Assembly (NCBI RefSeq): GCF_004010195.1
Contig: NC_057757.1
Location: 2,396,276 to 2,460,275, forward strand
Direction of reading: 5' to 3'
DNA length: 64,000 bases
Source of the DNA: Chiloscyllium plagiosum
Lineage: Eukaryota
Shown: piece after piece, positions 1 to 64,000 of the stretch
Numbering within the stretch: the stretch's first letter is position 1
Layout: the number at the start of each line of letters is the position of its first letter
Notes under the pieces: generated by a model
Seen by the model: the letters and a program-made list of their open reading frames with translations, nothing else
Databases searched by the model: none
What the model was told of the DNA's origin: nothing
Translations under genes and position numbers: made by a program

Positions 1-155
1 GTCAGGTGAATTGGCCATGCTAAATTGCCCGTAGTGTTAGGTAAGGGGTAAATGTAAGGGTATGGGTGGGTTTCGCTTCGGCGGGTCGGTGTGGACTTGT
101 TGGGCCGAAGGGCTTGTTTCCACACTGTAATGTAATCTAATCTAAAATCTAATCT
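1..155 (+). mobile_element. HE1-like SINE, 3' part
   Basis: GGTGAATTGGCCATGCTAAATTGCCC...GGGCCGAAGGG...TTCCACACTGTA followed by an (ATCTA)n tail. Confidence 0.75.
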
Positions 156-279
156 AGATCAGTTTAGAAAATCTGGTCGGCGTGGACAGGTTGGACTGAA
201 GTCTGACTCTATCCAAGGAGGCCTTGAGGATGAGCAAATTGCAGGGTCATGGACAACAGAGGGCAGTTTAGCATTTCAT

Positions 280-610
280 AGAATCCTCACCGTGTGGAAA
301 CAGGCCATTTGGCCCAACAAGTCCACACCGACCCTGCAAAGCCTGTCCCACCCAGACCCATTCCCCTACCCTATTACTTTACAGTTCCTCTGCCTAACGC
401 AACTAGCCTACACATCCCTGAACACTATGGGCAATTTAGCGCGGCCAATTCACCGAACCTGCACACTGTGGGAGGAAACTGGAGCACCCTGAGGAAACCC
501 ACACAGAAACGGGGAGAATGTGCAAACTCCACACAGACAGTCGCCAGAGGGTGGAATTGAACCCGGGTCCCTGGCGCTGTGAGCCAGCTGTGCTAACCAC
601 TGAGCCACCA
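280..610 (-). mobile_element. HE1-like tRNA-derived SINE
   Basis: tRNA-like head (GGTGGCTCAGTGGTTAGCAC...GGGTTCAATTCC on the minus strand) and a CR1-like tail. Confidence 0.78.
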
Positions 611-935
611 GTCTGAGAGTGTGGTGGAAGCAGATTTAAATGAGGCTTTAAAATAAAATTGGTTATTGTTTTTGACAAGAAAGGATTTGCAGAATGACTG
701 AGAAAGGGGTGAGGGCATCTGAAGTAGGGGATGCAGTGAGTGGTGGTGTTCTCATGTAGCTGTTGCCCTTGTTCTTCTAGTGGAGGATTGGAAGGGTGCT
801 ATTGAATTTCTGTATAATCCAGTGATGCACAGACAAGGACATTCAACCCTGGTGTAGGAAAGGCACAGTGAGACAAAACAAAAAACTTTGACAGTACGAA
901 CTCCAGGAACCCTTCAAAGCGCCAAAGCTACTAAC

Positions 936-1237
936 CTGGGTTGGCTTCAGAGACATCCGGATGTTATTCTTTTCCAGAACCTCTCCCAGGACCTGATGGA
1001 AGTCTTTATCCTTGGAATCCATGGTGATGGTGAGTACGGCGTCATAGGAGCGTCGCAATCTGGCATTGCCAGCCAGCACTGGGTAGCTAGCATTCTGATA
1101 TGGAAGGCTGTAATGGATGGTGTCAAACGGAATGAACACGTATCTCCCATCGGCCATCTGCATCTTGTCCACTTGCTGGAGGAACAACTGCTGGTCTTTG
1201 CCTCCCACCAAGACCGAGTGCATGCACATGACCACGA
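936..1237 (-). CDS. GUCY2D: Retinal guanylyl cyclase (GC-E/retGC-1) coding exon 2, extracellular domain; the gene continues beyond the left edge of the window
   Basis: Translates VVVMCMHSVLVGGKDQQLFL...DGRYVFIPFDTIHYSLPY...LRRSYDAVLTITM...KPTQ, matching the retGC ECD motifs (VIMxMHSVLxGG, YDAVLTxT). Acceptor ttcag|TC at 1237, donor CAG|GTTAG at 936. The phase-1 start fits the upstream exon. Confidence 0.9.
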
Positions 1238-1530
1238 CTGAAATGTCCAAGAAACAGCTCAGTGAACGAGAGGCAACAATAGCGTGCATTGCTGTAGCAC
1301 CTTTCACTACCTCACGGGCCCCTCAGAGTCAAGGAGGCGCTTTAAATTCGGTCACTGCAGAGACGCCCCTGACCCACCACCATCTTCATTTTTACAAGGC
1401 TCGTCCTGGCTTTCAAATCCTCCTGCAGCCTCGCCCTGACCCCAGCTTCGGAATCAGCTCGAGCCCCATCTTTTGCCAAGACCTTTATACGCCTCCAGTC
1501 CTGACCTCTTGAGCTTTCCCGATTTGAATC

Positions 1531-2113
1531 TGTGATGCTGCTGTCACTTTAAAGAGGTTATTTTGACCTGGGTTTTTTTTTGAAGAGTGGTTGTGAAGGC
1601 AGGGGTGCCGGAACTGGCTACTGGAGATGGCCTAAGTCAACAATTTAGGAAGCCTTTAGGTTTCTTTTTTAAGAACAGTTGCAAGAAAAGGAAGGGCAGT
1701 GGCCAATTCTCAAAGATCAGGCTTTCTAGCTTTTCTTTGACTGTAGCAGTCAGAAGGTTAGAGCTCCAGTAAATTGGTTCCCAATTGCATGCAAGAATCT
1801 GCATCTGAATGTTCCTTTTTGCTAAGGGGTGTGTTTATGTGATTTCTCTTTATTAGAATGATTAATTAGTAACAGGTACTGTATCTACTATTTGATTAAG
1901 TTTTCTAATAGTTAAGTTATTCTAAATTCCTCTTTCTTTTGTTTGTATTTTAACTGTAACGTTTAAATAAATTGCTTTGCTTAACATAGAGTAGTTTGAC
2001 CAGTCGCATTGCATCTGGAACACTGTACTGCACATCTACCTTCACATTAAAAAAATGTTAGGGTCTAAGCTGCCTTCTTAAAATATCGAGGGGGTCTTGT
2101 CTGGTCCATAATA
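1531..2113 (+). mobile_element. Solo LTR (Gypsy-like) with a 4-bp TSD
   Basis: Termini TGTGATG...CATAATA; AATC duplicated at 1527-1530 and 2114-2117; internal AATAAA; interrupts an older L2-like repeat. Confidence 0.7.
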
Positions 2114-3056
2114 AATCGCTCCATTATTTTCAATTGCAGCCTTCAGCTGCCCTCAGGTTTTGGAATTCCCTGCTTGGACCCTTTTTAAAAAATTAATTCA
2201 TGGGATATGGGCATCATTGGCCTGCTCATAACTTCGAATTGAGAAGGTTGGGGGGGCAGGGGGTGAGCTGTCTTCATGAACCTCTGCAGTCCCGTGTGGT
2301 GTAGGGACACCCAAACAGCACCGTGAGGGAGGGAGTTCCAGGATTCTGACCCAGAGACACTGAACAAACAGCCGATATATTTCCAAGTCCGGATGGTGAG
2401 GGGCTCAGAGGGTAACATGTGGGGGTGGTGTTCCCACGTATCTGCTGCCTTCATCCTTCTACATGGCGAAGTTTGTAAATTGGGAAGGTGCCGTTGGTGT
2501 ATTGGTGCACTGCTGCAGTGCGTCTGGCAGATGAGACACTGCTGCTACTGAGCATCAGTGAAGGAGGGAGTGGAAGATTGTAGGTGTGATAGCAGTCAAA
2601 CTGGTTACTTTGTTCTGGATCGTGTCGAGCTTCAAGTCTCGTTTGAGCAGCATCCATTCAGGCATATTCCCTCACATATGTGCCTTGCAGATGGTGGACA
2701 GTCTTTGGGGAGTCAAGTGGTGAGAAAACTCTCCCCTCCTTTAAGGCAAGCTCCCTATAGCCAACCTCTCTGATCATCAGTCCTGTCACTCTCCGAACAG
2801 TACAATTTTTATAATGTATTTTTTCATGGGATCTGGACATGGTAGCAAAAGCCCTGAGCTGAACAGCTCTTGTGGTCAGAAGGTATTTCAGAATTAATCA
2901 CTTTGGTTGCGGGTCTGGAGTCACAGGGAAGCCAGACTGGGTAAGGATGGCAGATTTCTTTCCCAAAAAGGACACCAACAAACCAGATGTGTTTTTGCGA
3001 CAACGCAAGGACAGCTTCATGGCCACCATTGCTGAGACTAGCTTACAGTTTCAGAT

Positions 3057-3360
3057 TATATTACTTACAGTGTGGAAACAGGCCCTTAGACCCAACAAGT
3101 CCACACCGACCCGCCAAAGCGCAACCCACCCAGACCCATTCCCCTACATTTACTCCTTCACCTAACACTTTAGCATGGCCAATTCACCTAACCTGCACAT
3201 TTTTGGACTGTGGGGGGAAACCGGAGCACCCAGAGGAAACCCACGCAGACACGGGGAGAATGTGCAAACTCCACACAGTCAGTCCCCTGAGGCAGGAATT
3301 GAACCCGGGTCTCTGGCACTGTGAGGCAGCAGTGCTAACCACTCTGCCACTGTGCCGCCC
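3057..3360 (-). mobile_element. HE1-like SINE nested in an older repeat
   Basis: Full-length copy running GGGCGGCACAGTGGCAGAGTGGTTAGC to CCACACTGTAAG on the minus strand. Confidence 0.8.
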
Positions 3361-4014
3361 ATTCTTTTAGCTTTTTTAAAATGTAAATTCCACCAGCTGC
3401 CTTGGTGGGATTTGAACTCACGTCGGCAAAGTCAGGGCATCAGGGTTGGGTGCAGACTAGGCATTATTAACACTGACATTCCACAAAAATTACCGAGCTT
3501 CCTATCGCCTGCCTCTTCGACATACCCCCGTGTTCCCTGGCCAACATCTCTGCTGCTTCGGGCTGGCTCCAGTGAAGCTCAGTGCAAGCTGGAAGAACAG
3601 CACCTCATTTTCTGCTTGGGGGGTCCCAGCAGCCCTCAATATCGGGATCAATCATTTAAGGACCTGAGCACCTTCTCCCACACTCTTACCCCAACCCCCA
3701 CACACCAGGCCTTACCATCACACGTTGCTACCACACACCATCCCATTGTCAGCCTTGAATGGTCGCCATTAGCAGCCACTGATTCTCCCAGGTTGACCAT
3801 GACCCAGCCTCTTGTCTGTCCAACTGCTGTTCTCTCTCTCTGGGTTTCATCTCCACCTACCGTTTACTCCTCCATCCACACCACCTTCAACAAATACTAA
3901 TGTGCTGAGTTGCTTCAGCAATTTCTGTTTTTGTTTCAGCTTTCCATTATCCATAATTCTTTAGTTCTTTTTCCAAAATTCTCACCTCTGATTTCCATTC
4001 ATCCATGGTTGAGC

Positions 4015-4615
4015 GCTCCCTCCCTATCTCTGTCACTTCCTCCGGCCCCTACACCCCCTCCCTATCTCTGTCACTTCCTCCGGCCCCTACACCCCCTCCC
4101 TATCTCTGTCACTCCCTTTGGCCCCGACATCCCTCTTTCGAGCTGCTTCACCATTCAACAAGATCACGGCTGATCTGATTTTAACCTCAACCCACACCTC
4201 TCCCAATAATCTTTCAACCCTTTGGTAATCAAGAATCTATCGATTCTGCCTTAGAAATATTCTGCATCGACTGCCTTTTGAGGAAGAGAAACATTTGCTG
4301 TCCTTAACATATCAGCATGTCCATTTCAGGAACACCTCAATTTTATAATTCTGACCCTAGATTTCAAAGCTCTCTGTGGTCTAACCCCTCCCTCCTCACC
4401 CTGAAGCCCTTACACCCCTCCCTACCTCTGTAACCCCCTCCAGTCCCTTCTCCCCTCCCTATCTCTGTAACCTCCTCCAGACCCTACATCCATCCCTATC
4501 TCTGTAACCCCTTCCAGCCCCTACATCCCCTCCGTACCTCTGTAACGCCCTCCTGCCCCTACATCCCTCCCTATTTATGTCACCTCCTGCAGTTCCTACA
4601 TCCCTCCCTATCCCA
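4015..4615. repeat. ~37-bp minisatellite (two arrays: 4015-4112 and 4385-4615) next to the GUCY2D exon donor
   Basis: Unit CCCCTACACCCCTCCCTATCTCTGTAACCTCCTCCAG. Confidence 0.8.
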
Positions 4616-4665
4616 GCCACTTATGATCAGATGGTCCTGCGCACCCCCACCCCCCTGGTTCCTAC

Positions 4666-5386
4666 CTCTCACACCGTCCATTTCTCGGATGCGGTTGAGG
4701 ATGTCCGCGGCAGCCTCCTCAGGCTGGGCCTGGGGCCTGCTCTCCGCGGTGAGCAGCAGGCTGACAGGGAGGCCTCGGCGCCTCAGGCCGTCGACCAACG
4801 CCCGGGCCGTCTCCACCCAGAGCTCCTGCTCCGAGCTCACCACGGCCACCCGCGCCCAGCCAAAGTGCTCGAGCACCCGGAGCAAGACGGCGGCGGCCGA
4901 GGGGATGGGCCTGACGAAGGCCTGGTGGCTCAACTCCCGACGACGAGGAGGGCTACGGCCCGGGTCGGGATCCGGGCAGGCCCAGGAAACCAGCGGCTTG
5001 CCCCAACCCTTGGCCAGGAGGCCAGCCGCCGAGCAGTAGCCGGGGTTGAGAGGCCCAACGAAGCCCGAGGCATGCTGCTCCAGCCTGGCGAAGTCAGCCA
5101 GGCCCTGCGCCGTCCGACACTCCTCGTCAAGCACTGTGTAATCGAAGTGGTAAGCCGGGCTGACGGACGGGTCCCAGTTGATGGTTTGGATGGCCAAGCC
5201 GGCGGCCAGCTCTGGCAGGGCCCTGGAAAGCACCGGGTCGCACCGCCAGGGCCCCACCAGGCCAATGGTGAAGGTTGGTGAACGGGCGGCCGTCAGCATG
5301 TGCACTCCAAGCAGCAGCAGAGCGAGCCCGGTGCCCTGGCACCGTGGGGCAGACAACCCATGCAGAACCTTCTGGAACATTCTCAT
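4666..5386 (-). CDS. GUCY2D: Retinal guanylyl cyclase first coding exon (signal peptide and N-terminal ECD)
   Basis: ATG at 5386. A hydrophobic signal (LALLLLGVHMLTAA) is followed by FTIGLVGPWRCDP...ASGFVGPLNPGYC...FGWARVAVVS...LWVE. Donor AGAG|GTAGG at 4666; acceptor ctttccag at 5464-5465, so the exon starts at 5463. GUCY2D rather than GUCY2F is inferred from adjacency to CNTROB. Confidence 0.88.
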
Positions 5387-5592
5387 CTTCACCGCGCCAT
5401 TTACCGAGGCTTGACCAGAGCTCCTTCCCTCTCTGCCGCGGGGGTCTCCGTTCAGTCACCGCCCTGGAAAGCTTCAGTGAGAAAAAAAAAGATTGGGAGG
5501 TGGAAGAGCAGATCAAAAATGATCATTAACACAACCACCCTGTCCTGCGAACTCAACTGGGTACCCCCCCCTCTGCCCACAACCACCACCAC

Positions 5593-5980
5593 TGTCTCCT
5601 CCCAAAGTCCAAAGATGTGCAGGTTAGGGTGGATTGGCCGTGCTAAATTGTCCCATAGTGTCCAAAGATGTGCAGGTTCGGGTGGATTGGCCATGCGAAA
5701 TTGTCCCATAGTGCCCAGGGATGTGCAGGTTAGGGTGGATTGGCCGTGCTAAATTGTCCCATAGTGTCCAGGGATGTGCAGGTTAGGGTGGATTGACCAC
5801 GCGAAATTGTCCCATAGTGTCCAGGGATGTGCAGGTTAGGATGGATTGGCCATGGGAAATGCAGGGTAACAGGGATAGGGTAGGGAAGGTGGGTCTGGCT
5901 GGGATGCTCTTTGTGCAGTCAGTGTGGACCCGATGGGCCAAATTGCAATTTCTACACTGTACAGGTCTTTTATGATTCTA
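5593..5980 (+). mobile_element. HE1-like SINE with an internal ~47-bp unit amplified about five times
   Basis: GATGTGCAGGTTAGGGTGGATTGGCCGTGCTAAATTGTCCCATAGTGTCCA repeated across 5614-5860. Confidence 0.78.
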
Positions 5981-5982
5981 AG

Positions 5983-6650
5983 TCCCACTCCAGAGAGACC
6001 TGAGCACACGATGCTGCTACAAGGAAGCGTGGCACAGTTGGAGGTGCCACCTTTCGGGTGGGAGACTAAACCAAGCTCTGTAGGTCAATGTTAAAGATCC
6101 CACAGCCACTGTTGCAAAGAAGGAAGCAGCATCTGTGGAGAGAAAATGGTTAACGTTTTGATTGCAGTGTCGTCTTCACACCCTGTTATGAAGAAGGGTC
6201 CACCAAATCTTAAACATTAACTCTGCTTCCCCTCTCTCCACAGACGCTGCCAGACGTGCTGAGTTTTCCCAGCAATTTCTACCTTTTTTTCCCCAACAGT
6301 TCATTGGGTTTCTTTAATTGCAAAGAGGGGGAGGTTTCCCTGGCATCCTGGGCCAATACTTTGAGCAACATTAGTTTATTTCTTAAAAAAACCAGATTAA
6401 CTGGTCATTATCATGCTCCTGTTTGTTGGAATTTGCTGTGTATAGATTGGCTTTTTCAAAGATTCACCTCATGGATTGTGGGTGATGCTGGCTGGGCCAG
6501 CATTTATTGCCCATCCCTAGTAGCCCCAGAGAAGAAGGTGGTGACTCTAATGTTTTCTACATCAATTACAGTGAGACACTTCAGAAAGTACTGCATTGGA
6601 GTTCCGCATGCTGGGATGTTCTGTAGTTCTGAGACACGCGAACAGATTCA
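5983..6650 (+). mobile_element. Old DeuSINE-like (SacSINE1/AmnSINE1-type) element broken by later insertions; a similar copy lies on the minus strand at about 10545-10840
   Basis: GGAGGTGCCACCTTTCGG...TAAAGATCCCACAGCCACT...CTGGCCAATA...GTCATTATCA...TTTGCTGTG resembles the Deu-domain; recognised from memory only. Confidence 0.5.
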
Positions 6651-6657
6651 GTCCAGG

Positions 6658-6982
6658 TAGCACGGTGGTTAACACTGCTGCCTCACGGCACCAGGGACCC
6701 AGGCTCAATTCCACCCTCGAGCAACTGTCCGTTGGGAGTTTTCATGCTCTCCCAGAGTCTGCTTGGGCTTCCGCCAGGTGCTGTGGTTTCCTCTGTCAGT
6801 CCAAAGACGTGTAAGCTTGGTGGATTGGCCACACTAAATTGCCCATAGTGTTCCGAGATGTGGAACCTCGGTACATTAGCCACGGGAAATGCAGGGTTAG
6901 GGTAGGGGGAGGGGTCTAGGTTGGATGTTCTTCGGAGGATTGGTTGGGCTGAATGGCCTGTTTCCACACTGTGGGGATTCTG
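6658..6982 (+). mobile_element. HE1-like SINE
   Basis: Head CACGGTGGTTAACACTGCTGCCTCAC and tail CCTGTTTCCACACTGT. Confidence 0.75.
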
Positions 6983-9154
6983 ATAAATTTCCCCTATTGC
7001 GTTCAGGGATGCTTACGTTAAGTGCAGCTCTGATGAAGTGTCATCTAGACTCTAAACATTAGCTTGCTCTTTTTCCATGGATGTTGCCTGACCACTATGA
7101 TCTCCAGCATTTGTTGTTTTCAGTACAGATTCCAGCATCTGCTTTAATTTGTCATACATTGGACATTAAGTGCTTTAACCATGGGAAATGCAGGTTTACA
7201 GGGTTAGGACTTGTTAAGCTGAATAGCCTGCTTCCACACTGCGGGGATTCTATGGATTCTTTTTAGGAACATAACCTCTTTTTGCTTGGCATATATTATA
7301 AGTGAAACCTCAGAGTTTGTTCCCAATACAACAGTTATAAAGTGTGGCCACTTAACTTGATTGAAATTCTCACATTAAATCCCAGCTTTAAGGCTGCTAT
7401 GGTATTAGAAATATCAGAGTCTGGTCTTTGATTTAACTAATCCAACTGCAGCTTAACAATATTGATAGGATTAGCAGGTTGCCTGCTCTTCCTGGAGTGA
7501 GGCAGAGAGGAAGACTCAAATTATGTTTTGTATTCTTTCATAGGATTAGGCATCACACAGAGGTTGGTGTGTGTGTATTGAACGAGCTGCTAGAGGAAGC
7601 GGTGGAGGTTGGTACAATTACAACATTTTAAAAAGCATCTGGATGGCTATATGAATAGGAAGGGTTTAAGGGGGATATGGGCATTGTTTAGGAGGGAGCT
7701 ACAGGAGTGAAGGAACTGTGATTTAGTTCAAAATGAGGATTGTGTCTGACCTGGAGGCAGTGGTGTTCCCACGTATCTGCTGTCCTTGTTATTCTCAGTA
7801 GTAAGGGTCATGAGCTTAGCAGGAGTTGTTAAACGACCCTTGGTCAGTTACTGCAGTGCATCTCATAGATGGCACATATTGCTGCCACTATGCATTGGTG
7901 CAGGAGGGAGTGAGTGAGTGTTTAACATGAGATGCCGATCAAGTGGACTGCTTTGCCCTGGATGGTATTGTTTCTTGAATGTTGTTGGAACTGCACTCAT
8001 TCAGGCAGTATTCCATTCCACCCCTGACTTGTGCTTTGTTAGGCAATCAACTAGCAGCTCTCCAAAAGCTTGTGAATTCAAATAAACCTGTCGGACTATA
8101 ACCTGGTGTCGTGTGACTTCTGAATTTGTCTACCCCAGTCCAACGCCGGAGCCTCCACATGTTGTGCTTTGTTGATGGTGGATAGGCATTGGGAAGACAG
8201 GAGGTAGTAACTCGCTGCAGAATTTCTAGCCTCTGACCAGAGGATGTCGGAGCAGATGTCAGCCATTCAGCCCATCGAGACTGCTCCCCTATTCAACGAG
8301 ATCATGACTGATCTGATCATCCTCAACTCCATTTTCACTGTAACCCTTGATCCTTTACTGATGAAAAGATTCTCTCTCTCTCAGCCTTGAATATACTTCA
8401 CAATTCAGTCTCAGCAGCCTGCTGTGGTGAAGATTTCCTCAGATTCACTTCTCTCTGTCTTTGGGCTGCTGTGGTTTCTCGTGAGGCTCAGTACAAACTG
8501 GAAGAACAGCATCTCATTTTGCACTTGGGGACCCTGCAGCCTTCAGGACTCAATATCGAGCTCAATGAGCACCTTCTTCCATGTCCTTTACCGACTCCCA
8601 TATCCCAGGCCCTGTCATCTCATAGGCTGCTTTCACTACAGCCAACCCATTTTCACCTACATACGGTCCCCATTAGTAGTGTTTCTTCCCTGGCTCACCA
8701 TTATCCATCCTTTTATTTGCCCCTCTCTCTCTGCCTGGGCTCCATCTCCACCTATCACTTACACATTAACTACCACCATCCTCGCTCCTGCTGACAGCAC
8801 GTATACCACCTTTTCCTAGATATTATCAATTCTGAAGGAGGGTTAATAACTCCACTTTCTCTCTAATAACTTCTGTTTTTTGTTCAAGTTTCCAGCATCG
8901 GCAGTCCTTTGATTTTACCCTGGTGAATCTCCTATGCACCCCTTCCAGTACAATCTCATTCTTCCTAAAGTGCTGCGATCAGAACTGCATATCAGACTCC
9001 AGCTCCAACCTAACCGGAGTGTTGTAGAGTTCCAACATAACGCCCCTGTTCTGGATTCAGTCAGCTGTTTCAGATTCGCTCCATCCCCATCCAACACAAC
9101 TTTCAGGGTCATTCCAGCCAGCCCATCTGCATCGTCACAAATCTTTTTGCCAGT

Positions 9155-9815
9155 GTGACAACTGGATTGTTCTCGATATATTTGCCAATATACAAATACG
9201 ATGGCTCTCGATTAATTTTAGCGATACAATGCTTGCTGTAGATTCACCATACAAATGCACTTAGACTGCTCTGCGCAACATCTGGACTGACTCTAGATTC
9301 ATTACTAATACTCCTTACACATCTGGATTGTTCTGAACTCAACTTTTAAATGTGGCAATTGGATTATTCTAGACTCATTTTACCAGAATATCCAGATTGG
9401 GATCAATGCTGTGCCAACAAAACATTCTTAATTTCACCAACACAGCACTGGGACCTTTCTCAACTAATTTCACCAAGACAGCATTGGAATTGTTCTAGAT
9501 TATTAACTGGCATCAGGAGTGTTCTACATTAATCTCACCAAAGTTTTGGGAATATTCCAGATTACTATTGACACTGCATAGGAGTCTGTTCTGGATTAAT
9601 TTCACCAACACAGCACTGGGATCATTCCCAATTAATTTCACCAACAGAGTTTTGCGAATACTCTAGATTAATATTGACACTGTATAGGAGTGTGTTCCAG
9701 ATTAATTTTACAATCACAACAGTTTTGACGATTCTAGCCCCATTTTCCCAATACAACTGGGTAATTGCATATTAATTTCATAAACCTATGCTCATTTCTC
9801 TAGATCGTTTTACCA
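9155..9815. repeat. Degenerate ~37-40-bp tandem repeat
   Basis: Recurrent TTCTAGATTAATTTCACCAACACAGCA-like unit. Confidence 0.7.
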
Positions 9816-10118
9816 GAGGTCCGACAGAACGTGAAAGTACTATTATGCTGGCTGAAATCACAACCCCCCTCCCCCACTTTTCTGCTGGGGCCGGGGCACT
9901 GAGGTTCCAAAAAGGAAACGACTCATTCGTTAATTTCAAAGATTGAAAAAAATATAAAATCTTTAGCTACATTTAAACTAGTGTTAACGTTTCACTACAT
10001 TTTCTTGTTCCTGAAATTGCACACTCTGTACATTCACAAAACCTTTGCCAACCAAATAATCCCACTTGACCAAAGAAAATTCAATGAAAGCTCTACATGC
10101 TATTCCAAAGAAACTCAC

Positions 10119-10405
10119 CCGTGCAGAACATTAAGCAGATAAACTCCACATGGATGTAGACCTGTCAAGGTCAGTGATCAGAGATTCCGGCGATTTTAAG
10201 AAGGTGCAGGCAAGGAGGAAGAGAAGAGATTCGCACCAGAGGGGAGGTTTGGAAACAGACCTCCAGTAGCTGCCTCTTTGACCCCCTTTGCCTTAGCGCA
10301 GACAGCAGATGCAAGACGGAATGGAAAATTACAACAGGAGAGTCAGAGTAGTGATGCAGTCTCAGCAAGGCGAGGAGCAGGATCACTCCTTTGGAGCTCC
10401 TGCGT
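10119..10405 (-). other. GUCY2D: Predicted non-coding first exon (5'UTR) of GUCY2D; the 5' end is approximate
   Basis: Strong donor CGG|GTGAGT at 10119/10118, in a repeat-free island just downstream of a TATA-like box and homeodomain sites. The first coding exon has an acceptor, so an upstream exon is required. Confidence 0.5.
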
Positions 10406-10455
10406 TGATTTAATCCCCGCTCTCTACCACTATTTTATCTTTAAGCAGATTAAAG
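10405..10455 (-). promoter_or_regulatory. Candidate photoreceptor core promoter of GUCY2D (CRX/OTX K50 homeodomain sites and a TATA-like element)
   Basis: TAATCC at 10411-10416, paired site TAAGCAGATTA at 10442-10452, and ATAAAATA on the minus strand at 10431-10438. Confidence 0.5.
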
Positions 10456-10884
10456 GAGATATTGCGAATGTCTCAGGGCAGTAGTCAAGGGGGAGGGACA
10501 GTTGGTGACAAACATCAGGTCAACATCGATCTTTGAGAGTGTGAGAAAGCATTTGTTCATCTCAAAGTGCTCTCAAGTCAACCAAATAATTTTTGTAGTA
10601 CAACCACTGTTGTAATGAGGAAACATAACCATCAGTTCGCACAGAGCTACCTCCCGCAAACAGCAATGTGATAATAACCAGGTAGGACACAAAGGATAAC
10701 ACCCCTGCTGCTTGTCAAAACAGTGGGTGTGGGACAATTTTGTTTTCACATCTCCTGGAATGCTAGACTTGGTTAGGATTCTAGTCCATAAGGCAACATC
10801 TAACTGCAGCACTCTCCCAGTACTGCACTGGGAGTGTCAGCCATTGGGAACTGGTGCCACAGAAAGGACTGGAATCTGTTCCTG

Positions 10885-11470
10885 CTTCTTAGTTGTATGT
10901 TTTCCCTGGAGCGTCGGAGGCTGAGGGGTGACCTTGTAGAGGTTTATAAAATCATGAGGGGCATGGATAGGGTAAATAGACAAGATCTTTTTCCTAGCGT
11001 AGGGGAGTCCAACACTAGGGGGACACAGGTTTAAGATGAGAGGGGAAAGGTATAAAAGGGACTTAAGGGGCCTTCTTAGTTGTATGTTTTCCCTGGAGCG
11101 TCGGAGGCTGAGGGGTGACCTTGTAGAGGTTTATAAAATCATGAGGGGCATGGATAGGGTAAATAGACAAGATCTTTTTCCTAGCGTAGGGGAGTCCAAC
11201 ACTAGGGGGACACAGGTTTAAGGTGAGAGGGGAAAGGTATAAAAGGGACTTAAGGGGCAACTCTTTCATGCAGGGGGTGGTACGTGTATAGAATGAGCTG
11301 GCAGAGGAAGTGGTGGATGCTCGTATGGTTACACTATCTAAACGGCATTTGGATATAGGAAGCGTTTAGAGGGATGTTGGCCAAGTGCTGGCAAATGGGA
11401 CTGGAATTATTGAAACTATCTGGTTGGCATGGATGAGTTGGACCGAAGGGTCTGTTTCCATGCTATTAAG
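10885..11470 (+). mobile_element. CR1 (HER1-like) LINE 3' fragment with a 187-bp tandem duplication
   Basis: FSLERRRLRGDLVEVYKIMRGMDRV occurs twice, followed by a CR1 3'UTR. Confidence 0.85.
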
Positions 11471-11974
11471 ACACTATCTGCCTCCATGTCAATTTCCCAT
11501 GCTATCCCTGTCATGAGTATCAAGAGATCAAAAGTCACATGACACCAGGTTATAGTCCAACAGGTTTATTCAAAATCACAAGCTTTCAGAGTACCATCCT
11601 CTTGTGAGGCCCCCAGCCAGGGGGAACATCCCATTGAACCCTTTCAGAATTCTTCAACTTCCAATGAAATAATCTCATTATTCTAAACTCGAGATTACAG
11701 GTCTGGTATCCTCATCAGACAGTCCCAATAGCACAGGATCTCTCATTTCATTTCGGAGGGTTAATTTAAGAACTCTGCGTTCTTTCTACAGGAAGGGCAT
11801 CACTGGGAGGGCAAGTATTGATGATGAAACTCAACATAGCACTGGTGGCCTGGAGGCAATCTTCAGCCAGCAGTAAGCCCACAGTCTAAATGACCATGCT
11901 ATTACCTGCACTCCTGTATGCAAAGATAGGGACAATGTACAGCAGGCACCTCAGATCCTTGGAAAAATAGAACA

Positions 11975-13030
11975 TATACAAAACATAGAATGTTACAGCG
12001 CAGCACAGGCCCTTCAGCCCTCGATGTTGCACCGACCTGTGATAATTATCTGATGCCCATCTAACCTACACCATTCCATTTTTCTCCATATGTACGTCCA
12101 ATGCCCATTTAAATGCCCTTAACGTTGGCGATTCTACTACTGTTGCAGGCAGGCCAATCCACGCCCCTACTATTCTCTGAGTAAAGAAATTATCTCTGAT
12201 AGATATATATATAAAACCCCTCAATTTAAAGCTATGTCCCCTCGTGTTAGCTATCACCATCCAAGGAAAAAGACTCACTGTCCACCCTATCTAACCCTCT
12301 GATTATCGTATACGCCTTGATTGAGTCACTTCTCGGCTTTCTTCTCTCCAACAAAAACAGCCTCAGTTCCCTCAGCCTTTCCTCATAAGACCTTCCCTCC
12401 ATACTAGGCAACATCTCAGTAAATCTCCTCTGAACCTTTTTCAAAGCTTCCACATCCTTCCCATAATGCGGTGACCAGATCTGTACGCAATACTCCAGGT
12501 GCAGCCCCATTCCACCTTCCAACGCTTGACTCCATTGTTTGTTAAAGTTTGTGTAAAGTTAGTTTCAGCTTTATTCAGTGACTCAGCCTGTAAGTCCCAT
12601 TAGTGAAGAAGGCATTTGGTACACTTTCCTTGGTCAATGCATTGAGTACAGGAGTTGGGAGGTTGTGTTGCAGCTGTACAGGACATTGGTTAGGCCACTT
12701 TTGGAACACTGCATGCAATTCTGGTCTCCATGCTATAGGAAGGATATTATGAAACTTGAAAAGGTTCAGAAAAGATTTACAAGAATGTTGCCAGGGTTGG
12801 AGGGTTTGAGTTTTAGGGAGAGGCTGAATAGGCTGGGGCTGTTTTCCCTGGAGCATCAGAGGCTGAGGGGAGACTTTATAGAAGTCTATAAAATCATGAG
12901 GGGCATGGATAGGACGAATAGACAAGATCTTTTCCCTGGGGTGGGGGAGTCCGAAACTAGAGAGCAGAGGTTTAAGGTGAGAGGGGAAAGATTTAAAAGG
13001 GATCTAAGGGGCAACTTTTTCACACAGAAG
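11975..13030. mobile_element. Two CR1 ORF2 3' fragments in opposite orientation (11975-12510 minus; 12605-13030 plus)
   Basis: HLEYCVQIWSPHYGKD and LYRTLVRPLLEHCMQFWSPCYRKD...RLRGDFIEVYKIM. Confidence 0.85.
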
Positions 13031-13889
13031 GTAGTACACAGAGTCCTCAAACGCTATCTCAGCTGCTGTAATACTACCCTCGATTAATAATGCCACCCCC
13101 CCCACTTCCCCAAATCCTGAAATCTGCAACATCCACTCCCGACCCTCTTCCAGCCATGTCTCTGAAATGGCCATAATCAATGCTGCAAGTTCACCCACCT
13201 TATTCCGGATGCTCCTGGCATTGAAAGTACACACATTTCAAACCAACATCCTGATTGCCGGTGCCCTCTCACGACCTTGTAAACCTATCCCTGACCCCAC
13301 TACCCTCAACCTCCTGTACACTGGAACTACAATTCAGGTCCCCATCCTCCTGCTGCTTTTATCTGTCAAGATGCCTCTTAAACGTTGCTATTATATCTGC
13401 TTCAACTACCTCCTCTGGCAGCGCATTTGCTACTCTGTAAAAATAAACTTGTTTCTCCACTTCCTTTGAACTTTCCCCCTCTTACTTTAAATCAGAGAAT
13501 CCTTGCAGTGCAGAACAGGCCATTCGGACCAACACGTCTGCACCGATCACCCTCCAGCATTCCATCCTAGCCTGGATTTGCCATGGTTAATCCATCTAGA
13601 CTGCACATTCCTGGACACTGTGCAGCAATTTAGCATCGGCAGTCCACCCTAACCTGTATATCTTTGGACTGTGGGAGGAAACCAGAACACTTGGAGGAAA
13701 CCCTCAAAGACACTTGGGGAGAACGTGCAAACCCCACATAGAAAGTAGCCAGAGGCTAGAATTGAACTAGGGCCCTTGACGCTGTGAGGAGCAGTGCTCA
13801 ACACTGTCACTGTGTTGCCCAAAACCTACATTCCCTAGTAACTGACATTTTTACCCTAGGGAAAGGAAAAAAAAGACTCCAACTATCTG

Positions 13890-14190
13890 ATTAGATTAGA
13901 TTCCCTACAGTATGGAAACAGGCCCTTCGGCCCAACAAGTCCACACCGACCATCCAAAGAGTAACACACCCAGACCCATACCTACCCTATGTTTACCCCT
14001 GACCTGGCAACTTAGCAAAGCCAATTCACCTAACCTGCACATCTTTGGATTGTGGGAGGAAACCAGGGCACCCGGAGGAAACCCACGCGGACATGGGAAG
14101 AATGTGCAAACTCTACACAGTCGCGCAAGGCAGGAATCAAACCCGCATCCCTGGCGCTGTAAGGCCGCAGTGCTAACCACTCAACCACCT
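13890..14190 (-). mobile_element. HE1-like SINE; a second, older copy lies at about 13495-13820
   Basis: Same head and tail motifs; (GATTA)n tail at 13889-13903. Confidence 0.75.
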
Positions 14191-14646
14191 CATAACTTTG
14201 TAAACCTCTATCAGGTTGCCCCTCGGTGTCCGACATTCAAGTGAAAACAAACTAAGTTTGGCCAATCACTCCTCATAGCTCTCCATCAGACGGGGCAACA
14301 TCCTGGTAAAACTGTACTCTCTCCAAAGCCTCTACATTTTGTTCCTAGTATAGCAACATCCTTACCAGCCCATGCCCAGGATCACCCAAACTGGAGAAAC
14401 AGCATCCAGGTGGGTGCAAACCAGATGGATACCAAGCCCAAATAGTGGAAGAAGCGAGTGGAAACTGGAGCCTATCACCCATTGGATTCTTCAAACATAG
14501 CATGGCCCCGTCTGGTCTGTGGCAGGGTTTGTTGGTTATGATCCCAGCTGATGTTAGTACTGGGCAAGTCAGATCCCAGACTGTGCATGGCTGGAAAGAT
14601 CATGTTTCAGTTTTAATAAGCTCATCGTATCATAATCACACAATCA

Positions 14647-14956
14647 GGGCGACATGGTGGCTCAGTGGTTAGCACTGCTACCTCACAGCTCCAGGGACCC
14701 AGGTTCGATTCGCGCCTCAGGCGACTGGTCTGTGCGGAGTTTGCACGTTCTCCTCGTGTCTGCGTGGGTTTCCTCCGGGTGCTCCGGTTTCCTCCCACAG
14801 TGCAGGTCAGGTGAATTGGCCATGCTAAATTGCACGGTGTTAGGTGCATTAGTCAGAGAGAAGTGGATCTGGGTGAGTTACTCTTCGGAGGGTCGGTGTG
14901 GACTGGTTGGGCCGAAGGGCCTATTTCCACACTGTATGGAACCTAATCTAATCTAA
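14647..14956 (+). mobile_element. HE1-like SINE
   Basis: GGGCGACATGGTGGCTCAGTGGTTAGC...CTAATCTAATCTAA. Confidence 0.78.
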
Positions 14957-15494
14957 TGTTTCTGATTTTGCTTTAAAACTCAAACAGAAGTTTACTCACC
15001 AAAAGAAATGAAGACAAAATAGAATAAACCAGACTATTTACTTACAACGCAAATTCAAAAATGTTATAATTCCATTGATCCCAAAGCATTCCTTTACAAG
15101 TTCAAAACAAAATCCCTCATACAGAATCAAACAGCGATCCTTGCTCAGTACTGATACTTAGGAGTCAGAGAGATGTACAGCACGAAGAGAGACCTTCTAG
15201 CCCAACTCATACATGCTAACCAGATATCCTAACCTAATCTGGTCCCATTTGCCAGCACTTGGCCCATATTCTTCTAAACCCTTCCTATTCATATACGCAT
15301 CCAGATGTCTTTTAAATGATGTAATTGTACCGGCCACCACCACTTTCTTAGGGAGCTCATTCCATACACATACCACCCTCTGCGTGAAAAAGGTACCCTC
15401 CCCTTAGGTCCCTTTTATATCTTTCCCCTCCTCTTAAACCTATGCCCTCCAGTTTTGTAGGAACCCTGAGAGAAATCTTGGCCTAGGAACACGG

Positions 15495-16095
15495 CAGTGC
15501 GGTGAAGCGAAAAGAATTTTCTGCCTGCAAAACTGACTTTCAGCTTGCTGTTTCAAGCAACTTCAATACACCCCTGCATTCCCTGGCCAACATTTCTGTC
15601 TCAGGCTTGCTGCAGTGCTCCAACAAAGCTCAGCGCAAGCTGGAAGAACAACATCTCATCTTCCACTTGGACCCTGCAGCCTTCAGCACTCAATATTAAA
15701 TTCAATTATTTTAGGGCCTGAGCATCTTCTCCCATGTCTTTACACCAACCCCGACACACCAGGCCTTGTCATCACACAGGGCTGCTACCACAAAACAACC
15801 CATTATCGGGCACTATGGTCCCCATTGGTGACTACCGATTCTCCCAGGCTGACCATTACCCATTCCTTTGCCCAACTGTTGTTCTCTCTATCTCTGGCCT
15901 CCATCTCCATCCACCATTTATTCCTCTTCCTCCTCCTCCATCACCATCCCCATCCTCCACCCACAACCCACCTTCAGCATGTATACTAACTGTTTCCTAG
16001 CTACAAATCAGTTCTGAAGAAGGGTTACTGGGCCTGAAACTTTAAATCTGCTTTTTCTCCACAAATTCCAGCATCCGCAGTTCTTTGGTTTCTTT
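15495..16095 (+). mobile_element. Penelope-like element 3' fragment (GIY-YIG C-terminus and pLTR)
   Basis: AQRKLEEQHLIFHL motif, also seen at about 3575-3620 and 8485-8560 (KLEEQHLILHLGTLQPSGLNIE). It is followed by a CTGAAGA...GAAAC hammerhead-like tail at 16014-16040. Confidence 0.65.
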
Positions 16096-17260
16096 GGAAA
16101 AAAGTCATCTTTGGTCCTGAGGGACTGTCTAAGAAGAAGATCCTCAACCAACATCGCTGGTGATCACCTTGTTGCTGTTTGAGAGTACTTGCAATGATTT
16201 AATTCATTGTCACGTTCCTCCATTGGCTACATTTTAGAAGAGGCTTTCACCACTGACTTGGAACTGACTTCTGAAGAAGGGTCAATGCACCCCCTCTGCT
16301 TTCGCTCCACAGATCCTACTAGTCCTGAGTTTTTCCAGCAATTTCTGCCTTTGTTGAAGATTTGCAGCATCCACAGATTGTTTTTTGACGTGGAACTCTA
16401 TTGCACATTCCTTCGTTGTCACGGGTCAAAGTCCTGGAACACACTCCCCAGTAACTCTGTAGGGTTTTCCTACATAGACTGCAGGTCAAGGTGGCACCTC
16501 AGCACCACATGAAGGCAATTAAAGTTGGGTAATTAATGCCAGAGTGCCAGCAAGATGTACATGCCGTGAACTAGTTTTGAAAGAAGCCTCCCATTCATGT
16601 CTCTTGCCCCAAAGGGTCACAGCAGTGCATGGGCCAAGCATGCTTGAGAGAGTTGCAGCATCAGCGGTTACGCTATCAGACGTTCTGTCCCTTTGTTAAA
16701 TCAGTCAGTGCCTCCTTGGTGGAACCGTTAACTCAGAGTCTTGAAAATTGTGGGTTTAAAGCCCACACTAGAGACTGAACGACAAAATAAAACACGATGA
16801 TGCTCACGACAAAAATTAAGAGAGTGCTGCAACTTTGGAGACACCTTAGTTTGCACAAGATTTCCAGCCAAAGGTCCATCTGTCCTCTTGGGGGAGACAA
16901 AAGGTTTGAAACAATCCAATCTATAATTTAACCTTCATCTAAAACCTGTTCAATTGCCAATAGCAGGATCTTTTTGGGCACAAATACGGCCCACGTTTTC
17001 TACACTGTTACAGGACCAACCATTCATTGGTGCTTTGGAATATGTTTACAAGCACACCATATGTCTGAGCCTTTCCTATGCATCAAAATAAGGACTGACA
17101 TGGTTCAAGATTGCCTACTGCCATCTCCATAGAGCACCGAGAGATGGCTAATCAATGTCAGACTTGGCAGTGTCACGAGAAAGCAAAAAAAACCAAACAA
17201 ACCAAGTGTCAGCATTGACAAGGACGTTCAAATAGTAATTGATATCGCAATCATTAAACA

Positions 17261-20200
17261 TTTATTTGTTAAAGCAGCATTGTGAAAGGATTTCATCACT
17301 CTTTAAATTCTTTGAGCCTTTGGTGTGAATCAACTACCAAGACATCACACCCTAACCCTATTTGCTCATCCCTTGGATTCCTTACAACCTGCAACCTTTA
17401 AAACTCAAAAACAGGCATTAGACGAAATCAGTCATTATGTAGCACCCGTGTCCACACTCAGTCCTCAGGTTCTGAAGCAGGTCAGATATTGCAAATACAG
17501 ATACCATCACCCAGCAAATGACAACAAACAATCTTTGTATTCAGAACAGACACTTAACAGTTTTTTAAATTAAAATATTCCATAAAAGTTTATTGTATAA
17601 AAATCCATATTAAAATAAGGTATTTAAGTTTGTAAAAATCAATGCAGACAGACAGACATAAATATAAATAATTAACTAAATAGAATCAATACACAGCAAA
17701 AGACAATAATGAAAAAACTGAGATGGGGTATGTCACATAAGGCTGTACATATGTTTGCATACAGTATTAAGTAGTGCAGGACTTGCGATTTGGTACCCTG
17801 GAGGTAACTGCAGGGGGCACCACGTTGGGAAGGTCACAGGCTTCTTTAGATTGCTAGCACATTTGGGATGTCCAGTGAAACCCTTTCCAAACTAATTGGG
17901 TTGAAGTATTTGGAGACAGAAGTCCTCAGGACAGGGGTGATACCTGGGTCATTGATCACATGCCTGTGTTTGCTTGAGGGGGTTGGTGGGGTTAACCAGG
18001 AAGTGCCATGTACCAAACATGACTGTTTATTGACCTTCGAAAGGAAACGGAGGGAGGGAAAGAGATGGGTTGACAATTACAGATGTGCCTGCAGCTATTT
18101 GCTCACACTCTTCTCGAGAGGAAGATTGCTCGAGCTGGATGGCTTCTTTAACAAGGCTTCCCCACCTCCCCACCAAAAACAGAGGCATTCTACTCTTTGC
18201 AGGGGTGCTCAGGTTCCATCCATGTTGGTGGACTATCTCCAACACACGGCATCCCTTAAACAGCAGCTGGTTATAGGCTTTATCATTCCAACTCATACAG
18301 CCTTAAGCTGCCAATCGTTCTTGTCCTTGCCACGTGGGCACTCTGATCTATCAGCGTGTGGGGAGATTGAAGAGCGGAATCTCAACGTGGGCTCATGACA
18401 CCTTAAAACGGAGCCTGAACCAAAGTGTTAAGAAATGACAGGGGTCAAACACTTCCTTGAAAACTTAAGAAAATATTATATAACTTAGCATTCAATCTGA
18501 ACGATACTTCTTGTGCTTCCCACTGGTACACTCAACCCCAACTCAAATCGTGTCGTAACTTCTGAAGGTGGGGGAAAGGCAGGTTAGGCACATGGAAGTT
18601 ATAAGCTAACAGTGGAGCCAATACAGACTTTACAATGCAGAGGAGGACAGCTGCAGATGTTAAAATACTGCAGTCATTAATAGATGCTTGGTGCAATCTT
18701 TTCCCTGGACATATTCAGATGTTTCAGTCCAGATTTAGGTGCAATAGAATTACTACTTGCACCCAAATATCCAGACTCCTTTGGGGGAGATTTAGAGAAA
18801 CTTCCCCACAGACATTTGCAGACTTGATGGGAGTAGAACCCAAAACAAGACAAAGCGCTCCTGACAGCTGCACTTAATACGCCTTGTAGTTAATACCACC
18901 AGCCAACCCACACCCCCAGCCATCATACTGGATCAGGGTTAAGTAAGTGGGAATATCGAACAAGGCCCCTTGACCTTTCTGCGAGTGCCACAATTACTCC
19001 TAAATGTTCTTAGGCCATTTAAATTTAATAGATAAAATGTTTTGGAGATAGCGGAGCATGGGGAAATGTTGAGAAATTTCCAGCAGATCCTGGAACTCCA
19101 ATGAGCCTAATTTTAACACTAGGCTCTAATTTTAACACTAATATAAAAGTTAACAGAATGTAAAACATGCCCTTAAACCAGGTGGGAAACAGCCCTGTAC
19201 AATACTCCGCTATAAGCTGTTGGCAACTGGTTAACATATAAAAAAAAACACCAAATACATACACAGACATGATCAGCCTCAAGGCATTAACTTGCATTTC
19301 ACACACAAACAGAAGTGAGGTTACCTTCACTGAAGTAACTGCTACAGTATTTCTGCACCAGAACTTGTAAAAGACCAGAAACGTGCACTAGATACCGAAC
19401 TGCAATATCTTAAAAAGAACACAGCCCAAGAATAAATTTTAGCTGTAAAAACCAATAAATGAGTGAAAATTGCACACCTTGATGTAGTTATCAAAAGTTG
19501 CTCATACAGATATGAAGCCACAGAAAAATATTCTAAAAAAGATCACAGCTTTTTGTGATAATGCTTTTTTTTAAAAACGTAGATTAAAATGCAGAGTTCT
19601 GACCAAACTAAATTACTTTTAGAATGAGAAATCATTATCACAAGAATTAACAGGTCAGATGTGTCAGCAAGGGTCAACACAAACGGGGAAAGCGATCTGG
19701 AATGTTTTGCAATATCAGTATGGAGGTGATATCTCTCCAGGAAACACCTGTGGATGTCACAGCACCGCGTTTGATCAAATGCAAGCTGGATAGCGCAGCA
19801 AAGGTTGCTCTGTAAAATGGGAGACAGCGAGACAGAAAAATAGGGAGGTTTAAAGGGCCAGAAAGGGAGATGATGAGGGACTGAAGAGAGAGAGAAAGTG
19901 ATAGACAGAGAAAGGGAGGAAGGATGAAATCAACGAACATGGAAGAGGTGCAGGAAGACCTTTTCTCATAGATAGCTAACAAGGTGATTATTACTTAACA
20001 CAGATGCAAAGCCAGATTCTTATCTCAAAATAAAACAAGAAAACAAGATTAATAAAACAACCCAAAATAGGAGAACAGCAAGCTTGAAAGCGGGAAAACA
20101 GGGAAAAAGGTCTTTAAAAAGATTTGGAGGTTAATCTAAACATAATTCATAGCATTCACAGCCCAATCACATAATACACTGCAACATAGAATAATTGCCA

Positions 20201-20750
20201 GAGACTAATTGTAACAATGAATTCCTGGAGTAAGTTATGAACTGAAAAACCCAACCCTTTCTATCTCAATGGACTACAATTCCATTCTGATGTCCTGGAG
20301 ACACATACCTCTACTTACATTTGGGACATGAGGTATAATACTGGTTACTTGCAGCATATCGATCCCTGTAGACATCCATATCAACGTGCTTCAGACTGTA
20401 GCATGCCCCACCTTCAGAATCTCCCTTTAACAATTCAGCAGCCACTTGCTGTTAGGTTTTGCTGTTGCTATTATATGGTACCTTTACCAGATGACACAGA
20501 AAGACATCATGAACTTGGTACATTGATCACTCAGTGCATGCCAGCATTGAAAATCACATGCCAATCCCTCAAGATTACTGCAAAATTAGGCACAAGGAGA
20601 AACTTGATCATAAGGTCCAATTGTCTTGCCAATCAAGTTCCCCCACAATCTCCAGCTTGGATAAATGGGCTACAATGACCAGATCAGAGCATTGGGATTC
20701 ATTGATCACTGGAATTATTCCCTGGTGTCAGAAATTAACTTTGCCTCAAC
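17261..20750 (-). other. CNTROB: Probable long 3'UTR of CNTROB; the end is uncertain
   Basis: Repeat-poor stretch after the stop codon, with minus-strand AATAAA at 18026-18031, 17589-17594 and 17261-17266. Confidence 0.4.
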
Positions 20751-20897
20751 TCATCTCCAGACTGTTGTTTTCACTCCTTTGCTGCCTGATTGGCTGTTCT
20801 GCATAGGTTTCTTCCCTGGTTTGCTTGAATTGGAGCTCTTTTCCGTCGCTGTCTTGTTTGCCAAGAACCGTCTTTGGCTGTTCTGCACAGATGAGCC
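20751..20897 (-). CDS. CNTROB: Centrobin last coding exon (19)
   Basis: GSSVQNSQRRFLANK...KGVKTTVWR then TGA at 20751-20753; the terminal VWR is typical of centrobin. Confidence 0.88.
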   Translation of the reverse strand, partial: GSSVQNSQRRFLANKTATEKSSNSSKPGKKPMQNSQSGSKGVKTTVWR

Positions 20898-22423
20898 CTG
20901 GAAAGAAAACACATGTCTTGAGATTATCAAAGAGATACTAATCCGCGAGAAGGCAGAAACAGTGGCAGAAACTCTGGACTAGTAATCCAGAGATATACTG
21001 ACCATTAAACTATTACTAAATGCCATAAAAACCCAACTGCCTCGCTATTGACCTTTAAGGAAGGATATTCCCCCATTCTTACCTGGTCTGGCCTACATGT
21101 GACTCTAGAACCACAGCTGTAGTATGTGGTTGACTTTTAACTGTCCTCAGGGTAATTAGGGATGGACAATAAATGCTGTCAATGCCCATCCCCCATGACT
21201 GAATAAACAAACTAACCTCTGCATAAAATGCTGTGCACCTCAAAAATAAAACAAAGACATAATAAAGTGGCAATGAATGATGTTTTCTCTCCTCTGCGAC
21301 CTGGGATGTGAATCTAGCCCAAGATTTATAGCATAAAAGTCTCCTCCACTGCAAGCTGGAATGGGTTGGGGTCTCAAACTAATTTCTAGTGCAAGCAAGT
21401 CCACAATACTAAGCAATAAGATGCTTTTAAAACAGAGTGCTGGTATGTTACATCCTACCTACAGCAGTGTTGCTGAAGCTTTTCATGTTGCGCTCATTAG
21501 AATAAATGCAATCCAAACAATCAAAGTGTACAACAGGAGCAAAAGGTGCTGATTGATTGGCAAATTGACTCTGGTTGGCCAAGGTATTGCTATTGAATAT
21601 AGAAGCCTCTGGATAATTCATAAAAAGATGCAACTCTTAAATGTCGTCCTTTTGTTGCAGACAGCAGGATCCTTTACATGAATTATGCCTCTTCTAGCCA
21701 GTGCAAATGAATCAAGCTTGAGTGATTATCTTAGCGTGGTTGTTACTGGCACATTCAAGATTGTTCATCAAGAGACGCCCTAATGTGGAGTAGCATCTAA
21801 CAGTTGATGTTTCGTTTTTGATTTTGCAAGGGCAAGCTGGGTAGAATACGGTCTGTACTCTGCCTCCTCCAAACAACCAAGGAATATGCACTTTGATTAT
21901 TGGCCAGTCAGTGGGATGGTTCTGGACATTGCACTCACAATGAATTCCACACATGACAATACTCTGGATGGTAGGCAGAATGTCTTTTTGGAGTGGCATC
22001 CTGGGAATGGAAAATATTATGCCCATCATATTAGCATCATGACACAACTTGCTCAAAGTCTTGCTCAAATTTGGGAAATACTTTGCCACTCTTGGCTAAC
22101 CAGAGTTGGTGACTGAAGCAGATATCATGCAAGATGCAAGAATAGATGAAAAAGTTTCCAAACAGTTGAAGGATCAGTTGTTTATTTTAAATTTTTGATA
22201 GGCAAAGTCTTGTTATGCAAAGATATTGAGGAATTTGGGCCAAAGGCAAGGTATGTGGACTTAGGTCACAAGACAATCATGATCCCATTAAATGGGGGAA
22301 TAGACTCAACAGGCTGAATGGCCTACACGTCTCGATATTCCTGATTGATGGAGTGAAGGGATTTGGGAGCAGGAAGGGCACAGAGTTTACATTACAGCTC
22401 ATTTGGACTGCAGAATCAATGAT

Positions 22424-22638
22424 GAGAGTGCGGTGCTGGAAAAGCATAGCAGGTCAGGCAGCATCCAAGAAGCAGGAGAGTCTATGTTTTGGGCATAAGC
22501 CCTTCATTCATTCCTAATGAAGAGCTTATGCTCAAAACGTCAAATCTCCTGCTCCTCGGATGCTGCCTGATCTGCTGTGCTTTTCCAGCAACACACTCAC
22601 AACTCTGATCTCCAGCATCTGCAGTCCCCCCTTTCTCC
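22424..22638. mobile_element. Palindromic Penelope-derived insertion with decayed hammerhead cores
   Basis: Inverted arms around 22510; imperfect 16-bp TSD CTGCAGAA(T/C)C(A/G)ATGAT at 22408-22423 and 22639-22654. Confidence 0.7.
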
Positions 22639-23543
22639 CTGCAGAACCGATGATCTCAGGATATAGCACCCAATCAGTTGGTTTTACCCCAAATCAGTAA
22701 CAGGCAAATGAACTTAAATAGAGGCAGTCCCCAGGTTGAGAATGGGTTCCATTTGTTCGGGGGAAGACAAAGGACAACACAAACTAGCCACCTGTAAGTA
22801 AAGAAAATGCTTGTGTGTCAGAGGCCTTTTAAATTATATCCCTGTACGGGATCACATTCATAACTCAGGGATCCTCTAACTTCAACCCATTTTGGGCATG
22901 CAGACTAAACTAGCTGAGCAGGGGCATTGTTAATCCAATCACAATCTTATTCTGGGTTACACATGATGTATACTTCACAGGAAGAGGCAATGGTCTGGCG
23001 GTATTATCACTAGGCTATTAATCCAGAGACCCTGGCAATATTCTGGGGACCTGAGTTCATAATCCCACTGTCACAGATGGAATCGAATTCAATATGAACC
23101 TGGAAGAGTTTAAAGATGACCACAAAAACATTGTTGATGAGAATGAACCTATCTGCTTCATGAATGTCCTTTAGGGAAGAAAACTTCCATCCTTACCCTG
23201 TCCAGTCTACATGTGACTCCAAACTTGCAGCTGATGTGCTTGACTCTGAACTACCTTCTGGGCGATCAGAGAGAGTACTAAAATGCTGGTCTCACCAGCA
23301 CATCTACATCCTACACCACAGAAACAGGCCTTTCAACCCCACTCCTCCAGGCTGGTGTTTCCACACCACATGAGTCTCTTCCCACCACTTCTTCATATCA
23401 CCCCAGTAATATAATCTTTTGTGCCTTTCTCCCTCGTGTACTTACTCAGCTTGTCCTAAAATGTATCTTTGCTACTTGCCATCAAGCTACTGAGCAACAG
23501 TGAAGGCTGGCTGTCCTAAGTCTTGCTCAGTCCTCTGGCTAGT

Positions 23544-23858
23544 TGGGCGGCACAGTAGCACAGTGGTTAGCACTGCTGCCTCACAGCGCCAGAGACCCGG
23601 GTTCAATTCCCACCTCAGGCGACTGACTGTGTGGAGTTTGCACGTTCTCCCCGTGTCTGCGTGGGTTTCCTCCGGGTGCTCCGGTTTCCTCCCACAGTCC
23701 AAAGATGTGCAGGTCAGGTGAATTGACCATGCTAAATTGCCCATAGTGTTAGGTAAGGGGTAAATGTAGGGGTATGGATGGGTTGCGCTTCAGCGTGGCA
23801 GTGTGGACTTGTTGGGCCGAGGGGCCTGTTTCCACACTAAGTAATCTAATCTAATCTA
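23544..23858 (+). mobile_element. HE1-like SINE, young copy, ending 25 bp from the CNTROB exon 18 donor
   Basis: Near-consensus head (A and B boxes) and (AATCT)n tail. Confidence 0.82.
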
Positions 23859-23883
23859 GTGAACCTCTGCCTCAGGCACTCAC

Positions 23884-23962
23884 CTCTGTTTTGACCACGA
23901 GGTTTAACTTCTGATCCAAGTTTCTTCGAGCAGATGCAGCCACCGCCTCTGAACCATCTGGG
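23884..23962 (-). CDS. CNTROB: Centrobin coding exon 18
   Basis: PDGSEAVAASARRNLDQKLNLVVKTE; 79 nt; cacag| and |GTGAGT. Confidence 0.85.
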
Positions 23963-24573
23963 CTGTGAGGCGAAAGCAGGAGACGTTTAGATGGCACAAT
24001 GGTCATGCTCAATCAGTGCAGTATATGTGGCATATATGTGGGGACATTATGTGGAACAGTACAGCACAGGAACGGACCCTTCAGACAACGAAGAACATGA
24101 TGCCAAATTAAATTAATCCCTTCTGTCTGCTCTTAGTGCATACTCCTCCACTCCTTGCTTATTCATGTTTATCCAAAACCTCAAGTGCACCAATTGTATA
24201 TGCCTCCGCTACCACCCCAGTAGCATGGTCCAAACTCCAACTACTCTGCATAAGAAAATTTGCCCGTCACATCTCCATTGAACTTTCCCCCTCATGTGAA
24301 ATACATGCCTCCAGTATTACGATTAAAACATGTCAGAAGAGTGGCTTGCCTCTCAACATTTGCATCAATCATTAATGATCTCTTTTAAAGAGGAAAAAAT
24401 CTTTAAGGGCACTACATAGTATCCATAGTCTCACCACGGGTCCATGCAAAAATACCAATATTATTTGACTAAAGAGCAAAAACAGACAGAGAGAGACAGG
24501 GGCAGAGACAGAAAGACAGACTCAGCCACATACATACACACAAAGAAGCAGACAGAGTCAGATTTATACAAAC

Positions 24574-24712
24574 CTGTCGTGCTGGATGCCCCTCAGGTAG
24601 GTGAAGAGCTCCTCCATAGCAGGAGCTGGTTGGTTGGAGGCGATGTGGTGCATGCTTAGCAGTCGTGATAGCTCTCCAATCTGCTTGGGAGACAGCACTC
24701 CACCTGAAGATC
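24574..24712 (-). CDS. CNTROB: Centrobin coding exon 17
   Basis: SSGGVLSPKQIGELSRLLSMHH...PAMEELFTYLRGIQHD, a conserved C-terminal block; 139 nt. Confidence 0.87.
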
Positions 24713-25114
24713 CTACACAAACAGACAAATCTGGAAATGAAAACAAGCCTCTGAAATAGTCACCAATAAACCACGTCCGATTGTATTAAAAACCCTATCC
24801 AGTTCACTCATGCTCTGTCAGGAAGGAAATCTGCCAGAATACCCAGTCTGGGCTACATGTGACTCCAGACCCACAGCAACATATGCTAACTGCCCTCACA
24901 ACAAGCACAGCTACTCACAACACACCACAGAGAGTTCAGAGTGCTGCCTAACAAACAAAGAAAATCTTAGTGCTAGAATCAATAAGCCCCAACCCTCTCA
25001 TAGCCTGGCCTTTTGCCCTTTTGGATGAACTTCAGCTCATCCAAAATTTTGCATACATTCAGACTTGTACCAAGTCTTGATCAGAGATCACACACTGTCG
25101 TCACTGTTTCTCCC

Positions 25115-25635
25115 ATGAATGGGAAAGATTTAGAGGAATACGGGCCAAATGTTGGCAAATGGGAGGAGATTAATTTAGGATATCTGATCAGCATGGACAG
25201 ATTGGACCAAGGGTCTGTTTCCATGCTGGACATCTCTATGACTCTATTGACTAAGAGGTAACCTTATACAGGTTTATAAAAACATAAGGGACATAGATAA
25301 GGTGAATAGTCAAGGTCTTTTTCCCAGGTAGGAGGGTCCCAAATTAGACAGTGCAGATTTAAGGCGAAAGGGGAAAGATTTAATAATATCCTGAGGGGTA
25401 ACTTGTAAAGCACAGGGTGGTGTGTGCATGGAATGAGCTGCCAGAGGAAGTGGAGGAGGTTGGTACAAAAACAACATTTAAAAGGCATCTGGATGGGTGC
25501 ATGAAGAGAAAGGATTTAACAGAATATGGGCCAAATGCTGGCAGATAGGACCAGATTAATTTAGGATATCCAGTTGGTGTGGACGAGTTAGACCGAAGAG
25601 TCTGTTTCTGTGCTGTATGACTCTTTGACTCTAAA
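25115..25635 (+). mobile_element. CR1 3' end fragments
   Basis: CR1 3'UTR motifs (GGTCTGTTTCCATGCTG...CTCTATGACTCTA). Confidence 0.7.
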
Positions 25636-25813
25636 GATCAGTAGCCATTCCTTTAGTTTGTGTGGGATCTTAATGTGCACAATTTGGCTGTTCTCTTTCC
25701 TACATACACACTGACTACATGTCAAACAAGTGCTCAGATGGACACAAAGCCCTTCGGGGTGACACAAGATCTCATTTAAATGGTTCAGTCTTCTTTCATG
25801 TCAGATGTCGCAC

Positions 25814-25999
25814 CTGATTTCTGAGGACTTCGGGATCCGAGCGCCCGCTGCAAAGGGACAGCCTCTGAGGGGTCAACTTTAACTTTCTGCACGGCCTTGC
25901 TGGAAGGCTTGCTGTTCTGCCCTGCTGGGAACTGCCTCGTCGACTGGGGCTTGGCACTCTCCCAGAGAGTGGGGCAATCGTGCAAGACCTGAGATCCTC
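25814..25999 (-). CDS. CNTROB: Centrobin coding exon 16
   Basis: GSQVLHDCPTLWESAKPQ...KAVQKVKVDP...SPQKS; tttcag| and G|GTGCGA; 186 nt, phase 1 to 1. Confidence 0.75.
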
Positions 26000-26923
26000 C
26001 TGAAAGTGGAAAGCACTGCATGATTTAGAGCAGGAACCACCTGTGGGCAAGAGACTCTTTGTATCTTGCTTATCGTGAGAGATGAAGCACCTTAATTTCA
26101 GCAATACCCTCAACTCGTAAATAATGGCGGAGGAACTAGAGAAGCTGGGAGTGTCTCCAGTCAGAGACCATGGGGAGATTGAATAGATGTGTTCCACATT
26201 GTAAGCCAATGTGGCAGAGTGAACAAGGGGAAATTTTGACCACTGGCAGGAGAGTTGGTGGCCAGAGGACATTATTTGTAAAAGACTTGGAGGGGAGAGG
26301 ATAGCTTTTTCTTTACAATAGAGAGAGCTGCTGTGATCTGGAGCATGGTGGTTCAACAGTGACTTCCAAGAAGGAGAATTGGATGTTTGAAAAGAGCTGA
26401 AGGGCCACAAGGAAAGAGCAGCACAATTGGACTGCTCAAAGTGACAGCATGGGCTTGCTTGGGCCGAATGGCCTCATATAAATTAGGAACAGGGTTCTGC
26501 CCTGCTCCAAAATTCAATAAGATCATAGCTGATCCAATTGCAACAACAACTCCACATTCCCACTTAGCCCAATAACCTCCGTTGCTCATCAAGATTCCTT
26601 CTTCAGTGCTGGTCAATGTTACAACAACACCAGACTCTCGATGGCGAAGCTTTATTGGACTACCTCTGTTTAAAGTCAACAGGGAATTGGACCAGATATC
26701 AGAATAATGGCCCACCGTGCCTTGAGCCCACACTGACTCAGGCCAAACAGCATCATGTTCAGTTCCTGGTTAATACACAGTCAGAATGGATACTTATATG
26801 AAGTGCCAAAGGGGGGGGATGAGTGCTTGTGGAATCTATTATCACTTTCAGAAGGGGAGAGGGGTACATTGAAGGATGGGAGTTCCATATACCACATAAA
26901 CTGGATGCCCCTTCCCCACTTAC

Positions 26924-27014
26924 CTTGCTGGGACACCACATCATCCTGAACTACATTAGGCTTCACGGGTTCTGCACCAGTTTCCACCGGATCCCCAGGC
27001 GATCGGTCTAATAG
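26924..27014 (-). CDS. CNTROB: Centrobin coding exon 15
   Basis: LLDRSPGDPVETGAEPVKPNVVQDDVVSQQ; 91 nt; donor G|GTAAGT. Confidence 0.83.
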
Positions 27015-27519
27015 CTGACAGTACGGGAGAGAGGGAGAGACAGAGAAAATATTACGGAGTCACAAGACAAAAATAAACAACAAAACAACAGCAAGCTTTC
27101 AACTGGGCTGACAAAGCTTTTTAGAACATCCCTAAATCTACATCCCCGAATGCATTGATACTAAAAAGAAATGCACAAAGGCTATTTACACCCAGTCTCG
27201 AGCAATCACAGCAGGTCCGGGTGCTGCTCAGTAACCTAGCCTGTTTCAGAGAAACCATTTTACTCTTCACCTTTTCTTGGTTGTGAATCTTGACCAACAA
27301 ATCGCAGAACAACCAGCGGGTGAATTCAATTCCTTCCATCAACATTCGTTCCATCTGTGCATTCTGGGCACAGTTCAGCCTCACCAACTTGATATCGGGG
27401 CTGAAAGGGTTGGGTTAAACTATAAGGAATAAGCACAAAAGGTCAAACACGACCCAATGTGCAATGCTACATCTTCCTGCTTAAAGGCTGAGTAATGCTT
27501 GTGAGAACCACCCACCTAC

Positions 27520-27713
27520 CATCTGGATGTAATATTGGAGCTCGCTGCTTTGGGAGTTCTGCTCCTGGGAGGAGGACTGTCCACCTGATGACTCAAAGCT
27601 GCTGTTCTTGGTGGTTCCACCCTCGCTGGCCAGCTGATCATGGGTTAGCCTGCTGTCATCAGCGTCCTCGGTAAATGGGTGCTCAGCCAGCTCGTCTGGA
27701 TGGGCCCCAGAGG
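27520..27713 (-). CDS. CNTROB: Centrobin coding exon 14
   Basis: SGAHPDELAEHPFTED...SSELQYYIQM; ttctgtag| and |GTAGGT; 194 nt. Confidence 0.87.
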
Positions 27714-29134
27714 CTACAGAAAGAACACAAAGACAGTAGAATGAAAGGCCTCCCATGCATTCCCAGCACAAATCCTTTGGGTGGTGCAGGCTTTTCCAAA
27801 AGGAGGAGGCCAGGAAGATAGTCTTCAAGCAGCCAACATCTTGTCCACATCTCCCCTTTCACTCTTGACAACAACCCAAAACTTTCTCCTTCGGAGTGTT
27901 AAAAGACTACATAGTGCTGGCAAAGAACAGCAGGGAGTTGTCCCAGTGACTGGATTAACACTCCTCCATTCAACAAATCATTGCATTGCTCCAGCTCAGG
28001 AGAAGGCCATTCGGCCCACCGTATCTGCACCAGATCTCTGCAAGAGCAATGCGCCTTGTGTCACACTCCTGGCTTTTCCCTGTAGCCAACACACATTTCC
28101 CTTTTCAGATAATGCCTTGACTGAACCTGCTTGCAATCTGTTCTCAGGCAATGCATTCCAGATCCTAACTACCTGCTGCATTAAAGCCACTTTTGCTCAC
28201 ACTGCTCCTGCTTCTTTTACCAATCATTTTAAATTCAAAGTCCTCTGGTTCTCAGTTCGAAAGAAAAACTGCACTTTGCAGTCAATGTAATTTGTGAAGC
28301 ACTACTCTAACATAAGAATTAAAATTAAAAAGCAAATTGAATGGTTTTTAACCTCCATTTTGGAGTAAGGAATGGTAGCAGCACAGATCTAGCAGCCACA
28401 TGATGCTGGTGTGACTGTCAGGCAGGCAAAAACACACCTGTATCTCTCTCCAGTCTTCCTCAGGCTAGGGTTGCTCTCAACCCTTTATAGTCAATTAATT
28501 ACTTTTTGAGGTGGAGTCACTGTTGCATTGTAGGTCACTGAGCAGTCAGCTTGCACAAGGAAGCTATCATAAACTGTAATGATGGTAATCAGTTCTAGTT
28601 ACAGGCAGCACCCACAAACGCAAACAGACTCCATTCCACACAAGTCGATTTGTATTTAACACACAGGACAATATAAAGCAGCTGTTTGTCAGCACAGGAA
28701 ATGGTCTTTAAAATTACAGCACTGTATGGGATAACTTTCAGAAGTAGGACATCAGTAAATCAGGGACCCCCTTCATATCGGTTGTGGAGTGAACATTAGT
28801 TCCTGGACATAGGAGAGAACTTCCCCGCCTCTTCCTTCATTGGACCCATCATTCATTCAATCTTTTAAATTAGAAGCCCAGGGCAAAACAGGTCTCGGTT
28901 TACCTCGTCATCTGAATGACTGAACATTTAACTCAATACCTGCTCACAGAATGTTGACGTAGACAACAGGGTCAGGTTCCGGAACTGGATTTGAATCCAT
29001 GATTTGGAGACTCTGAGGAGTGGAGGAGGATGTGAGAAGGGGCAGAGAAAGAGGGGAGCAGGGGGAGCAGCACAGGGTGGAAACGTAGAAAGGAGGAGAG
29101 AGAGAAGAAAGAAATGTGGAAGGGGGCACGGAGA

Positions 29135-30127
29135 NNNNNNNNNNNNNNNNNNNNNNNNNNNNNNNNNNNNNNNNNNNNNNNNNNNNNNNNNNNNNNNNNN
29201 NNNNNNNNNNNNNNNNNNNNNNNNNNNNNNNNNNNNNNNNNNNNNNNNNNNNNNNNNNNNNNNNNNNNNNNNNNNNNNNNNNNNNNNNNNNNNNNNNNNN
29301 NNNNNNNNNNNNNNNNNNNNNNNNNNNNNNNNNNNNNNNNNNNNNNNNNNNNNNNNNNNNNNNNNNNNNNNNNNNNNNNNNNNNNNNNNNNNNNNNNNNN
29401 NNNNNNNNNNNNNNNNNNNNNNNNNNNNNNNNNNNNNNNNNNNNNNNNNNNNNNNNNNNNNNNNNNNNNNNNNNNNNNNNNNNNNNNNNNNNNNNNNNNN
29501 NNNNNNNNNNNNNNNNNNNNNNNNNNNNNNNNNNNNNNNNNNNNNNNNNNNNNNNNNNNNNNNNNNNNNNNNNNNNNNNNNNNNNNNNNNNNNNNNNNNN
29601 NNNNNNNNNNNNNNNNNNNNNNNNNNNNNNNNNNNNNNNNNNNNNNNNNNNNNNNNNNNNNNNNNNNNNNNNNNNNNNNNNNNNNNNNNNNNNNNNNNNN
29701 NNNNNNNNNNNNNNNNNNNNNNNNNNNNNNNNNNNNNNNNNNNNNNNNNNNNNNNNNNNNNNNNNNNNNNNNNNNNNNNNNNNNNNNNNNNNNNNNNNNN
29801 NNNNNNNNNNNNNNNNNNNNNNNNNNNNNNNNNNNNNNNNNNNNNNNNNNNNNNNNNNNNNNNNNNNNNNNNNNNNNNNNNNNNNNNNNNNNNNNNNNNN
29901 NNNNNNNNNNNNNNNNNNNNNNNNNNNNNNNNNNNNNNNNNNNNNNNNNNNNNNNNNNNNNNNNNNNNNNNNNNNNNNNNNNNNNNNNNNNNNNNNNNNN
30001 NNNNNNNNNNNNNNNNNNNNNNNNNNNNNNNNNNNNNNNNNNNNNNNNNNNNNNNNNNNNNNNNNNNNNNNNNNNNNNNNNNNNNNNNNNNNNNNNNNNN
30101 NNNNNNNNNNNNNNNNNNNNNNNNNNN
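29135..30127. other. Assembly gap (run of N) in CNTROB intron 13
   Basis: Continuous N, flanked by purine-rich low-complexity sequence. Confidence 0.99.
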
Positions 30128-30836
30128 GGGAAGTGGGGGGGAAAGGGAGACGAGGGAGGGGTATTCACACATGGAATGTGGGCAATTAAGAGTCAACTAC
30201 ATTACTCTGGGTCTGGAGTCACATGTAGGCTAGACCAGGTAAGGGTGGCAGTTTCTTTCCCTAAAGGGCATTAATAAACCAGCTAGGTTTTTCCGACAAT
30301 CAATAATGGATTCATAAGACCATAAGACATAGGGGCAGAAACTCGGCCATTCAACCCATCGAGTCTGTTCTGCCATTCAATCATGGCTGATAAGTTTCTT
30401 ATCCCCATTTTCCTGGTTTCTCCCCTTAACCCTTGATACTAAAGAACAAATCTACCTCAGTCTTAGATATAGTCAATTTCCTGGCTTCCACAGCCTTCTG
30501 TGGCAATGAATTCCATAGATCCACCACTCTCTGGCTGAAGTTTCTCCTTATCTCCATTCAAAAAGATCTTTCCTTTTCTCTAAGGCTGTGTCCTTGGGTC
30601 CTAGTCTCTCCTACCAATAACTAATTCATGGTTATCAGTAGATTCTTACTTCCAGATTCTTTGTTGAATTCAAATTCCACCATCTACCATGGTGGGATTT
30701 GAACCCAGGTCCCCAGAACATTTGCTGGATTTCTGGATTAATATTCGAGTGATAAGACCACCAGGCCATCACCACCCCAAAGAGGGAGAGGTGCAGAGGG
30801 AAGTAGGCTACCTCTTATGCCCAGGTTCTGCTTTAC

Positions 30837-31608
30837 CTGTTACCATGGTCTCATCCACCTGTGGCTCCAGAGGCTGGAAGCTGCCGTGGCTGAGGAAGCT
30901 GTAATTTAACAATTGGCTGAGGTCTTCCAATGATGGATGGTAGGGCAGCAGAGGGAGCATCATTGACTGATTCTGGCTCTGCTCAGAGAAACACAAGTTC
31001 CCAGACAGTGGTGGCTGGTCACCACAGTGCGGGGGACCCTGCTGCGGGTAACCTCCCCCTTTCATCAGGGGCTTCAGAGTTTCGGCAGCAGTTGAAGCCA
31101 GCGTATGATGTCTGCTGAGGTTGTTGGGACACGGGTCAGACTCCTGGTCTTTGGCTGCCATCGATGCCAGTTGGTGAGAGGGAGCCTGTACCACAGGCTG
31201 CAAGGGAACGCCCTGAGGAAAGGAACCATGGAAGCTATGACCATCCAATGTGGAATTATCCACGAATACACAAGCCTCTCGGTTAGTGTAGGAGGGTCGT
31301 CCGCCCTCAATCCTGTCTCCCTGAACCTTGCAATCTGGAGCCAGCGTGGAGAAATGGGATTCCTCCCTTTGGCTGACACAGGTAGAGTTCTGCAGTTTGA
31401 CCAGATTCTTGTGCACTTGGGCGCCAGACGCATGAGTGTCCCTGCTTTCGGAGGAATGCTTCAGCCAGTCAGTGTCTGAGGTTGGGACAGGGTAAGGCAC
31501 TGTAGAGGAAGACGAGAGATCTGAGTTGTTGATGGCTTCCGAGGCCGATGTTGTGCGGTTAAGTTCCGTATAAACAGGCACTTGGTTGTGACGAAGGGCA
31601 GGTTGCTG
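30837..31608 (-). CDS. CNTROB: Centrobin coding exon 13 (large, S/P/Q-rich)
   Basis: 772-nt open frame ending DLSQLLNYSFLSHGSFQPLEPQVDETMVT (SFQPLEP motif). Donor ACAG|GTAAAG gives the phase 1 that the next exon needs. Confidence 0.82.
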
Positions 31609-33030
31609 CTGGAGACATTAACACAGAGTTGTTAGAACTGTCACCTACCAAAGAATGACTTACAAATAAAAACACATTTGTATTACCTTAACGTAACGTG
31701 GGATAGAGGCATAGCAGAGCTGGAATGACTCCTCTGCACTCCAGTAATAGTGCTTCCGCAGCAAGGCATAGAATTACAATGACCCCAGGAGTTTGACTGT
31801 CAACCAGTGCAACCAAAGTAAGCACCCATTAATGTAACAAACACAGTACAATCCAGCAATGACATTTAACACGTTTAACATCAAACTGACAGTATTGAAA
31901 CAGGCCATTCAGACCATGCTGGTATTTATGCCCTCCTTTAATCCCTTCCCTTCAAAGTTCTTTCTCCCTCTTATTTATTCAACATCCCCTTAAAAGTACC
32001 CAAATGATTCACTGCAACCACTTCCAGTGGCAATGGGTACCCAGAGAACTGGAAAAGAGGTTCCTCCTGAGTTTGTTAACATCTTATTGATGGCCCTTAG
32101 GTCAGGTCGTCTCCACAACAGGAAACATCTTCTCAATGCCTCCTCCATCAAAGCTTTTCATCATTTTAAATTAAGCATCAGCATGAAGATTATGTTAAAT
32201 CTGTATAAAACACTGGTGCAGCCTTGGCTGGAGTAACTGTCTCCTTGTGGGCACGACAATTTAGAAAGGATTACACTTGAGGAATTCTTCCTTGTGGTTA
32301 CCTCTGACTTCCTAATCCAAATGAAGATGAAAGTCACTGATGATTAATATACTGCCTTTTTACAAGGCTTCATTATCTCCTGATTTATTCTCTGTCCTGC
32401 CAAGTACTACTACTTGGGGTCCTTTAACCTCGTCCTGACAGTGTGCTTTCGTCCCTTTGTTATTTCTGACCTCCATTAACATGGAATCTATAGTTTCTGG
32501 TCAAAGATGTTTTTTGCTGTTGCCTCCATACCTCCGAACCACCACCCTTTCCCTCCTGCCTGTGCTTTCAAAAAGTCACATACCTCTGAATATTTAGTTA
32601 CCAGCTTTGATCTCCTTGTAACCATGTCTCTGTAATGGCTATAAGGTCATATCCATTCACCTTCATTTGTAGCATCAATTCATTTATTTTATTCCAAGTC
32701 CAATGCAATGGAAAACATGCGGGTAGGACAAGCTGGAAGTCCCCACAACTCAAACATCCACACCCAAGTGGCCTGCAGCAAGTGATTAGGAAGGCAAATG
32801 GGAGGTTGGTATTTGCTGCAAGGGGAATCGAGTTAAAAAGTAGCAAAGTATTGCTGCAGCTCTACATGGAGCTAGTGCGACCACATCTGGGAGTACAGAG
32901 TTCTGGTCTCTTACTGAAGGAAAGATATAACTGCACGAGTAGCTGGTCAGAGAATGTTCACTTGACTGAGTCTGGAGATGAAGGGGTTTACTTTATGACA
33001 AAAGATCAAGCAGTTTGGATCTTTACTCAG

Positions 33031-33219
33031 GAGAAAGTGAGGACTGCAGATGCAGGAGATCAGAGTCAAGAGTGTGGTGCTGGAAAAGAACAGGTCAGGC
33101 AACATCCGAGGAGCAGGGCATTTGATGTTTCGGGCACAAGCCCTTTATCAATGGGATTCCTGATGAAGGGCTAATGCCCGAAATGTCGATTCTCCTGCTC
33201 CTAGGATACTGCCTGACCT
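33031..33219. mobile_element. Palindromic Penelope-derived insertion carrying a hammerhead motif; 14-bp TSD
   Basis: Inverted arms around about 33153; GGATCTTTA(C/T)TCAG at 33017-33030 and 33220-33233; interrupts a CR1. Confidence 0.75.
33153..33194 (+). ncRNA. Minimal type I hammerhead ribozyme motif; activity untested
   Basis: CUGAUGA (33160-66), A, GGGC-UAAU-GCCC stem II, GAAA (33180-83), UGUC; stem I GGGAUUC/GAUUCUC pairs at 6 of 7 positions. Confidence 0.6.
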
Positions 33220-33329
33220 GGATCTTTATTCAGTAGTGTTTAGAAGAATGGGAGGTGACCTTATTGAAATAGACAAGGTTCTGAGCAGGCTTGATAGGGA
33301 AAGCACTGAAAGGATAGCAGGGATGTTAA

Positions 33330-34252
33330 GGATGGCACAATAGCTCAGTAGTTAGCATTGCTGCCTCACAGCACCACGGACCAGTGTTCGATTCTAGCCT
33401 TGAATGACTGTCTATGTATAACTTGCATGTTCTCCTTACGTTAGTGTGCGTTTCTGTCGGATTCTTTGGTTTCGTCCCACAGTCCACAGATGTGCAGGTT
33501 AAGGTGGATTGGCCATGGGAAATTGTCCCATAGTGTCCAGGGATATGCAGGTTAGGCGAGTTAGCCATGGGAAATGCAGGGTTATGGGGATAGGATATCG
33601 GGGTGGGTCCTGGTGGGATACTCTTTGGAAGGTCAGTGTGGACTCAGGCCAAATGGCTTGCTTTCACACTGTAGGGATTCTATGATGTTTCTCCTTGTGG
33701 AAGATCATGTGGTCTCCCATATAAGATGAAAAGGAGAAGAAATATTTTCTCCGGTGGTCAGTTTTGTGAACAATGGAAGTGGGGCAATAATTATATTCAG
33801 GGCTGAGGTGGAAAGATCTCTGATCAACAAGGGAGTCAAGGGATATTTTCTTCTCAGGACTATTACCCTCTGGTGAGCTTCAGTTGGAAGAACATTTTTT
33901 TTCCCCCATCTGGGGACCCTATAGCCTCAATATTGTGATCCTTCATAGAATCAGATAATCCGTACAATGTGGAAGCAGGCCATTCAGCCCACTGAGTCCA
34001 CATTGACCCTCTGAAGAGCATCCCACCCAGATCCACCCCCTACCCGATCTCTGTAACCCTGCATTTCCCATGACCAATCCACCTAACCTGCACATCCTTG
34101 GACCGTGGGATGAAACTGGAGTGCCCAGAGGAAACCCACGCAAACACAGGGAGAATATGCAAACTCCACACAAATGGTGGTCTGAACTGGAATCGAACAT
34201 GGGTCCCTGGGGTCGTGAGGCAGCAGTGCTAAACACAGATACTGTGCCGCAC
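33330..34252. mobile_element. Two HE1-like SINEs in inverted, tail-to-tail orientation (33330-33685 plus; 33945-34252 minus)
   Basis: Head and tail motifs appear on opposite strands. Confidence 0.72.
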
Positions 34253-34408
34253 CCTGTTAAACAAGAACATCAAAGGTCAAACGGGGAATGTGGCATTCTA
34301 CAAATAAACAAATTGGCAGGCCCAAGGGGCCACATGATCTCTCGCTGCTCCTAACTCTTGTGTTCAAGTCTACTGGGTGTATGTGTGAGGCATCTTTCGG
34401 CCACGTAC

Positions 34409-34580
34409 CGAGAATCTCTGGAGGCCTGGGGGCGAGTCTTCGGACATCAGCACTTTCAGTGCTTCGTTCCAGTGTGTCTGCATCATGCTCTGCAACTTGA
34501 TCACCATCTCACCTCGCTGCACCTCCAGCTTCCTCTTAGTGGTGAGGAGTCTGCCCATCTCCTCCTGCACCTTCGCCAGC
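34409..34580 (-). CDS. CNTROB: Centrobin coding exon 12
   Basis: LAKVQEEMGRLLTTKRKLEVQRGEMVIKLQSMMQTHWNEALKVL...FS; 172 nt; donor TCG|GTACGT. Confidence 0.88.
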
Positions 34581-35004
34581 CTACAGCCCGTCATGCAAGA
34601 GAGGAAGACTTGCAATTAGACAGCACCCGTCAATGCGATGCCTCCCAAAGTAACTTACAGCCAATGGCGTACTTCATAAAAAGTGCAGTCACCATTATGA
34701 GGCAAAAAATGCAACAGATAAACTCTGTCGAGCAAGAACGGGATTGCGATCAAAATTTACTATTGACCATGATCAAGAGATAATCGTCAGCTGCAGGACG
34801 CTGGGGCAATCTTCACCGCTTTCTGTTGTAACAGTGGTCCTATGTCAAACTGAGAGGTCTCTGTCTATTGTCCCGTTTCAAAGGCAGCACCTCAAAGGGT
34901 GCAGCTCTCCTTGGTACTGCTCTGGGAAGCTTGGCCTGCTCGAGTATCTAGGTGGGGAGCTGTGTAGGCAAATAAAGTACAAACATAGGATTTCAGAGAG
35001 CTAA

Positions 35005-35191
35005 CACAGAAATTGCTGGAAAGGCTCAGCAGGTCTGGCAGCTTCTGTGGAAAGAAATCAGATTCAAGGTTTTGGACCAAAAACATTATCTCTGGTTTCT
35101 CTCCACAAATGCTGCCAGACATGCTGAGCTGTTCCAGCGATTTGTATTTTTGTTTCTGATTTACAGCATCCGCACTTCTTTTGGTTTTATA
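35005..35191. mobile_element. Palindromic Penelope-derived insertion, third family, centre deleted
   Basis: Inverted arms; TSD TCAGAGAGCTAA at 34993-35004 and 35192-35203. Confidence 0.7.
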
Positions 35192-35404
35192 TCAGAGAGC
35201 TAATTGCTTTCAAAGAAAACAAAACATATTTTCTGGGTTGATTCCTTAAAAGTTTTCACTTTTTTTGTGTTAAAAAGGAATTTGCAAGGCTTTGCTTAGT
35301 CTGAGATTTTGAGAGGAGGTGGTTTGAGAATGGTTGCAGAGACAGAGGCAATAGGTCTTGAACCCATGACCCGTTACTCTAGATTGAAAGACTGCATTAA
35401 TGGG

Positions 35405-36015
35405 CATTAATATAGGAGTTGGGAGATCATGCTGCGGCTGTGCAGGACATTGGTTAGGCCACTTTTGGAATGTTGTGCGCAATTCTGGTCTCCCTGTTAT
35501 AGGAAAGCTGTTGTGAAACGTGAAAGGGTTCAGAAAAGATTGGCGAGAATGTTGCTGGGATTGGAGGGTTTGAACTAGAGGGAGAGGCTGTACAGGCGGA
35601 GGCTTTTTTCTCTGGAGTGTCAGAGGCTAAAGGGTGACCATATAGAGGTTTATGGATGAGAGGCATGGATAAGGTGAACAGCCAAGGTCTTTTTCCCAGG
35701 GTAGGGGAGTCCAAAACTAGAGGGCATAGGTTTAAGGTGAGATGGGAAAGATTTAAAAGGGGTCCAAGGGACAACTTTTTCACACAGAAGGTGGTACATA
35801 TACAGAATGAATTGCTAGAGCAAGTGGTAGAGGTTAGTACAATGGCAACATTTAAAAGACATCTGGATGGGTACATGAATAGGAAGGGTTTAAGAGGGAT
35901 ATGGGCTTAACGCTGACAACGGGACTAGATTAATTTAGGATACCTGGTCAGCACAGACGAATTCGACAGAAAGGTCTGTTTCTGTGCTGGATAAGTCTTT
36001 GACTATGACTCTATG
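35405..36015 (+). mobile_element. CR1 3' fragment
   Basis: RGMDKVNSQGLFPRVGESKTRGHRFKVR and a (CTATGA)n tail. Confidence 0.8.
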
Positions 36016-36817
36016 ACAGAAACTCTGTCCTCGTCTACTGAGCCAAATGACTGTTGTTTGTAATATGGATGCCGGGATTGGGGGAAACAAGTGCAAGAAA
36101 CACCCAGCAGGTCAGACAGCATCCATGGAGAGAGAAACAGAGTTATTGTTTCAGAGTTGACCATCAGCTCTGAAAGGAAGACATGGAGCTGAAACACAAA
36201 CTTGTTTTCTCTCTGCCCAGATGCCACCTGACCCGGTGAGCATTTTGGAAACCTGGTCAGCATGGACAAGTTGGACCGAAGGGTCTGCTTCCACACTGAA
36301 CATCTCTATAACACTATGACTGAGATCCAGTGACCTCGGTAGACTACTTACTTTGATTAAACAGAGTCTCTGGATTTTAAGAGGCTTTGCATGATGCTCA
36401 TCATCATGAAATTGTTCACTCCTACTTTCTGTTGCTGTGCACTCGTACCAAACATTGTCTGTTCTACTGTGGGTAACCAATACTGGGAGCTTCAACAGAC
36501 TATTCCCAAAGTAATATTTGGACATGGGCGTCGTTGGCAAGGCCAGCACTTCTCATTCATCACTAATTGCCCTTGAACTGAGGGCCTTATTTGGTCATTT
36601 CAGAGTCAAATCACTTTGCTATAGATCTGGAGTCACACGTAGCCAGACCAAGCAAGGACAGAAGATTTCACATAATAAATCGCAAGCTACAGGACAGTTG
36701 GGAACATACCAGGCTGTGCAAAAAGGCCAAGCACCACAAAGGAGAATAGAAGGAGGGAGCTTCAGTGGCAATCAAAGCAAAATAGAAGTAATTTTGTTTT
36801 AAAAACAAACCCCCTAC

Positions 36818-36943
36818 CTGATCTCATACCCCTCAGCTATGCCACGGTGCCTCTCCTCTCGCTCCTGCAGTTCCGATTTGAACTCAGCTAGCTGCTTACC
36901 CATCTCGACCTCATGCTGTGTAGCCATTTCCATGATCTGTTTC
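36818..36943 (-). CDS. CNTROB: Centrobin coding exon 11
   Basis: KQIMEMATQHEVEMGKQLAEFKSELQEREERHRGIAEGYEI; 126 nt, phase 2 to 2. Confidence 0.9.
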
Positions 36944-38219
36944 CTAAAGAGCAGGACAAGAAAAATCAGACATCACAATCTCCAACAAGAGCAAGGTGTT
37001 TTAGCCACAAAGCTTAAGTTAGCATCCTTGGGGATCTTGTGGTACAATGGTAATATCTGTATCTCTGAGCCAGGAGGTTCACATTCAAGTCACATCTGAA
37101 CAGAAAATTAGAAAATATCTCAGATCATTCAGAAAACTTGCTCCAGGTTTGCAGAGTCTGGAGTTCTCGGGCTCTTGTGGTGAGGTGATAGTGTCCCCAC
37201 TCTGATCAGGGGCTCTGAGCTCAAGTCCCACTTCCTCCAGAGGAAGACAATAACATTTCTCAACAGGTTGATTAGAAAATAACCAGTAATAAATATCGTC
37301 CCACTCACAGGTCGACGCCAAGGCAGACATCCAGCTCACGTGGATTAAAGGGACGGCATGCAATCCATAGCTGAATACACTTCCTCCTTCGCTTGATCAG
37401 TAAAGTCCCACACATACACCCATTTGCTTCCAGCCCTCACCAAAAGGGCTGTTGTAGTATAGTGGTAGAATCCCTACCTCTAGCACAGAAGGCTAGGGTT
37501 CAAGTCCCAACTTCTCCAGAGGTGTGCAATGGTATTTCTGAACGGGCAGTTTAGAAAACACCATTCTTTTTTCTAGATTCCATAATGGCTCATTGTCCTC
37601 ATCACAGTTTACAATTTTTCAAAAGTTAGGATCGATTGCAAAATTTGAAAATTAGCCCTCTTTCAAAAGTTCTAGATCATTTGGACTGGAGGCTAGCTGC
37701 CAGCGTGAACTGGGTTAGAAGGACCATTGTTCTGAACTCTATTTGTCTAATTTCTAATTTATTCTAACAATCTGCAATGCTGGACTTCTTAATTCTTTAT
37801 TTTCTAATTTTTTTCCCTAAGAACTTGTGGTGAAGAACCTGTACCTTTCTGCCTACAATGGCGCCGTACAAGGCGAATTGTAAACTTTTCACTGTAGTCA
37901 TCTGAATATATGTGACAATAAAGCTAATTAATTTATTTATATCTCTCCAGCCCCCTACCTTTCCAAATGCTAACCCTCATGCATGGGCTCTGCTGCTAAG
38001 TGTTTGGGTAAGTATCATGGACAGCAGGGTGAATAAAGGGGTTGCCAGTTGATATTTGTGTTTCCAAAAGCAGCCACGTAAGAAAACTGCTACTCTCATC
38101 TTTACTGTACGAGAGCATCGTTTGTCAAAACTGGGAAAATCAAAAGAGAGGGCGTGGGTGACAGCAAGAGGTAGTTCCCTGAACATAGCCAGCACGAGCA
38201 GAGGGAGGGGGACATTTAC

Positions 38220-38353
38220 CTGAGCTGCTCCCGCACAGCGGCCGTCTGCCGGATGCTGTCTTCATGCACGGCTGCCAGGCGCTCAGTCACCTGCTGTTCC
38301 AGGGCCATCTTAAACTCTGTCTCGCTCTTGACCCGCTGCGATTCAGAGCGTGC
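38220..38353 (-). CDS. CNTROB: Centrobin coding exon 10
   Basis: ARSESQRVKSETEFKMALEQQVTERLAAVHEDSIRQTAAVREQL; 134 nt, ends phase 2. Confidence 0.9.
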
Positions 38354-38874
38354 CTGCAGCAGGGACACATGCAGCGTTAACACTCAACTTGGCTTGTTTG
38401 AGTGCAGGGCGCTTACCTCTCAAAGCTGAGCCTGCATTTGTTGAGTTCGCCAGTCTAGATCAGGACCAGAAATCCTGTCCCATCCCTCCTGGCTAACTCA
38501 GATAGTACTGAACTTCTCAGTCAGCCTCAGACAGTTTAGTACAGTTGTCTGTTTGGAATACAAAGACCAGGAAACAGAGGGACAATCAAATGTAGATTAC
38601 AATGAAAAATCGGTCCCCCTCTCTGCTCTTTCAGTTCCAGGGACAGAGTGGGAGAATGGAAATAAATGGACGCAAAGGGCCTATTTGCCTCCTTCTGTGC
38701 TGCTCATGACTTTATATTCCATCCCTTCATCTGTCTGCTCTCTCCTATTCGGCCTCATGGGTTAAGTGCAAGACTGCTGGATGGCTTTCCCCTGCTTCAG
38801 AGGCACGGAGTCCTACCGAGCACCAGCTACTGGCTCAGCAAAAGCAAATTCACCAGACAACCTCCAAAGTGTCA

Positions 38875-39525
38875 GGGCTGGAGGGTTTGAGCTGTAGGGA
38901 AAGGCTGAACAGGCTGGGCTGTTCCCCTGGAGCGTCGGAGGCTGAGGGGTGACATTTTAGGAGGTTTATAAAATCATGACGAGCATGGAGAGGGTGAATA
39001 GACAAGGTCTATTCCCTGAGATGGGGAACCCAAAACTAGACGACATAGGTTGTAGGGAAAGGCTGAACAGGCTGGGCTGTTCCCCTGGAGCGTCGGAGGC
39101 TGAGGGGTGACATTTTAGAGGTTTATAAAATCATGATGGGCATGGAGAGGGTGAATAGACAAGGTCTTTTCCCTGAGATGAGGAACCCAAAACTAGACGA
39201 CATAGGTTTAGGGGGAGAGGGGAAAGATTTAAAAGGGACCTAAGGGGGAAACCTTTTCACGCAGAGGGTGATACGTGTGTGAAATGAGCTGCCAGAGGAA
39301 GTGATGGAGGCTGGTACAATCACATCATTTAAAAGGAAACTGGATGGGTATATGAATAGGAAGGGTTTGGAGGGATATGGGCCAAGAGCTGGCAAACAGG
39401 ATTAGATGAGGTTAGGAATACCTGGCCAAGAGCTGGCAAATGGGATTAGATTAGGCTAGGATATCTGGACAGCGTGGGTGAGTTGGACTGAAGAGTCTGT
39501 TTCCACGCTGCACATCTCGATGACA
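38875..39525 (+). mobile_element. CR1 3' fragment with an internal ~157-bp tandem duplication
   Basis: TGTAGGGAAAGGCTGAACAGG...GACATAGGTT is repeated at about 38893 and 39051. Confidence 0.8.
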
Positions 39526-40010
39526 GTCTTGTTGCAGAGAGGATGAGGAGACTGGGCCAATACTCTTTAGAGTCGATCTCCTCAAAACAGCCAAGACTCT
39601 AACCCAGCTGAATAGAGTGGATACCCAAAGGTTGTTTGCCTCTGGCTGGGAATCTACAACACAGCCCTGGGATAAGAGAGATACTTGGTCATTTAGTCTT
39701 GAGATAAGGAGAACATTTATGCTCAATGAATTCTGAATCTACACAATTTTCTATGCCAGATGGGTTTGGGTGCTTTTACTATTGAGTATATTTAACACTG
39801 AGACAGATTTTTGATCTCTCAGGGAATCGAGGGATATTAGGAGTGGGTGGGAAAGTTGAGTTGAAGCCAAAGATCAGCCACAATCCTACGGAATGGCGGA
39901 GCATGCTCGAGGAGCTGAATGGTTTCCTCCTTCTCCTATTTATTCATTCCTGGTTCGATTATATGCAGGGCAGGGACTCTGGTCAACCGAGACATTAGAA
40001 AATTTCATAC

Positions 40011-40157
40011 CTTGACCAGGCTGAGCTCCATCTCCAGATTTTCCTTGTCACGTTTCGCAGTGTCCAGCTCAATTTCCACTCTCTGCAGCTCTGTTTGGAC
40101 AGCTCCAAGGACTTGCTGCGCGTCTTGTGCTCGCTGAGTCTCACGTTGAGCAGTTGC
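40011..40157 (-). CDS. CNTROB: Centrobin coding exon 9
   Basis: ATAQRETQRAQDAQQVLGAVQTELQRVEIELDTAKRDKENLEMELSLVK; 147 nt. Confidence 0.9.
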
Positions 40158-40199
40158 CTGTACAACAAAGGCAGAAGCAAAGCTTCAAGCTGTAGTAGG

Positions 40200-41066
40200 A
40201 CTTGTACACCTAATAGTAGGGTCCTGGGGACTGTTACTGAAAATAAAAGGACCCGGGGTGCATGTTCATAGTTCTTTGAAAGTGGTGTTGAAGGTAGACA
40301 GGATAGTGGAGGTTATTGGCACACTTGCCTTTATTGGTCAGTGCACTGAGTATAGGAATTGGAATGTCATGTTGTGACTGTACAGGATATTGGTGAGGCA
40401 CCTTTTGGAATACTGTGCTCAATTCTGGTCTCCCTGCTGTAGAAAAGATGCTGTGAAACTTGAAAGGGTTCAGAAAAGATTTACAAGGATGCTACCGAGC
40501 TTTGAGTTATAGGGAGAGGCTGAATTGGCTCAGGTTATTTTTCCTGGAGCATTGGAAACGGAGGGGTGACTAAGGAATCTTAAATCTTATTGAGGTTTAT
40601 AAAATCATGAGGGGCGTGGATAACGTAAATAGACAAGGTCTCTTCCCCAGGGTGGAGAAGTTCACAACTAGAGGGCATAGGTTTAGGGTGAGAGGGGAAA
40701 GATATAAAAGGGACCTAAGCGGTAACTTTCACGCAGAGGGTGGTGCGTGTATGGAAGGAGCTATGAGAGGAAGTGGTGGAGACTGGTACAATTACAACAT
40801 TAGAGGAAGTGGTGGAGACTGGTACAATTACAACATTTAAACGGTAAATGAATAGTAAGAGTTGAGAGGGATATGAGCCAAATATTGGCAAATCGGACTA
40901 GCTTAGTTTAGGATATCTGGTCGGAATAGACAGGTTGAACTAAAGGGTCTGTTTCCATGCTGTATATTTCTATGACTCTCAATGGGACTAGGTTAATTCA
41001 GGATATCTGGTCGGCATGGAGAAGTTGGACTGAAGGGTCTGTTTCCCTGCTATACAACACTATGAC
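40200..41066 (+). mobile_element. CR1 3' fragment
   Basis: Decayed ORF2 C-terminus plus a duplicated 3' tail. Confidence 0.78.
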
Positions 41067-41806
41067 ATGCCAGTAAGGCAGCGGAGGAATTGATAGATGG
41101 AATTGAGGGTGAGAGAGATAAACTAAAAGGTGGTAGAACCAGATTGAGATTTGGTGGGGGAACAGGGACAGAGAAATGCGAAGAACTTTGCTTTACCTTT
41201 TGGCAGCAGCTGCGATTTAGAATGAGTACCTATAGATGATGGAATCGGATTCATAAGAGGATTTGGATAAATACATGATGAAGGATGGAAAAATAATATA
41301 ATTACAGGGCCGTGGAGAAAGGACAGAGGGAAAGTGGGATTAACTGACTCTTTCACAGCTCCAGTGCAGGGATGATGGCTGAATGGCCGCCTCCCACAAG
41401 TTAAAAACTCGCTCTTTGTAAGCACATATTTGAGACTTATTCCATAAAGGTTGAGCAGATTGGGCCAGTTTTCACTGGAGTTTAGAAGAATGAGGGGAGA
41501 CTTTATTGAAACCAATAACATTCTGAGGGGTTATTTCCTCTCAAGGAGCATACTAGAATCAAGGGTCATAGTTTCAAAATAAGGATTTGCTCAGTCAAGG
41601 CAGCAATGAGAAGGGATGTTGTTTGTTAGATTTTGGAATTCTCTTCCACTCATAGCAGTTGAGGTTGGATCATGAAATATATTCAAGGCTGAGTCAGACA
41701 GACATTTGATTGGCAAAGATTCAGGTATGGAATTAGAAACCTTGCGCTTTTTAATGGTTATCCGCTCTTAATTTGCTCTCTCTCTCTACCCCACCCCCTA
41801 CTTCAC

Positions 41807-42043
41807 CTTCTCTTTTTCCAGCTGCTTCTGAAGTTCTTCTTCCTGCTGTGTGATCCTCTGTTCCAGTTGCTTCTCGCGTTGGCTGCTCGCCTCTCGTTCC
41901 TCTGCAAGTTTGGTGCGCAATGCCTCAGCTTGTTTCCACTCATGCTGCCTGCTGCTTTCTGCCGCCTCGTAGTCACCCTGAAGCCTCAGGCAGAGCTGCT
42001 GCTCCACTTCCAGAGCCTTCTGCAGCATCTGGTTCTGCTCCTC
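41807..42043 (-). CDS. CNTROB: Centrobin coding exon 8
   Basis: EEQNQMLQKALEVEQQLC...EELQKQLEKEK, coiled coil; 237 nt; ccatag| and |GTGAAG. Confidence 0.85.
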
Positions 42044-43481
42044 CTATGGGGGAGGCAGTGGAGGAGGGGAAGGGGAAGAAACAAGGAGAAAAGGTCAGAG
42101 TGGGGCAGGGGCACCAAACGTCGGTGGGGAAGACCAGAAAAATCAAGTCATCGTTACATTTCTGTTCGTAGTGCATTGTAAATAAGTCATCGCCACTTCA
42201 CTGAAGACCAAATATACTGAAATGTGAAACAAAAATTCTTAGAGGGCTTTATTGCATGGATGTTGATCTGGTTGGAATTTGAAAGGGGAACTCAATCTTA
42301 GGATAAGGGGCCTCAGTCTTTTAGAACTATGATGAGGAGAAATTCTCTCAGAAGTTTATGATTCTTAGCAATTCTCTACCTCAAACAGCCATGGTTGATC
42401 AATCATTTGTTGAGAATATTCAAGATCCAGTTCAGTAGATTTCTATGTTCTAAGATGGTTAAGGAGTACAGGAATAGGAGAGGACTGTGGCACTGAGATG
42501 GAAGATCAGCTATGGCCTGGTTGAATGGGACTGTAAGTTTGAACAGCTGAAAGGTCCCCTCCTGCTCCTATGTTTTATCTTCCCTTATGTCCATTCTTAC
42601 TATCTCTCACCTCTTACCCTGCTCTTTTGTATTCACTTCTGAGTGAGAAGGTCACAAGCTTAAGACCATCTCCAGAAATGTGCACACATACTCCAGACAG
42701 ACATTCTCAGAGCAGACTAGACCTTGGTTTAATAGATCACCTGAGAGACGATACCTCTGGCAGCACAACACTCCCTCAGTATTGGAACAGACATGTTAGC
42801 CAACACTATTTTTTCATGTCTCTGGTGTGGGGCTCAAAAGAGAGGTGTTCATGGGGCTAAATTATAATTCAACGCTTTTACTTAAGACTGAAAGAACTGC
42901 AGATGCTGTGTAAAGCAGAAACAAATATAGAAATGCTGGAAAAGCTCAGCAGGTCTGGCAGCATCTATGTCAGACGTGCTGAACTTTTCCAGCAATTTCT
43001 ATATTTACTCAAGTAATATTTCATCTCCCATACAAGTTAACCCCTGACCTTGGACCCAAAAAGCCTTTATTGTGGGCGGCACGGTGGCACAGGGGTCGGT
43101 GTGGACTTGTTGGGCCGAAGGGCCTGTTTCCACACTGTAATCTAATCTAATCATATACCTTGTGCTAGTTTTGGAAGTAGGGATTCTAGTAACAGTCTTC
43201 TTCACAATTACTCCCATTTAAACGTTATAAAACCAAGGCAGCTGTTTCGTGAGTGTGTTCAGGACCATGGATAGCGACCAGCGCCAATCTCGTTTCCAGC
43301 ACTTCCAAAGACCCGGCATGGATTTCAGTCCCTCAACATTGTTACTCGTGTAAAAGCCAATTTCCTATTGTAAAAGGATTTGTTCTCAAACACCCAATTT
43401 TTAATTCAGTACATACAGTTCACAGTAATGGTATTACTCTCTAAAGTTGGTATCAAGCCGGGAATGTTTATTTTTCCTTAC

Positions 43482-43580
43482 CAACATGCCCCGCTCCTCC
43501 TCCAGCAGACCCCTTTCTTGTTGCTCCTTCATCATGGTTTGGTTTGCTTGAGATAAACGCTGTTCCAAGTTGAACATGGC
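43482..43580 (-). CDS. CNTROB: Centrobin coding exon 7
   Basis: AMFNLEQRLSQANQTMMKEQQERGLLEEERGML; 99 nt; gcccag| and |GTAAGG. Confidence 0.87.
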
Positions 43581-46434
43581 CTGGGCAGAAAGCAGAAATG
43601 CTGCGTCACTTTATCATCATCTTCTGTTGGATGCAACAACTCTCTCTGTGGCCCTTCAACAAGGTTTTGGCTACAGTTTACTGGGGAACTGTGACCCCAA
43701 ACCCAGTTGATACCCTGAACCAGCAGAACAGTTGAGTCTTGAACATTGCTGGAAACAGTGACAAAATCAATTTAGTTTCTCAAACAGTGCACTTTACCCA
43801 AGAGGGGCTTGGTTAGCTCAGTTGGCTGGATGGCTGGTTTGTGATGCAGACTGATGCCAATAGCATAGACTCAATTCCTGCACTGGTTACTCTGAAGGAC
43901 TCTACTTCTCAAATTCTCCCATCGCCTGACCCTCAAGTTAAACTACCACCAGTTCTTTTTTTTTCCTTTCTCTCTCTCTCTCTCTCCCTTTGCTCCTATA
44001 GGACTATGGCAACGTTAGCTTCTGACTGGATTGACAATTAACTAGAAGCAAGATACATTCATATGCAAGGGCTATTTCTTTGAAACCAAAAGAATACATT
44101 CAAGCCTTGTGCTTTTTTTGAATTACCCAACATCTCAGGAAGTATAAAATTCCTTGTGGCTTTCTACATGGCAAAACCTTGGTCAAACAAAGTTGAGTTG
44201 CCAGTCAATCAGCACACCTTTCTCTTGTAATATGAATTGTTAAGCTGCCAACCCAACAGTAACACAAAGAGGGGTGCAGAAAATTGGGAAAACCACTAAC
44301 ATTATATCACAAGTTTCCAACTCATCAGCATTCAGCCTTATGAGGATGTTACTACACAGGATACCATTCAGCCCATCGCTTCTGAGAGCTGGCCTTTCCC
44401 CTGTAGCCCTGCAAGTTTTCCCTGTCAAGCATTTAATTCCCCATTCCGAAGACTGCTATTGAATGTGTTTCCACGGCCCTTCCCAAACTAGAATAACTCC
44501 CTGCTTAAAACACTTTGACGTCACCATTAGTCCAGATATCTAAATGAAAACCTCCCTTGAACTTTCAATAACAAATGTTAATACCATATCACTGGTGGTC
44601 CAATGGTTCAGTGGTTAGCACTGCTGCTTCATAGCACCAGGGTTCAATTCCACCCTCAGGTGACTGTCTGTGTGGAGTTTGCATATTCTGCATGAGTTTT
44701 CTCTGGGTGTTCCCATTCCCTCCCAGTCTAAAGATACACAGATTAGGGTGGATTGGCCATGCTAAATTGCCCCACACTGTCTAGGGATGTGCAGGCTAAG
44801 TGGGTCAGCCATGGGAAATGCAGGGTAATTGGGTTAGGAGGTAGGTCTGGATGGGATGCCCTTTGGAGACCATCTTCATTAAAGCAAGGTGTTAGCAGCA
44901 TGGAAACACAAGGGAGCTAGGATCCTGAGTGGCAGCATTCCTTAAGAAACCAGTTTCTTCAAAAAAAAACACACTTGTCACCCTGGGGTGAAAGGGTCAC
45001 AGAGACATCAGTTTCCCAATTCATGGCAAGGTCCAGGCTGGAGTTTTTGACAAGACTCAGTAATCATCACCATGGGAGAGACAGCCTCAATATCCTTAAA
45101 ATGGAAAGCATTCGCATCATGCATCAGAGGAGAACTCTCATTCAAACATAGAAAATTCTTATAGGGCTGAACAAAGTAGGTGCAGGACAGATGGTTCCCC
45201 TGGCTGGAGAATCAAGAACCAGGGGACAGAGCCTCAGAATGGCCTTCCTTCACTCGGAGGACATTGAATTCTCTACCCCAGACGGCTGTGGAAGATCAGC
45301 CATGGACTATACTCAAGACAGAAATCAAAAGATTTCTAGCAATTAAATGTGGTTGGGGATAGTGCAGGAAATGGTGTTGAGGTATAAGATCAGTTATGAA
45401 TGTACCTGATCAGCACAGAAGGCTCAATGGGCTGAATGGCCTTCCCCTTCCTCTATTCCCTAGGAAATGGAGGGCTAGGAAGATCTGGATGAATTAAAAA
45501 GATCCTTAATACCTGCTTATAGAGTTTGGTGTACAAGTTTGATAACATTCCCATGAAGGTCCTGGAGCTCACATATTGATGCAAGATGGTGACAAAATAG
45601 GACTCGCCAGCCAAAGCTAGTCGGTTTCTTTTTTTTTTCTCATCTGTGATTTCTTTTCTCTTCCTTTCATCTCAGCAATGTCCTGACGTCCTGGTCTCAG
45701 CATGGAACCAGCTATTGGCCTGGCGTGACGGTCTCTTCGCAGCTCAGTGTGATGGTCTCTCAGCAGCCTGGTGCTGCAGCTTCTCCGAGGACACAAAGTG
45801 GGGGTCTCACCGCAGCTCGGCTCGGCGATTTCCCGGCGGCCCGCTGCGGCCGTCTCCCGGCCTAGAGTGTCAGTCTGTCAGCCTAGCTGGACTTCCTAGA
45901 GGTGAAACCCGACACAGTCTACAGGCTAGGTAGCAACTGGGTTGGAAAGACTGCTATTCTGAATGTTTATTTCTTTATTTTTTTCTGATTTATTGACCAA
46001 ATTCTAATTTGGTCTGTACTGTTGGACTTTTATTTCTTTATTTTTCTTCACTAAGAACTTATACTTAAGAATCCCTACCTAAGATGGTGCTGTTTAATGG
46101 TGACTGTAAATTTTTCAATGTACTTATTTGAGTACATGAGACAAGAATCCAAATTCTAATTTTAAATTGCTGCTGATAACCTAATGGGGGAAAAGATGGG
46201 CATCCAGGAGGCTTTCAAAAGGCTTTGCAGCAGAGTCCCAGTGTGACTCTGCGACTGACTGAATGGAGGTCAGGATGAAAAGGAATTCAAGGATCCTTGG
46301 TGTGTGCCCGCATCGTGCGTGTGCGTGTCTCGGATGGTGCTGTGGTAGGTGATGGCAGAAGCATGGACACAGAGGCAGGAAGAGAACACTGCACAGACAT
46401 CTCACCCCCTCTTCATAAACAAAGCTGCTGCTAC

Positions 46435-46551
46435 CTGTTGCTGCTTGCTGCGCCCCTTCTCTGCCGCCTCGCGATCCTCCTGCAGTTGCCTCATGGCTTC
46501 CGATTTCTCTGAATCGTGTTTCTTCCAACCATCCACCACCTTCACCAGTGT
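46435..46551 (-). CDS. CNTROB: Centrobin coding exon 6
   Basis: TLVKVVDGWKKHDSEKSEAMRQLQEDREAAEKGRSKQQQ; 117 nt; weak donor CAG|GTAGCA. Confidence 0.88.
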
Positions 46552-47691
46552 CTGTCCGTGGAGGGGAAAAGAGACAAATGCAAAACAAAACCACAGGAGC
46601 AAATTTGTTTTCCAGCAAAGAGATAAATAGTTTTAAGAATCCATTTTGTTTCTCCCACCAGAATATTAAACCAGTTCCACTTGATCCTCCTAAGTGTAAG
46701 TCATACAACACAAAAACAGACCCCTCAATCCGAGCTGACCATGATCCCCCCCCCAAACTAGTCCCACCTGCCTGTTCCTGGCCCATATCTCTCCAAATCT
46801 TTCCAATTCATGTACTTATCCAAATGACTTTTAAACATTGTAACTGTACACACATCCACCACTTCCACAGGAAGTTCATTACACATACAAACAACTCTCT
46901 ATGTTAAGAAAAATGCCTCTCGTCTTTTTTAGACAAAAATAGAGATCACTGGAAAACCTCAACAGGTCTGGCAGCATCTGTGAATAGAAATCAGAGTTTT
47001 CTAAGGTCTGAGGAAGGATCACTCGATCTGAAACATTAACTCTGATTTCTCGCCACAGGTGTTGCTGAGCTTTACCAACAATTTTTATTTTTGTTTCTGA
47101 TTTACAACATCTGGAATTCTTTCAGTTTTATTCTGTTTTTTTTTTAAAGTCTTTCTGCTCACTCAGTTTCACTCCACTGCCATCTCCCCGAAATCCCACA
47201 CCTTTTTCGAATAACAAACCAATTCTGTTTTAAATTGCTCAGTTGAATCTGCCTCCATCACATTCTCAAACAGTGCACTCCGGATCCTAACCACTCACTG
47301 TTTTAAAACACAAGTTTGTGTCTCTCTTGATGCTTCTTTTGCCAATAACCACAATTTGTGTCTTTTCATTCTTGAGCCTTTGTCCAGTGGGGACAGTTTC
47401 TCCCCATCCAATCTGTGCAGACCCCTGGTGATTTTGAGTACCTTAATCAAATCTCCTCCCGTCCCTTATCTTCTTCAAGGGAAACTGTCCCAACTTCCCA
47501 AATCTGTTCATGTCACTGCAGTCTCTCATCCTACGAATCATTTTCGTGAATCTTTTCTGCACACTCTCTGACACCTTCATAGCCAGTCCTTCATTAGGAG
47601 ACAGTCTCTTGTGCCCTATGATACTGCCCACTTCAACTATCCCTCGTGGTTACAGAGAGGCTGCTGAACTTCAAAACCGTTCACCTTTTAC

Positions 47692-47808
47692 CTTATCCAG
47701 CTGCTCGATCATAATGTCTTTCTTCCGATCAGCTGACACCGCCACAGCCAGTTGTTGCTGGAGCTCCAGGATCTTGTTCTGAAGACTCTGAATCTGTTTC
47801 TCGCAGTG
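47692..47808 (-). CDS. CNTROB: Centrobin coding exon 5
   Basis: HCEKQIQSLQNKILELQQQLAVAVSADRKKDIMIEQLDK, the highly conserved centrobin coiled-coil segment; 117 nt. Confidence 0.95.
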
Positions 47809-50087
47809 CTGTAGTTGGACGAAGCAAGAAATTAGACGTCAATCACAGCTCCACAACTGAACAATTAATGCCTGTATAATTCTGAGTGTTAGAAGGGCAG
47901 AGTCGAAAGGATAGACTGAACCATAGACAGGCCCATAGAAACAGAGGCTTCAGAATAAGAATGTTATGGTTTTTTTTAAAGAAATCAGCATTCATAAAAC
48001 TAACATGAATTTCTTTCTGTCGCTTTTTTTTATAAACCTAGTGGAGGAATAAGCTTAGGGGAAAGTGAAGACTGCAGATGCTGGAGATTAGAGTTGAGTG
48101 CGTGGTGCTGGAAAAACACAGCAGATCAGGCAGCATCCGAGCTTAGGGGGTCTTGTGCCAGAGTAGGCAGCTTCCTTACCTCCGAGTTAGAAGCATCTGA
48201 TACAAGTCCAACCCAATGGCCTAAAGACTAAGGAAGGTGAGTTCAAAGTGCAGGCTTGATTATCAACTTGCAAATCCTTCCACCCATGAAAGGCGCAGAG
48301 AGCAGGACAGATTTCTCATCATCCATGCTTGATGTTGAGTGCCCCCTCCTCATGCTATAAGCTCTGAATTCAGGCTAGCAATATATTCCGGAACAAAATC
48401 AACTACAAAATGCAGACATAAGCATGCGCCTTGCCTGCCTCGTATGTCCCTAAATGCATGAATTTTTCAAGTCTAAAGAAGGATAAGGAAAAGGCACCAC
48501 ATTGGCCAGAATATCAAGGTGTTTTTCCTGTGGAGTCACATGGTCAAATTCACCCAGCTGATTCCTAGGAGGAAAGGGGTTTGTCTTGCAAGGCAAAGCT
48601 CAGCAGGTTATGCCGGTAACTCAACGGACTTTAAGATAATCAAAAGTGATCTTATTCAAGCAAATAGGTTTCTGAAGGGGCTTGTCATGATAATGAAAAG
48701 ATGATGTTTCTCCTCATCAACTTTGTCAAGAGTGAGGGGAGAGAGGCAGGAAAGTGAGTTTAAGGTCGCATCCAATCAGTCATTGAATGGCAGAGCAAGC
48801 ATGAGATGAATGGCCTCTTCCTGCTCCTATTTCTTAGAAAAGAATGTCAGCCTTCAAAAAGGAAACACAAAAGTTGTTAGAGACAAATGTATTAAGATGC
48901 CCAATTTGCCTTTTATCTTCACAAGGTGTTTAGATCCTTTCTAGAGATGTACATATTCAAAAAAAAAACCTGTCACTTCAGCAAGACTGGATGGAATTTA
49001 TTTACCTGAAAGCACTCTTGTCATAATCAACCTTCCAGAGATATCCCAGTGAGAAAGGAGGATTCTAGGAAGGGGACAAGCCAACTGTAATTAACCCGGC
49101 AGGTTAAGGATAGCATGAAATTGAAAGAAGAGAAACATACAATATGTCAATATTGTGGTAAGCCAGAGGACTGGGCAGGTTATAAAACCAACAAAAATGA
49201 CCCAGCCAATGATAAAGAGGGAGAAAATAAATTTTGAGGGTAAACTTGCAAGTAATATCAAGATGAACAGAAAAAAAAAGCTTCTTTAAATATATAAAAG
49301 AGGAAGGCCAAACCAAACATAGCCCCTTTAGAGAATGAGTCTGGGAAAGTAATAATGGGAAACCACGAAATGGCAGAGAACTTGAATAAATATTTTACAT
49401 TGGCCTTCATAGTAGAAGACACTAATAGTGTTCCAGAAATACTAAATAATAGAGGTAAAAAGGAGGGACAAAATAAATAGGTTAACCATCATTAGAAAAA
49501 AGTACAAGGGAAAGGGCTAAGACCAACAAGTCCGCTGGACCTGATGGAACGCGTACTAGGATCTCAAATGAAATTTAGAATTAGTTTTATTGTCACATGA
49601 ACTCACGAATACCAGTAAAAAGTTTACAACTCGCCACTTATAGCACCATCTTAGGGACAAAGGTATCTAGGTACACATTCTTCAGGAAAAAAAATTTAAA
49701 AATGAAAAATGAAGAAGTAGCTATAGAAATAGTAGTAATCTTCCAAGAATCCTTGAATTCTGGAAAAATGCAAGAGGAGTAGAAAACTACAAATGTAACA
49801 TATTTATTCTAAAAGGGATGGGGACAAAAAAGAAACAGGTAATTATTCATCAGTTAGTTTAACATCGGTTATTGAGAAAATGTTGCAAAAACCGAACTCC
49901 CATGCTTAGTGGGAATGCACAGGAATAAGTTTCTGTGAGACAGTTGGCAGGCAGTAATCGATGCAAGGAGTAAAAGATGAAGTGTTTTCAAGAACTTAAT
50001 GGATTGCTTCTTCTTAAACCTCCCGAAGTTAAGTCATGAATCCTCTTTAAGCATCGCGAGACAGCAAGAACATGTAACCCATCTGAA

Positions 50088-50610
50088 TGCCTTGATTAGA
50101 TTCCTTGATTAGTCAAGGTTGCAATTCGTTTCTGGTATCTGTTATTCTATACATACCCCAGCCCGTACCCCTGGATTAGTTTCCAGTCTGTAGCTCACTT
50201 CCAGATATTTGTAATTCTACATACAAACCATCCCATACCCCTTGATTAGATTCCAGTTTGTAACTCACTCCCAGGTATCAATTATTCAAATATATAAACC
50301 ATCCCATATCAATTAGATTCCAGGCTGTGATTCATTCCTCGGTATCTGTTACTTTATGCACAAACCGTTCTGTACTCCTTGATTAGATTCCAATCTGTAA
50401 CTCATCCTGTTTTTTTATTCTATGGATAAATTCATGAACTCTTTGATTAAATTTCAGTTTGCAACATGTTCCCGGGTATGTATTATTTTATAATAGTGTA
50501 AAAGCTCCCTGAACTCTGATTAAATTCTAGTCTGTAACTTATTCCTGGGTACCTGTTGGTCTATGTATAAATCCCTGAACCCTCAGTTAGATTACATTCT
50601 GCAACTCACA
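50088..50610. repeat. Degenerate ~65-70-bp tandem repeat
   Basis: Recurrent CCTTGATTAGATTCCAGTCTGTAACTCACTCCC...TATTCTA unit. Confidence 0.72.
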
Positions 50611-52144
50611 CCAGGGGAGTTTGCTTTTTTATATTTGACAGGTCAGAAAAAGGTCAGATATATCTGATTTGATGAGGCAGCACAAATCAAACAGAACTGA
50701 TTTTGTATTAGTTTTTGTGAGGTCACACATTCCCTCACCATGCTATTCGGAGGGAATAAAGTTTAAGATCGGGTCAGCCACACATGTAGCTGGGGGAGTG
50801 CTCTCCAGGTTTTATCAGTGATGTAACCTCCCTGTGATACTCAGACTAAGGCCACATGAACCTAGGGCCACCTAGGGTTCACCAGAGGTTTTGTGACAGA
50901 AGCTGACCCCAAAAAGCTGCTTTTGGGTTGACAGCAAGTATCAAGGAGACAGGATCAGCACCTGCTAAGGGGATTAGAGGGGTGTTTGGCTTTTTAATAC
51001 AACCAGCCAGCAAGTGAGGGAGCCAGGGCCCCAAGCTGCTTAATACCAATACAAGCTCCTTCTAGGCAGCTCACAAATAACCAGTGAGGTCAATAGAGCA
51101 GAGAAACACTGCAACACGTGGAAACATCCTCAATTCCACACTGACTAGGATCTCGTCAGAGTATGAGCACTATACTTGTCGGAGCATGAACCTGCGGCTG
51201 ACAGAGATCAGAGGAAGACACAGGGCCAAAGCCTTTGCAATTTACTTCAAAATGAAATGCAGAGCTTTTCAAATTCCTGTTCCACTCTGATTTTAAAATA
51301 CTCCCTTGGATGCCTCATACAGCCTGGCTCTTTACAGCTTTATCACCCAAGTAGTCACAGAAACTCCGATTTAAACATACCACCAAATGCCATATCAAAT
51401 CAGCCCGAGACTGCTCTTGATTTGATCCCCAGGGCATTTTGCAGACTTGACAAAAAATCAATCTCAGCCCCCAAACTATGATCACGCGTACAAGAGTCCT
51501 CCACACACAGCAGATATCTTAAAGGCACATCGCTAATTTTAAACCCTCCACCCATAGATCCACGCCATCAGTTGTCTCATCATATCCTCACTAAAGACAT
51601 CCTCTAAGCTGACATCTTTCAGTCAGGCTTTTGCTAATATTCCACACAGCTCAGGGACAGGCTCTATTTGCGGAGGCTTAGGACATTTCACTCCTCAAAG
51701 CAAGACACTATAGAGATGCATCTGGTTGTGGTCAGGAATTAGGAGGGATTCTGTTGGTGAGTTGCAGAGGAGGCTTTTGAAAAGTCTGAAGAGAAGTGGA
51801 AGAGCTGTTGCTTTCTTTCAAAGACTCATACAGCACAGAAACAGACCATTCCGCCCAGCCAGTCGGTGCCGACCATAATTCCAAACTAAACTAGTCTCAC
51901 CTGAATTATCCTTAATCCAATTGTTTTGCTGAGATCACTTCAGAGAGTAATTAAGAGCCAATTACTTCGCTGTGGGTCTAGCGTCACACATAGGCCAGTC
52001 TGGGTAAGGATGGCAGATTTCATATCTTTAAAGGACTTTGCTGCAAAAGGGGTTTTGCAATAGTTACCATGGTCACCATAACTGAGACCGGCTTTACTGA
52101 TGGAATTTAAATTCCATCAGCTGCTATGGGTTGGATTTGAACCG

Positions 52145-53632
52145 GTGTTGTGGCTGTACAGTATGCTGGTTAGGCCACTTTTGGAATACTACATTCAATT
52201 CTGGTCTCCCTGCAAAAGGAAGAATGTTAAACTTCAAAGGGTTCAGAAAAAATTTACAACGATGTTGCCGGGATTAGAGGGTTTGAGCTATAGGGAGAGG
52301 CTGAATAGACTGAGGCTATTTTCCCTACAGCATCGGAGGCTGAAGGATGACCTCACTTATAAAATGACGTTTATAAAATCATGAGGGACATGATTAGGGT
52401 AAATAGTCAAAGTCTTTGCCTCCAGGTAGGGGACTCCAAAACTAGAGGGCATAGGTTTAAAGTGAGAAGGGAAAGATTTAGAAGGGACCTGAGGGGCAAC
52501 GCTTTCACAGAGAGGGTAACGCATTTATGGAATGAGCTGCCAGAGGTGGTGTTGGTGGCAGGTACAATAACAAATTTAAAAGGCATCTGGATGCGTACAT
52601 GAATAGGAAAAGGTTTAAGAGAAAAATGGGCTAAATGCTGGCAAATGGGACTAGATTAATTTAGGACATCTGGTCGGCATGGAATCTGGAATTGAAAGCT
52701 GGTCTCAGTTATGGAGACCATGGTAACTATTGCAAAACCCCTTTTGCAGCAAAGTCCTTTTAGGATATGAAATCTGCCATCCTTACCCAGACTGGTCTAT
52801 GTGTGACGCTAGACCCACAGCGAAGTAATTGGCTCTTAATTACTCTCTGAAGTGATATCACAAAACAATTGGATGAAGGATAATTCAGGATGGGCGAAAG
52901 CCTTGCTGCTGTGTCCACATATTATAAAAGAGCCTTCGGTTGTAGTACGGAGAGACGTAGGGATTCAGGTATATAATTCTTTGAGGTTTGCATTTCATGT
53001 AGACAGGGTAGTTAAAAGGACATTTACCACGCTTGTCTTCATTGCTCAGCCCTTTGAGTATAGGAGTTGTGATGTCATGTTGAGGTTGTACAGGACGCTG
53101 GTGAGGCCTCTTCTGGAACACTGTGTCCAGTTCTGGTCGCCCTGTTATAGGAAGATTATTATTAAGCTGGAAGGTTTGAGTTGTAAGGAGAAGCTGGATA
53201 GGCTGAGACCTTTTGCACTAGAGTGTAGGAGGTTGAGTAGTGAACTTAGAGGTTTATAAAATCATAAGGTGAACAGCCATGGTCTTTTTTCCTAGGGTAG
53301 TGGGGTCTAAAACTAAAGGGCTTAGGTTTAAGGTGAGAGGAAAAACATTTAAAAGGGACCCAAGGGGCAACTTTTTCACACAGAGGGTGGTCTGTGTCTG
53401 GAATAAGCTGTCAGAGGAGGTGCTGGAGACAGGTACAATTACAACGTCTGGATGGGTACATGAATAGGAAAGGTTTGGAGGGATATGGGCCAGGAGCAGG
53501 CAGGTGAGACTAGCTTAGTTTGGAATTATGGTCGGCATCGACTGGTTGGATAGAAGGGTCTGTTTCTGTGCTGTATGAGTCTTTGAAAGAAAGCAACAGC
53601 TCTTCTTGAGTGCTGTCCAACTCTATGACTAT
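52145..53632 (+). mobile_element. Two CR1 3' fragments (52145-52682; 52935-53582) involved in an inverted duplication
   Basis: LVRPLLEYYIQFWSPC and LYRTLVRPLLEHCVQFWSPCYRK translations. Confidence 0.8.
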
Positions 53633-53693
53633 GTGTTCCCAGAGGCTCTGGAATATTAATCCTGTGGTATTACCAATAAACCACAATCCTTAC

Positions 53694-53880
53694 TTTCCTC
53701 CTGGTGCGCTCTTTATCGAGGGTGTCCTTCAGAATCTGATTCTCATACAGGGAGGATTCAGCCACCAGTCCCTCTCCCGTACCCAGCCGCATCCGGGAAT
53801 ATCGAGGGAAGAGAGCAGCGTCATCCAATCCCAGGAGGGGTATGGGCGGGGAGACAGAAATCTCCTGGTATGGTTTGGCA
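53694..53880 (-). CDS. CNTROB: Centrobin coding exon 4
   Basis: AKPYQEIS...LFPRYSRMR...ENQILKDTLDKERTRRK; tttcag| and |GTAAGG; 187 nt, phase 2 to 0. Confidence 0.92.
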
Positions 53881-54387
53881 CTGAAACATAGAAAGCAAGT
53901 TAGAATCATAGGACACAACAGCACAGGAAGTAACCGCTCAGCCCCTTGTAACCTTGACATCCCTTTGCACTTCCACTCATCCCATCTGCTCCCTATGGCA
54001 TTGCAAATCCATCTCCCTTTTGAAAGCCAGGGCTGAACCTGCCTCCACCACACGCACAGGTCATATTTCAGATCCTAACCGCTCACTGTATATAAAAAAA
54101 AAGGCTTTTCCTCACACCTTCTGTTGCCAGTTACTTGAACTCTGAGCCATCTCGTTCTCTTCTGTCAATGGGGACAGCTTCTCCCTCTCGACTCTGCCCA
54201 GACTCTCATGATTTTGAAAACCTCTATCAAAAGTCCTCTCAGCTTTCTCTTTTCCAATGATACCAGCCCCAGCTTCTCCAATCTATCCCCATTTCTGAAG
54301 ACCCCCATTCCTGGAACCCATCTCAAAACCTTTACTGCGCCCTCAAAGATTTTCAAATCTTTTCATTCACAATGACTTAAAACACAA

Positions 54388-54614
54388 TGTTAAAAATTAC
54401 ACAACACCAGGTTATAGTCCAACAGACTTACTTGGAAGCACTAACTTTCAGAGTGCTGGTCCTTTATCAGGTGGTTGTGGAGTCCACAATCACCTGATGA
54501 AGGAGCAGCGTTCTGAAATCTAGTGCTTCCAAATAAACCTGTTGGACTATAACCTGGTGCTGTGTGATTTTTAAACTTTGTATACCCCAGTCCAACACTG
54601 GCGTCTCCAAATCA
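54388..54614. mobile_element. Palindromic Penelope-derived insertion, second family, carrying a hammerhead motif; 11-bp TSD
   Basis: Inverted arms of about 90 bp centred near 54481; TTAAAACACAA at 54377-54387 and 54615-54625. Confidence 0.78.
54488..54528 (+). ncRNA. Minimal type I hammerhead ribozyme motif; activity untested
   Basis: CAC, CUGAUGA (54494-500), A, GGAGC-AGC-GUUCU, GAAA (54515-18), UC, UA, GUG. Confidence 0.55.
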
Positions 54615-57464
54615 TTAAAACACAACATCAGTCAAAAGTTTGGAATTTTTAAAAAGCCTTTTTTTTTTATATAAAAGATATCCAGGATTTCATATTGAAT
54701 GAATAAATCTCTAAAAAGCAGCAAAGGAATTAGCCTCCAGAAGGTGCTGGGAAGCAGCAATCTATCGGAATCACTGCTTCCCACGTGGCATTGGTAAGTC
54801 CATTGTCAAGTGTTTTTTTTACTCATGGTTTGACATACTGACCATCTTGTTGGGTCATTTCAGAGGGCAGTTAAGAGTCAACCTCAGAGCTATGGTTCTG
54901 GAGTCACGAGAAGGCCTGACGCAGTTACAGCAAATTACCAGCACCCAACGAACAGTAGTGAACTGAACACTTTGTTTTAAATGATCAATGATAGCTTCAT
55001 GGTCACGATTATTGAAACAAGTATTTCCATTCCAGGCGTATTTAATGAGCTGAATTTAAATTCACAAGATATGCTAATGTATTGGGATTATTAAGCCAGG
55101 CCTCCACATTGCTTGTCTGGTAGTGTAACCAGTCTGTAGCATATCCACGGCAGCAATGAGCATACAACACGGGCAGTTGCTCAACTTGGTCTGGTCCTTT
55201 AAAGTCACTGTATAGTAAACAGTCTCAGGAGGTGCCCAGATCAGTGAGGGCTATTTTAGCCAGACAATTACATTGATTGTCAGCTCCTGATAGCCACCAC
55301 GCCCACCCTGGCTCACAGGGAATAAACCACTTCCCCCAGACATCTGCCCAGTGGTGACCCTATTCTAACATTTTTAACTTCACATGAACCCAGAGCGTAA
55401 GGCGGGGAAGGGATGAGAGCTGAACTCGGGGATGGGTTGGCTTCAGTTGCTGAGGAGGCTAGGAAGTTGGGACTTTAGCCCGTGAACTGGTTTTTGGAAG
55501 GTTTGGGGGCGATGGGGGGAATGGGGGGTTGTTGAGTGGAAAGGGAGAGTTGAACATTGGGTGACAAGAGCAAACTTCCAACAAAATGAAGCAAATGCCT
55601 GACCTTACACAGCCTGCAGAAACAACTGAACTCAAAGAGCAGTCCATTAGGTCATACCCACCAACAAATCAAAGGTAAGTATTTCAAAAGTGGTCTTGCA
55701 GGTGTTAGCACTCAGTCCAAGCTCCATCACAGCTACTGCGGTTTCAGAACGAGCCACCTCAAATTTCTGTTGTGCAACTCTCACCGAGGGTCATGCTGCT
55801 CAGTATATGAAGTCCTGAATTAAACCCAGACAATCCAATTTCATTCATGCTTAGCTCAATGCTGCCACAGCGCACTCAGTGATAGCATTCCACCGTGATG
55901 AAGCTGTATAAGACTTTGTAACGGCCATAGCAGAAGTACTGTGTGCAGTTCCAGTCACTGCACTATGTGATTGCACTGGATGGGGTGCAGAGGAGGCTTA
56001 CTCGGACGTTGCCCTGGGATGGAGCGTTTCAGTGATGAAGAGAGGCTGGATAAGTTTGCTTTGGAGCAGAGAAGGTTGTCGGGGGGGGGGGGAACACGTC
56101 ATAAAATTCCTATAGTGTGATAGCAAGTCAGTCCCACCCCCACCACACCCCATCCCATCCCATCCCACCCCCGAAGAGCAGCCCTTCCAGACCTAACGCC
56201 CTACCCTATTCCTATAACCCTGCATCCTCCATGGCTAACCCACCTACACATCCCTGGATACTAATGGGGTAACTTACTATGGCCAATCCACCCTAATCTA
56301 CACATTTTTGGATCGCGGGAGGAAACATGAGCACCCAGACGAAACTCATGCAGACACGAGGAGAATATGCAGACTCTACACAGGCAGTCACCCAATGATG
56401 GAATCAAACCCTGGTCCCTGTGCTAACCACTGAGTCATCATGCCGCCCTAATAGAGGTTTGTAAAATTTTGAGGGGCATGGACAGTGTGGAAATAAAGTT
56501 GCTACTCCCCTGAACTGAAGAGTCAATAACAAGGGCAGGCATAATCTTAAAGTGAAAGGTGGGAGGGTTAAAGGGGATCTGAGGAAAAGCTTTTTTACCC
56601 AGAGGGTGTTGAGTGTCTGGAATGCGCCTCCAGGGGACAAGATGAGATGGGAAACCTCAATCTTTAAAAAGCAGTTAGATGAGCACTTGGTGCGTCATAA
56701 CATTCAAGGCTGTGGGCCTATTGGGGAAAAGTGGGACTAGTGAAGTTGGTTGTGTATTTTTGGCAGTAGACTTGACTGGTTGAAGGGCCTCTTCCACAAT
56801 GTATATTTCCCTCGATTGATTCGATAGATCATGGGAGTCAACATCCCAGGTCAGAGTACCTCATCCAGGCGGATAATCCCCATTTCAGTCCTGAAGGGGG
56901 CTGGATAGGGATGGGTGGGTTCAACACTGTCTTGCATTCAGACGTCAAACCAACCAAAGTGCCTTCCTCTGCTGTTCTGGGCAAACGTGAAGAATTCCAG
57001 TGCTCTTTGGAGCATCCCACCTCGACATTCTGGTCAATTGCCATCCCACAACCTGTGACAACTGTGTGCTGCCGCTCGTGGAATCTTGCTCTGCACAAAT
57101 CGATGACAGCAGCGACAGCTCTTTGTAAAGTACAATGTCAGCTGGCAATCTCTTTGCAACATCCTGAGGTTTCAAAAGACCCTTGAGAAAAGCAAATGCT
57201 CCTTGTCTGCAGCATCCAGTGCCCCTGGCTACTATCTTCGTTCCCTTGTCATTCAGTTCAGCTTCTCTTCTCAAAGACCCACCAAGAGGGAATGTGCAAT
57301 CATGGGCATAAACATTCACTAGCCAAAGAGTCTTGGAGAGTAAATTGCATCATTATCCACTCATAATTTGCCCCTCTCCTGGTGTTGAAAAGAATTTATT
57401 CACAAAGCAAACCCTCCAAGTCTAACTGACTGAACCATTTGCTGATTCAAGTCTGCCCACTCAC

Positions 57465-57555
57465 CTCAGTAAGGCACTGGTGCAGTCACTCTCGAAAGAA
57501 TCGTCATCTCGCTGGTCATCAATCCCCTTCGACATCAGGGAACTGGGGCTTACGC
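57465..57555 (-). CDS. CNTROB: Centrobin coding exon 3
   Basis: VSPSSLMSKGIDDQRDDDSFESDCTSALL matches the DSFxSDxTxxLL motif; 91 nt, phase 1 to 2. Confidence 0.9.
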
Positions 57556-57756
57556 CTGTGTGGGTGGGAGCAGAACAAAACCCGTCACCCCAGGCTTCAC
57601 TTACAAACACAATTCCCCTTGGTATCTTCCCCCTTACTCACAGAATCATAGACCGATACAGTATGAATGCAAGCCATTCAGCCCATCGAGTCTACACTGA
57701 TTCTCCAAAGAACATTCCACTCTATCCTTGTAACCCTTCCCCATGGATAACCCCAC

Positions 57757-58426
57757 TGTGGGAAAAGATCTGCCACCCTGCCAACCCATAATAGGAAAGC
57801 AAACTTGGCCAAACTATACCAAAAACATCCAGAATGCCTCAGTAGGGACCAAGCAGGCTGACAAGTGAAACCAGACAGCACTCGCAGACAAGGGAATACA
57901 CTTCCCAACACCCACTAACAATGCCAGATCAACACAGCTGTCCCAAAGTCCCGAGGGCAGTCTCATAACTCGGCAATACCAAAGCCACACAAAGAACAGG
58001 TCAGACAGAGAGGCACCATCAACAGCATTGCTACCAGGACAAGACAATGGAAGCACCTTTCAGAAGAGACATTAGCACCTACCTGCGAAGAGGACTAGAA
58101 TCTCCTGACCCATTGATACTGTCAGGGTGTCGCATTGTAATGAGAATCACAACATTCATCTGATAACCATTTTCCAATTACCATCATTGTAACTAGATTA
58201 CTCCATATCTTTCCCCATTTCTAATTAATCTTATTCATAAGATAATAAAACCTGGCTTCTTCCTCATCTTGAGGAAGAGAACCCTTGATCTACCTGCACA
58301 GACCGTCAGTTCTGTGTCAGCCCAGTCAATTTCTCTTTCAGCGATATCACTTGTAATAAACAGCTTGTCAATTTCACCCAATCTGATTTGTGTGGTCTCT
58401 GCTTTATTGGGGTAATTTCTCCAACA
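57757..58426 (+). mobile_element. Solo LTR with a 5-bp TSD, inserted into an HE1-like SINE
   Basis: Termini TGTGGGAAAA...TTTCTCCAACA; CCCAC at 57752-57756 and 58427-58431; AATAAA near the 3' end; SINE halves lie on both sides. Confidence 0.72.
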
Positions 58427-59277
58427 CCCACCTAGCCTGCACATCCCTAGAGACTATGGGCAATTTCCCATGGCCAATCCACCGAACCAGCAGATCTCTG
58501 GACTGTGGGAGAAAACCCACGCAGACTGGGGAGAATGTGCAAACTCCACACAAGACAGTGTCCCAGGCACTGAGAGTCAGCAGTGCCAACCGCTAAGCCA
58601 CTGTGCCGTCTGAATCAGGAACCATCACTGGCAAGGCTGAAGTTGGGGAGGATACTCCCCAAAGCCGAGAAGAGGGGATACTCCCAGTGCCAGTCTCAGC
58701 TGGTCCTAACACTTCTCATTCAACCTCACCACAGGGCATTGGTAAAATAACAGCCTGGTGGTATTATCGTTAGACAATTGATCAAGAGAACCAGGTAATG
58801 TTCTGGGGAGTCGGGTCAGAATCTTGCCATGCCGGATGGTGGAATTTGAATTCAATATTAAAAATCTTGAATTAAGAGTCTAATGACCATGACCACAAAT
58901 CTATTGCTGATAGTCAAAAAATCACATATGGCTCACTCATGTCCTTCCGGGATGGAAACTGCTGTCCTTACCCAATCTGGGCAACACACAATTCCAACCT
59001 CACAGCGGTTGAATCTCAACTGCCCACTGGGTAATTAGGGATGTGCACTGAGTGCTGGCCTAGCCTCCAGCACCCAATACCCTGAAAGAAAAAAAGAAAT
59101 CTGGCTGCTGCACTGAGGAGCTCTCCAATTGGCCACTTCCCCACCCAACCGTGAGACCGATTATGGGATGATATGGGGTAGAAAAGTCAACACTGGCAAG
59201 TGCTGTGCTGTGGCATTAACCCTGGCCCCATCCTTCCTTTTAATTTTCAGCCCGAGAGGCATTGACACTGTACTCAC

Positions 59278-59362
59278 TGCAGGTGAGCTCCTGGGAGAGT
59301 TTCAACATGTTCTGCAGGTGGGACCGGACTGACTCCATCTCCGAGATGTGCCTGGATCCACC
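59278..59362 (-). CDS. CNTROB: Centrobin coding exon 2
   Basis: GGSRHISEMESVRSHLQNMLKLSQELTC matches the HIxEMESVR motif; 85 nt, ctgcag| and |GTGAGT, ends phase 1. Confidence 0.92.
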
Positions 59363-59894
59363 CTGCAGAGGAAAAATGAACAGGGTGAGGATGGGGAAGT
59401 TAACTATGGCATCACCCCTGGAGAGGTTAAGACATTGGTTCTAGCTATCCTGAAGACACAAGTACAAGCCCCATTCACTGCAGTTCGGCAGCCAGAACGA
59501 AACTAAATCAAATTTGACAATAGAAGATGCAGAAGCAGGAACAATGGAAATATCATAAGGCCATTTGGCCCCACAGACTGCCAATCTAGATCATGGCTGA
59601 CCTTCGACCTCAACATCATTTTCCCACACTAGATCCCTTTGATGTCTTTAATATCTAGCAATCTACCAGTCTCTGGTTTGAACATGGCTAGGCAGAACAG
59701 TGCCAAAAGCATGGGTCTGATTCCCAAACCAGTTGAGGTTACCATGAAGACATCCCCTCCCCAATACTCTTGACCCACTCCAATTTGCCTATCAGACCAA
59801 CAGATCCACAACAGATGTCATATCACTTGCCCTTCACTTCTCCCGAGAACATCTTGACACCAAGAATAGCTACATAAGAATCCTACTCACTGAC

Positions 59895-60970
59895 CACAGT
59901 TCAGCCTTCAATGCTATTACTCCCTCGAGACTGATTACTAAACTTTGTGATCTCGGTCTAAGCCCCACTCTCTGCAATTAGATTCTCAGTTTCCTGATCC
60001 ATAGGACATAATCAGTGAAGATTGGGGACAATATTTCATCATCACTAACACTGGAGCCCCCCAGGGGTGCGTACTCAGCCCCCTACTGTACTCACTGTAT
60101 ACCCATGACTGCGTCGCCAAATATCAGACTAATGCCATGTACAAGTTCGCTGATGACACGACTATAGTCGGTCAAATCTCAGATGGTGATGAAACAGACT
60201 ACAGCCGGGAGGTGGAAGACCTGGAAAAATGATGCTCTGAGAACAACCTAACTCTCAATGCCAACAAAACCAAGGAACTCATTATTGACTTTTGGCAGGA
60301 TGTTACTCATGCCCCCCTACACATTAACAGCACAAAGGTTGAACGAGTGGGGAGTGTCAAGCTCTGGAAGTGGTCCTCCACAACAAGCTTTCTTAGACTC
60401 TTCATGTGGACGCACTGGTTACAAAGGCCCAACAATGGCTCTTCTTCCTCAGACAGCTGAGAAAATTTGGCATGATGCCAAATACCCCTGCCAACTTTTA
60501 TAGGTGAACCATTGAGAGCATTCTGTCTGGATGCATCACTACTTGGCATGGCAACTGTACCATTCAAGATCGGAGACGGTTACAGAGAGTGGTGAACTCG
60601 GCCCGGACAACCACAAAGGCCAACCTCCCATCTATAGAATCCATCTACCAGGCCCCGCTGTCAAGGAAAAGCCACCAGCATTCTCAAAGATCCATCCCAC
60701 CCTGGCAACGTTTTTCTACAACCTCTACCATCGGGGAGAAGGTACAGAAGCCTGAAGGTACACGCACCAGCCGGTTTCGTAACAGTTTCTAATGTTGTTA
60801 GAATACTGAATGGACTCACAAACTCTTAATATTTGCTTGTACCTGTGTTTTGTTTTTGCCGCTGTTTACCTATTATTTATTATCTATGCTACTTAACTCT
60901 ATGATCTGCCTGTATTGCTCACAAGACAGAGCTTTTCACTGTGTCTCAGTACACATGACAATCAATTCAA
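59895..60970 (+). mobile_element. 5'-truncated, decayed Rex1/Babar-type LINE (RT C-terminal part and 3' tail)
   Basis: Translates TGAPQGCVLSPLLYSLYTHDC...YKFADDTTIVG and later KAQQWLFFLRQLRKF, with stops and frameshifts; tail CTTTTCACTGT...TACACATGACAAT. Confidence 0.8.
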
Positions 60971-61518
60971 TCTCACCTGAGACGTGGTGACCCTAGGTAA
61001 ACCACTGATCATCTCTTGCTAATGACAGACAGTCATATGGTCTGGTGATAATCTCCTCAGCCCCCTAGGGTAGAGAACTTCAGCAATTCACAGCTCTCCG
61101 TCTGAAGACATTTCTCCACATCTCAGTCCCAAAGGGCCTGCTCCCTATTCTGAGACTGTGTCCCCCTGGTTCTATGCATTCCACCCTACCCTGGGCAGGA
61201 ACTACAACAAACTTTGTTTGAACTGGCACCTTATGAACCAGCACTCTTGATAAACCTCCAAATTACTTAACTAAAAAAAAACTGTATGCACGATCCGCAA
61301 GTAGTCAGTTGAGGGTGGGAGTGAGAAAATTCTCGGCCAATAAGTTTGACTTAAGGCAAAGTTGCATTCTCATTAAGTGATCTATGCTGTAAATAAAGTA
61401 TAACAGTGATGTATATACCCCCTGCATCACGTTGTTATTACTTAGTGAATGTTTTTACGTTGATTATACGGACCTTTTGATCAACCAGAACATTTGATGA
61501 ACCAGCATGAAAAAAAGG

Positions 61519-61842
61519 GGTGGCACGGTGGCTCAGTGGTTAGCACTGCTGCCTCACAGCACCAGGGACCCTGGTTCGATTCCACCCTTGGGTGACTGTC
61601 TGTGTGGAGTTTGCACATTCTCCCCGTGTCTGCGTGGGTTTCCTCCGGGTGCTCTGGTTTCCTCCCACAGTCCAAAGATTAGGTTAGGTGAACTGGCGAT
61701 AGTGTCCAGGGATGTGTAGGCTAGATGCATTAGTCAGGGGTAAATATAGGGTAGGGGAATGGGTCGGGGTGGGTTACTCTTCGGAGAGTCAGCGTGGACT
61801 AGTTGGGCCGATGGGCCTGTTTCCACACTGTAGGGATTCTAG
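61519..61842 (+). mobile_element. HE1-like SINE inserted in a TA-flanked Tc1/mariner (Tigger-like) MITE spanning about 61203-61895
   Basis: SINE consensus; the flanks begin TACAACAAACTTTGTTTGAACTGGCACC and end GGTTAATAAAAACAATTTACTGTA (degenerate TIRs). Confidence 0.65.
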
Positions 61843-62763
61843 TTCTAGCATACTCCTGGTCCCATAGGTAATGGTTAATAAAAACAATTTACTGTAGTAC
61901 CCTTCCTGTTGAATCCTGCAAGAAATCTGTATACTCCCATGGGTTCACCCCTCATTCTTCTACACTCTAGCGAGTATAGGCTCAGTCTCCTCAATTTCTC
62001 CTCATAGGACAGTGCACTGCTCCAGGAATCAGCAAAGACTGAGCATGTAAATGTCGGCACTGTCAACAAAACTCGCTGATTGTTCCACTGAGGGAAGGAC
62101 AAATGCTGCTTAACTTGATATGGACCGATAAATCCAACCCAGCAAGAAGGTGATTCTTAACCAGCCGTGGAGTTGCTAAGGATGGGATACCCTGTACGGA
62201 CAACAAACAGCAGTCCTGGCAGCAAACTGCTACATACACCGTGCCCACCTAAACAAGAAATCGTTTACGTAGTACTCTTGGCCAGTAATGGGAAAGGGGC
62301 TGAGATGCACCCCTCAGCATTTTGTTTATTCTCCTCCTTTCTTGCAAGCGCAGAGTCCAGATGCACAAATCAAAACCAGCCAGACTGAAGATGAAAATAA
62401 AAGATCTTTGGGTAGAGGTGTCCTGAATAGAAAAGCACAGAAACAGGCCACTCAGCCCAACTGCTCTCTGCTGGTTCATGTCAGCCCCTTCCTACACCAC
62501 CTTATCTCATCCCAGTAACACTTTCATTTGGGATATACACACACAAATACAGGTTTGGTATTCACCTCAACATCCCCCCACTACAGTATCTGGAGTGAGC
62601 GATGGTACAGGTGGCTGTGCTATAACACGCATTTCGTTAACGCGAATTTGCTGTAATGTGATTGACAAATTTGGGACACTGTTTCTAAAGTGCGAACTTT
62701 TAAAACGTGTGTTGGCCGTACATCACCAGCACTTTAAGTGTCATTTCTAAAACGCAGATTTAC

Positions 62764-63405
62764 CTTTGTCCCGTCGCTACTTTCTGCCCTTTTGGAGAGT
62801 CGCTGGACCGCTTGCATGGCTGGTTCTTCTAGACCAGGGGGTACCATCGGACCAGGGGGTACCATCAGCCCAGGGGCCTTGTCGGAAAACTGGACAGACT
62901 TGGGTCGGTGGGAGGTGGTGGTTTCGTGGGTTCCCGGCCCTGCCACCTCATGCAGGTGGCCCAGCCCGGTCTGGCTGCTGGCAGTCAGCCTGAGCACAGG
63001 GTCAGGCTGCCAGGGAGGTCCTGAGCGCGCCAAATCAGTCCCACCTCCCCGCTGCAATGTCTCTCTGGAGCGAGAGGTGGGGGCACCTACGGAGGAGGAG
63101 GAAGGGGGAGAAGACGAGTGGGCAGCTCCCAGCGAGGAGTGCAGCCTGGCCGTCATCTCTGAGGAGGTGGTGGTGGCGACGAAGCTGGCATGGGGGCTGC
63201 TGGGCAGGGAGCGGGCCGCGACGGAGGCAGCGGAGAGTCCAATTCGGGACTCGTCGGCGGCCGAGGTGAGGCGCGGGCTGGGTGGGGCAGAGCTGGGGGC
63301 GGACGGTGGCAGGAACTCCACGTCGCTCATCAGATCCTCGGTTCGAATCGGGGAGTCCATTCGGCGGCGCTGCCCTCTTGGAACCAGGCGGGAATCCATC
63401 TGCAT
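62764..63405 (-). CDS. CNTROB: Centrobin coding exon 1
   Basis: EDLMSD and SSEMTARLHSSL resemble the centrobin N-terminus (EDLLSD, SSEVTSQLYASL). Donor AAG|GTAAAT at 62764; upstream acceptor ccacag with the exon starting at 63430. The start ATG could be 63405, 63399 or 63360. Confidence 0.82.
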
Positions 63406-64000
63406 CGTACAGCAGCATCAGGATCCCAACCTGTGGCCAGAAACAGATTCCAACAATGACCGCGCACATTGAAGTTAAAAAAAACTAAATCTCTGCACAC
63501 CAAGAGAACTCAAAGTCACTCAGTATCAGCAACCACTCTTCCCTCCCATCCCCCCCTCCTGTCTCCACAACACCAGCATTCACCCCTCACCACCATCCTC
63601 CCCTTAACTCCTCCTGTTTGCCTATGAGCTTCCTCAATTTCCCCCTCTATCACCTTCACCCTTCCCTCCACATCCTTGTCGCTCTAATATTACAAATATT
63701 TCTCCTTTTTCCCCTAGTAATCCACCACTCCCTTTTAAATACACACTGTGACTCGCCCCTACCTTTCACCCCATGTCACCATGCACCCTTCAAATTCTGC
63801 ACCCCCTTTCCCTGACTCCCACCACCTTCCTCCTTGTTTCCCAAGCTTAGTTTGCTCTCCAGACCCCTCTCACCATATTCCCTCCTCCTTCCCATGCCCC
63901 CATATCACCTTCCATCTTTCCTCATTGTGTCATGCCAATAACCTCCCGAAACACACGCTCCGACCACCCCATCCCCGTTCCCTTCCTCCTTCCACCTCTC

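What the first reader, a model, noticed from the sequence alone, without database searches (positions are those of the whole stretch)
33017..33233. Near-intact minimal hammerhead ribozyme inside a palindromic, TSD-flanked retro-insertion
Seen: GGGATTC-CTGATGA-A-GGGC TAAT GCCC-GAAA-TGTC-GATTCTC. This has both catalytic boxes, a perfect 4-bp stem II, a GUC triplet (predicted cut after C33187) and a 6/7-bp stem I, but almost no stem III. An antisense copy sits in the other arm, and a 14-bp TSD flanks the insert. Established: Penelope-like retroelements carry minimal type I hammerheads with a tiny palindromic stem III and cleave best as dimers. Inference: this is a short non-coding Penelope-mobilised element (retrozyme-like). 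The expected ACGU stem III palindrome reads AUGU here, consistent with CpG decay.
Basis: partly seen in the sequence, partly recalled or inferred. Interest (0 to 1): 0.75.

Follow-up and report, generated by a model that had tools for sequence, protein, structure and literature searches.

The report
Mirrored Penelope-element ends with hammerhead motif
This 200-base mirror-image insert is two back-to-back ends of a very common jumping gene of a known kind (Penelope-like); the ribozyme motif it carries is real but predicted to be inactive at this spot, so it is an ordinary footprint, useful mainly because such footprints hint at how these elements likely copy themselves onto both strands of a cut.

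Summary
In detail: hammerhead core at 33160-33187, two inverted arms, and a 14-15 bp target-site duplication (TSD) confirmed against empty LINE sites. The element is not a separate retrozyme. It is the hammerhead-bearing end (pLTR) of an abundant endonuclease-bearing Penelope-like element: longer copies run on into a GIY-YIG/RT ORF with the Neptune-type linker. Head-to-head pairs are common (61 in 1.61 Mb, none tail-to-tail; roughly 130,000 genome-wide by extrapolation) and their centres differ from copy to copy. The CpG-decay reading (ACGU to AUGU) is right. The 6/7-bp stem I is a junction accident: the family has 2 bp + U.U + 1 bp. The second hammerhead is on the other strand and damaged, and the long hairpin is favoured by 26 kcal/mol, so this copy is unlikely to cleave. 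The layout and the minimal hammerhead are published. The family-level additions: 48 of 53 classifiable pairs join one long and one short end, and arms stop 0-10 nt before the core, not at the cut site. This fits twin priming on uncleaved RNA, running off at a promoter-defined 5' end (inferred). This scan has reported the same thing many times on other DNA.

The parts
33016..33030 (+). Left copy of the target-site duplication (14-15 bp; last G shared with the element end)
   Evidence: empty-site alignment
33030..33151 (-). Long arm: pLTR read on the minus strand from about the core (+0/+1) to the fixed long end (+125), including the tail
   Evidence: profile hit +1..+125; 13 differences in 121 positions from the arm majority
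33030..33065 (-). Approximate 'tail' (about +90 to +125), present on this arm only
   Evidence: end classes; tail described in PMC8557442, PMC3846280
33120..33151 (-). Damaged hammerhead copy (U for C3, A for G8, ACAU for ACGU, stem I broken)
   Evidence: sequence; differences
33152..33155 (.).
33156..33220 (+). Short arm: pLTR from -4 to +60, ending 25-35 nt earlier than most short ends
   Evidence: profile hit -4..+60; 4 differences in 65 positions
33156..33191 (+). Minimal type I hammerhead motif; predicted cut after 33187; family stem I is C-G, U-A, U.U, A-U
33219..33233 (+). Right copy of the target-site duplication
32782..33320 (+). Host repeat: decayed LINE ORF end split by the insertion (CR1-like by recall, not tested)
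   Evidence: one reading frame continues on both sides; other copies align across the empty site

Best explanation
The insert is a head-to-head pair of pLTR ends of an abundant endonuclease-bearing, likely Neptune-clade Penelope-like retroelement, likely made in one insertion event in which both strands of a 14-15 nt staggered cut primed reverse transcription on the same uncleaved RNA, and its hammerhead is predicted not to cleave at this locus. Shown: the arms are the element's pLTR, longer copies carry GIY-YIG and RT, the TSD is real, and the layout recurs with varying centres. Inferred: the protein (a predicted dimer) nicks both strands; one 3' end primes at the long site (+125), the other at the short site (about +85 to +99); both copies run through the hammerhead to an RNA 5' end just before it (about -10 to -1, likely a transcription start near the A at -4); host repair joins the two cDNA ends, with small overlaps or fillers. 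Arms that reach hundreds of bases upstream would come from the RNA's downstream pLTR. The ribozyme is cargo: cleavage is not needed to make these inserts.
For: Identity: longer copies continue into a C-rich UTR and a GIY-YIG ORF end. L132 holds an RT piece, the CX4CxxC linker, the GIY-YIG core and a pLTR 84% identical to the window arm, in the same inverted layout at 5.4 kb. Pfam GIY-YIG E 5.5e-4, below its cut-off; 24 RT relatives, best E 2e-67. The tail runs on into the ORF start (32% to P0001, E 1e-16). Layout in 1.61 Mb: 61 head-to-head, 0 tail-to-tail, of 189 clusters; TSD in 38 of 61 against 0 of 150 shuffled pairs, 11-18 bp, mode 14. Ends: 48 long+short, 4 long+long, 1 short+short (26.4 mixed expected if independent, p 3e-10). 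Arms share subfamily alleles (48 of 54 pairs at +77, 24.6 expected). Starts: 68 of 122 arms at -10..+4, 4 of 122 at +25..+31 (cut site +28). TTTAT is 91-96% conserved 33-29 nt before A-4. G before ATTCC: 1450 against A 522, control position 181 against 135, background ratio 1.14. In vitro, a PLE protein extends both strands from two internal sites, and hammerhead mutants still insert (PMC11167929).
Against: No RNA 5' end was seen: 2408 RNA reads laid from one run show no pile-up of starts or ends, and 94% run on into other sequence (the run may be of another species and the library type is ill suited). In the random blocks the G excess is not visible (8 G, 6 A), and a minor subfamily with a templated G is not excluded. 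PMC11167929 saw no difference in start site between strands, so the long+short pairing is not explained by it. Later deletions at palindrome centres could blur junction positions. Profile-based ends are good to a few bases only. This copy's short arm ends at +60, outside the usual range. No intact full-length copy was recovered and no RT tree was built.
Confidence: 0.62

Rival explanations
1. Same element, but the second arm is made by fold-back: one strand (cDNA, or an antisense RNA as proposed in PMC3846280) self-primes and is copied back, and the endonuclease trims the copy about 35 nt short.
For: It gives arms with the same alleles and a tail on one side at no extra cost. Some junctions are clean short palindromes. 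Self-priming is the published proposal for head-to-head pLTRs (PMC3846280, passages).
Against: The template arm must be the long one and must reach at least as far 5' as its copy, yet the short arm reaches further in 25 of 48 pairs, by 10 nt or more in 18. Solo inserts with a TSD start in the same window (13 of 15 at -7..+7), which needs no hairpin. Later centre deletion could rescue this model.
Confidence: 0.22
2. One reading: a discrete non-autonomous, retrozyme-like mini-element that is transcribed, self-cleaves and is mobilised as a unit by a Penelope protein.
For: Most inserts are short and non-coding. A young sister subfamily forms 205-224 bp head-to-tail arrays with a hammerhead in each unit and one junction shared by four loci. 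Retrozymes are described as pLTR derivatives (bioRxiv 10.64898/2026.07.22.740005).
Against: This copy is not tandem. Junctions vary and arm lengths form a continuum up to RT-bearing copies. Exact head-to-head junctions outnumber head-to-tail ones 2825 to 75 (patterns not identical). Arms do not start at the cut site. The two motifs are on opposite strands.
Confidence: 0.07
3. Twin priming, but arms stop before the core for a reason other than a transcription start: a splice acceptor, an RT block at the C-rich tract, or a bound protein.
For: The upstream region is a polypyrimidine tract and TTTAT also fits a branch-point motif (recalled consensus). In D. virilis Penelope the intron end maps to the 5' end of helix I (PMC4209133).
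Against: No AG is conserved at a fixed place among subfamilies, no recurring upstream exon is evident by eye in the 50 listed junctions, and the G excess at -5 fits a cap.
Confidence: 0.09

Closest known systems
EN+ Penelope-like element insertions with inverted pLTR, one-sided tail and TSD (Pen2a_Av, PMC3846280; general scheme PMC8557442 Fig. 2)
   Same: Head-to-head pLTRs, palindromic junction, 30-40 bp tail on one end, TSD, shorter inverted arm.
   Different: Here reduced to the two pLTR ends with no ORF between; TSD 11-18 bp against 8-10 bp in A. vaga; the tail lies before the ORF start (about +163) rather than in its first codons; very high copy number.
Minimal type I hammerheads of metazoan PLEs (Cervera and de la Pena 2014, PMC4209133)
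   Same: Both catalytic boxes, extra base between 9 and 10.1, G10.1-C11.1, palindromic 15.2-16.2, short helix I; the paper also notes dual motifs on opposite strands 100-700 bp apart.
   Different: Stem II is 4 bp (7-8 in Schistosoma); family stem I has a U.U mismatch; the two motifs here are about 10 nt apart.
Poseidon element of Anolis (PAc, PMC11167929)
   Same: Two preferred 3' ends that define a tail; uncleaved RNA as template.
   Different: Other clade; its ORF starts inside the hammerhead; no strand-specific start sites reported.
Non-LTR retrozymes (PMC7229834; bioRxiv 10.64898/2026.07.22.740005)
   Same: Short, non-coding, type I hammerhead, pLTR-related, TSD longer than 4 bp.
   Different: Retrozymes are head-to-tail repeats with a hammerhead per unit; this insert is head-to-head with a minimal motif and no tandem unit.

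Membership tests
EN+ Penelope-like element (pLTR fragment) | Unit continuous with an ORF of RT plus C-terminal GIY-YIG | tested here: met
   Met for the family, not in this copy: L132, L047 and others; all copies seen are broken or gapped
EN+ Penelope-like element (pLTR fragment) | pLTR lies at both the 3' end and before the ORF start | tested here: met
   After EN in 20 long copies; before the ORF start by overlap of L246-L257 with L252, young subfamily only
EN+ Penelope-like element (pLTR fragment) | Inverted 5'-truncated copy, 30-40 bp tail on one end, TSD | tested here: met
Neptune clade | CX2-5CxxC linker before GIY-YIG, cysteine pair inside the GIY-YIG core, C-terminal EN | tested here: met
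   CX4CxxC and the inner cysteine pair in L132; criteria from PMC8557442; the linker is shared with Nematis
Neptune clade | RT groups with Neptune references in a tree | not tested
   No named reference proteins were at hand (one name among 24 hits, uninformative)
Minimal type I hammerhead of PLEs | CUGANGA and GAAA boxes, extra base after A9, stem II closed by G-C, NUH triplet | tested here: met
   Window copy and family majority; three families with different stem II sequences (pairing is required by the descriptor)
Minimal type I hammerhead of PLEs | Palindromic stem III for dimer pairing | tested here: inconclusive
   Met in the family (48 of 76 hits ACGT or AGCT, 18 CpG-decayed); not met in this copy (AUGU, ACAU)
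Minimal type I hammerhead of PLEs | Self-cleavage as dimer or with protein help | not testable with these tools
   Needs an assay; folding predicts sequestration in a read-through transcript
Non-LTR retrozyme | Head-to-tail repeats with a hammerhead in at least two consecutive units | tested here: not met
   This locus is a head-to-head pair; met by L246-L250 of a sister subfamily
Non-LTR retrozyme | Discrete unit that spreads as such (shared ends and junction) | tested here: not met
   Varying junctions and a continuous size series
Non-LTR retrozyme | Expressed as unit-length linear and circular RNA | tested here: inconclusive
   Reads are mostly embedded in other transcripts, with no end pile-up; library not suited

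The most novel reading that the evidence does not exclude
These palindromes record asymmetric twin priming: one RNA is copied twice, always once from the long and once from the short start site, through an uncleaved hammerhead to a capped 5' end only 4 nt before the core. The transcription start itself would then limit stem I to 4 bp, and the inverted pLTR and one-sided tail of Penelope-like elements would come from a single step. Some 100,000 genomic copies would make this directly testable.
Probability: 0.45. Interest if true: 0.5.

Novelty: new member of a known kind. Interest (0 to 1): 0.25.

Why it matters
The locus itself is one decayed copy among very many and probably does nothing. As a class, the copies give numbers on an open point, how Penelope-like elements form inverted ends and a tail on one side: long and short ends are coupled, both arms share one template, and the template is uncleaved. 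That argues against ribozyme cleavage defining the copied RNA end and gives a clear prediction for the existing in vitro system.

Tried and rejected
Rfam scan of the window: no match. Loose core pattern: not above chance. Pfam on the 91-aa EN piece and on the RT piece: no family; homologue search with the EN piece: none of 33 candidates scored. Search for an intact ORF: the long open frames were runs of N or simple repeats. Sequencing-run search: no RNA holder listed; of 4 runs laid, one gave no reads and none showed start or end pile-ups. ARAGORN: no tRNA gene. Look-up of earlier findings by sequence: nothing. Rejected: cut-site-defined 5' ends (4 of 122 arms near +28); a 6/7-bp family stem I; a cis dimer between the two arms; a functional U3-A8 variant in the left arm (U3-A8 is reported in PMC4209133, but here the rest of the motif is damaged and the U lies at the junction). 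Literature searches for shark-specific or twin-priming descriptions listed none; 'twin priming' occurred 0 times in the 15 of 32 papers listed. The library lacks most subscription papers, and Repbase/Dfam were not available, so the family may already be named there. Only 12 of 593 tail-to-ORF sites could be read.

Full report
Observation. Numbering below is relative to C3 of the core (33160 = 0; predicted cut between +27 and +28). The arms fold as one long hairpin (z -14.3). Removing the insert and one TSD copy restores a LINE: 4 of 7 hits to other copies span the site. The core pattern alone is at chance level in the window and Rfam is silent, but a structured descriptor gives 76 hits in 1.61 Mb against 0 in a shuffle.

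Family. The genome is 3.56 Gb; I take it for a shark from recalled repeats and from earlier notes of this scan, not from a call. The insert found 4802 candidates, 40 scored. I sampled 16 blocks of 100 kb at arbitrary places plus the window (1,613,515 non-N bases). After dropping clusters that scored under 45 bits or under 0.45 bits per position (sister families), 189 remained: 61 head-to-head, 108 single, 0 tail-to-tail, 20 complex or lacking the end. That extrapolates to roughly 130,000 pairs and 400,000 inserts, a rough figure; some singles may be halves of larger inverted copies. Exact patterns give 2825 head-to-head and 75 head-to-tail junctions, reversed-pattern controls 0.

Identity. Upstream of the hammerhead, longer copies continue into a C-rich UTR and a GIY-YIG ORF end; that end has 94,302 candidates. 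L132 carries an RT piece, a CX4CxxC linker, the GIY-YIG core and a pLTR 84% identical to the window arm, arranged as a large inverted pair. Its RT has 24 relatives of 705-958 aa; Pfam GIY-YIG is hit weakly. The linker marks Neptune or Nematis (PMC8557442), and only Neptune and Poseidon were found in vertebrates (bioRxiv 10.64898/2026.07.22.740005), hence likely Neptune; no tree was built. Past the long end, a recurring continuation (593 sites) leads to an ORF start near +163 that matches the N-terminus of a full-length relative. So the unit is the pLTR and, in a tandem, the 5' leader of the RNA.

The ribozyme. The majority over 230 arms keeps both boxes, an extra A, a 4-bp stem II with a variable loop, and ACGU with CpG decay. 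Within the family I saw no compensatory change in stem II (by eye); across three families stem II differs in sequence and stem III is ACGT or AGCT. Stem I is C-G, U-A, U.U, A-U and then fails; +30 is A, giving 4 bp, in only 8% of arms. The sense motif here differs from the majority at 4 of 65 positions, one of them the CpG that breaks the palindrome; the antisense motif has lost C3 and G8. The short arm alone can form stems I and II, but in a transcript of the whole insert that fold costs 26 kcal/mol (-81.7 against -107.9). Published minimal motifs show no monomer cleavage and low dimer cleavage (PMC4209133); the Anolis one needs protein and is dispensable for insertion in vitro (PMC11167929); 1 of 9 Xenopus dimers cleaved (bioRxiv above). 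Cleavage at this locus is therefore unlikely (inference).

How the pairs form. TSDs are 11-18 bp, mode 14, in 38 of 61 pairs against 0 of 150 controls. Of 61 pairs, 48 join a long end (+112 or more) to a short end (+78 to +104), 4 are long+long, 1 short+short, and 8, including this one, have one atypical end; among the 53 classifiable pairs independence predicts 26.4 mixed (p 3e-10). Arms of a pair are 87.6% alike against 81.6% between pairs and share subfamily alleles, so they come from one template or one master; later conversion is not excluded. 68 of 122 arms start at -10..+4 and 4 at +25..+31; the chance of stopping is 0.04 in the 10 nt around the cut site and 0.53-0.65 at -15..+4. Templates were thus uncleaved. 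A conserved TTTAT lies 33-29 nt before the A at -4, in an otherwise variable stretch, the spacing of a TATA box and initiator (recalled). G precedes ATTCC 2.8 times as often as A genome-wide, against 1.3 at a control position and 1.14 in background: suggestive of a copied cap, but not seen in the small random sample (8 to 6) and open to a subfamily effect. The short arm reaches further 5' in 25 of 48 pairs and the long arm in 20, which simple fold-back forbids unless centres were deleted later. Twin priming at two fixed sites with run-off to the RNA 5' end fits all of these; it is inferred, and RNA reads gave no test.

Retrozyme question. This locus fails the tandem criterion. A young sister subfamily with the 4-bp stem I does form 205-224 bp head-to-tail arrays, with one junction shared by L246-L249; these five loci were picked for their spacing.

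Papers seen. PMC4209133: parts 1-2 of 4 (results, discussion). PMC11167929: parts 1-2 of 4 (main text). bioRxiv 10.64898/2026.07.22.740005: parts 1-3 of 5; supplements closed, and its one chondrichthyan genome may include this family. PMC8557442, PMC3846280, PMC2377424, PMC7229834, PMC6155905, PMC12602865: passages only. Others: search listings.

Verdict. A real but ordinary copy of a known layout and a known ribozyme type. My twin-priming and start-site reading was noted before I read earlier findings; 158 of them hold the same words, 8 were shown, and they agree, which is not independent support. One of them prompted the cap test. Identity about 0.95, inactivity at this locus about 0.85, full mechanism about 0.6. 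Interest 0.25.

Noticed in passing
L246-L250 (G000 C1:16162700-16163800, C1:26521600-26522700, C2:128769700-128770800, C3:80905000-80906100, C2:96928900-96930200): Young sister subfamily (97-100% alike) with a full 4-bp stem I forms head-to-tail arrays of 205-224 bp units (hammerhead, tail, ORF start), each with an intact ACGU motif; one junction is shared by four loci and L248/L249 are identical over 515 nt. Best retrozyme candidates and best cleavage-assay substrates. The double-hammerhead fold is 7.5 kcal/mol above the MFE.
   Followed up: partly
window 22405-22638: Second head-to-head pair of the same family, both cores damaged, no TSD found by the script.
   Followed up: partly
window 48059-48141: Single arm (+41..+124, no core) with a 10-bp TSD.
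   Followed up: partly
window 34989-35179, 6187-6275, 36091-36170, 42889-42993: Weak hits to a more distant pLTR family; 34989-35179 is again a head-to-head pair with a truncated centre.
   Followed up: no
window 54440-54620: Third hammerhead-bearing family (longer stem II; AGCT palindrome in its relatives), with an inverted partial copy just upstream.
   Followed up: partly
window 33325-33690: tRNA-like SINE head and an internal 52-53 bp duplication right of the insert (SINE identity recalled; ARAGORN finds no tRNA).
   Followed up: no
L236-L245: Clusters of 3-6 pLTR arms in mixed orientation within 300-600 bp, as if new arms land at or extend earlier ones.
   Followed up: no
L131-L135: Long inverted copies have runs of N between or within their arms, so full-length elements are probably under-represented in what could be read.
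   Followed up: no
window 28001-30000: GC falls to 25% against about 45% elsewhere.
   Followed up: no

Follow-up and report, generated by a model that had tools for sequence, protein, structure and literature searches.

The palindrome at about 54 kb in the window (the whole 64,000-nt stretch of Chiloscyllium plagiosum DNA that was analysed) raises the question whether it represents a second palindromic family, moving as a palindrome and carrying a functional hammerhead RNA, as had been predicted, or the remnant of an element of another kind. We consider it very probable (about 0.88) that the 238-nt insert arose in a single retrotransposition event from a Penelope-like element (PLE) with an endonuclease, of which it retains the terminal module only. 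The palindrome appears to be mostly an ordinary fossil, composed of two head-to-head terminal pieces of a very abundant PLE.

Architecture of the insert and its relatives in the window

The features of the insert and of its relatives are as follows.

8053..8161, plus strand: single 5'-truncated copy of an apparent sister subfamily, with full tail and its own 12-nt duplication (8029-40 / 8162-73), lacking the CTGANGA box
11517..11592, minus strand: decayed, tail-less copy of the apparent sister subfamily, without an intact CTGANGA box
54377..54387, no strand: left copy of the putative TSD; the final 4 nt (54384-87) are shared with the continuation of the element (microhomology)
54389..54482, minus strand: left arm, an inverted, tail-less copy of the terminal module
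54439..54473, minus strand: broken hammerhead (G8>A, two stem II mismatches, non-palindromic helix-III segment)
54483..54614, plus strand: right arm, the terminal module in direct orientation (pLTR truncated at its 5' side, with tail), beginning 11 nt before core C3
54491..54525, plus strand: putative minimal type I hammerhead, both boxes intact, palindrome broken by T54519 (G in 94-95% of the family)
54532..54537, plus strand: AATAAA hexamer, shared by the copies at 8 and 11.5 kb and destroyed in the left arm
54549..54552, plus strand: position of the poly(A) ends of reads from other copies, followed by a G/T-rich, not A-rich, stretch
54575..54614, plus strand: tail of 33-40 nt on one arm only; family depth ends at 54614/15
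54615..54625, no strand: right copy of the putative TSD; the right junction also occurs on one genome contig (run X1)

Inverted arms of about 90 bp and an exact 11-bp TSD had been predicted, and both were recovered. The arms (54390-54481 and 54483-54574) measure 92 nt each, are 87% complementary and leave a 1-nt spacer, and eight of their 12 differences are assigned to the left arm when judged against the majority letters of the family. The RNA fold of the palindrome has a z-score of -19.9, and none of 200 shuffles is equally stable. The direct repeat 54377-54387 / 54615-54625 is exact over 11 nt, and we infer that it is a TSD; two random 21-nt windows shared an exact 11-mer in 9 of 20,000 draws. 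The tail, whose length varies with the choice of the left junction, is confined to the right arm and runs to 54614, next to the 3' boundary of family depth (54614/15). Both arms stop within 2 nt of the same family position and overlap by 1 nt at the centre.

Half copies, expected at about 8060-8160 and 11530-11600, were located at 8053-8160 and 11517-11592. Each is about 80% identical to the 54-kb unit, both keep the helix-III palindrome AGCT, and by sequence they look like a sister subfamily; no duplication surrounds the copy at 11517-11592. A profile search of the window returned no copies beyond those at 54, 8 and 11.5 kb. The claimed lack of likeness to the 33-kb element outside the core likewise held: blastn at word size 7 gave no match there, and 75 of 500 shuffles score as well as the post-core arm does against the 22-kb copy of the 33-kb family. 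The window holds 9 occurrences of a 14-nt upstream motif against a mean of 7.1, which is no enrichment.

Short palindrome, exact flanking duplication and lack of an ORF would also suit a MITE, i.e., a non-autonomous DNA transposon with terminal inverted repeats, in which the hammerhead match is incidental. However, the tail makes the arms unequal and keeps them from reaching both termini, so that inverted repeats do not occupy both ends of the insert. The duplications, which also flank half copies, differ in length between sites, and this largely refutes a MITE: they were found at seven of nine window sites tested (11, 16, 13-18, 12, 12-15, 10 and 10 nt), four of them with 1-2 mismatches, and the other two sites show none that is convincing. 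By family, the 11 nt belong to the 54-kb insert, 12 nt to the sister copy and the five other sites to other hammerhead families. The motif itself recurs in two other families and exceeds chance, with three exact descriptor matches in the window against one across 40 shuffled windows, for a descriptor that was composed after the motif had been seen and that overlooked the 33-kb motif, whose stem I has just two pairs adjoining the core. Against the terminal inverted repeats, fixed-length TSD and missing core that the original prediction named as signs of a DNA transposon, we thus find duplications of variable length and a retained core, and a MITE can practically be dismissed.

The hammerhead motif in the two arms

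Stem I of the right arm consists of three pairs between CAC (54491-93) and GTG (54523-25) and encloses the box CTGATGA (54494-54500), a bulged A54501, a stem II of five pairs with a 3-nt loop, and GAAA (54515-18). UH is T54521/A54522 with A54522 as H17, and this assignment of stems and core places the predicted cut directly after A54522, precisely where it had been expected. The boxes CUGANGA, GAAA and UH are intact in the right arm and broken in the left (G8>A). Stem II of the 54-kb copy contains two G-U pairs, versus G-C in the family majority, and the helix-III segment is non-palindromic in both arms (ATCT right, AGTT left). The tail of the right arm, the G8>A of the left arm and the loss of the helix-III palindrome from both had gone unnoticed in the original prediction.

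The bare core pattern matches 14 times in the window against a shuffle mean of 8.3, a value reached by 4 of 100 shuffles and alone not significant. A parse of the motifs by hand took the place of a MAFFT alignment with mis-registered stem II, and the bulged A at 9/10.1 is present in all seven motifs so parsed. The count of pairs covered seven motifs from three families with the MAFFT-shifted stem II, and a slide of -1 scored equally well. What stands of the proposed covariation, stems that differ around one core, is a fold shared by two families, but not covariation in the statistical sense. An Rfam search (E <= 5) returned no hammerhead family, and its eight weak matches to hairpin or other families lie below the gathering score; with respect to a minimal motif this outcome is neutral. 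Read ends do not accumulate at the predicted cut site in one 3'-tag RNA library, a type that could hardly show such a pile.

When the whole palindrome is folded, the pair probabilities of the hammerhead are 0.00; the RNA of the right arm alone, ending at the poly(A) position, is predicted to fold the hammerhead stems with P > 0.9. The 54-kb copy is probably dead, as the palindrome of its right arm is broken, its left arm carries G8A and the modelled long hairpin would abolish the fold. Decay and the folding of the whole transcript as one long hairpin therefore make this copy most likely inert, and since it is probably non-functional, a cleavage assay on it would probably turn out negative for trivial reasons.

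The family majority differs from the 54-kb copy at several positions of the motif. G at 54519 restores the dimer palindrome in 94-95% of depth (three runs), C stands at 54511 in 84-90%, and C at 54514 in 50-64% (the G10.1-C11.1 pair; G-U in the 54-kb copy). Among the variants listed, substitutions fall into loop II, H17 and CpG sites, and none at 54494-54500 or 54516-18. The earlier description as a functional RNA may be true of the family majority, though it probably does not apply to the 54-kb copy.

Origin of the head-to-head arms

The family comprises at least tens of thousands of copies, with 47,650 and 40,786 matching contigs in two genome runs, and may be already catalogued in Repbase or Dfam. 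Scans of metagenome and viral collections gave no match to its DNA; matches to an 18-mer (4 + 4) in two further scans extend over just 18-27 nt and were dropped as chance.

The insertion shows the traits of a PLE: an inverted 5'-truncated terminal repeat, a tail of the 30-40 bp class, a TSD of variable length and a pLTR hammerhead. An inverted 5'-truncated copy with a 30-40 bp tail is the arrangement described for PLEs (PMC8557442, PMC3846280), variable TSD length is expected of PLE TPRT (PMC8557442), and hammerhead architecture in PLEs has been described already (PMC4209133, PMC8557442, PMC3846280). The combination of inverted 5'-truncated copy, tail and variable duplication is thus the published PLE signature, and neither a separate mobile palindrome nor a MITE is therefore called for.

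We nevertheless considered that the unit is a non-autonomous, retrozyme-like mini-element, transcribed and mobile as a fixed 238-nt hairpin with a PLE protein acting in trans. Its very high copy number and the lack of a linked ORF would suit such an element, non-autonomous PLE derivatives are known (bioRxiv 10.64898/2026.07.22.740005; PMC8557442), and arms often start just before the core (358, 354 and 85 contigs have loose ends ahead of 54492), which could mark a short template RNA. A fixed hairpin is, however, at odds with inversion points that vary among copies (the strand switches in 10 of 15 joints among those listed, at differing places), with family sequence that extends upstream beyond the arm in other copies, and with the single-arm 8-kb copy, which has a duplication of its own. 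Moreover, the hammerhead is predicted to be unable to form in the hairpin transcript, and the available text of bioRxiv 10.64898/2026.07.22.740005 presents animal retrozymes as head-to-tail tandems, not head-to-head. We therefore judge a mobile hairpin to be improbable. Of the predicted second palindromic family there remains a hammerhead-bearing retrotransposed unit of PLE type, but, given the duplication of the 8-kb copy and the differing inversion points, not one that moves as a palindrome.

Under the retrotransposition reading, which is modelled on the in vitro behaviour of the anole PLE (PMC11167929), an RT/GIY-YIG protein would introduce two nicks into an A/T-rich target, one in each strand and offset by 11 nt. 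One nick would prime cDNA at an outer start site (the tail end) and the other at an inner start site, perhaps aided by the 4-nt microhomology; both cDNAs would halt some 11-13 nt ahead of the hammerhead core and then join head to head. The two-primer step is taken from another PLE clade (anole). The hammerhead would be part of the source-element RNA, cutting only as a dimer via the AGCU palindrome or with the help of a protein. Loose ends pile up at 54574 in 2,548 and 2,931 contigs, partly as an artefact of a 1-nt insertion which the 54-kb copy carries, and the pile is for this reason not by itself proof of an inner start site.

Alternatively, with the PLE origin kept, the mirror arm could have arisen by fold-back (self-priming or repair) instead of priming at the second nick. 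Fold-back was proposed for head-to-head junctions of PLEs, and Arkhipova et al. prefer self-priming on an antisense template (PMC3846280). The arm ends at nearly the same family position with their 1-nt central overlap would agree with it, as would the T at 54514 that both arms share where the family is split. On the other hand, the short arm has its outer end 33-40 nt short of the 3' end, a position to be expected from two RT start sites, between which the PLE tail is situated (PMC11167929); this outer end has a 4-nt microhomology to the target, and the anole PLE protein can extend both strands. We regard fold-back as possible, though not as the probable course. It touches one step only and overlaps with the retrotransposition reading.

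Three fragments in the window match proteins with PLE RT and GIY-YIG motifs, and such sequence matches indicate that PLE machinery exists in the Chiloscyllium plagiosum genome. No RT/GIY-YIG ORF joined to the terminus of the stub was found, and the EN fragments of the window adjoin a different hammerhead family (16 kb). Two read-through protein searches with the short sense frame of the module returned nothing relevant, one giving no match and the other two unrelated repeat proteins, which were rejected; a single EN fragment as query had no matches, and Pfam (three EN fragments) and the Atlas gave none and no usable match, respectively.

Poly(A) ends behind the motif and comparison with known systems

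In one run (X21), 1,573 of 3,436 RNA reads (656 + 917) end in poly(A) 13 nt after AATAAA and 28 nt past the predicted cut. These reads derive from other family copies, in which a functional poly(A) site seems to follow closely behind the ribozyme motif, with the AATAAA acting as its signal. ATTAAA is the commonest family variant of the hexamer (26-46% of depth). We found no description of a poly(A) site just behind a PLE hammerhead in the literature available to us, including the accessible part of PMC2377424.

It is hardly credible that the 54-kb copy itself serves the gene whose intron holds it, whether as a working cis-regulatory ribozyme or as a poly(A) site. Its right arm retains both core boxes and AATAAA, and the isolated RNA up to the poly(A) position is modelled to fold the hammerhead stems. 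The host gene, however, appears to lie on the minus strand, where the arm carries G8>A and lacks the hexamer; only 23 of the 3,436 reads are at least 99% like this copy, with a depth of 0 on its unique right flank, the palindrome required for dimers is disrupted and the fold is governed by the long hairpin. The host gene has no Pfam match, and its Atlas matches are to generic coiled-coil only.

More speculative, and in our view doubtful, is the idea that the terminal module is a coupled 3'-end cassette of dimer-type hammerhead and working poly(A) signal, with disabling of sense copies included. If so, the poly(A) tail would be added 28 nt past the cut site, and RNAs ending there would fold the hammerhead, while RNAs reaching the tail (the retrotransposition templates) mostly would not. 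Dispersed within introns and between genes as at least tens of thousands of stubs, the cassette would then terminate, and perhaps also de-tail, many transcripts of the host, and copies lying in sense orientation to genes would be selectively disabled. Confirmation of the poly(A) site across loci would show where PLE transcripts end, and would open to test the question whether host genes of this lineage obtain 3' ends from a high-copy retroelement. The family is also numerous enough for covariation, hairpin centres and tail lengths to be measured on a large scale, a matter of relevance to the way in which PLEs make inverted copies.

The 54-kb unit is a further terminal stub of a PLE that carries a min-HHR, a kind described since 2013-2014, and the poly(A) ends behind the hammerhead are what is new in these data. 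As in insertions of EN+ PLEs (PMC8557442, PMC3846280, PMC11167929), a direct and an adjacent inverted copy are both 5'-truncated, one arm bears an extension of 30-40 bp, the TSD is short and variable, and the target is A/T-rich; in contrast to these, the 54-kb unit is cut to about 130 + 94 nt of terminal module and known from this module alone. PLE min-HHRs (PMC4209133) share the CUGANGA and GAAA boxes, the unpaired base at 9/10.1, a short stem I and the lack of a stable helix III, and they also occur as solo motifs and opposite-strand pairs; their G10.1-C11.1 pair and 4-nt palindrome are found in the majority of the stub family but are lost in the 54-kb copy. Stem II has 5 bp and a 3-nt loop here versus 7-8 bp in Schistosoma, and the accessible text of PMC4209133 makes no mention of a poly(A) signal at 10 nt behind the cut.

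Non-LTR retrozymes, reported from one chondrichthyan genome, are likewise non-coding, PLE-related and equipped with a type I hammerhead (PMC7229834; bioRxiv 10.64898/2026.07.22.740005), but form head-to-tail tandem repeats, whereas the 54-kb unit is a head-to-head pair with TSD and tail. The hammerhead in the 3' UTR of rodent Clec2 resembles ours in that its cut site precedes a poly(A) signal and cleavage would thus remove the poly(A) end (PMC6765202); the Clec2 motif is canonical, split and host-exapted, whereas the motif described here, known from its sequence, is of the minimal dimer type and resides in a high-copy repeat.

Structure and origin of the insert

The insert is a palindromic stub, very probably of a Penelope-like element (PLE), and consists of the following parts:

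54377-54387: left copy of an 11-nt direct repeat
54389-54482, minus strand: left arm
54483-54614, plus strand: right arm including a one-sided tail
54491-54525, plus strand: type I minimal hammerhead motif (min-HHR)
54532-54537, plus strand: AATAAA hexamer
54615-54625: right copy of the direct repeat

The inverted arms of about 90 bp described in the original prediction are present (54390-54481 against 54483-54574, 92 nt, 87% complementary, 12 arm-to-arm differences), and the RNA fold of the palindrome lies far outside chance (z = -19.9). The flanking 11-nt repeat is exact, as had been stated; two random 21-nt windows had an 11-mer in common in 9 of 20,000 draws, and we infer a target-site duplication. 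Overlooked at first was the tail, by which the right arm extends beyond the left-arm end to 54614. A repeat finder gives it 40 nt, but the left-arm match goes on through two further bases, one mismatch and the final 4 nt of the duplication on that side, so that the tail measures 33-40 nt. The predicted half copies, a sister subfamily, occupy 8053-8160 and 11517-11592 and show about 80% identity; the AGCT palindrome and AATAAA survive in each, but the first core box is lost from both. The insert indeed bears no likeness to the palindromic 33-kb family outside the hammerhead core. Members of that other family (22408-22654, 33016-33236 and the half copy 48052-48149) display the same anatomy of inverted arm, tail and duplications of about 10-16 nt, the tail-bearing arm of the 33-kb copy being on the minus strand.

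Duplications were sought at nine hammerhead-family insertion sites in the window and found at seven; those at 46.9 and 11.5 kb revealed no convincing one. A reading of the insert as a MITE was rejected, as the duplication lengths differ among these sites.

Duplications at other hammerhead-family sites in the window
22 kb: 16 nt, 2 mismatches
33 kb: 13-18 nt, 1-2 mismatches
8 kb: 12 nt, exact
35 kb: 12 nt, exact, up to 15
48 kb: 10 nt, exact
42.9 kb: 10 nt, 1 mismatch

Four of 24 public sequencing runs were compared with 54460-54760 at 80% likeness, family records being chosen by likeness to the 54-kb copy. Matching records comprise 47,650 contigs in X1 (organism A), 40,786 in X7 (organism B) and 6,763 in X16, besides 3,436 raw RNA reads in X21. 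These counts, which are of records and not of copies, point to at least tens of thousands of family copies. Summed X1 depth falls from 332,422 (54603-54613) to 32,358 (54614-54624) and 85 (54625-54635), and 11 of 24 pieces among those listed end at 54614-54617; the 3' end of the family is therefore fixed there. Other copies carry family-like sequence upstream of 54483, which indicates that the arm is the end of a longer element. Ten of 15 joints among those listed (1-9 contigs per joint) switch strand, and do so at differing places, so that the hairpin does not form a constant unit and the earlier idea of a palindrome moving as such is not borne out. One X1 contig carries the right junction of the 54-kb copy with zero letter changes and one gap; it is not independent, because X1 may be the source sample.

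The insert probably arose by target-primed reverse transcription (TPRT), with a PLE protein acting at two nicks 11 nt apart and two cDNAs starting from an outer and an inner site. Both would have halted 11-13 nt before the hammerhead core and then been joined head-to-head. Fold-back self-priming, discussed in the accessible text of PMC3846280, is a serious competing explanation of the mirror arm. After insertion by two-nick TPRT, neutral decay would account for the 4 changes in one arm and 8 in the other relative to the family majority letters.

The hammerhead in the family and in the 54-kb copy

The hammerhead parses as originally noted, with H17 at A54522. A descriptor written after the motif was seen, which requires the two core boxes and no fewer than 3 pairs in stem I and 4 in stem II, matches three times in the window (16014, 47008, 54494) versus once in 40 shuffled windows. 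The family majority has G at 54519 (94-95%), restoring the AGCU palindrome of helix III, and C at 54511 (84-90%) and 54514 (50-64%), yielding G-C pairs in stem II; it thus carries traits of PLE min-HHRs, which according to the accessible part of PMC4209133 cleave weakly, as dimers. Listed variants comprise changes in loop II (54507-54510), a permitted A>T at H17 and changes at G12, which is a CpG site (8-19%); none among them lies at 54494-54500 or 54516-54518, in records chosen by likeness to the 54-kb copy.

Judged by its sequence, the hammerhead of the 54-kb copy itself shows damage in both arms. On the right the palindrome is gone and two pairs are G-U; on the left there are G8>A and two mismatches in stem II. 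A thermodynamic model that leaves dimers out of account gives each of the eight hammerhead pairs a probability of 0.00 in a whole-insert transcript, 0.06-0.23 in arm plus tail RNA, and above 0.9 in RNA ending at 54551.

Both core boxes are kept in four of the seven motifs parsed in the window, and the palindromic segment in none of these four, by a test ill-suited to the motifs at 16 and 47 kb, whose segments are 5 nt long. Covariation between families, as originally proposed, is not established: the families have no common sequence outside the core, and a pair count on a mis-registered seven-row alignment gave a score reached by 8 of 500 shuffles and equalled by the slide -1 control. Position 54491 is apparently T in a subfamily of the 54-kb family, and 54525 is A in some X21 reads (323 and 401 reads); if linked, these would form a compensatory stem I pair.

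A poly(A) site behind the hammerhead, and the host gene

X21 is a single-cell poly(A) library from one sample, of which about 2% was read. A-runs follow 54552 in 917 reads and 54549 in 656, together 1,573 of 3,436 (46%); a single cut near 54550 in T and C variants could account for both positions. The A-runs lie on the same strand as the hammerhead (plus), 13 nt downstream of AATAAA and 28 nt downstream of H17, and the window sequence behind them is G/T-rich, not A-rich. The commonest hexamer variant in the family (26-46%) is ATTAAA, the second standard poly(A) signal. Between sister subfamilies the stretch from hexamer to G/T-rich block is the best-kept part; no such hexamer occurs in the three stretches checked of the other two hammerhead families. 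The reads stem from other copies and not the 54-kb locus, since 23 of 3,436 are at least 99% like this copy and depth on its unique flank is 0. They may be inflated by duplicates or come mostly from a small number of loci, although the listing distinguishes three contexts upstream (704, 323 and 152 reads). Some A-runs may be templated in the copies that they come from; none was present among the six top loose ends listed for X1 or X7. The literature searched, including the accessible text of PMC2377424 and with most subscription papers outside its scope, does not describe a poly(A) site in a PLE terminal repeat (pLTR), and this silence is weak evidence of novelty. Among the leads that the insert offers, we consider this poly(A) cassette alone to merit follow-up.

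Minus-strand open frames end at GT donors at about 62.76, 53.70 and 41.80 kb, which suggests that a minus-strand coiled-coil gene (41801-63417), possibly centrobin-like, harbours the insert in one of its introns. Pfam and Atlas searches did not name the gene, the Atlas matches being chordate coiled-coil. In the host-sense arm G8 has become A and the hexamer is destroyed; the hexamer holds 2 of the arm's 8 changes (P about 0.08, a single case and not significant).

Elsewhere in the window, a receptor guanylyl-cyclase-type exon (Pfam ANF_receptor) occupies 4580-5455, with coiled-coil exons upstream of it. This exon gives the window the look of vertebrate DNA, in agreement with the chordate Atlas matches. 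A 187-nt direct tandem duplication (10885-11258, 99.5% identity) inside a LINE-like repeat is either recent or an assembly artefact. Inverted, near-identical pieces (93-96%) of the LINE-like repeat, 51799-52095 against 52695-52889 and 53501-53605, suggest local inversion or rearrangement. An assembly gap (993 N) spans 29135-30127.

Partner proteins and comparison with known elements

PLE endonuclease C-termini are encoded by three fragments in the window. In a search of 170 candidates their profile matched 36 proteins at E <= 10, one of them skate-named, a possible sign of shark-like DNA. Several of 15 matched proteins examined have a CxxxCxxC linker, apparent RT motifs and a GIY-YIG-like stretch. 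The linker was identified following the accessible text of PMC8557442. Pfam gave one sub-threshold GIY-YIG match among seven proteins tested, one of which is 64% identical over 47 aa to the 15.5-kb fragment. As this fragment continues into the 16-kb hammerhead of a third family, PLEs with hammerhead termini exist in the window DNA. Searches by family DNA and by read-through protein tied no ORF to the 54-kb family.

Copies of the third hammerhead family in the window
15517-16100
8444-8910
3477-3960
35003-35190
42883-43006
46933-47131
6180-6290

The 5'-truncated copies of this family comprise endonuclease C-termini, then a 3' region, then the hammerhead repeat, behind which a pyrimidine-rich stretch ending in CAG and followed by ATG resembles, by eye, a splice acceptor. 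The third family and the 22/33-kb family have a 19-nt stretch in common (0 of 500 shuffles).

Penelope elements are reported from the whale shark genome (PMC8455134, accessible text), and the 54-kb family may already be catalogued in Repbase, Dfam or paper supplements. Accessible parts of PMC8557442 and PMC3846280 describe PLE insertions as an inverted 5'-truncated copy with a 30-40 bp tail, and in the former the distance between two nicks determines duplication length. In an anole PLE, according to the accessible text of PMC11167929, the protein nicks A/T-rich DNA in both strands and extends each of them; the tail corresponds to the interval from one RT start site to the other; and the hammerhead, which cleaves only with the protein, is not needed for in vitro insertion. 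The insert is not a retrozyme tandem as characterized in the accessible parts of bioRxiv 10.64898/2026.07.22.740005 and PMC7229834. With endonuclease-bearing (EN+) PLE insertions it shares the inverted truncated copy, the one-sided tail and the varying duplication length. Membership of the family in the PLEs would thus rest on insertion anatomy and motif; of five features that mark truncated, min-HHR-bearing insertions of EN+ PLEs, a kind already known, four are present in the insert, the fifth being the parent ORF.
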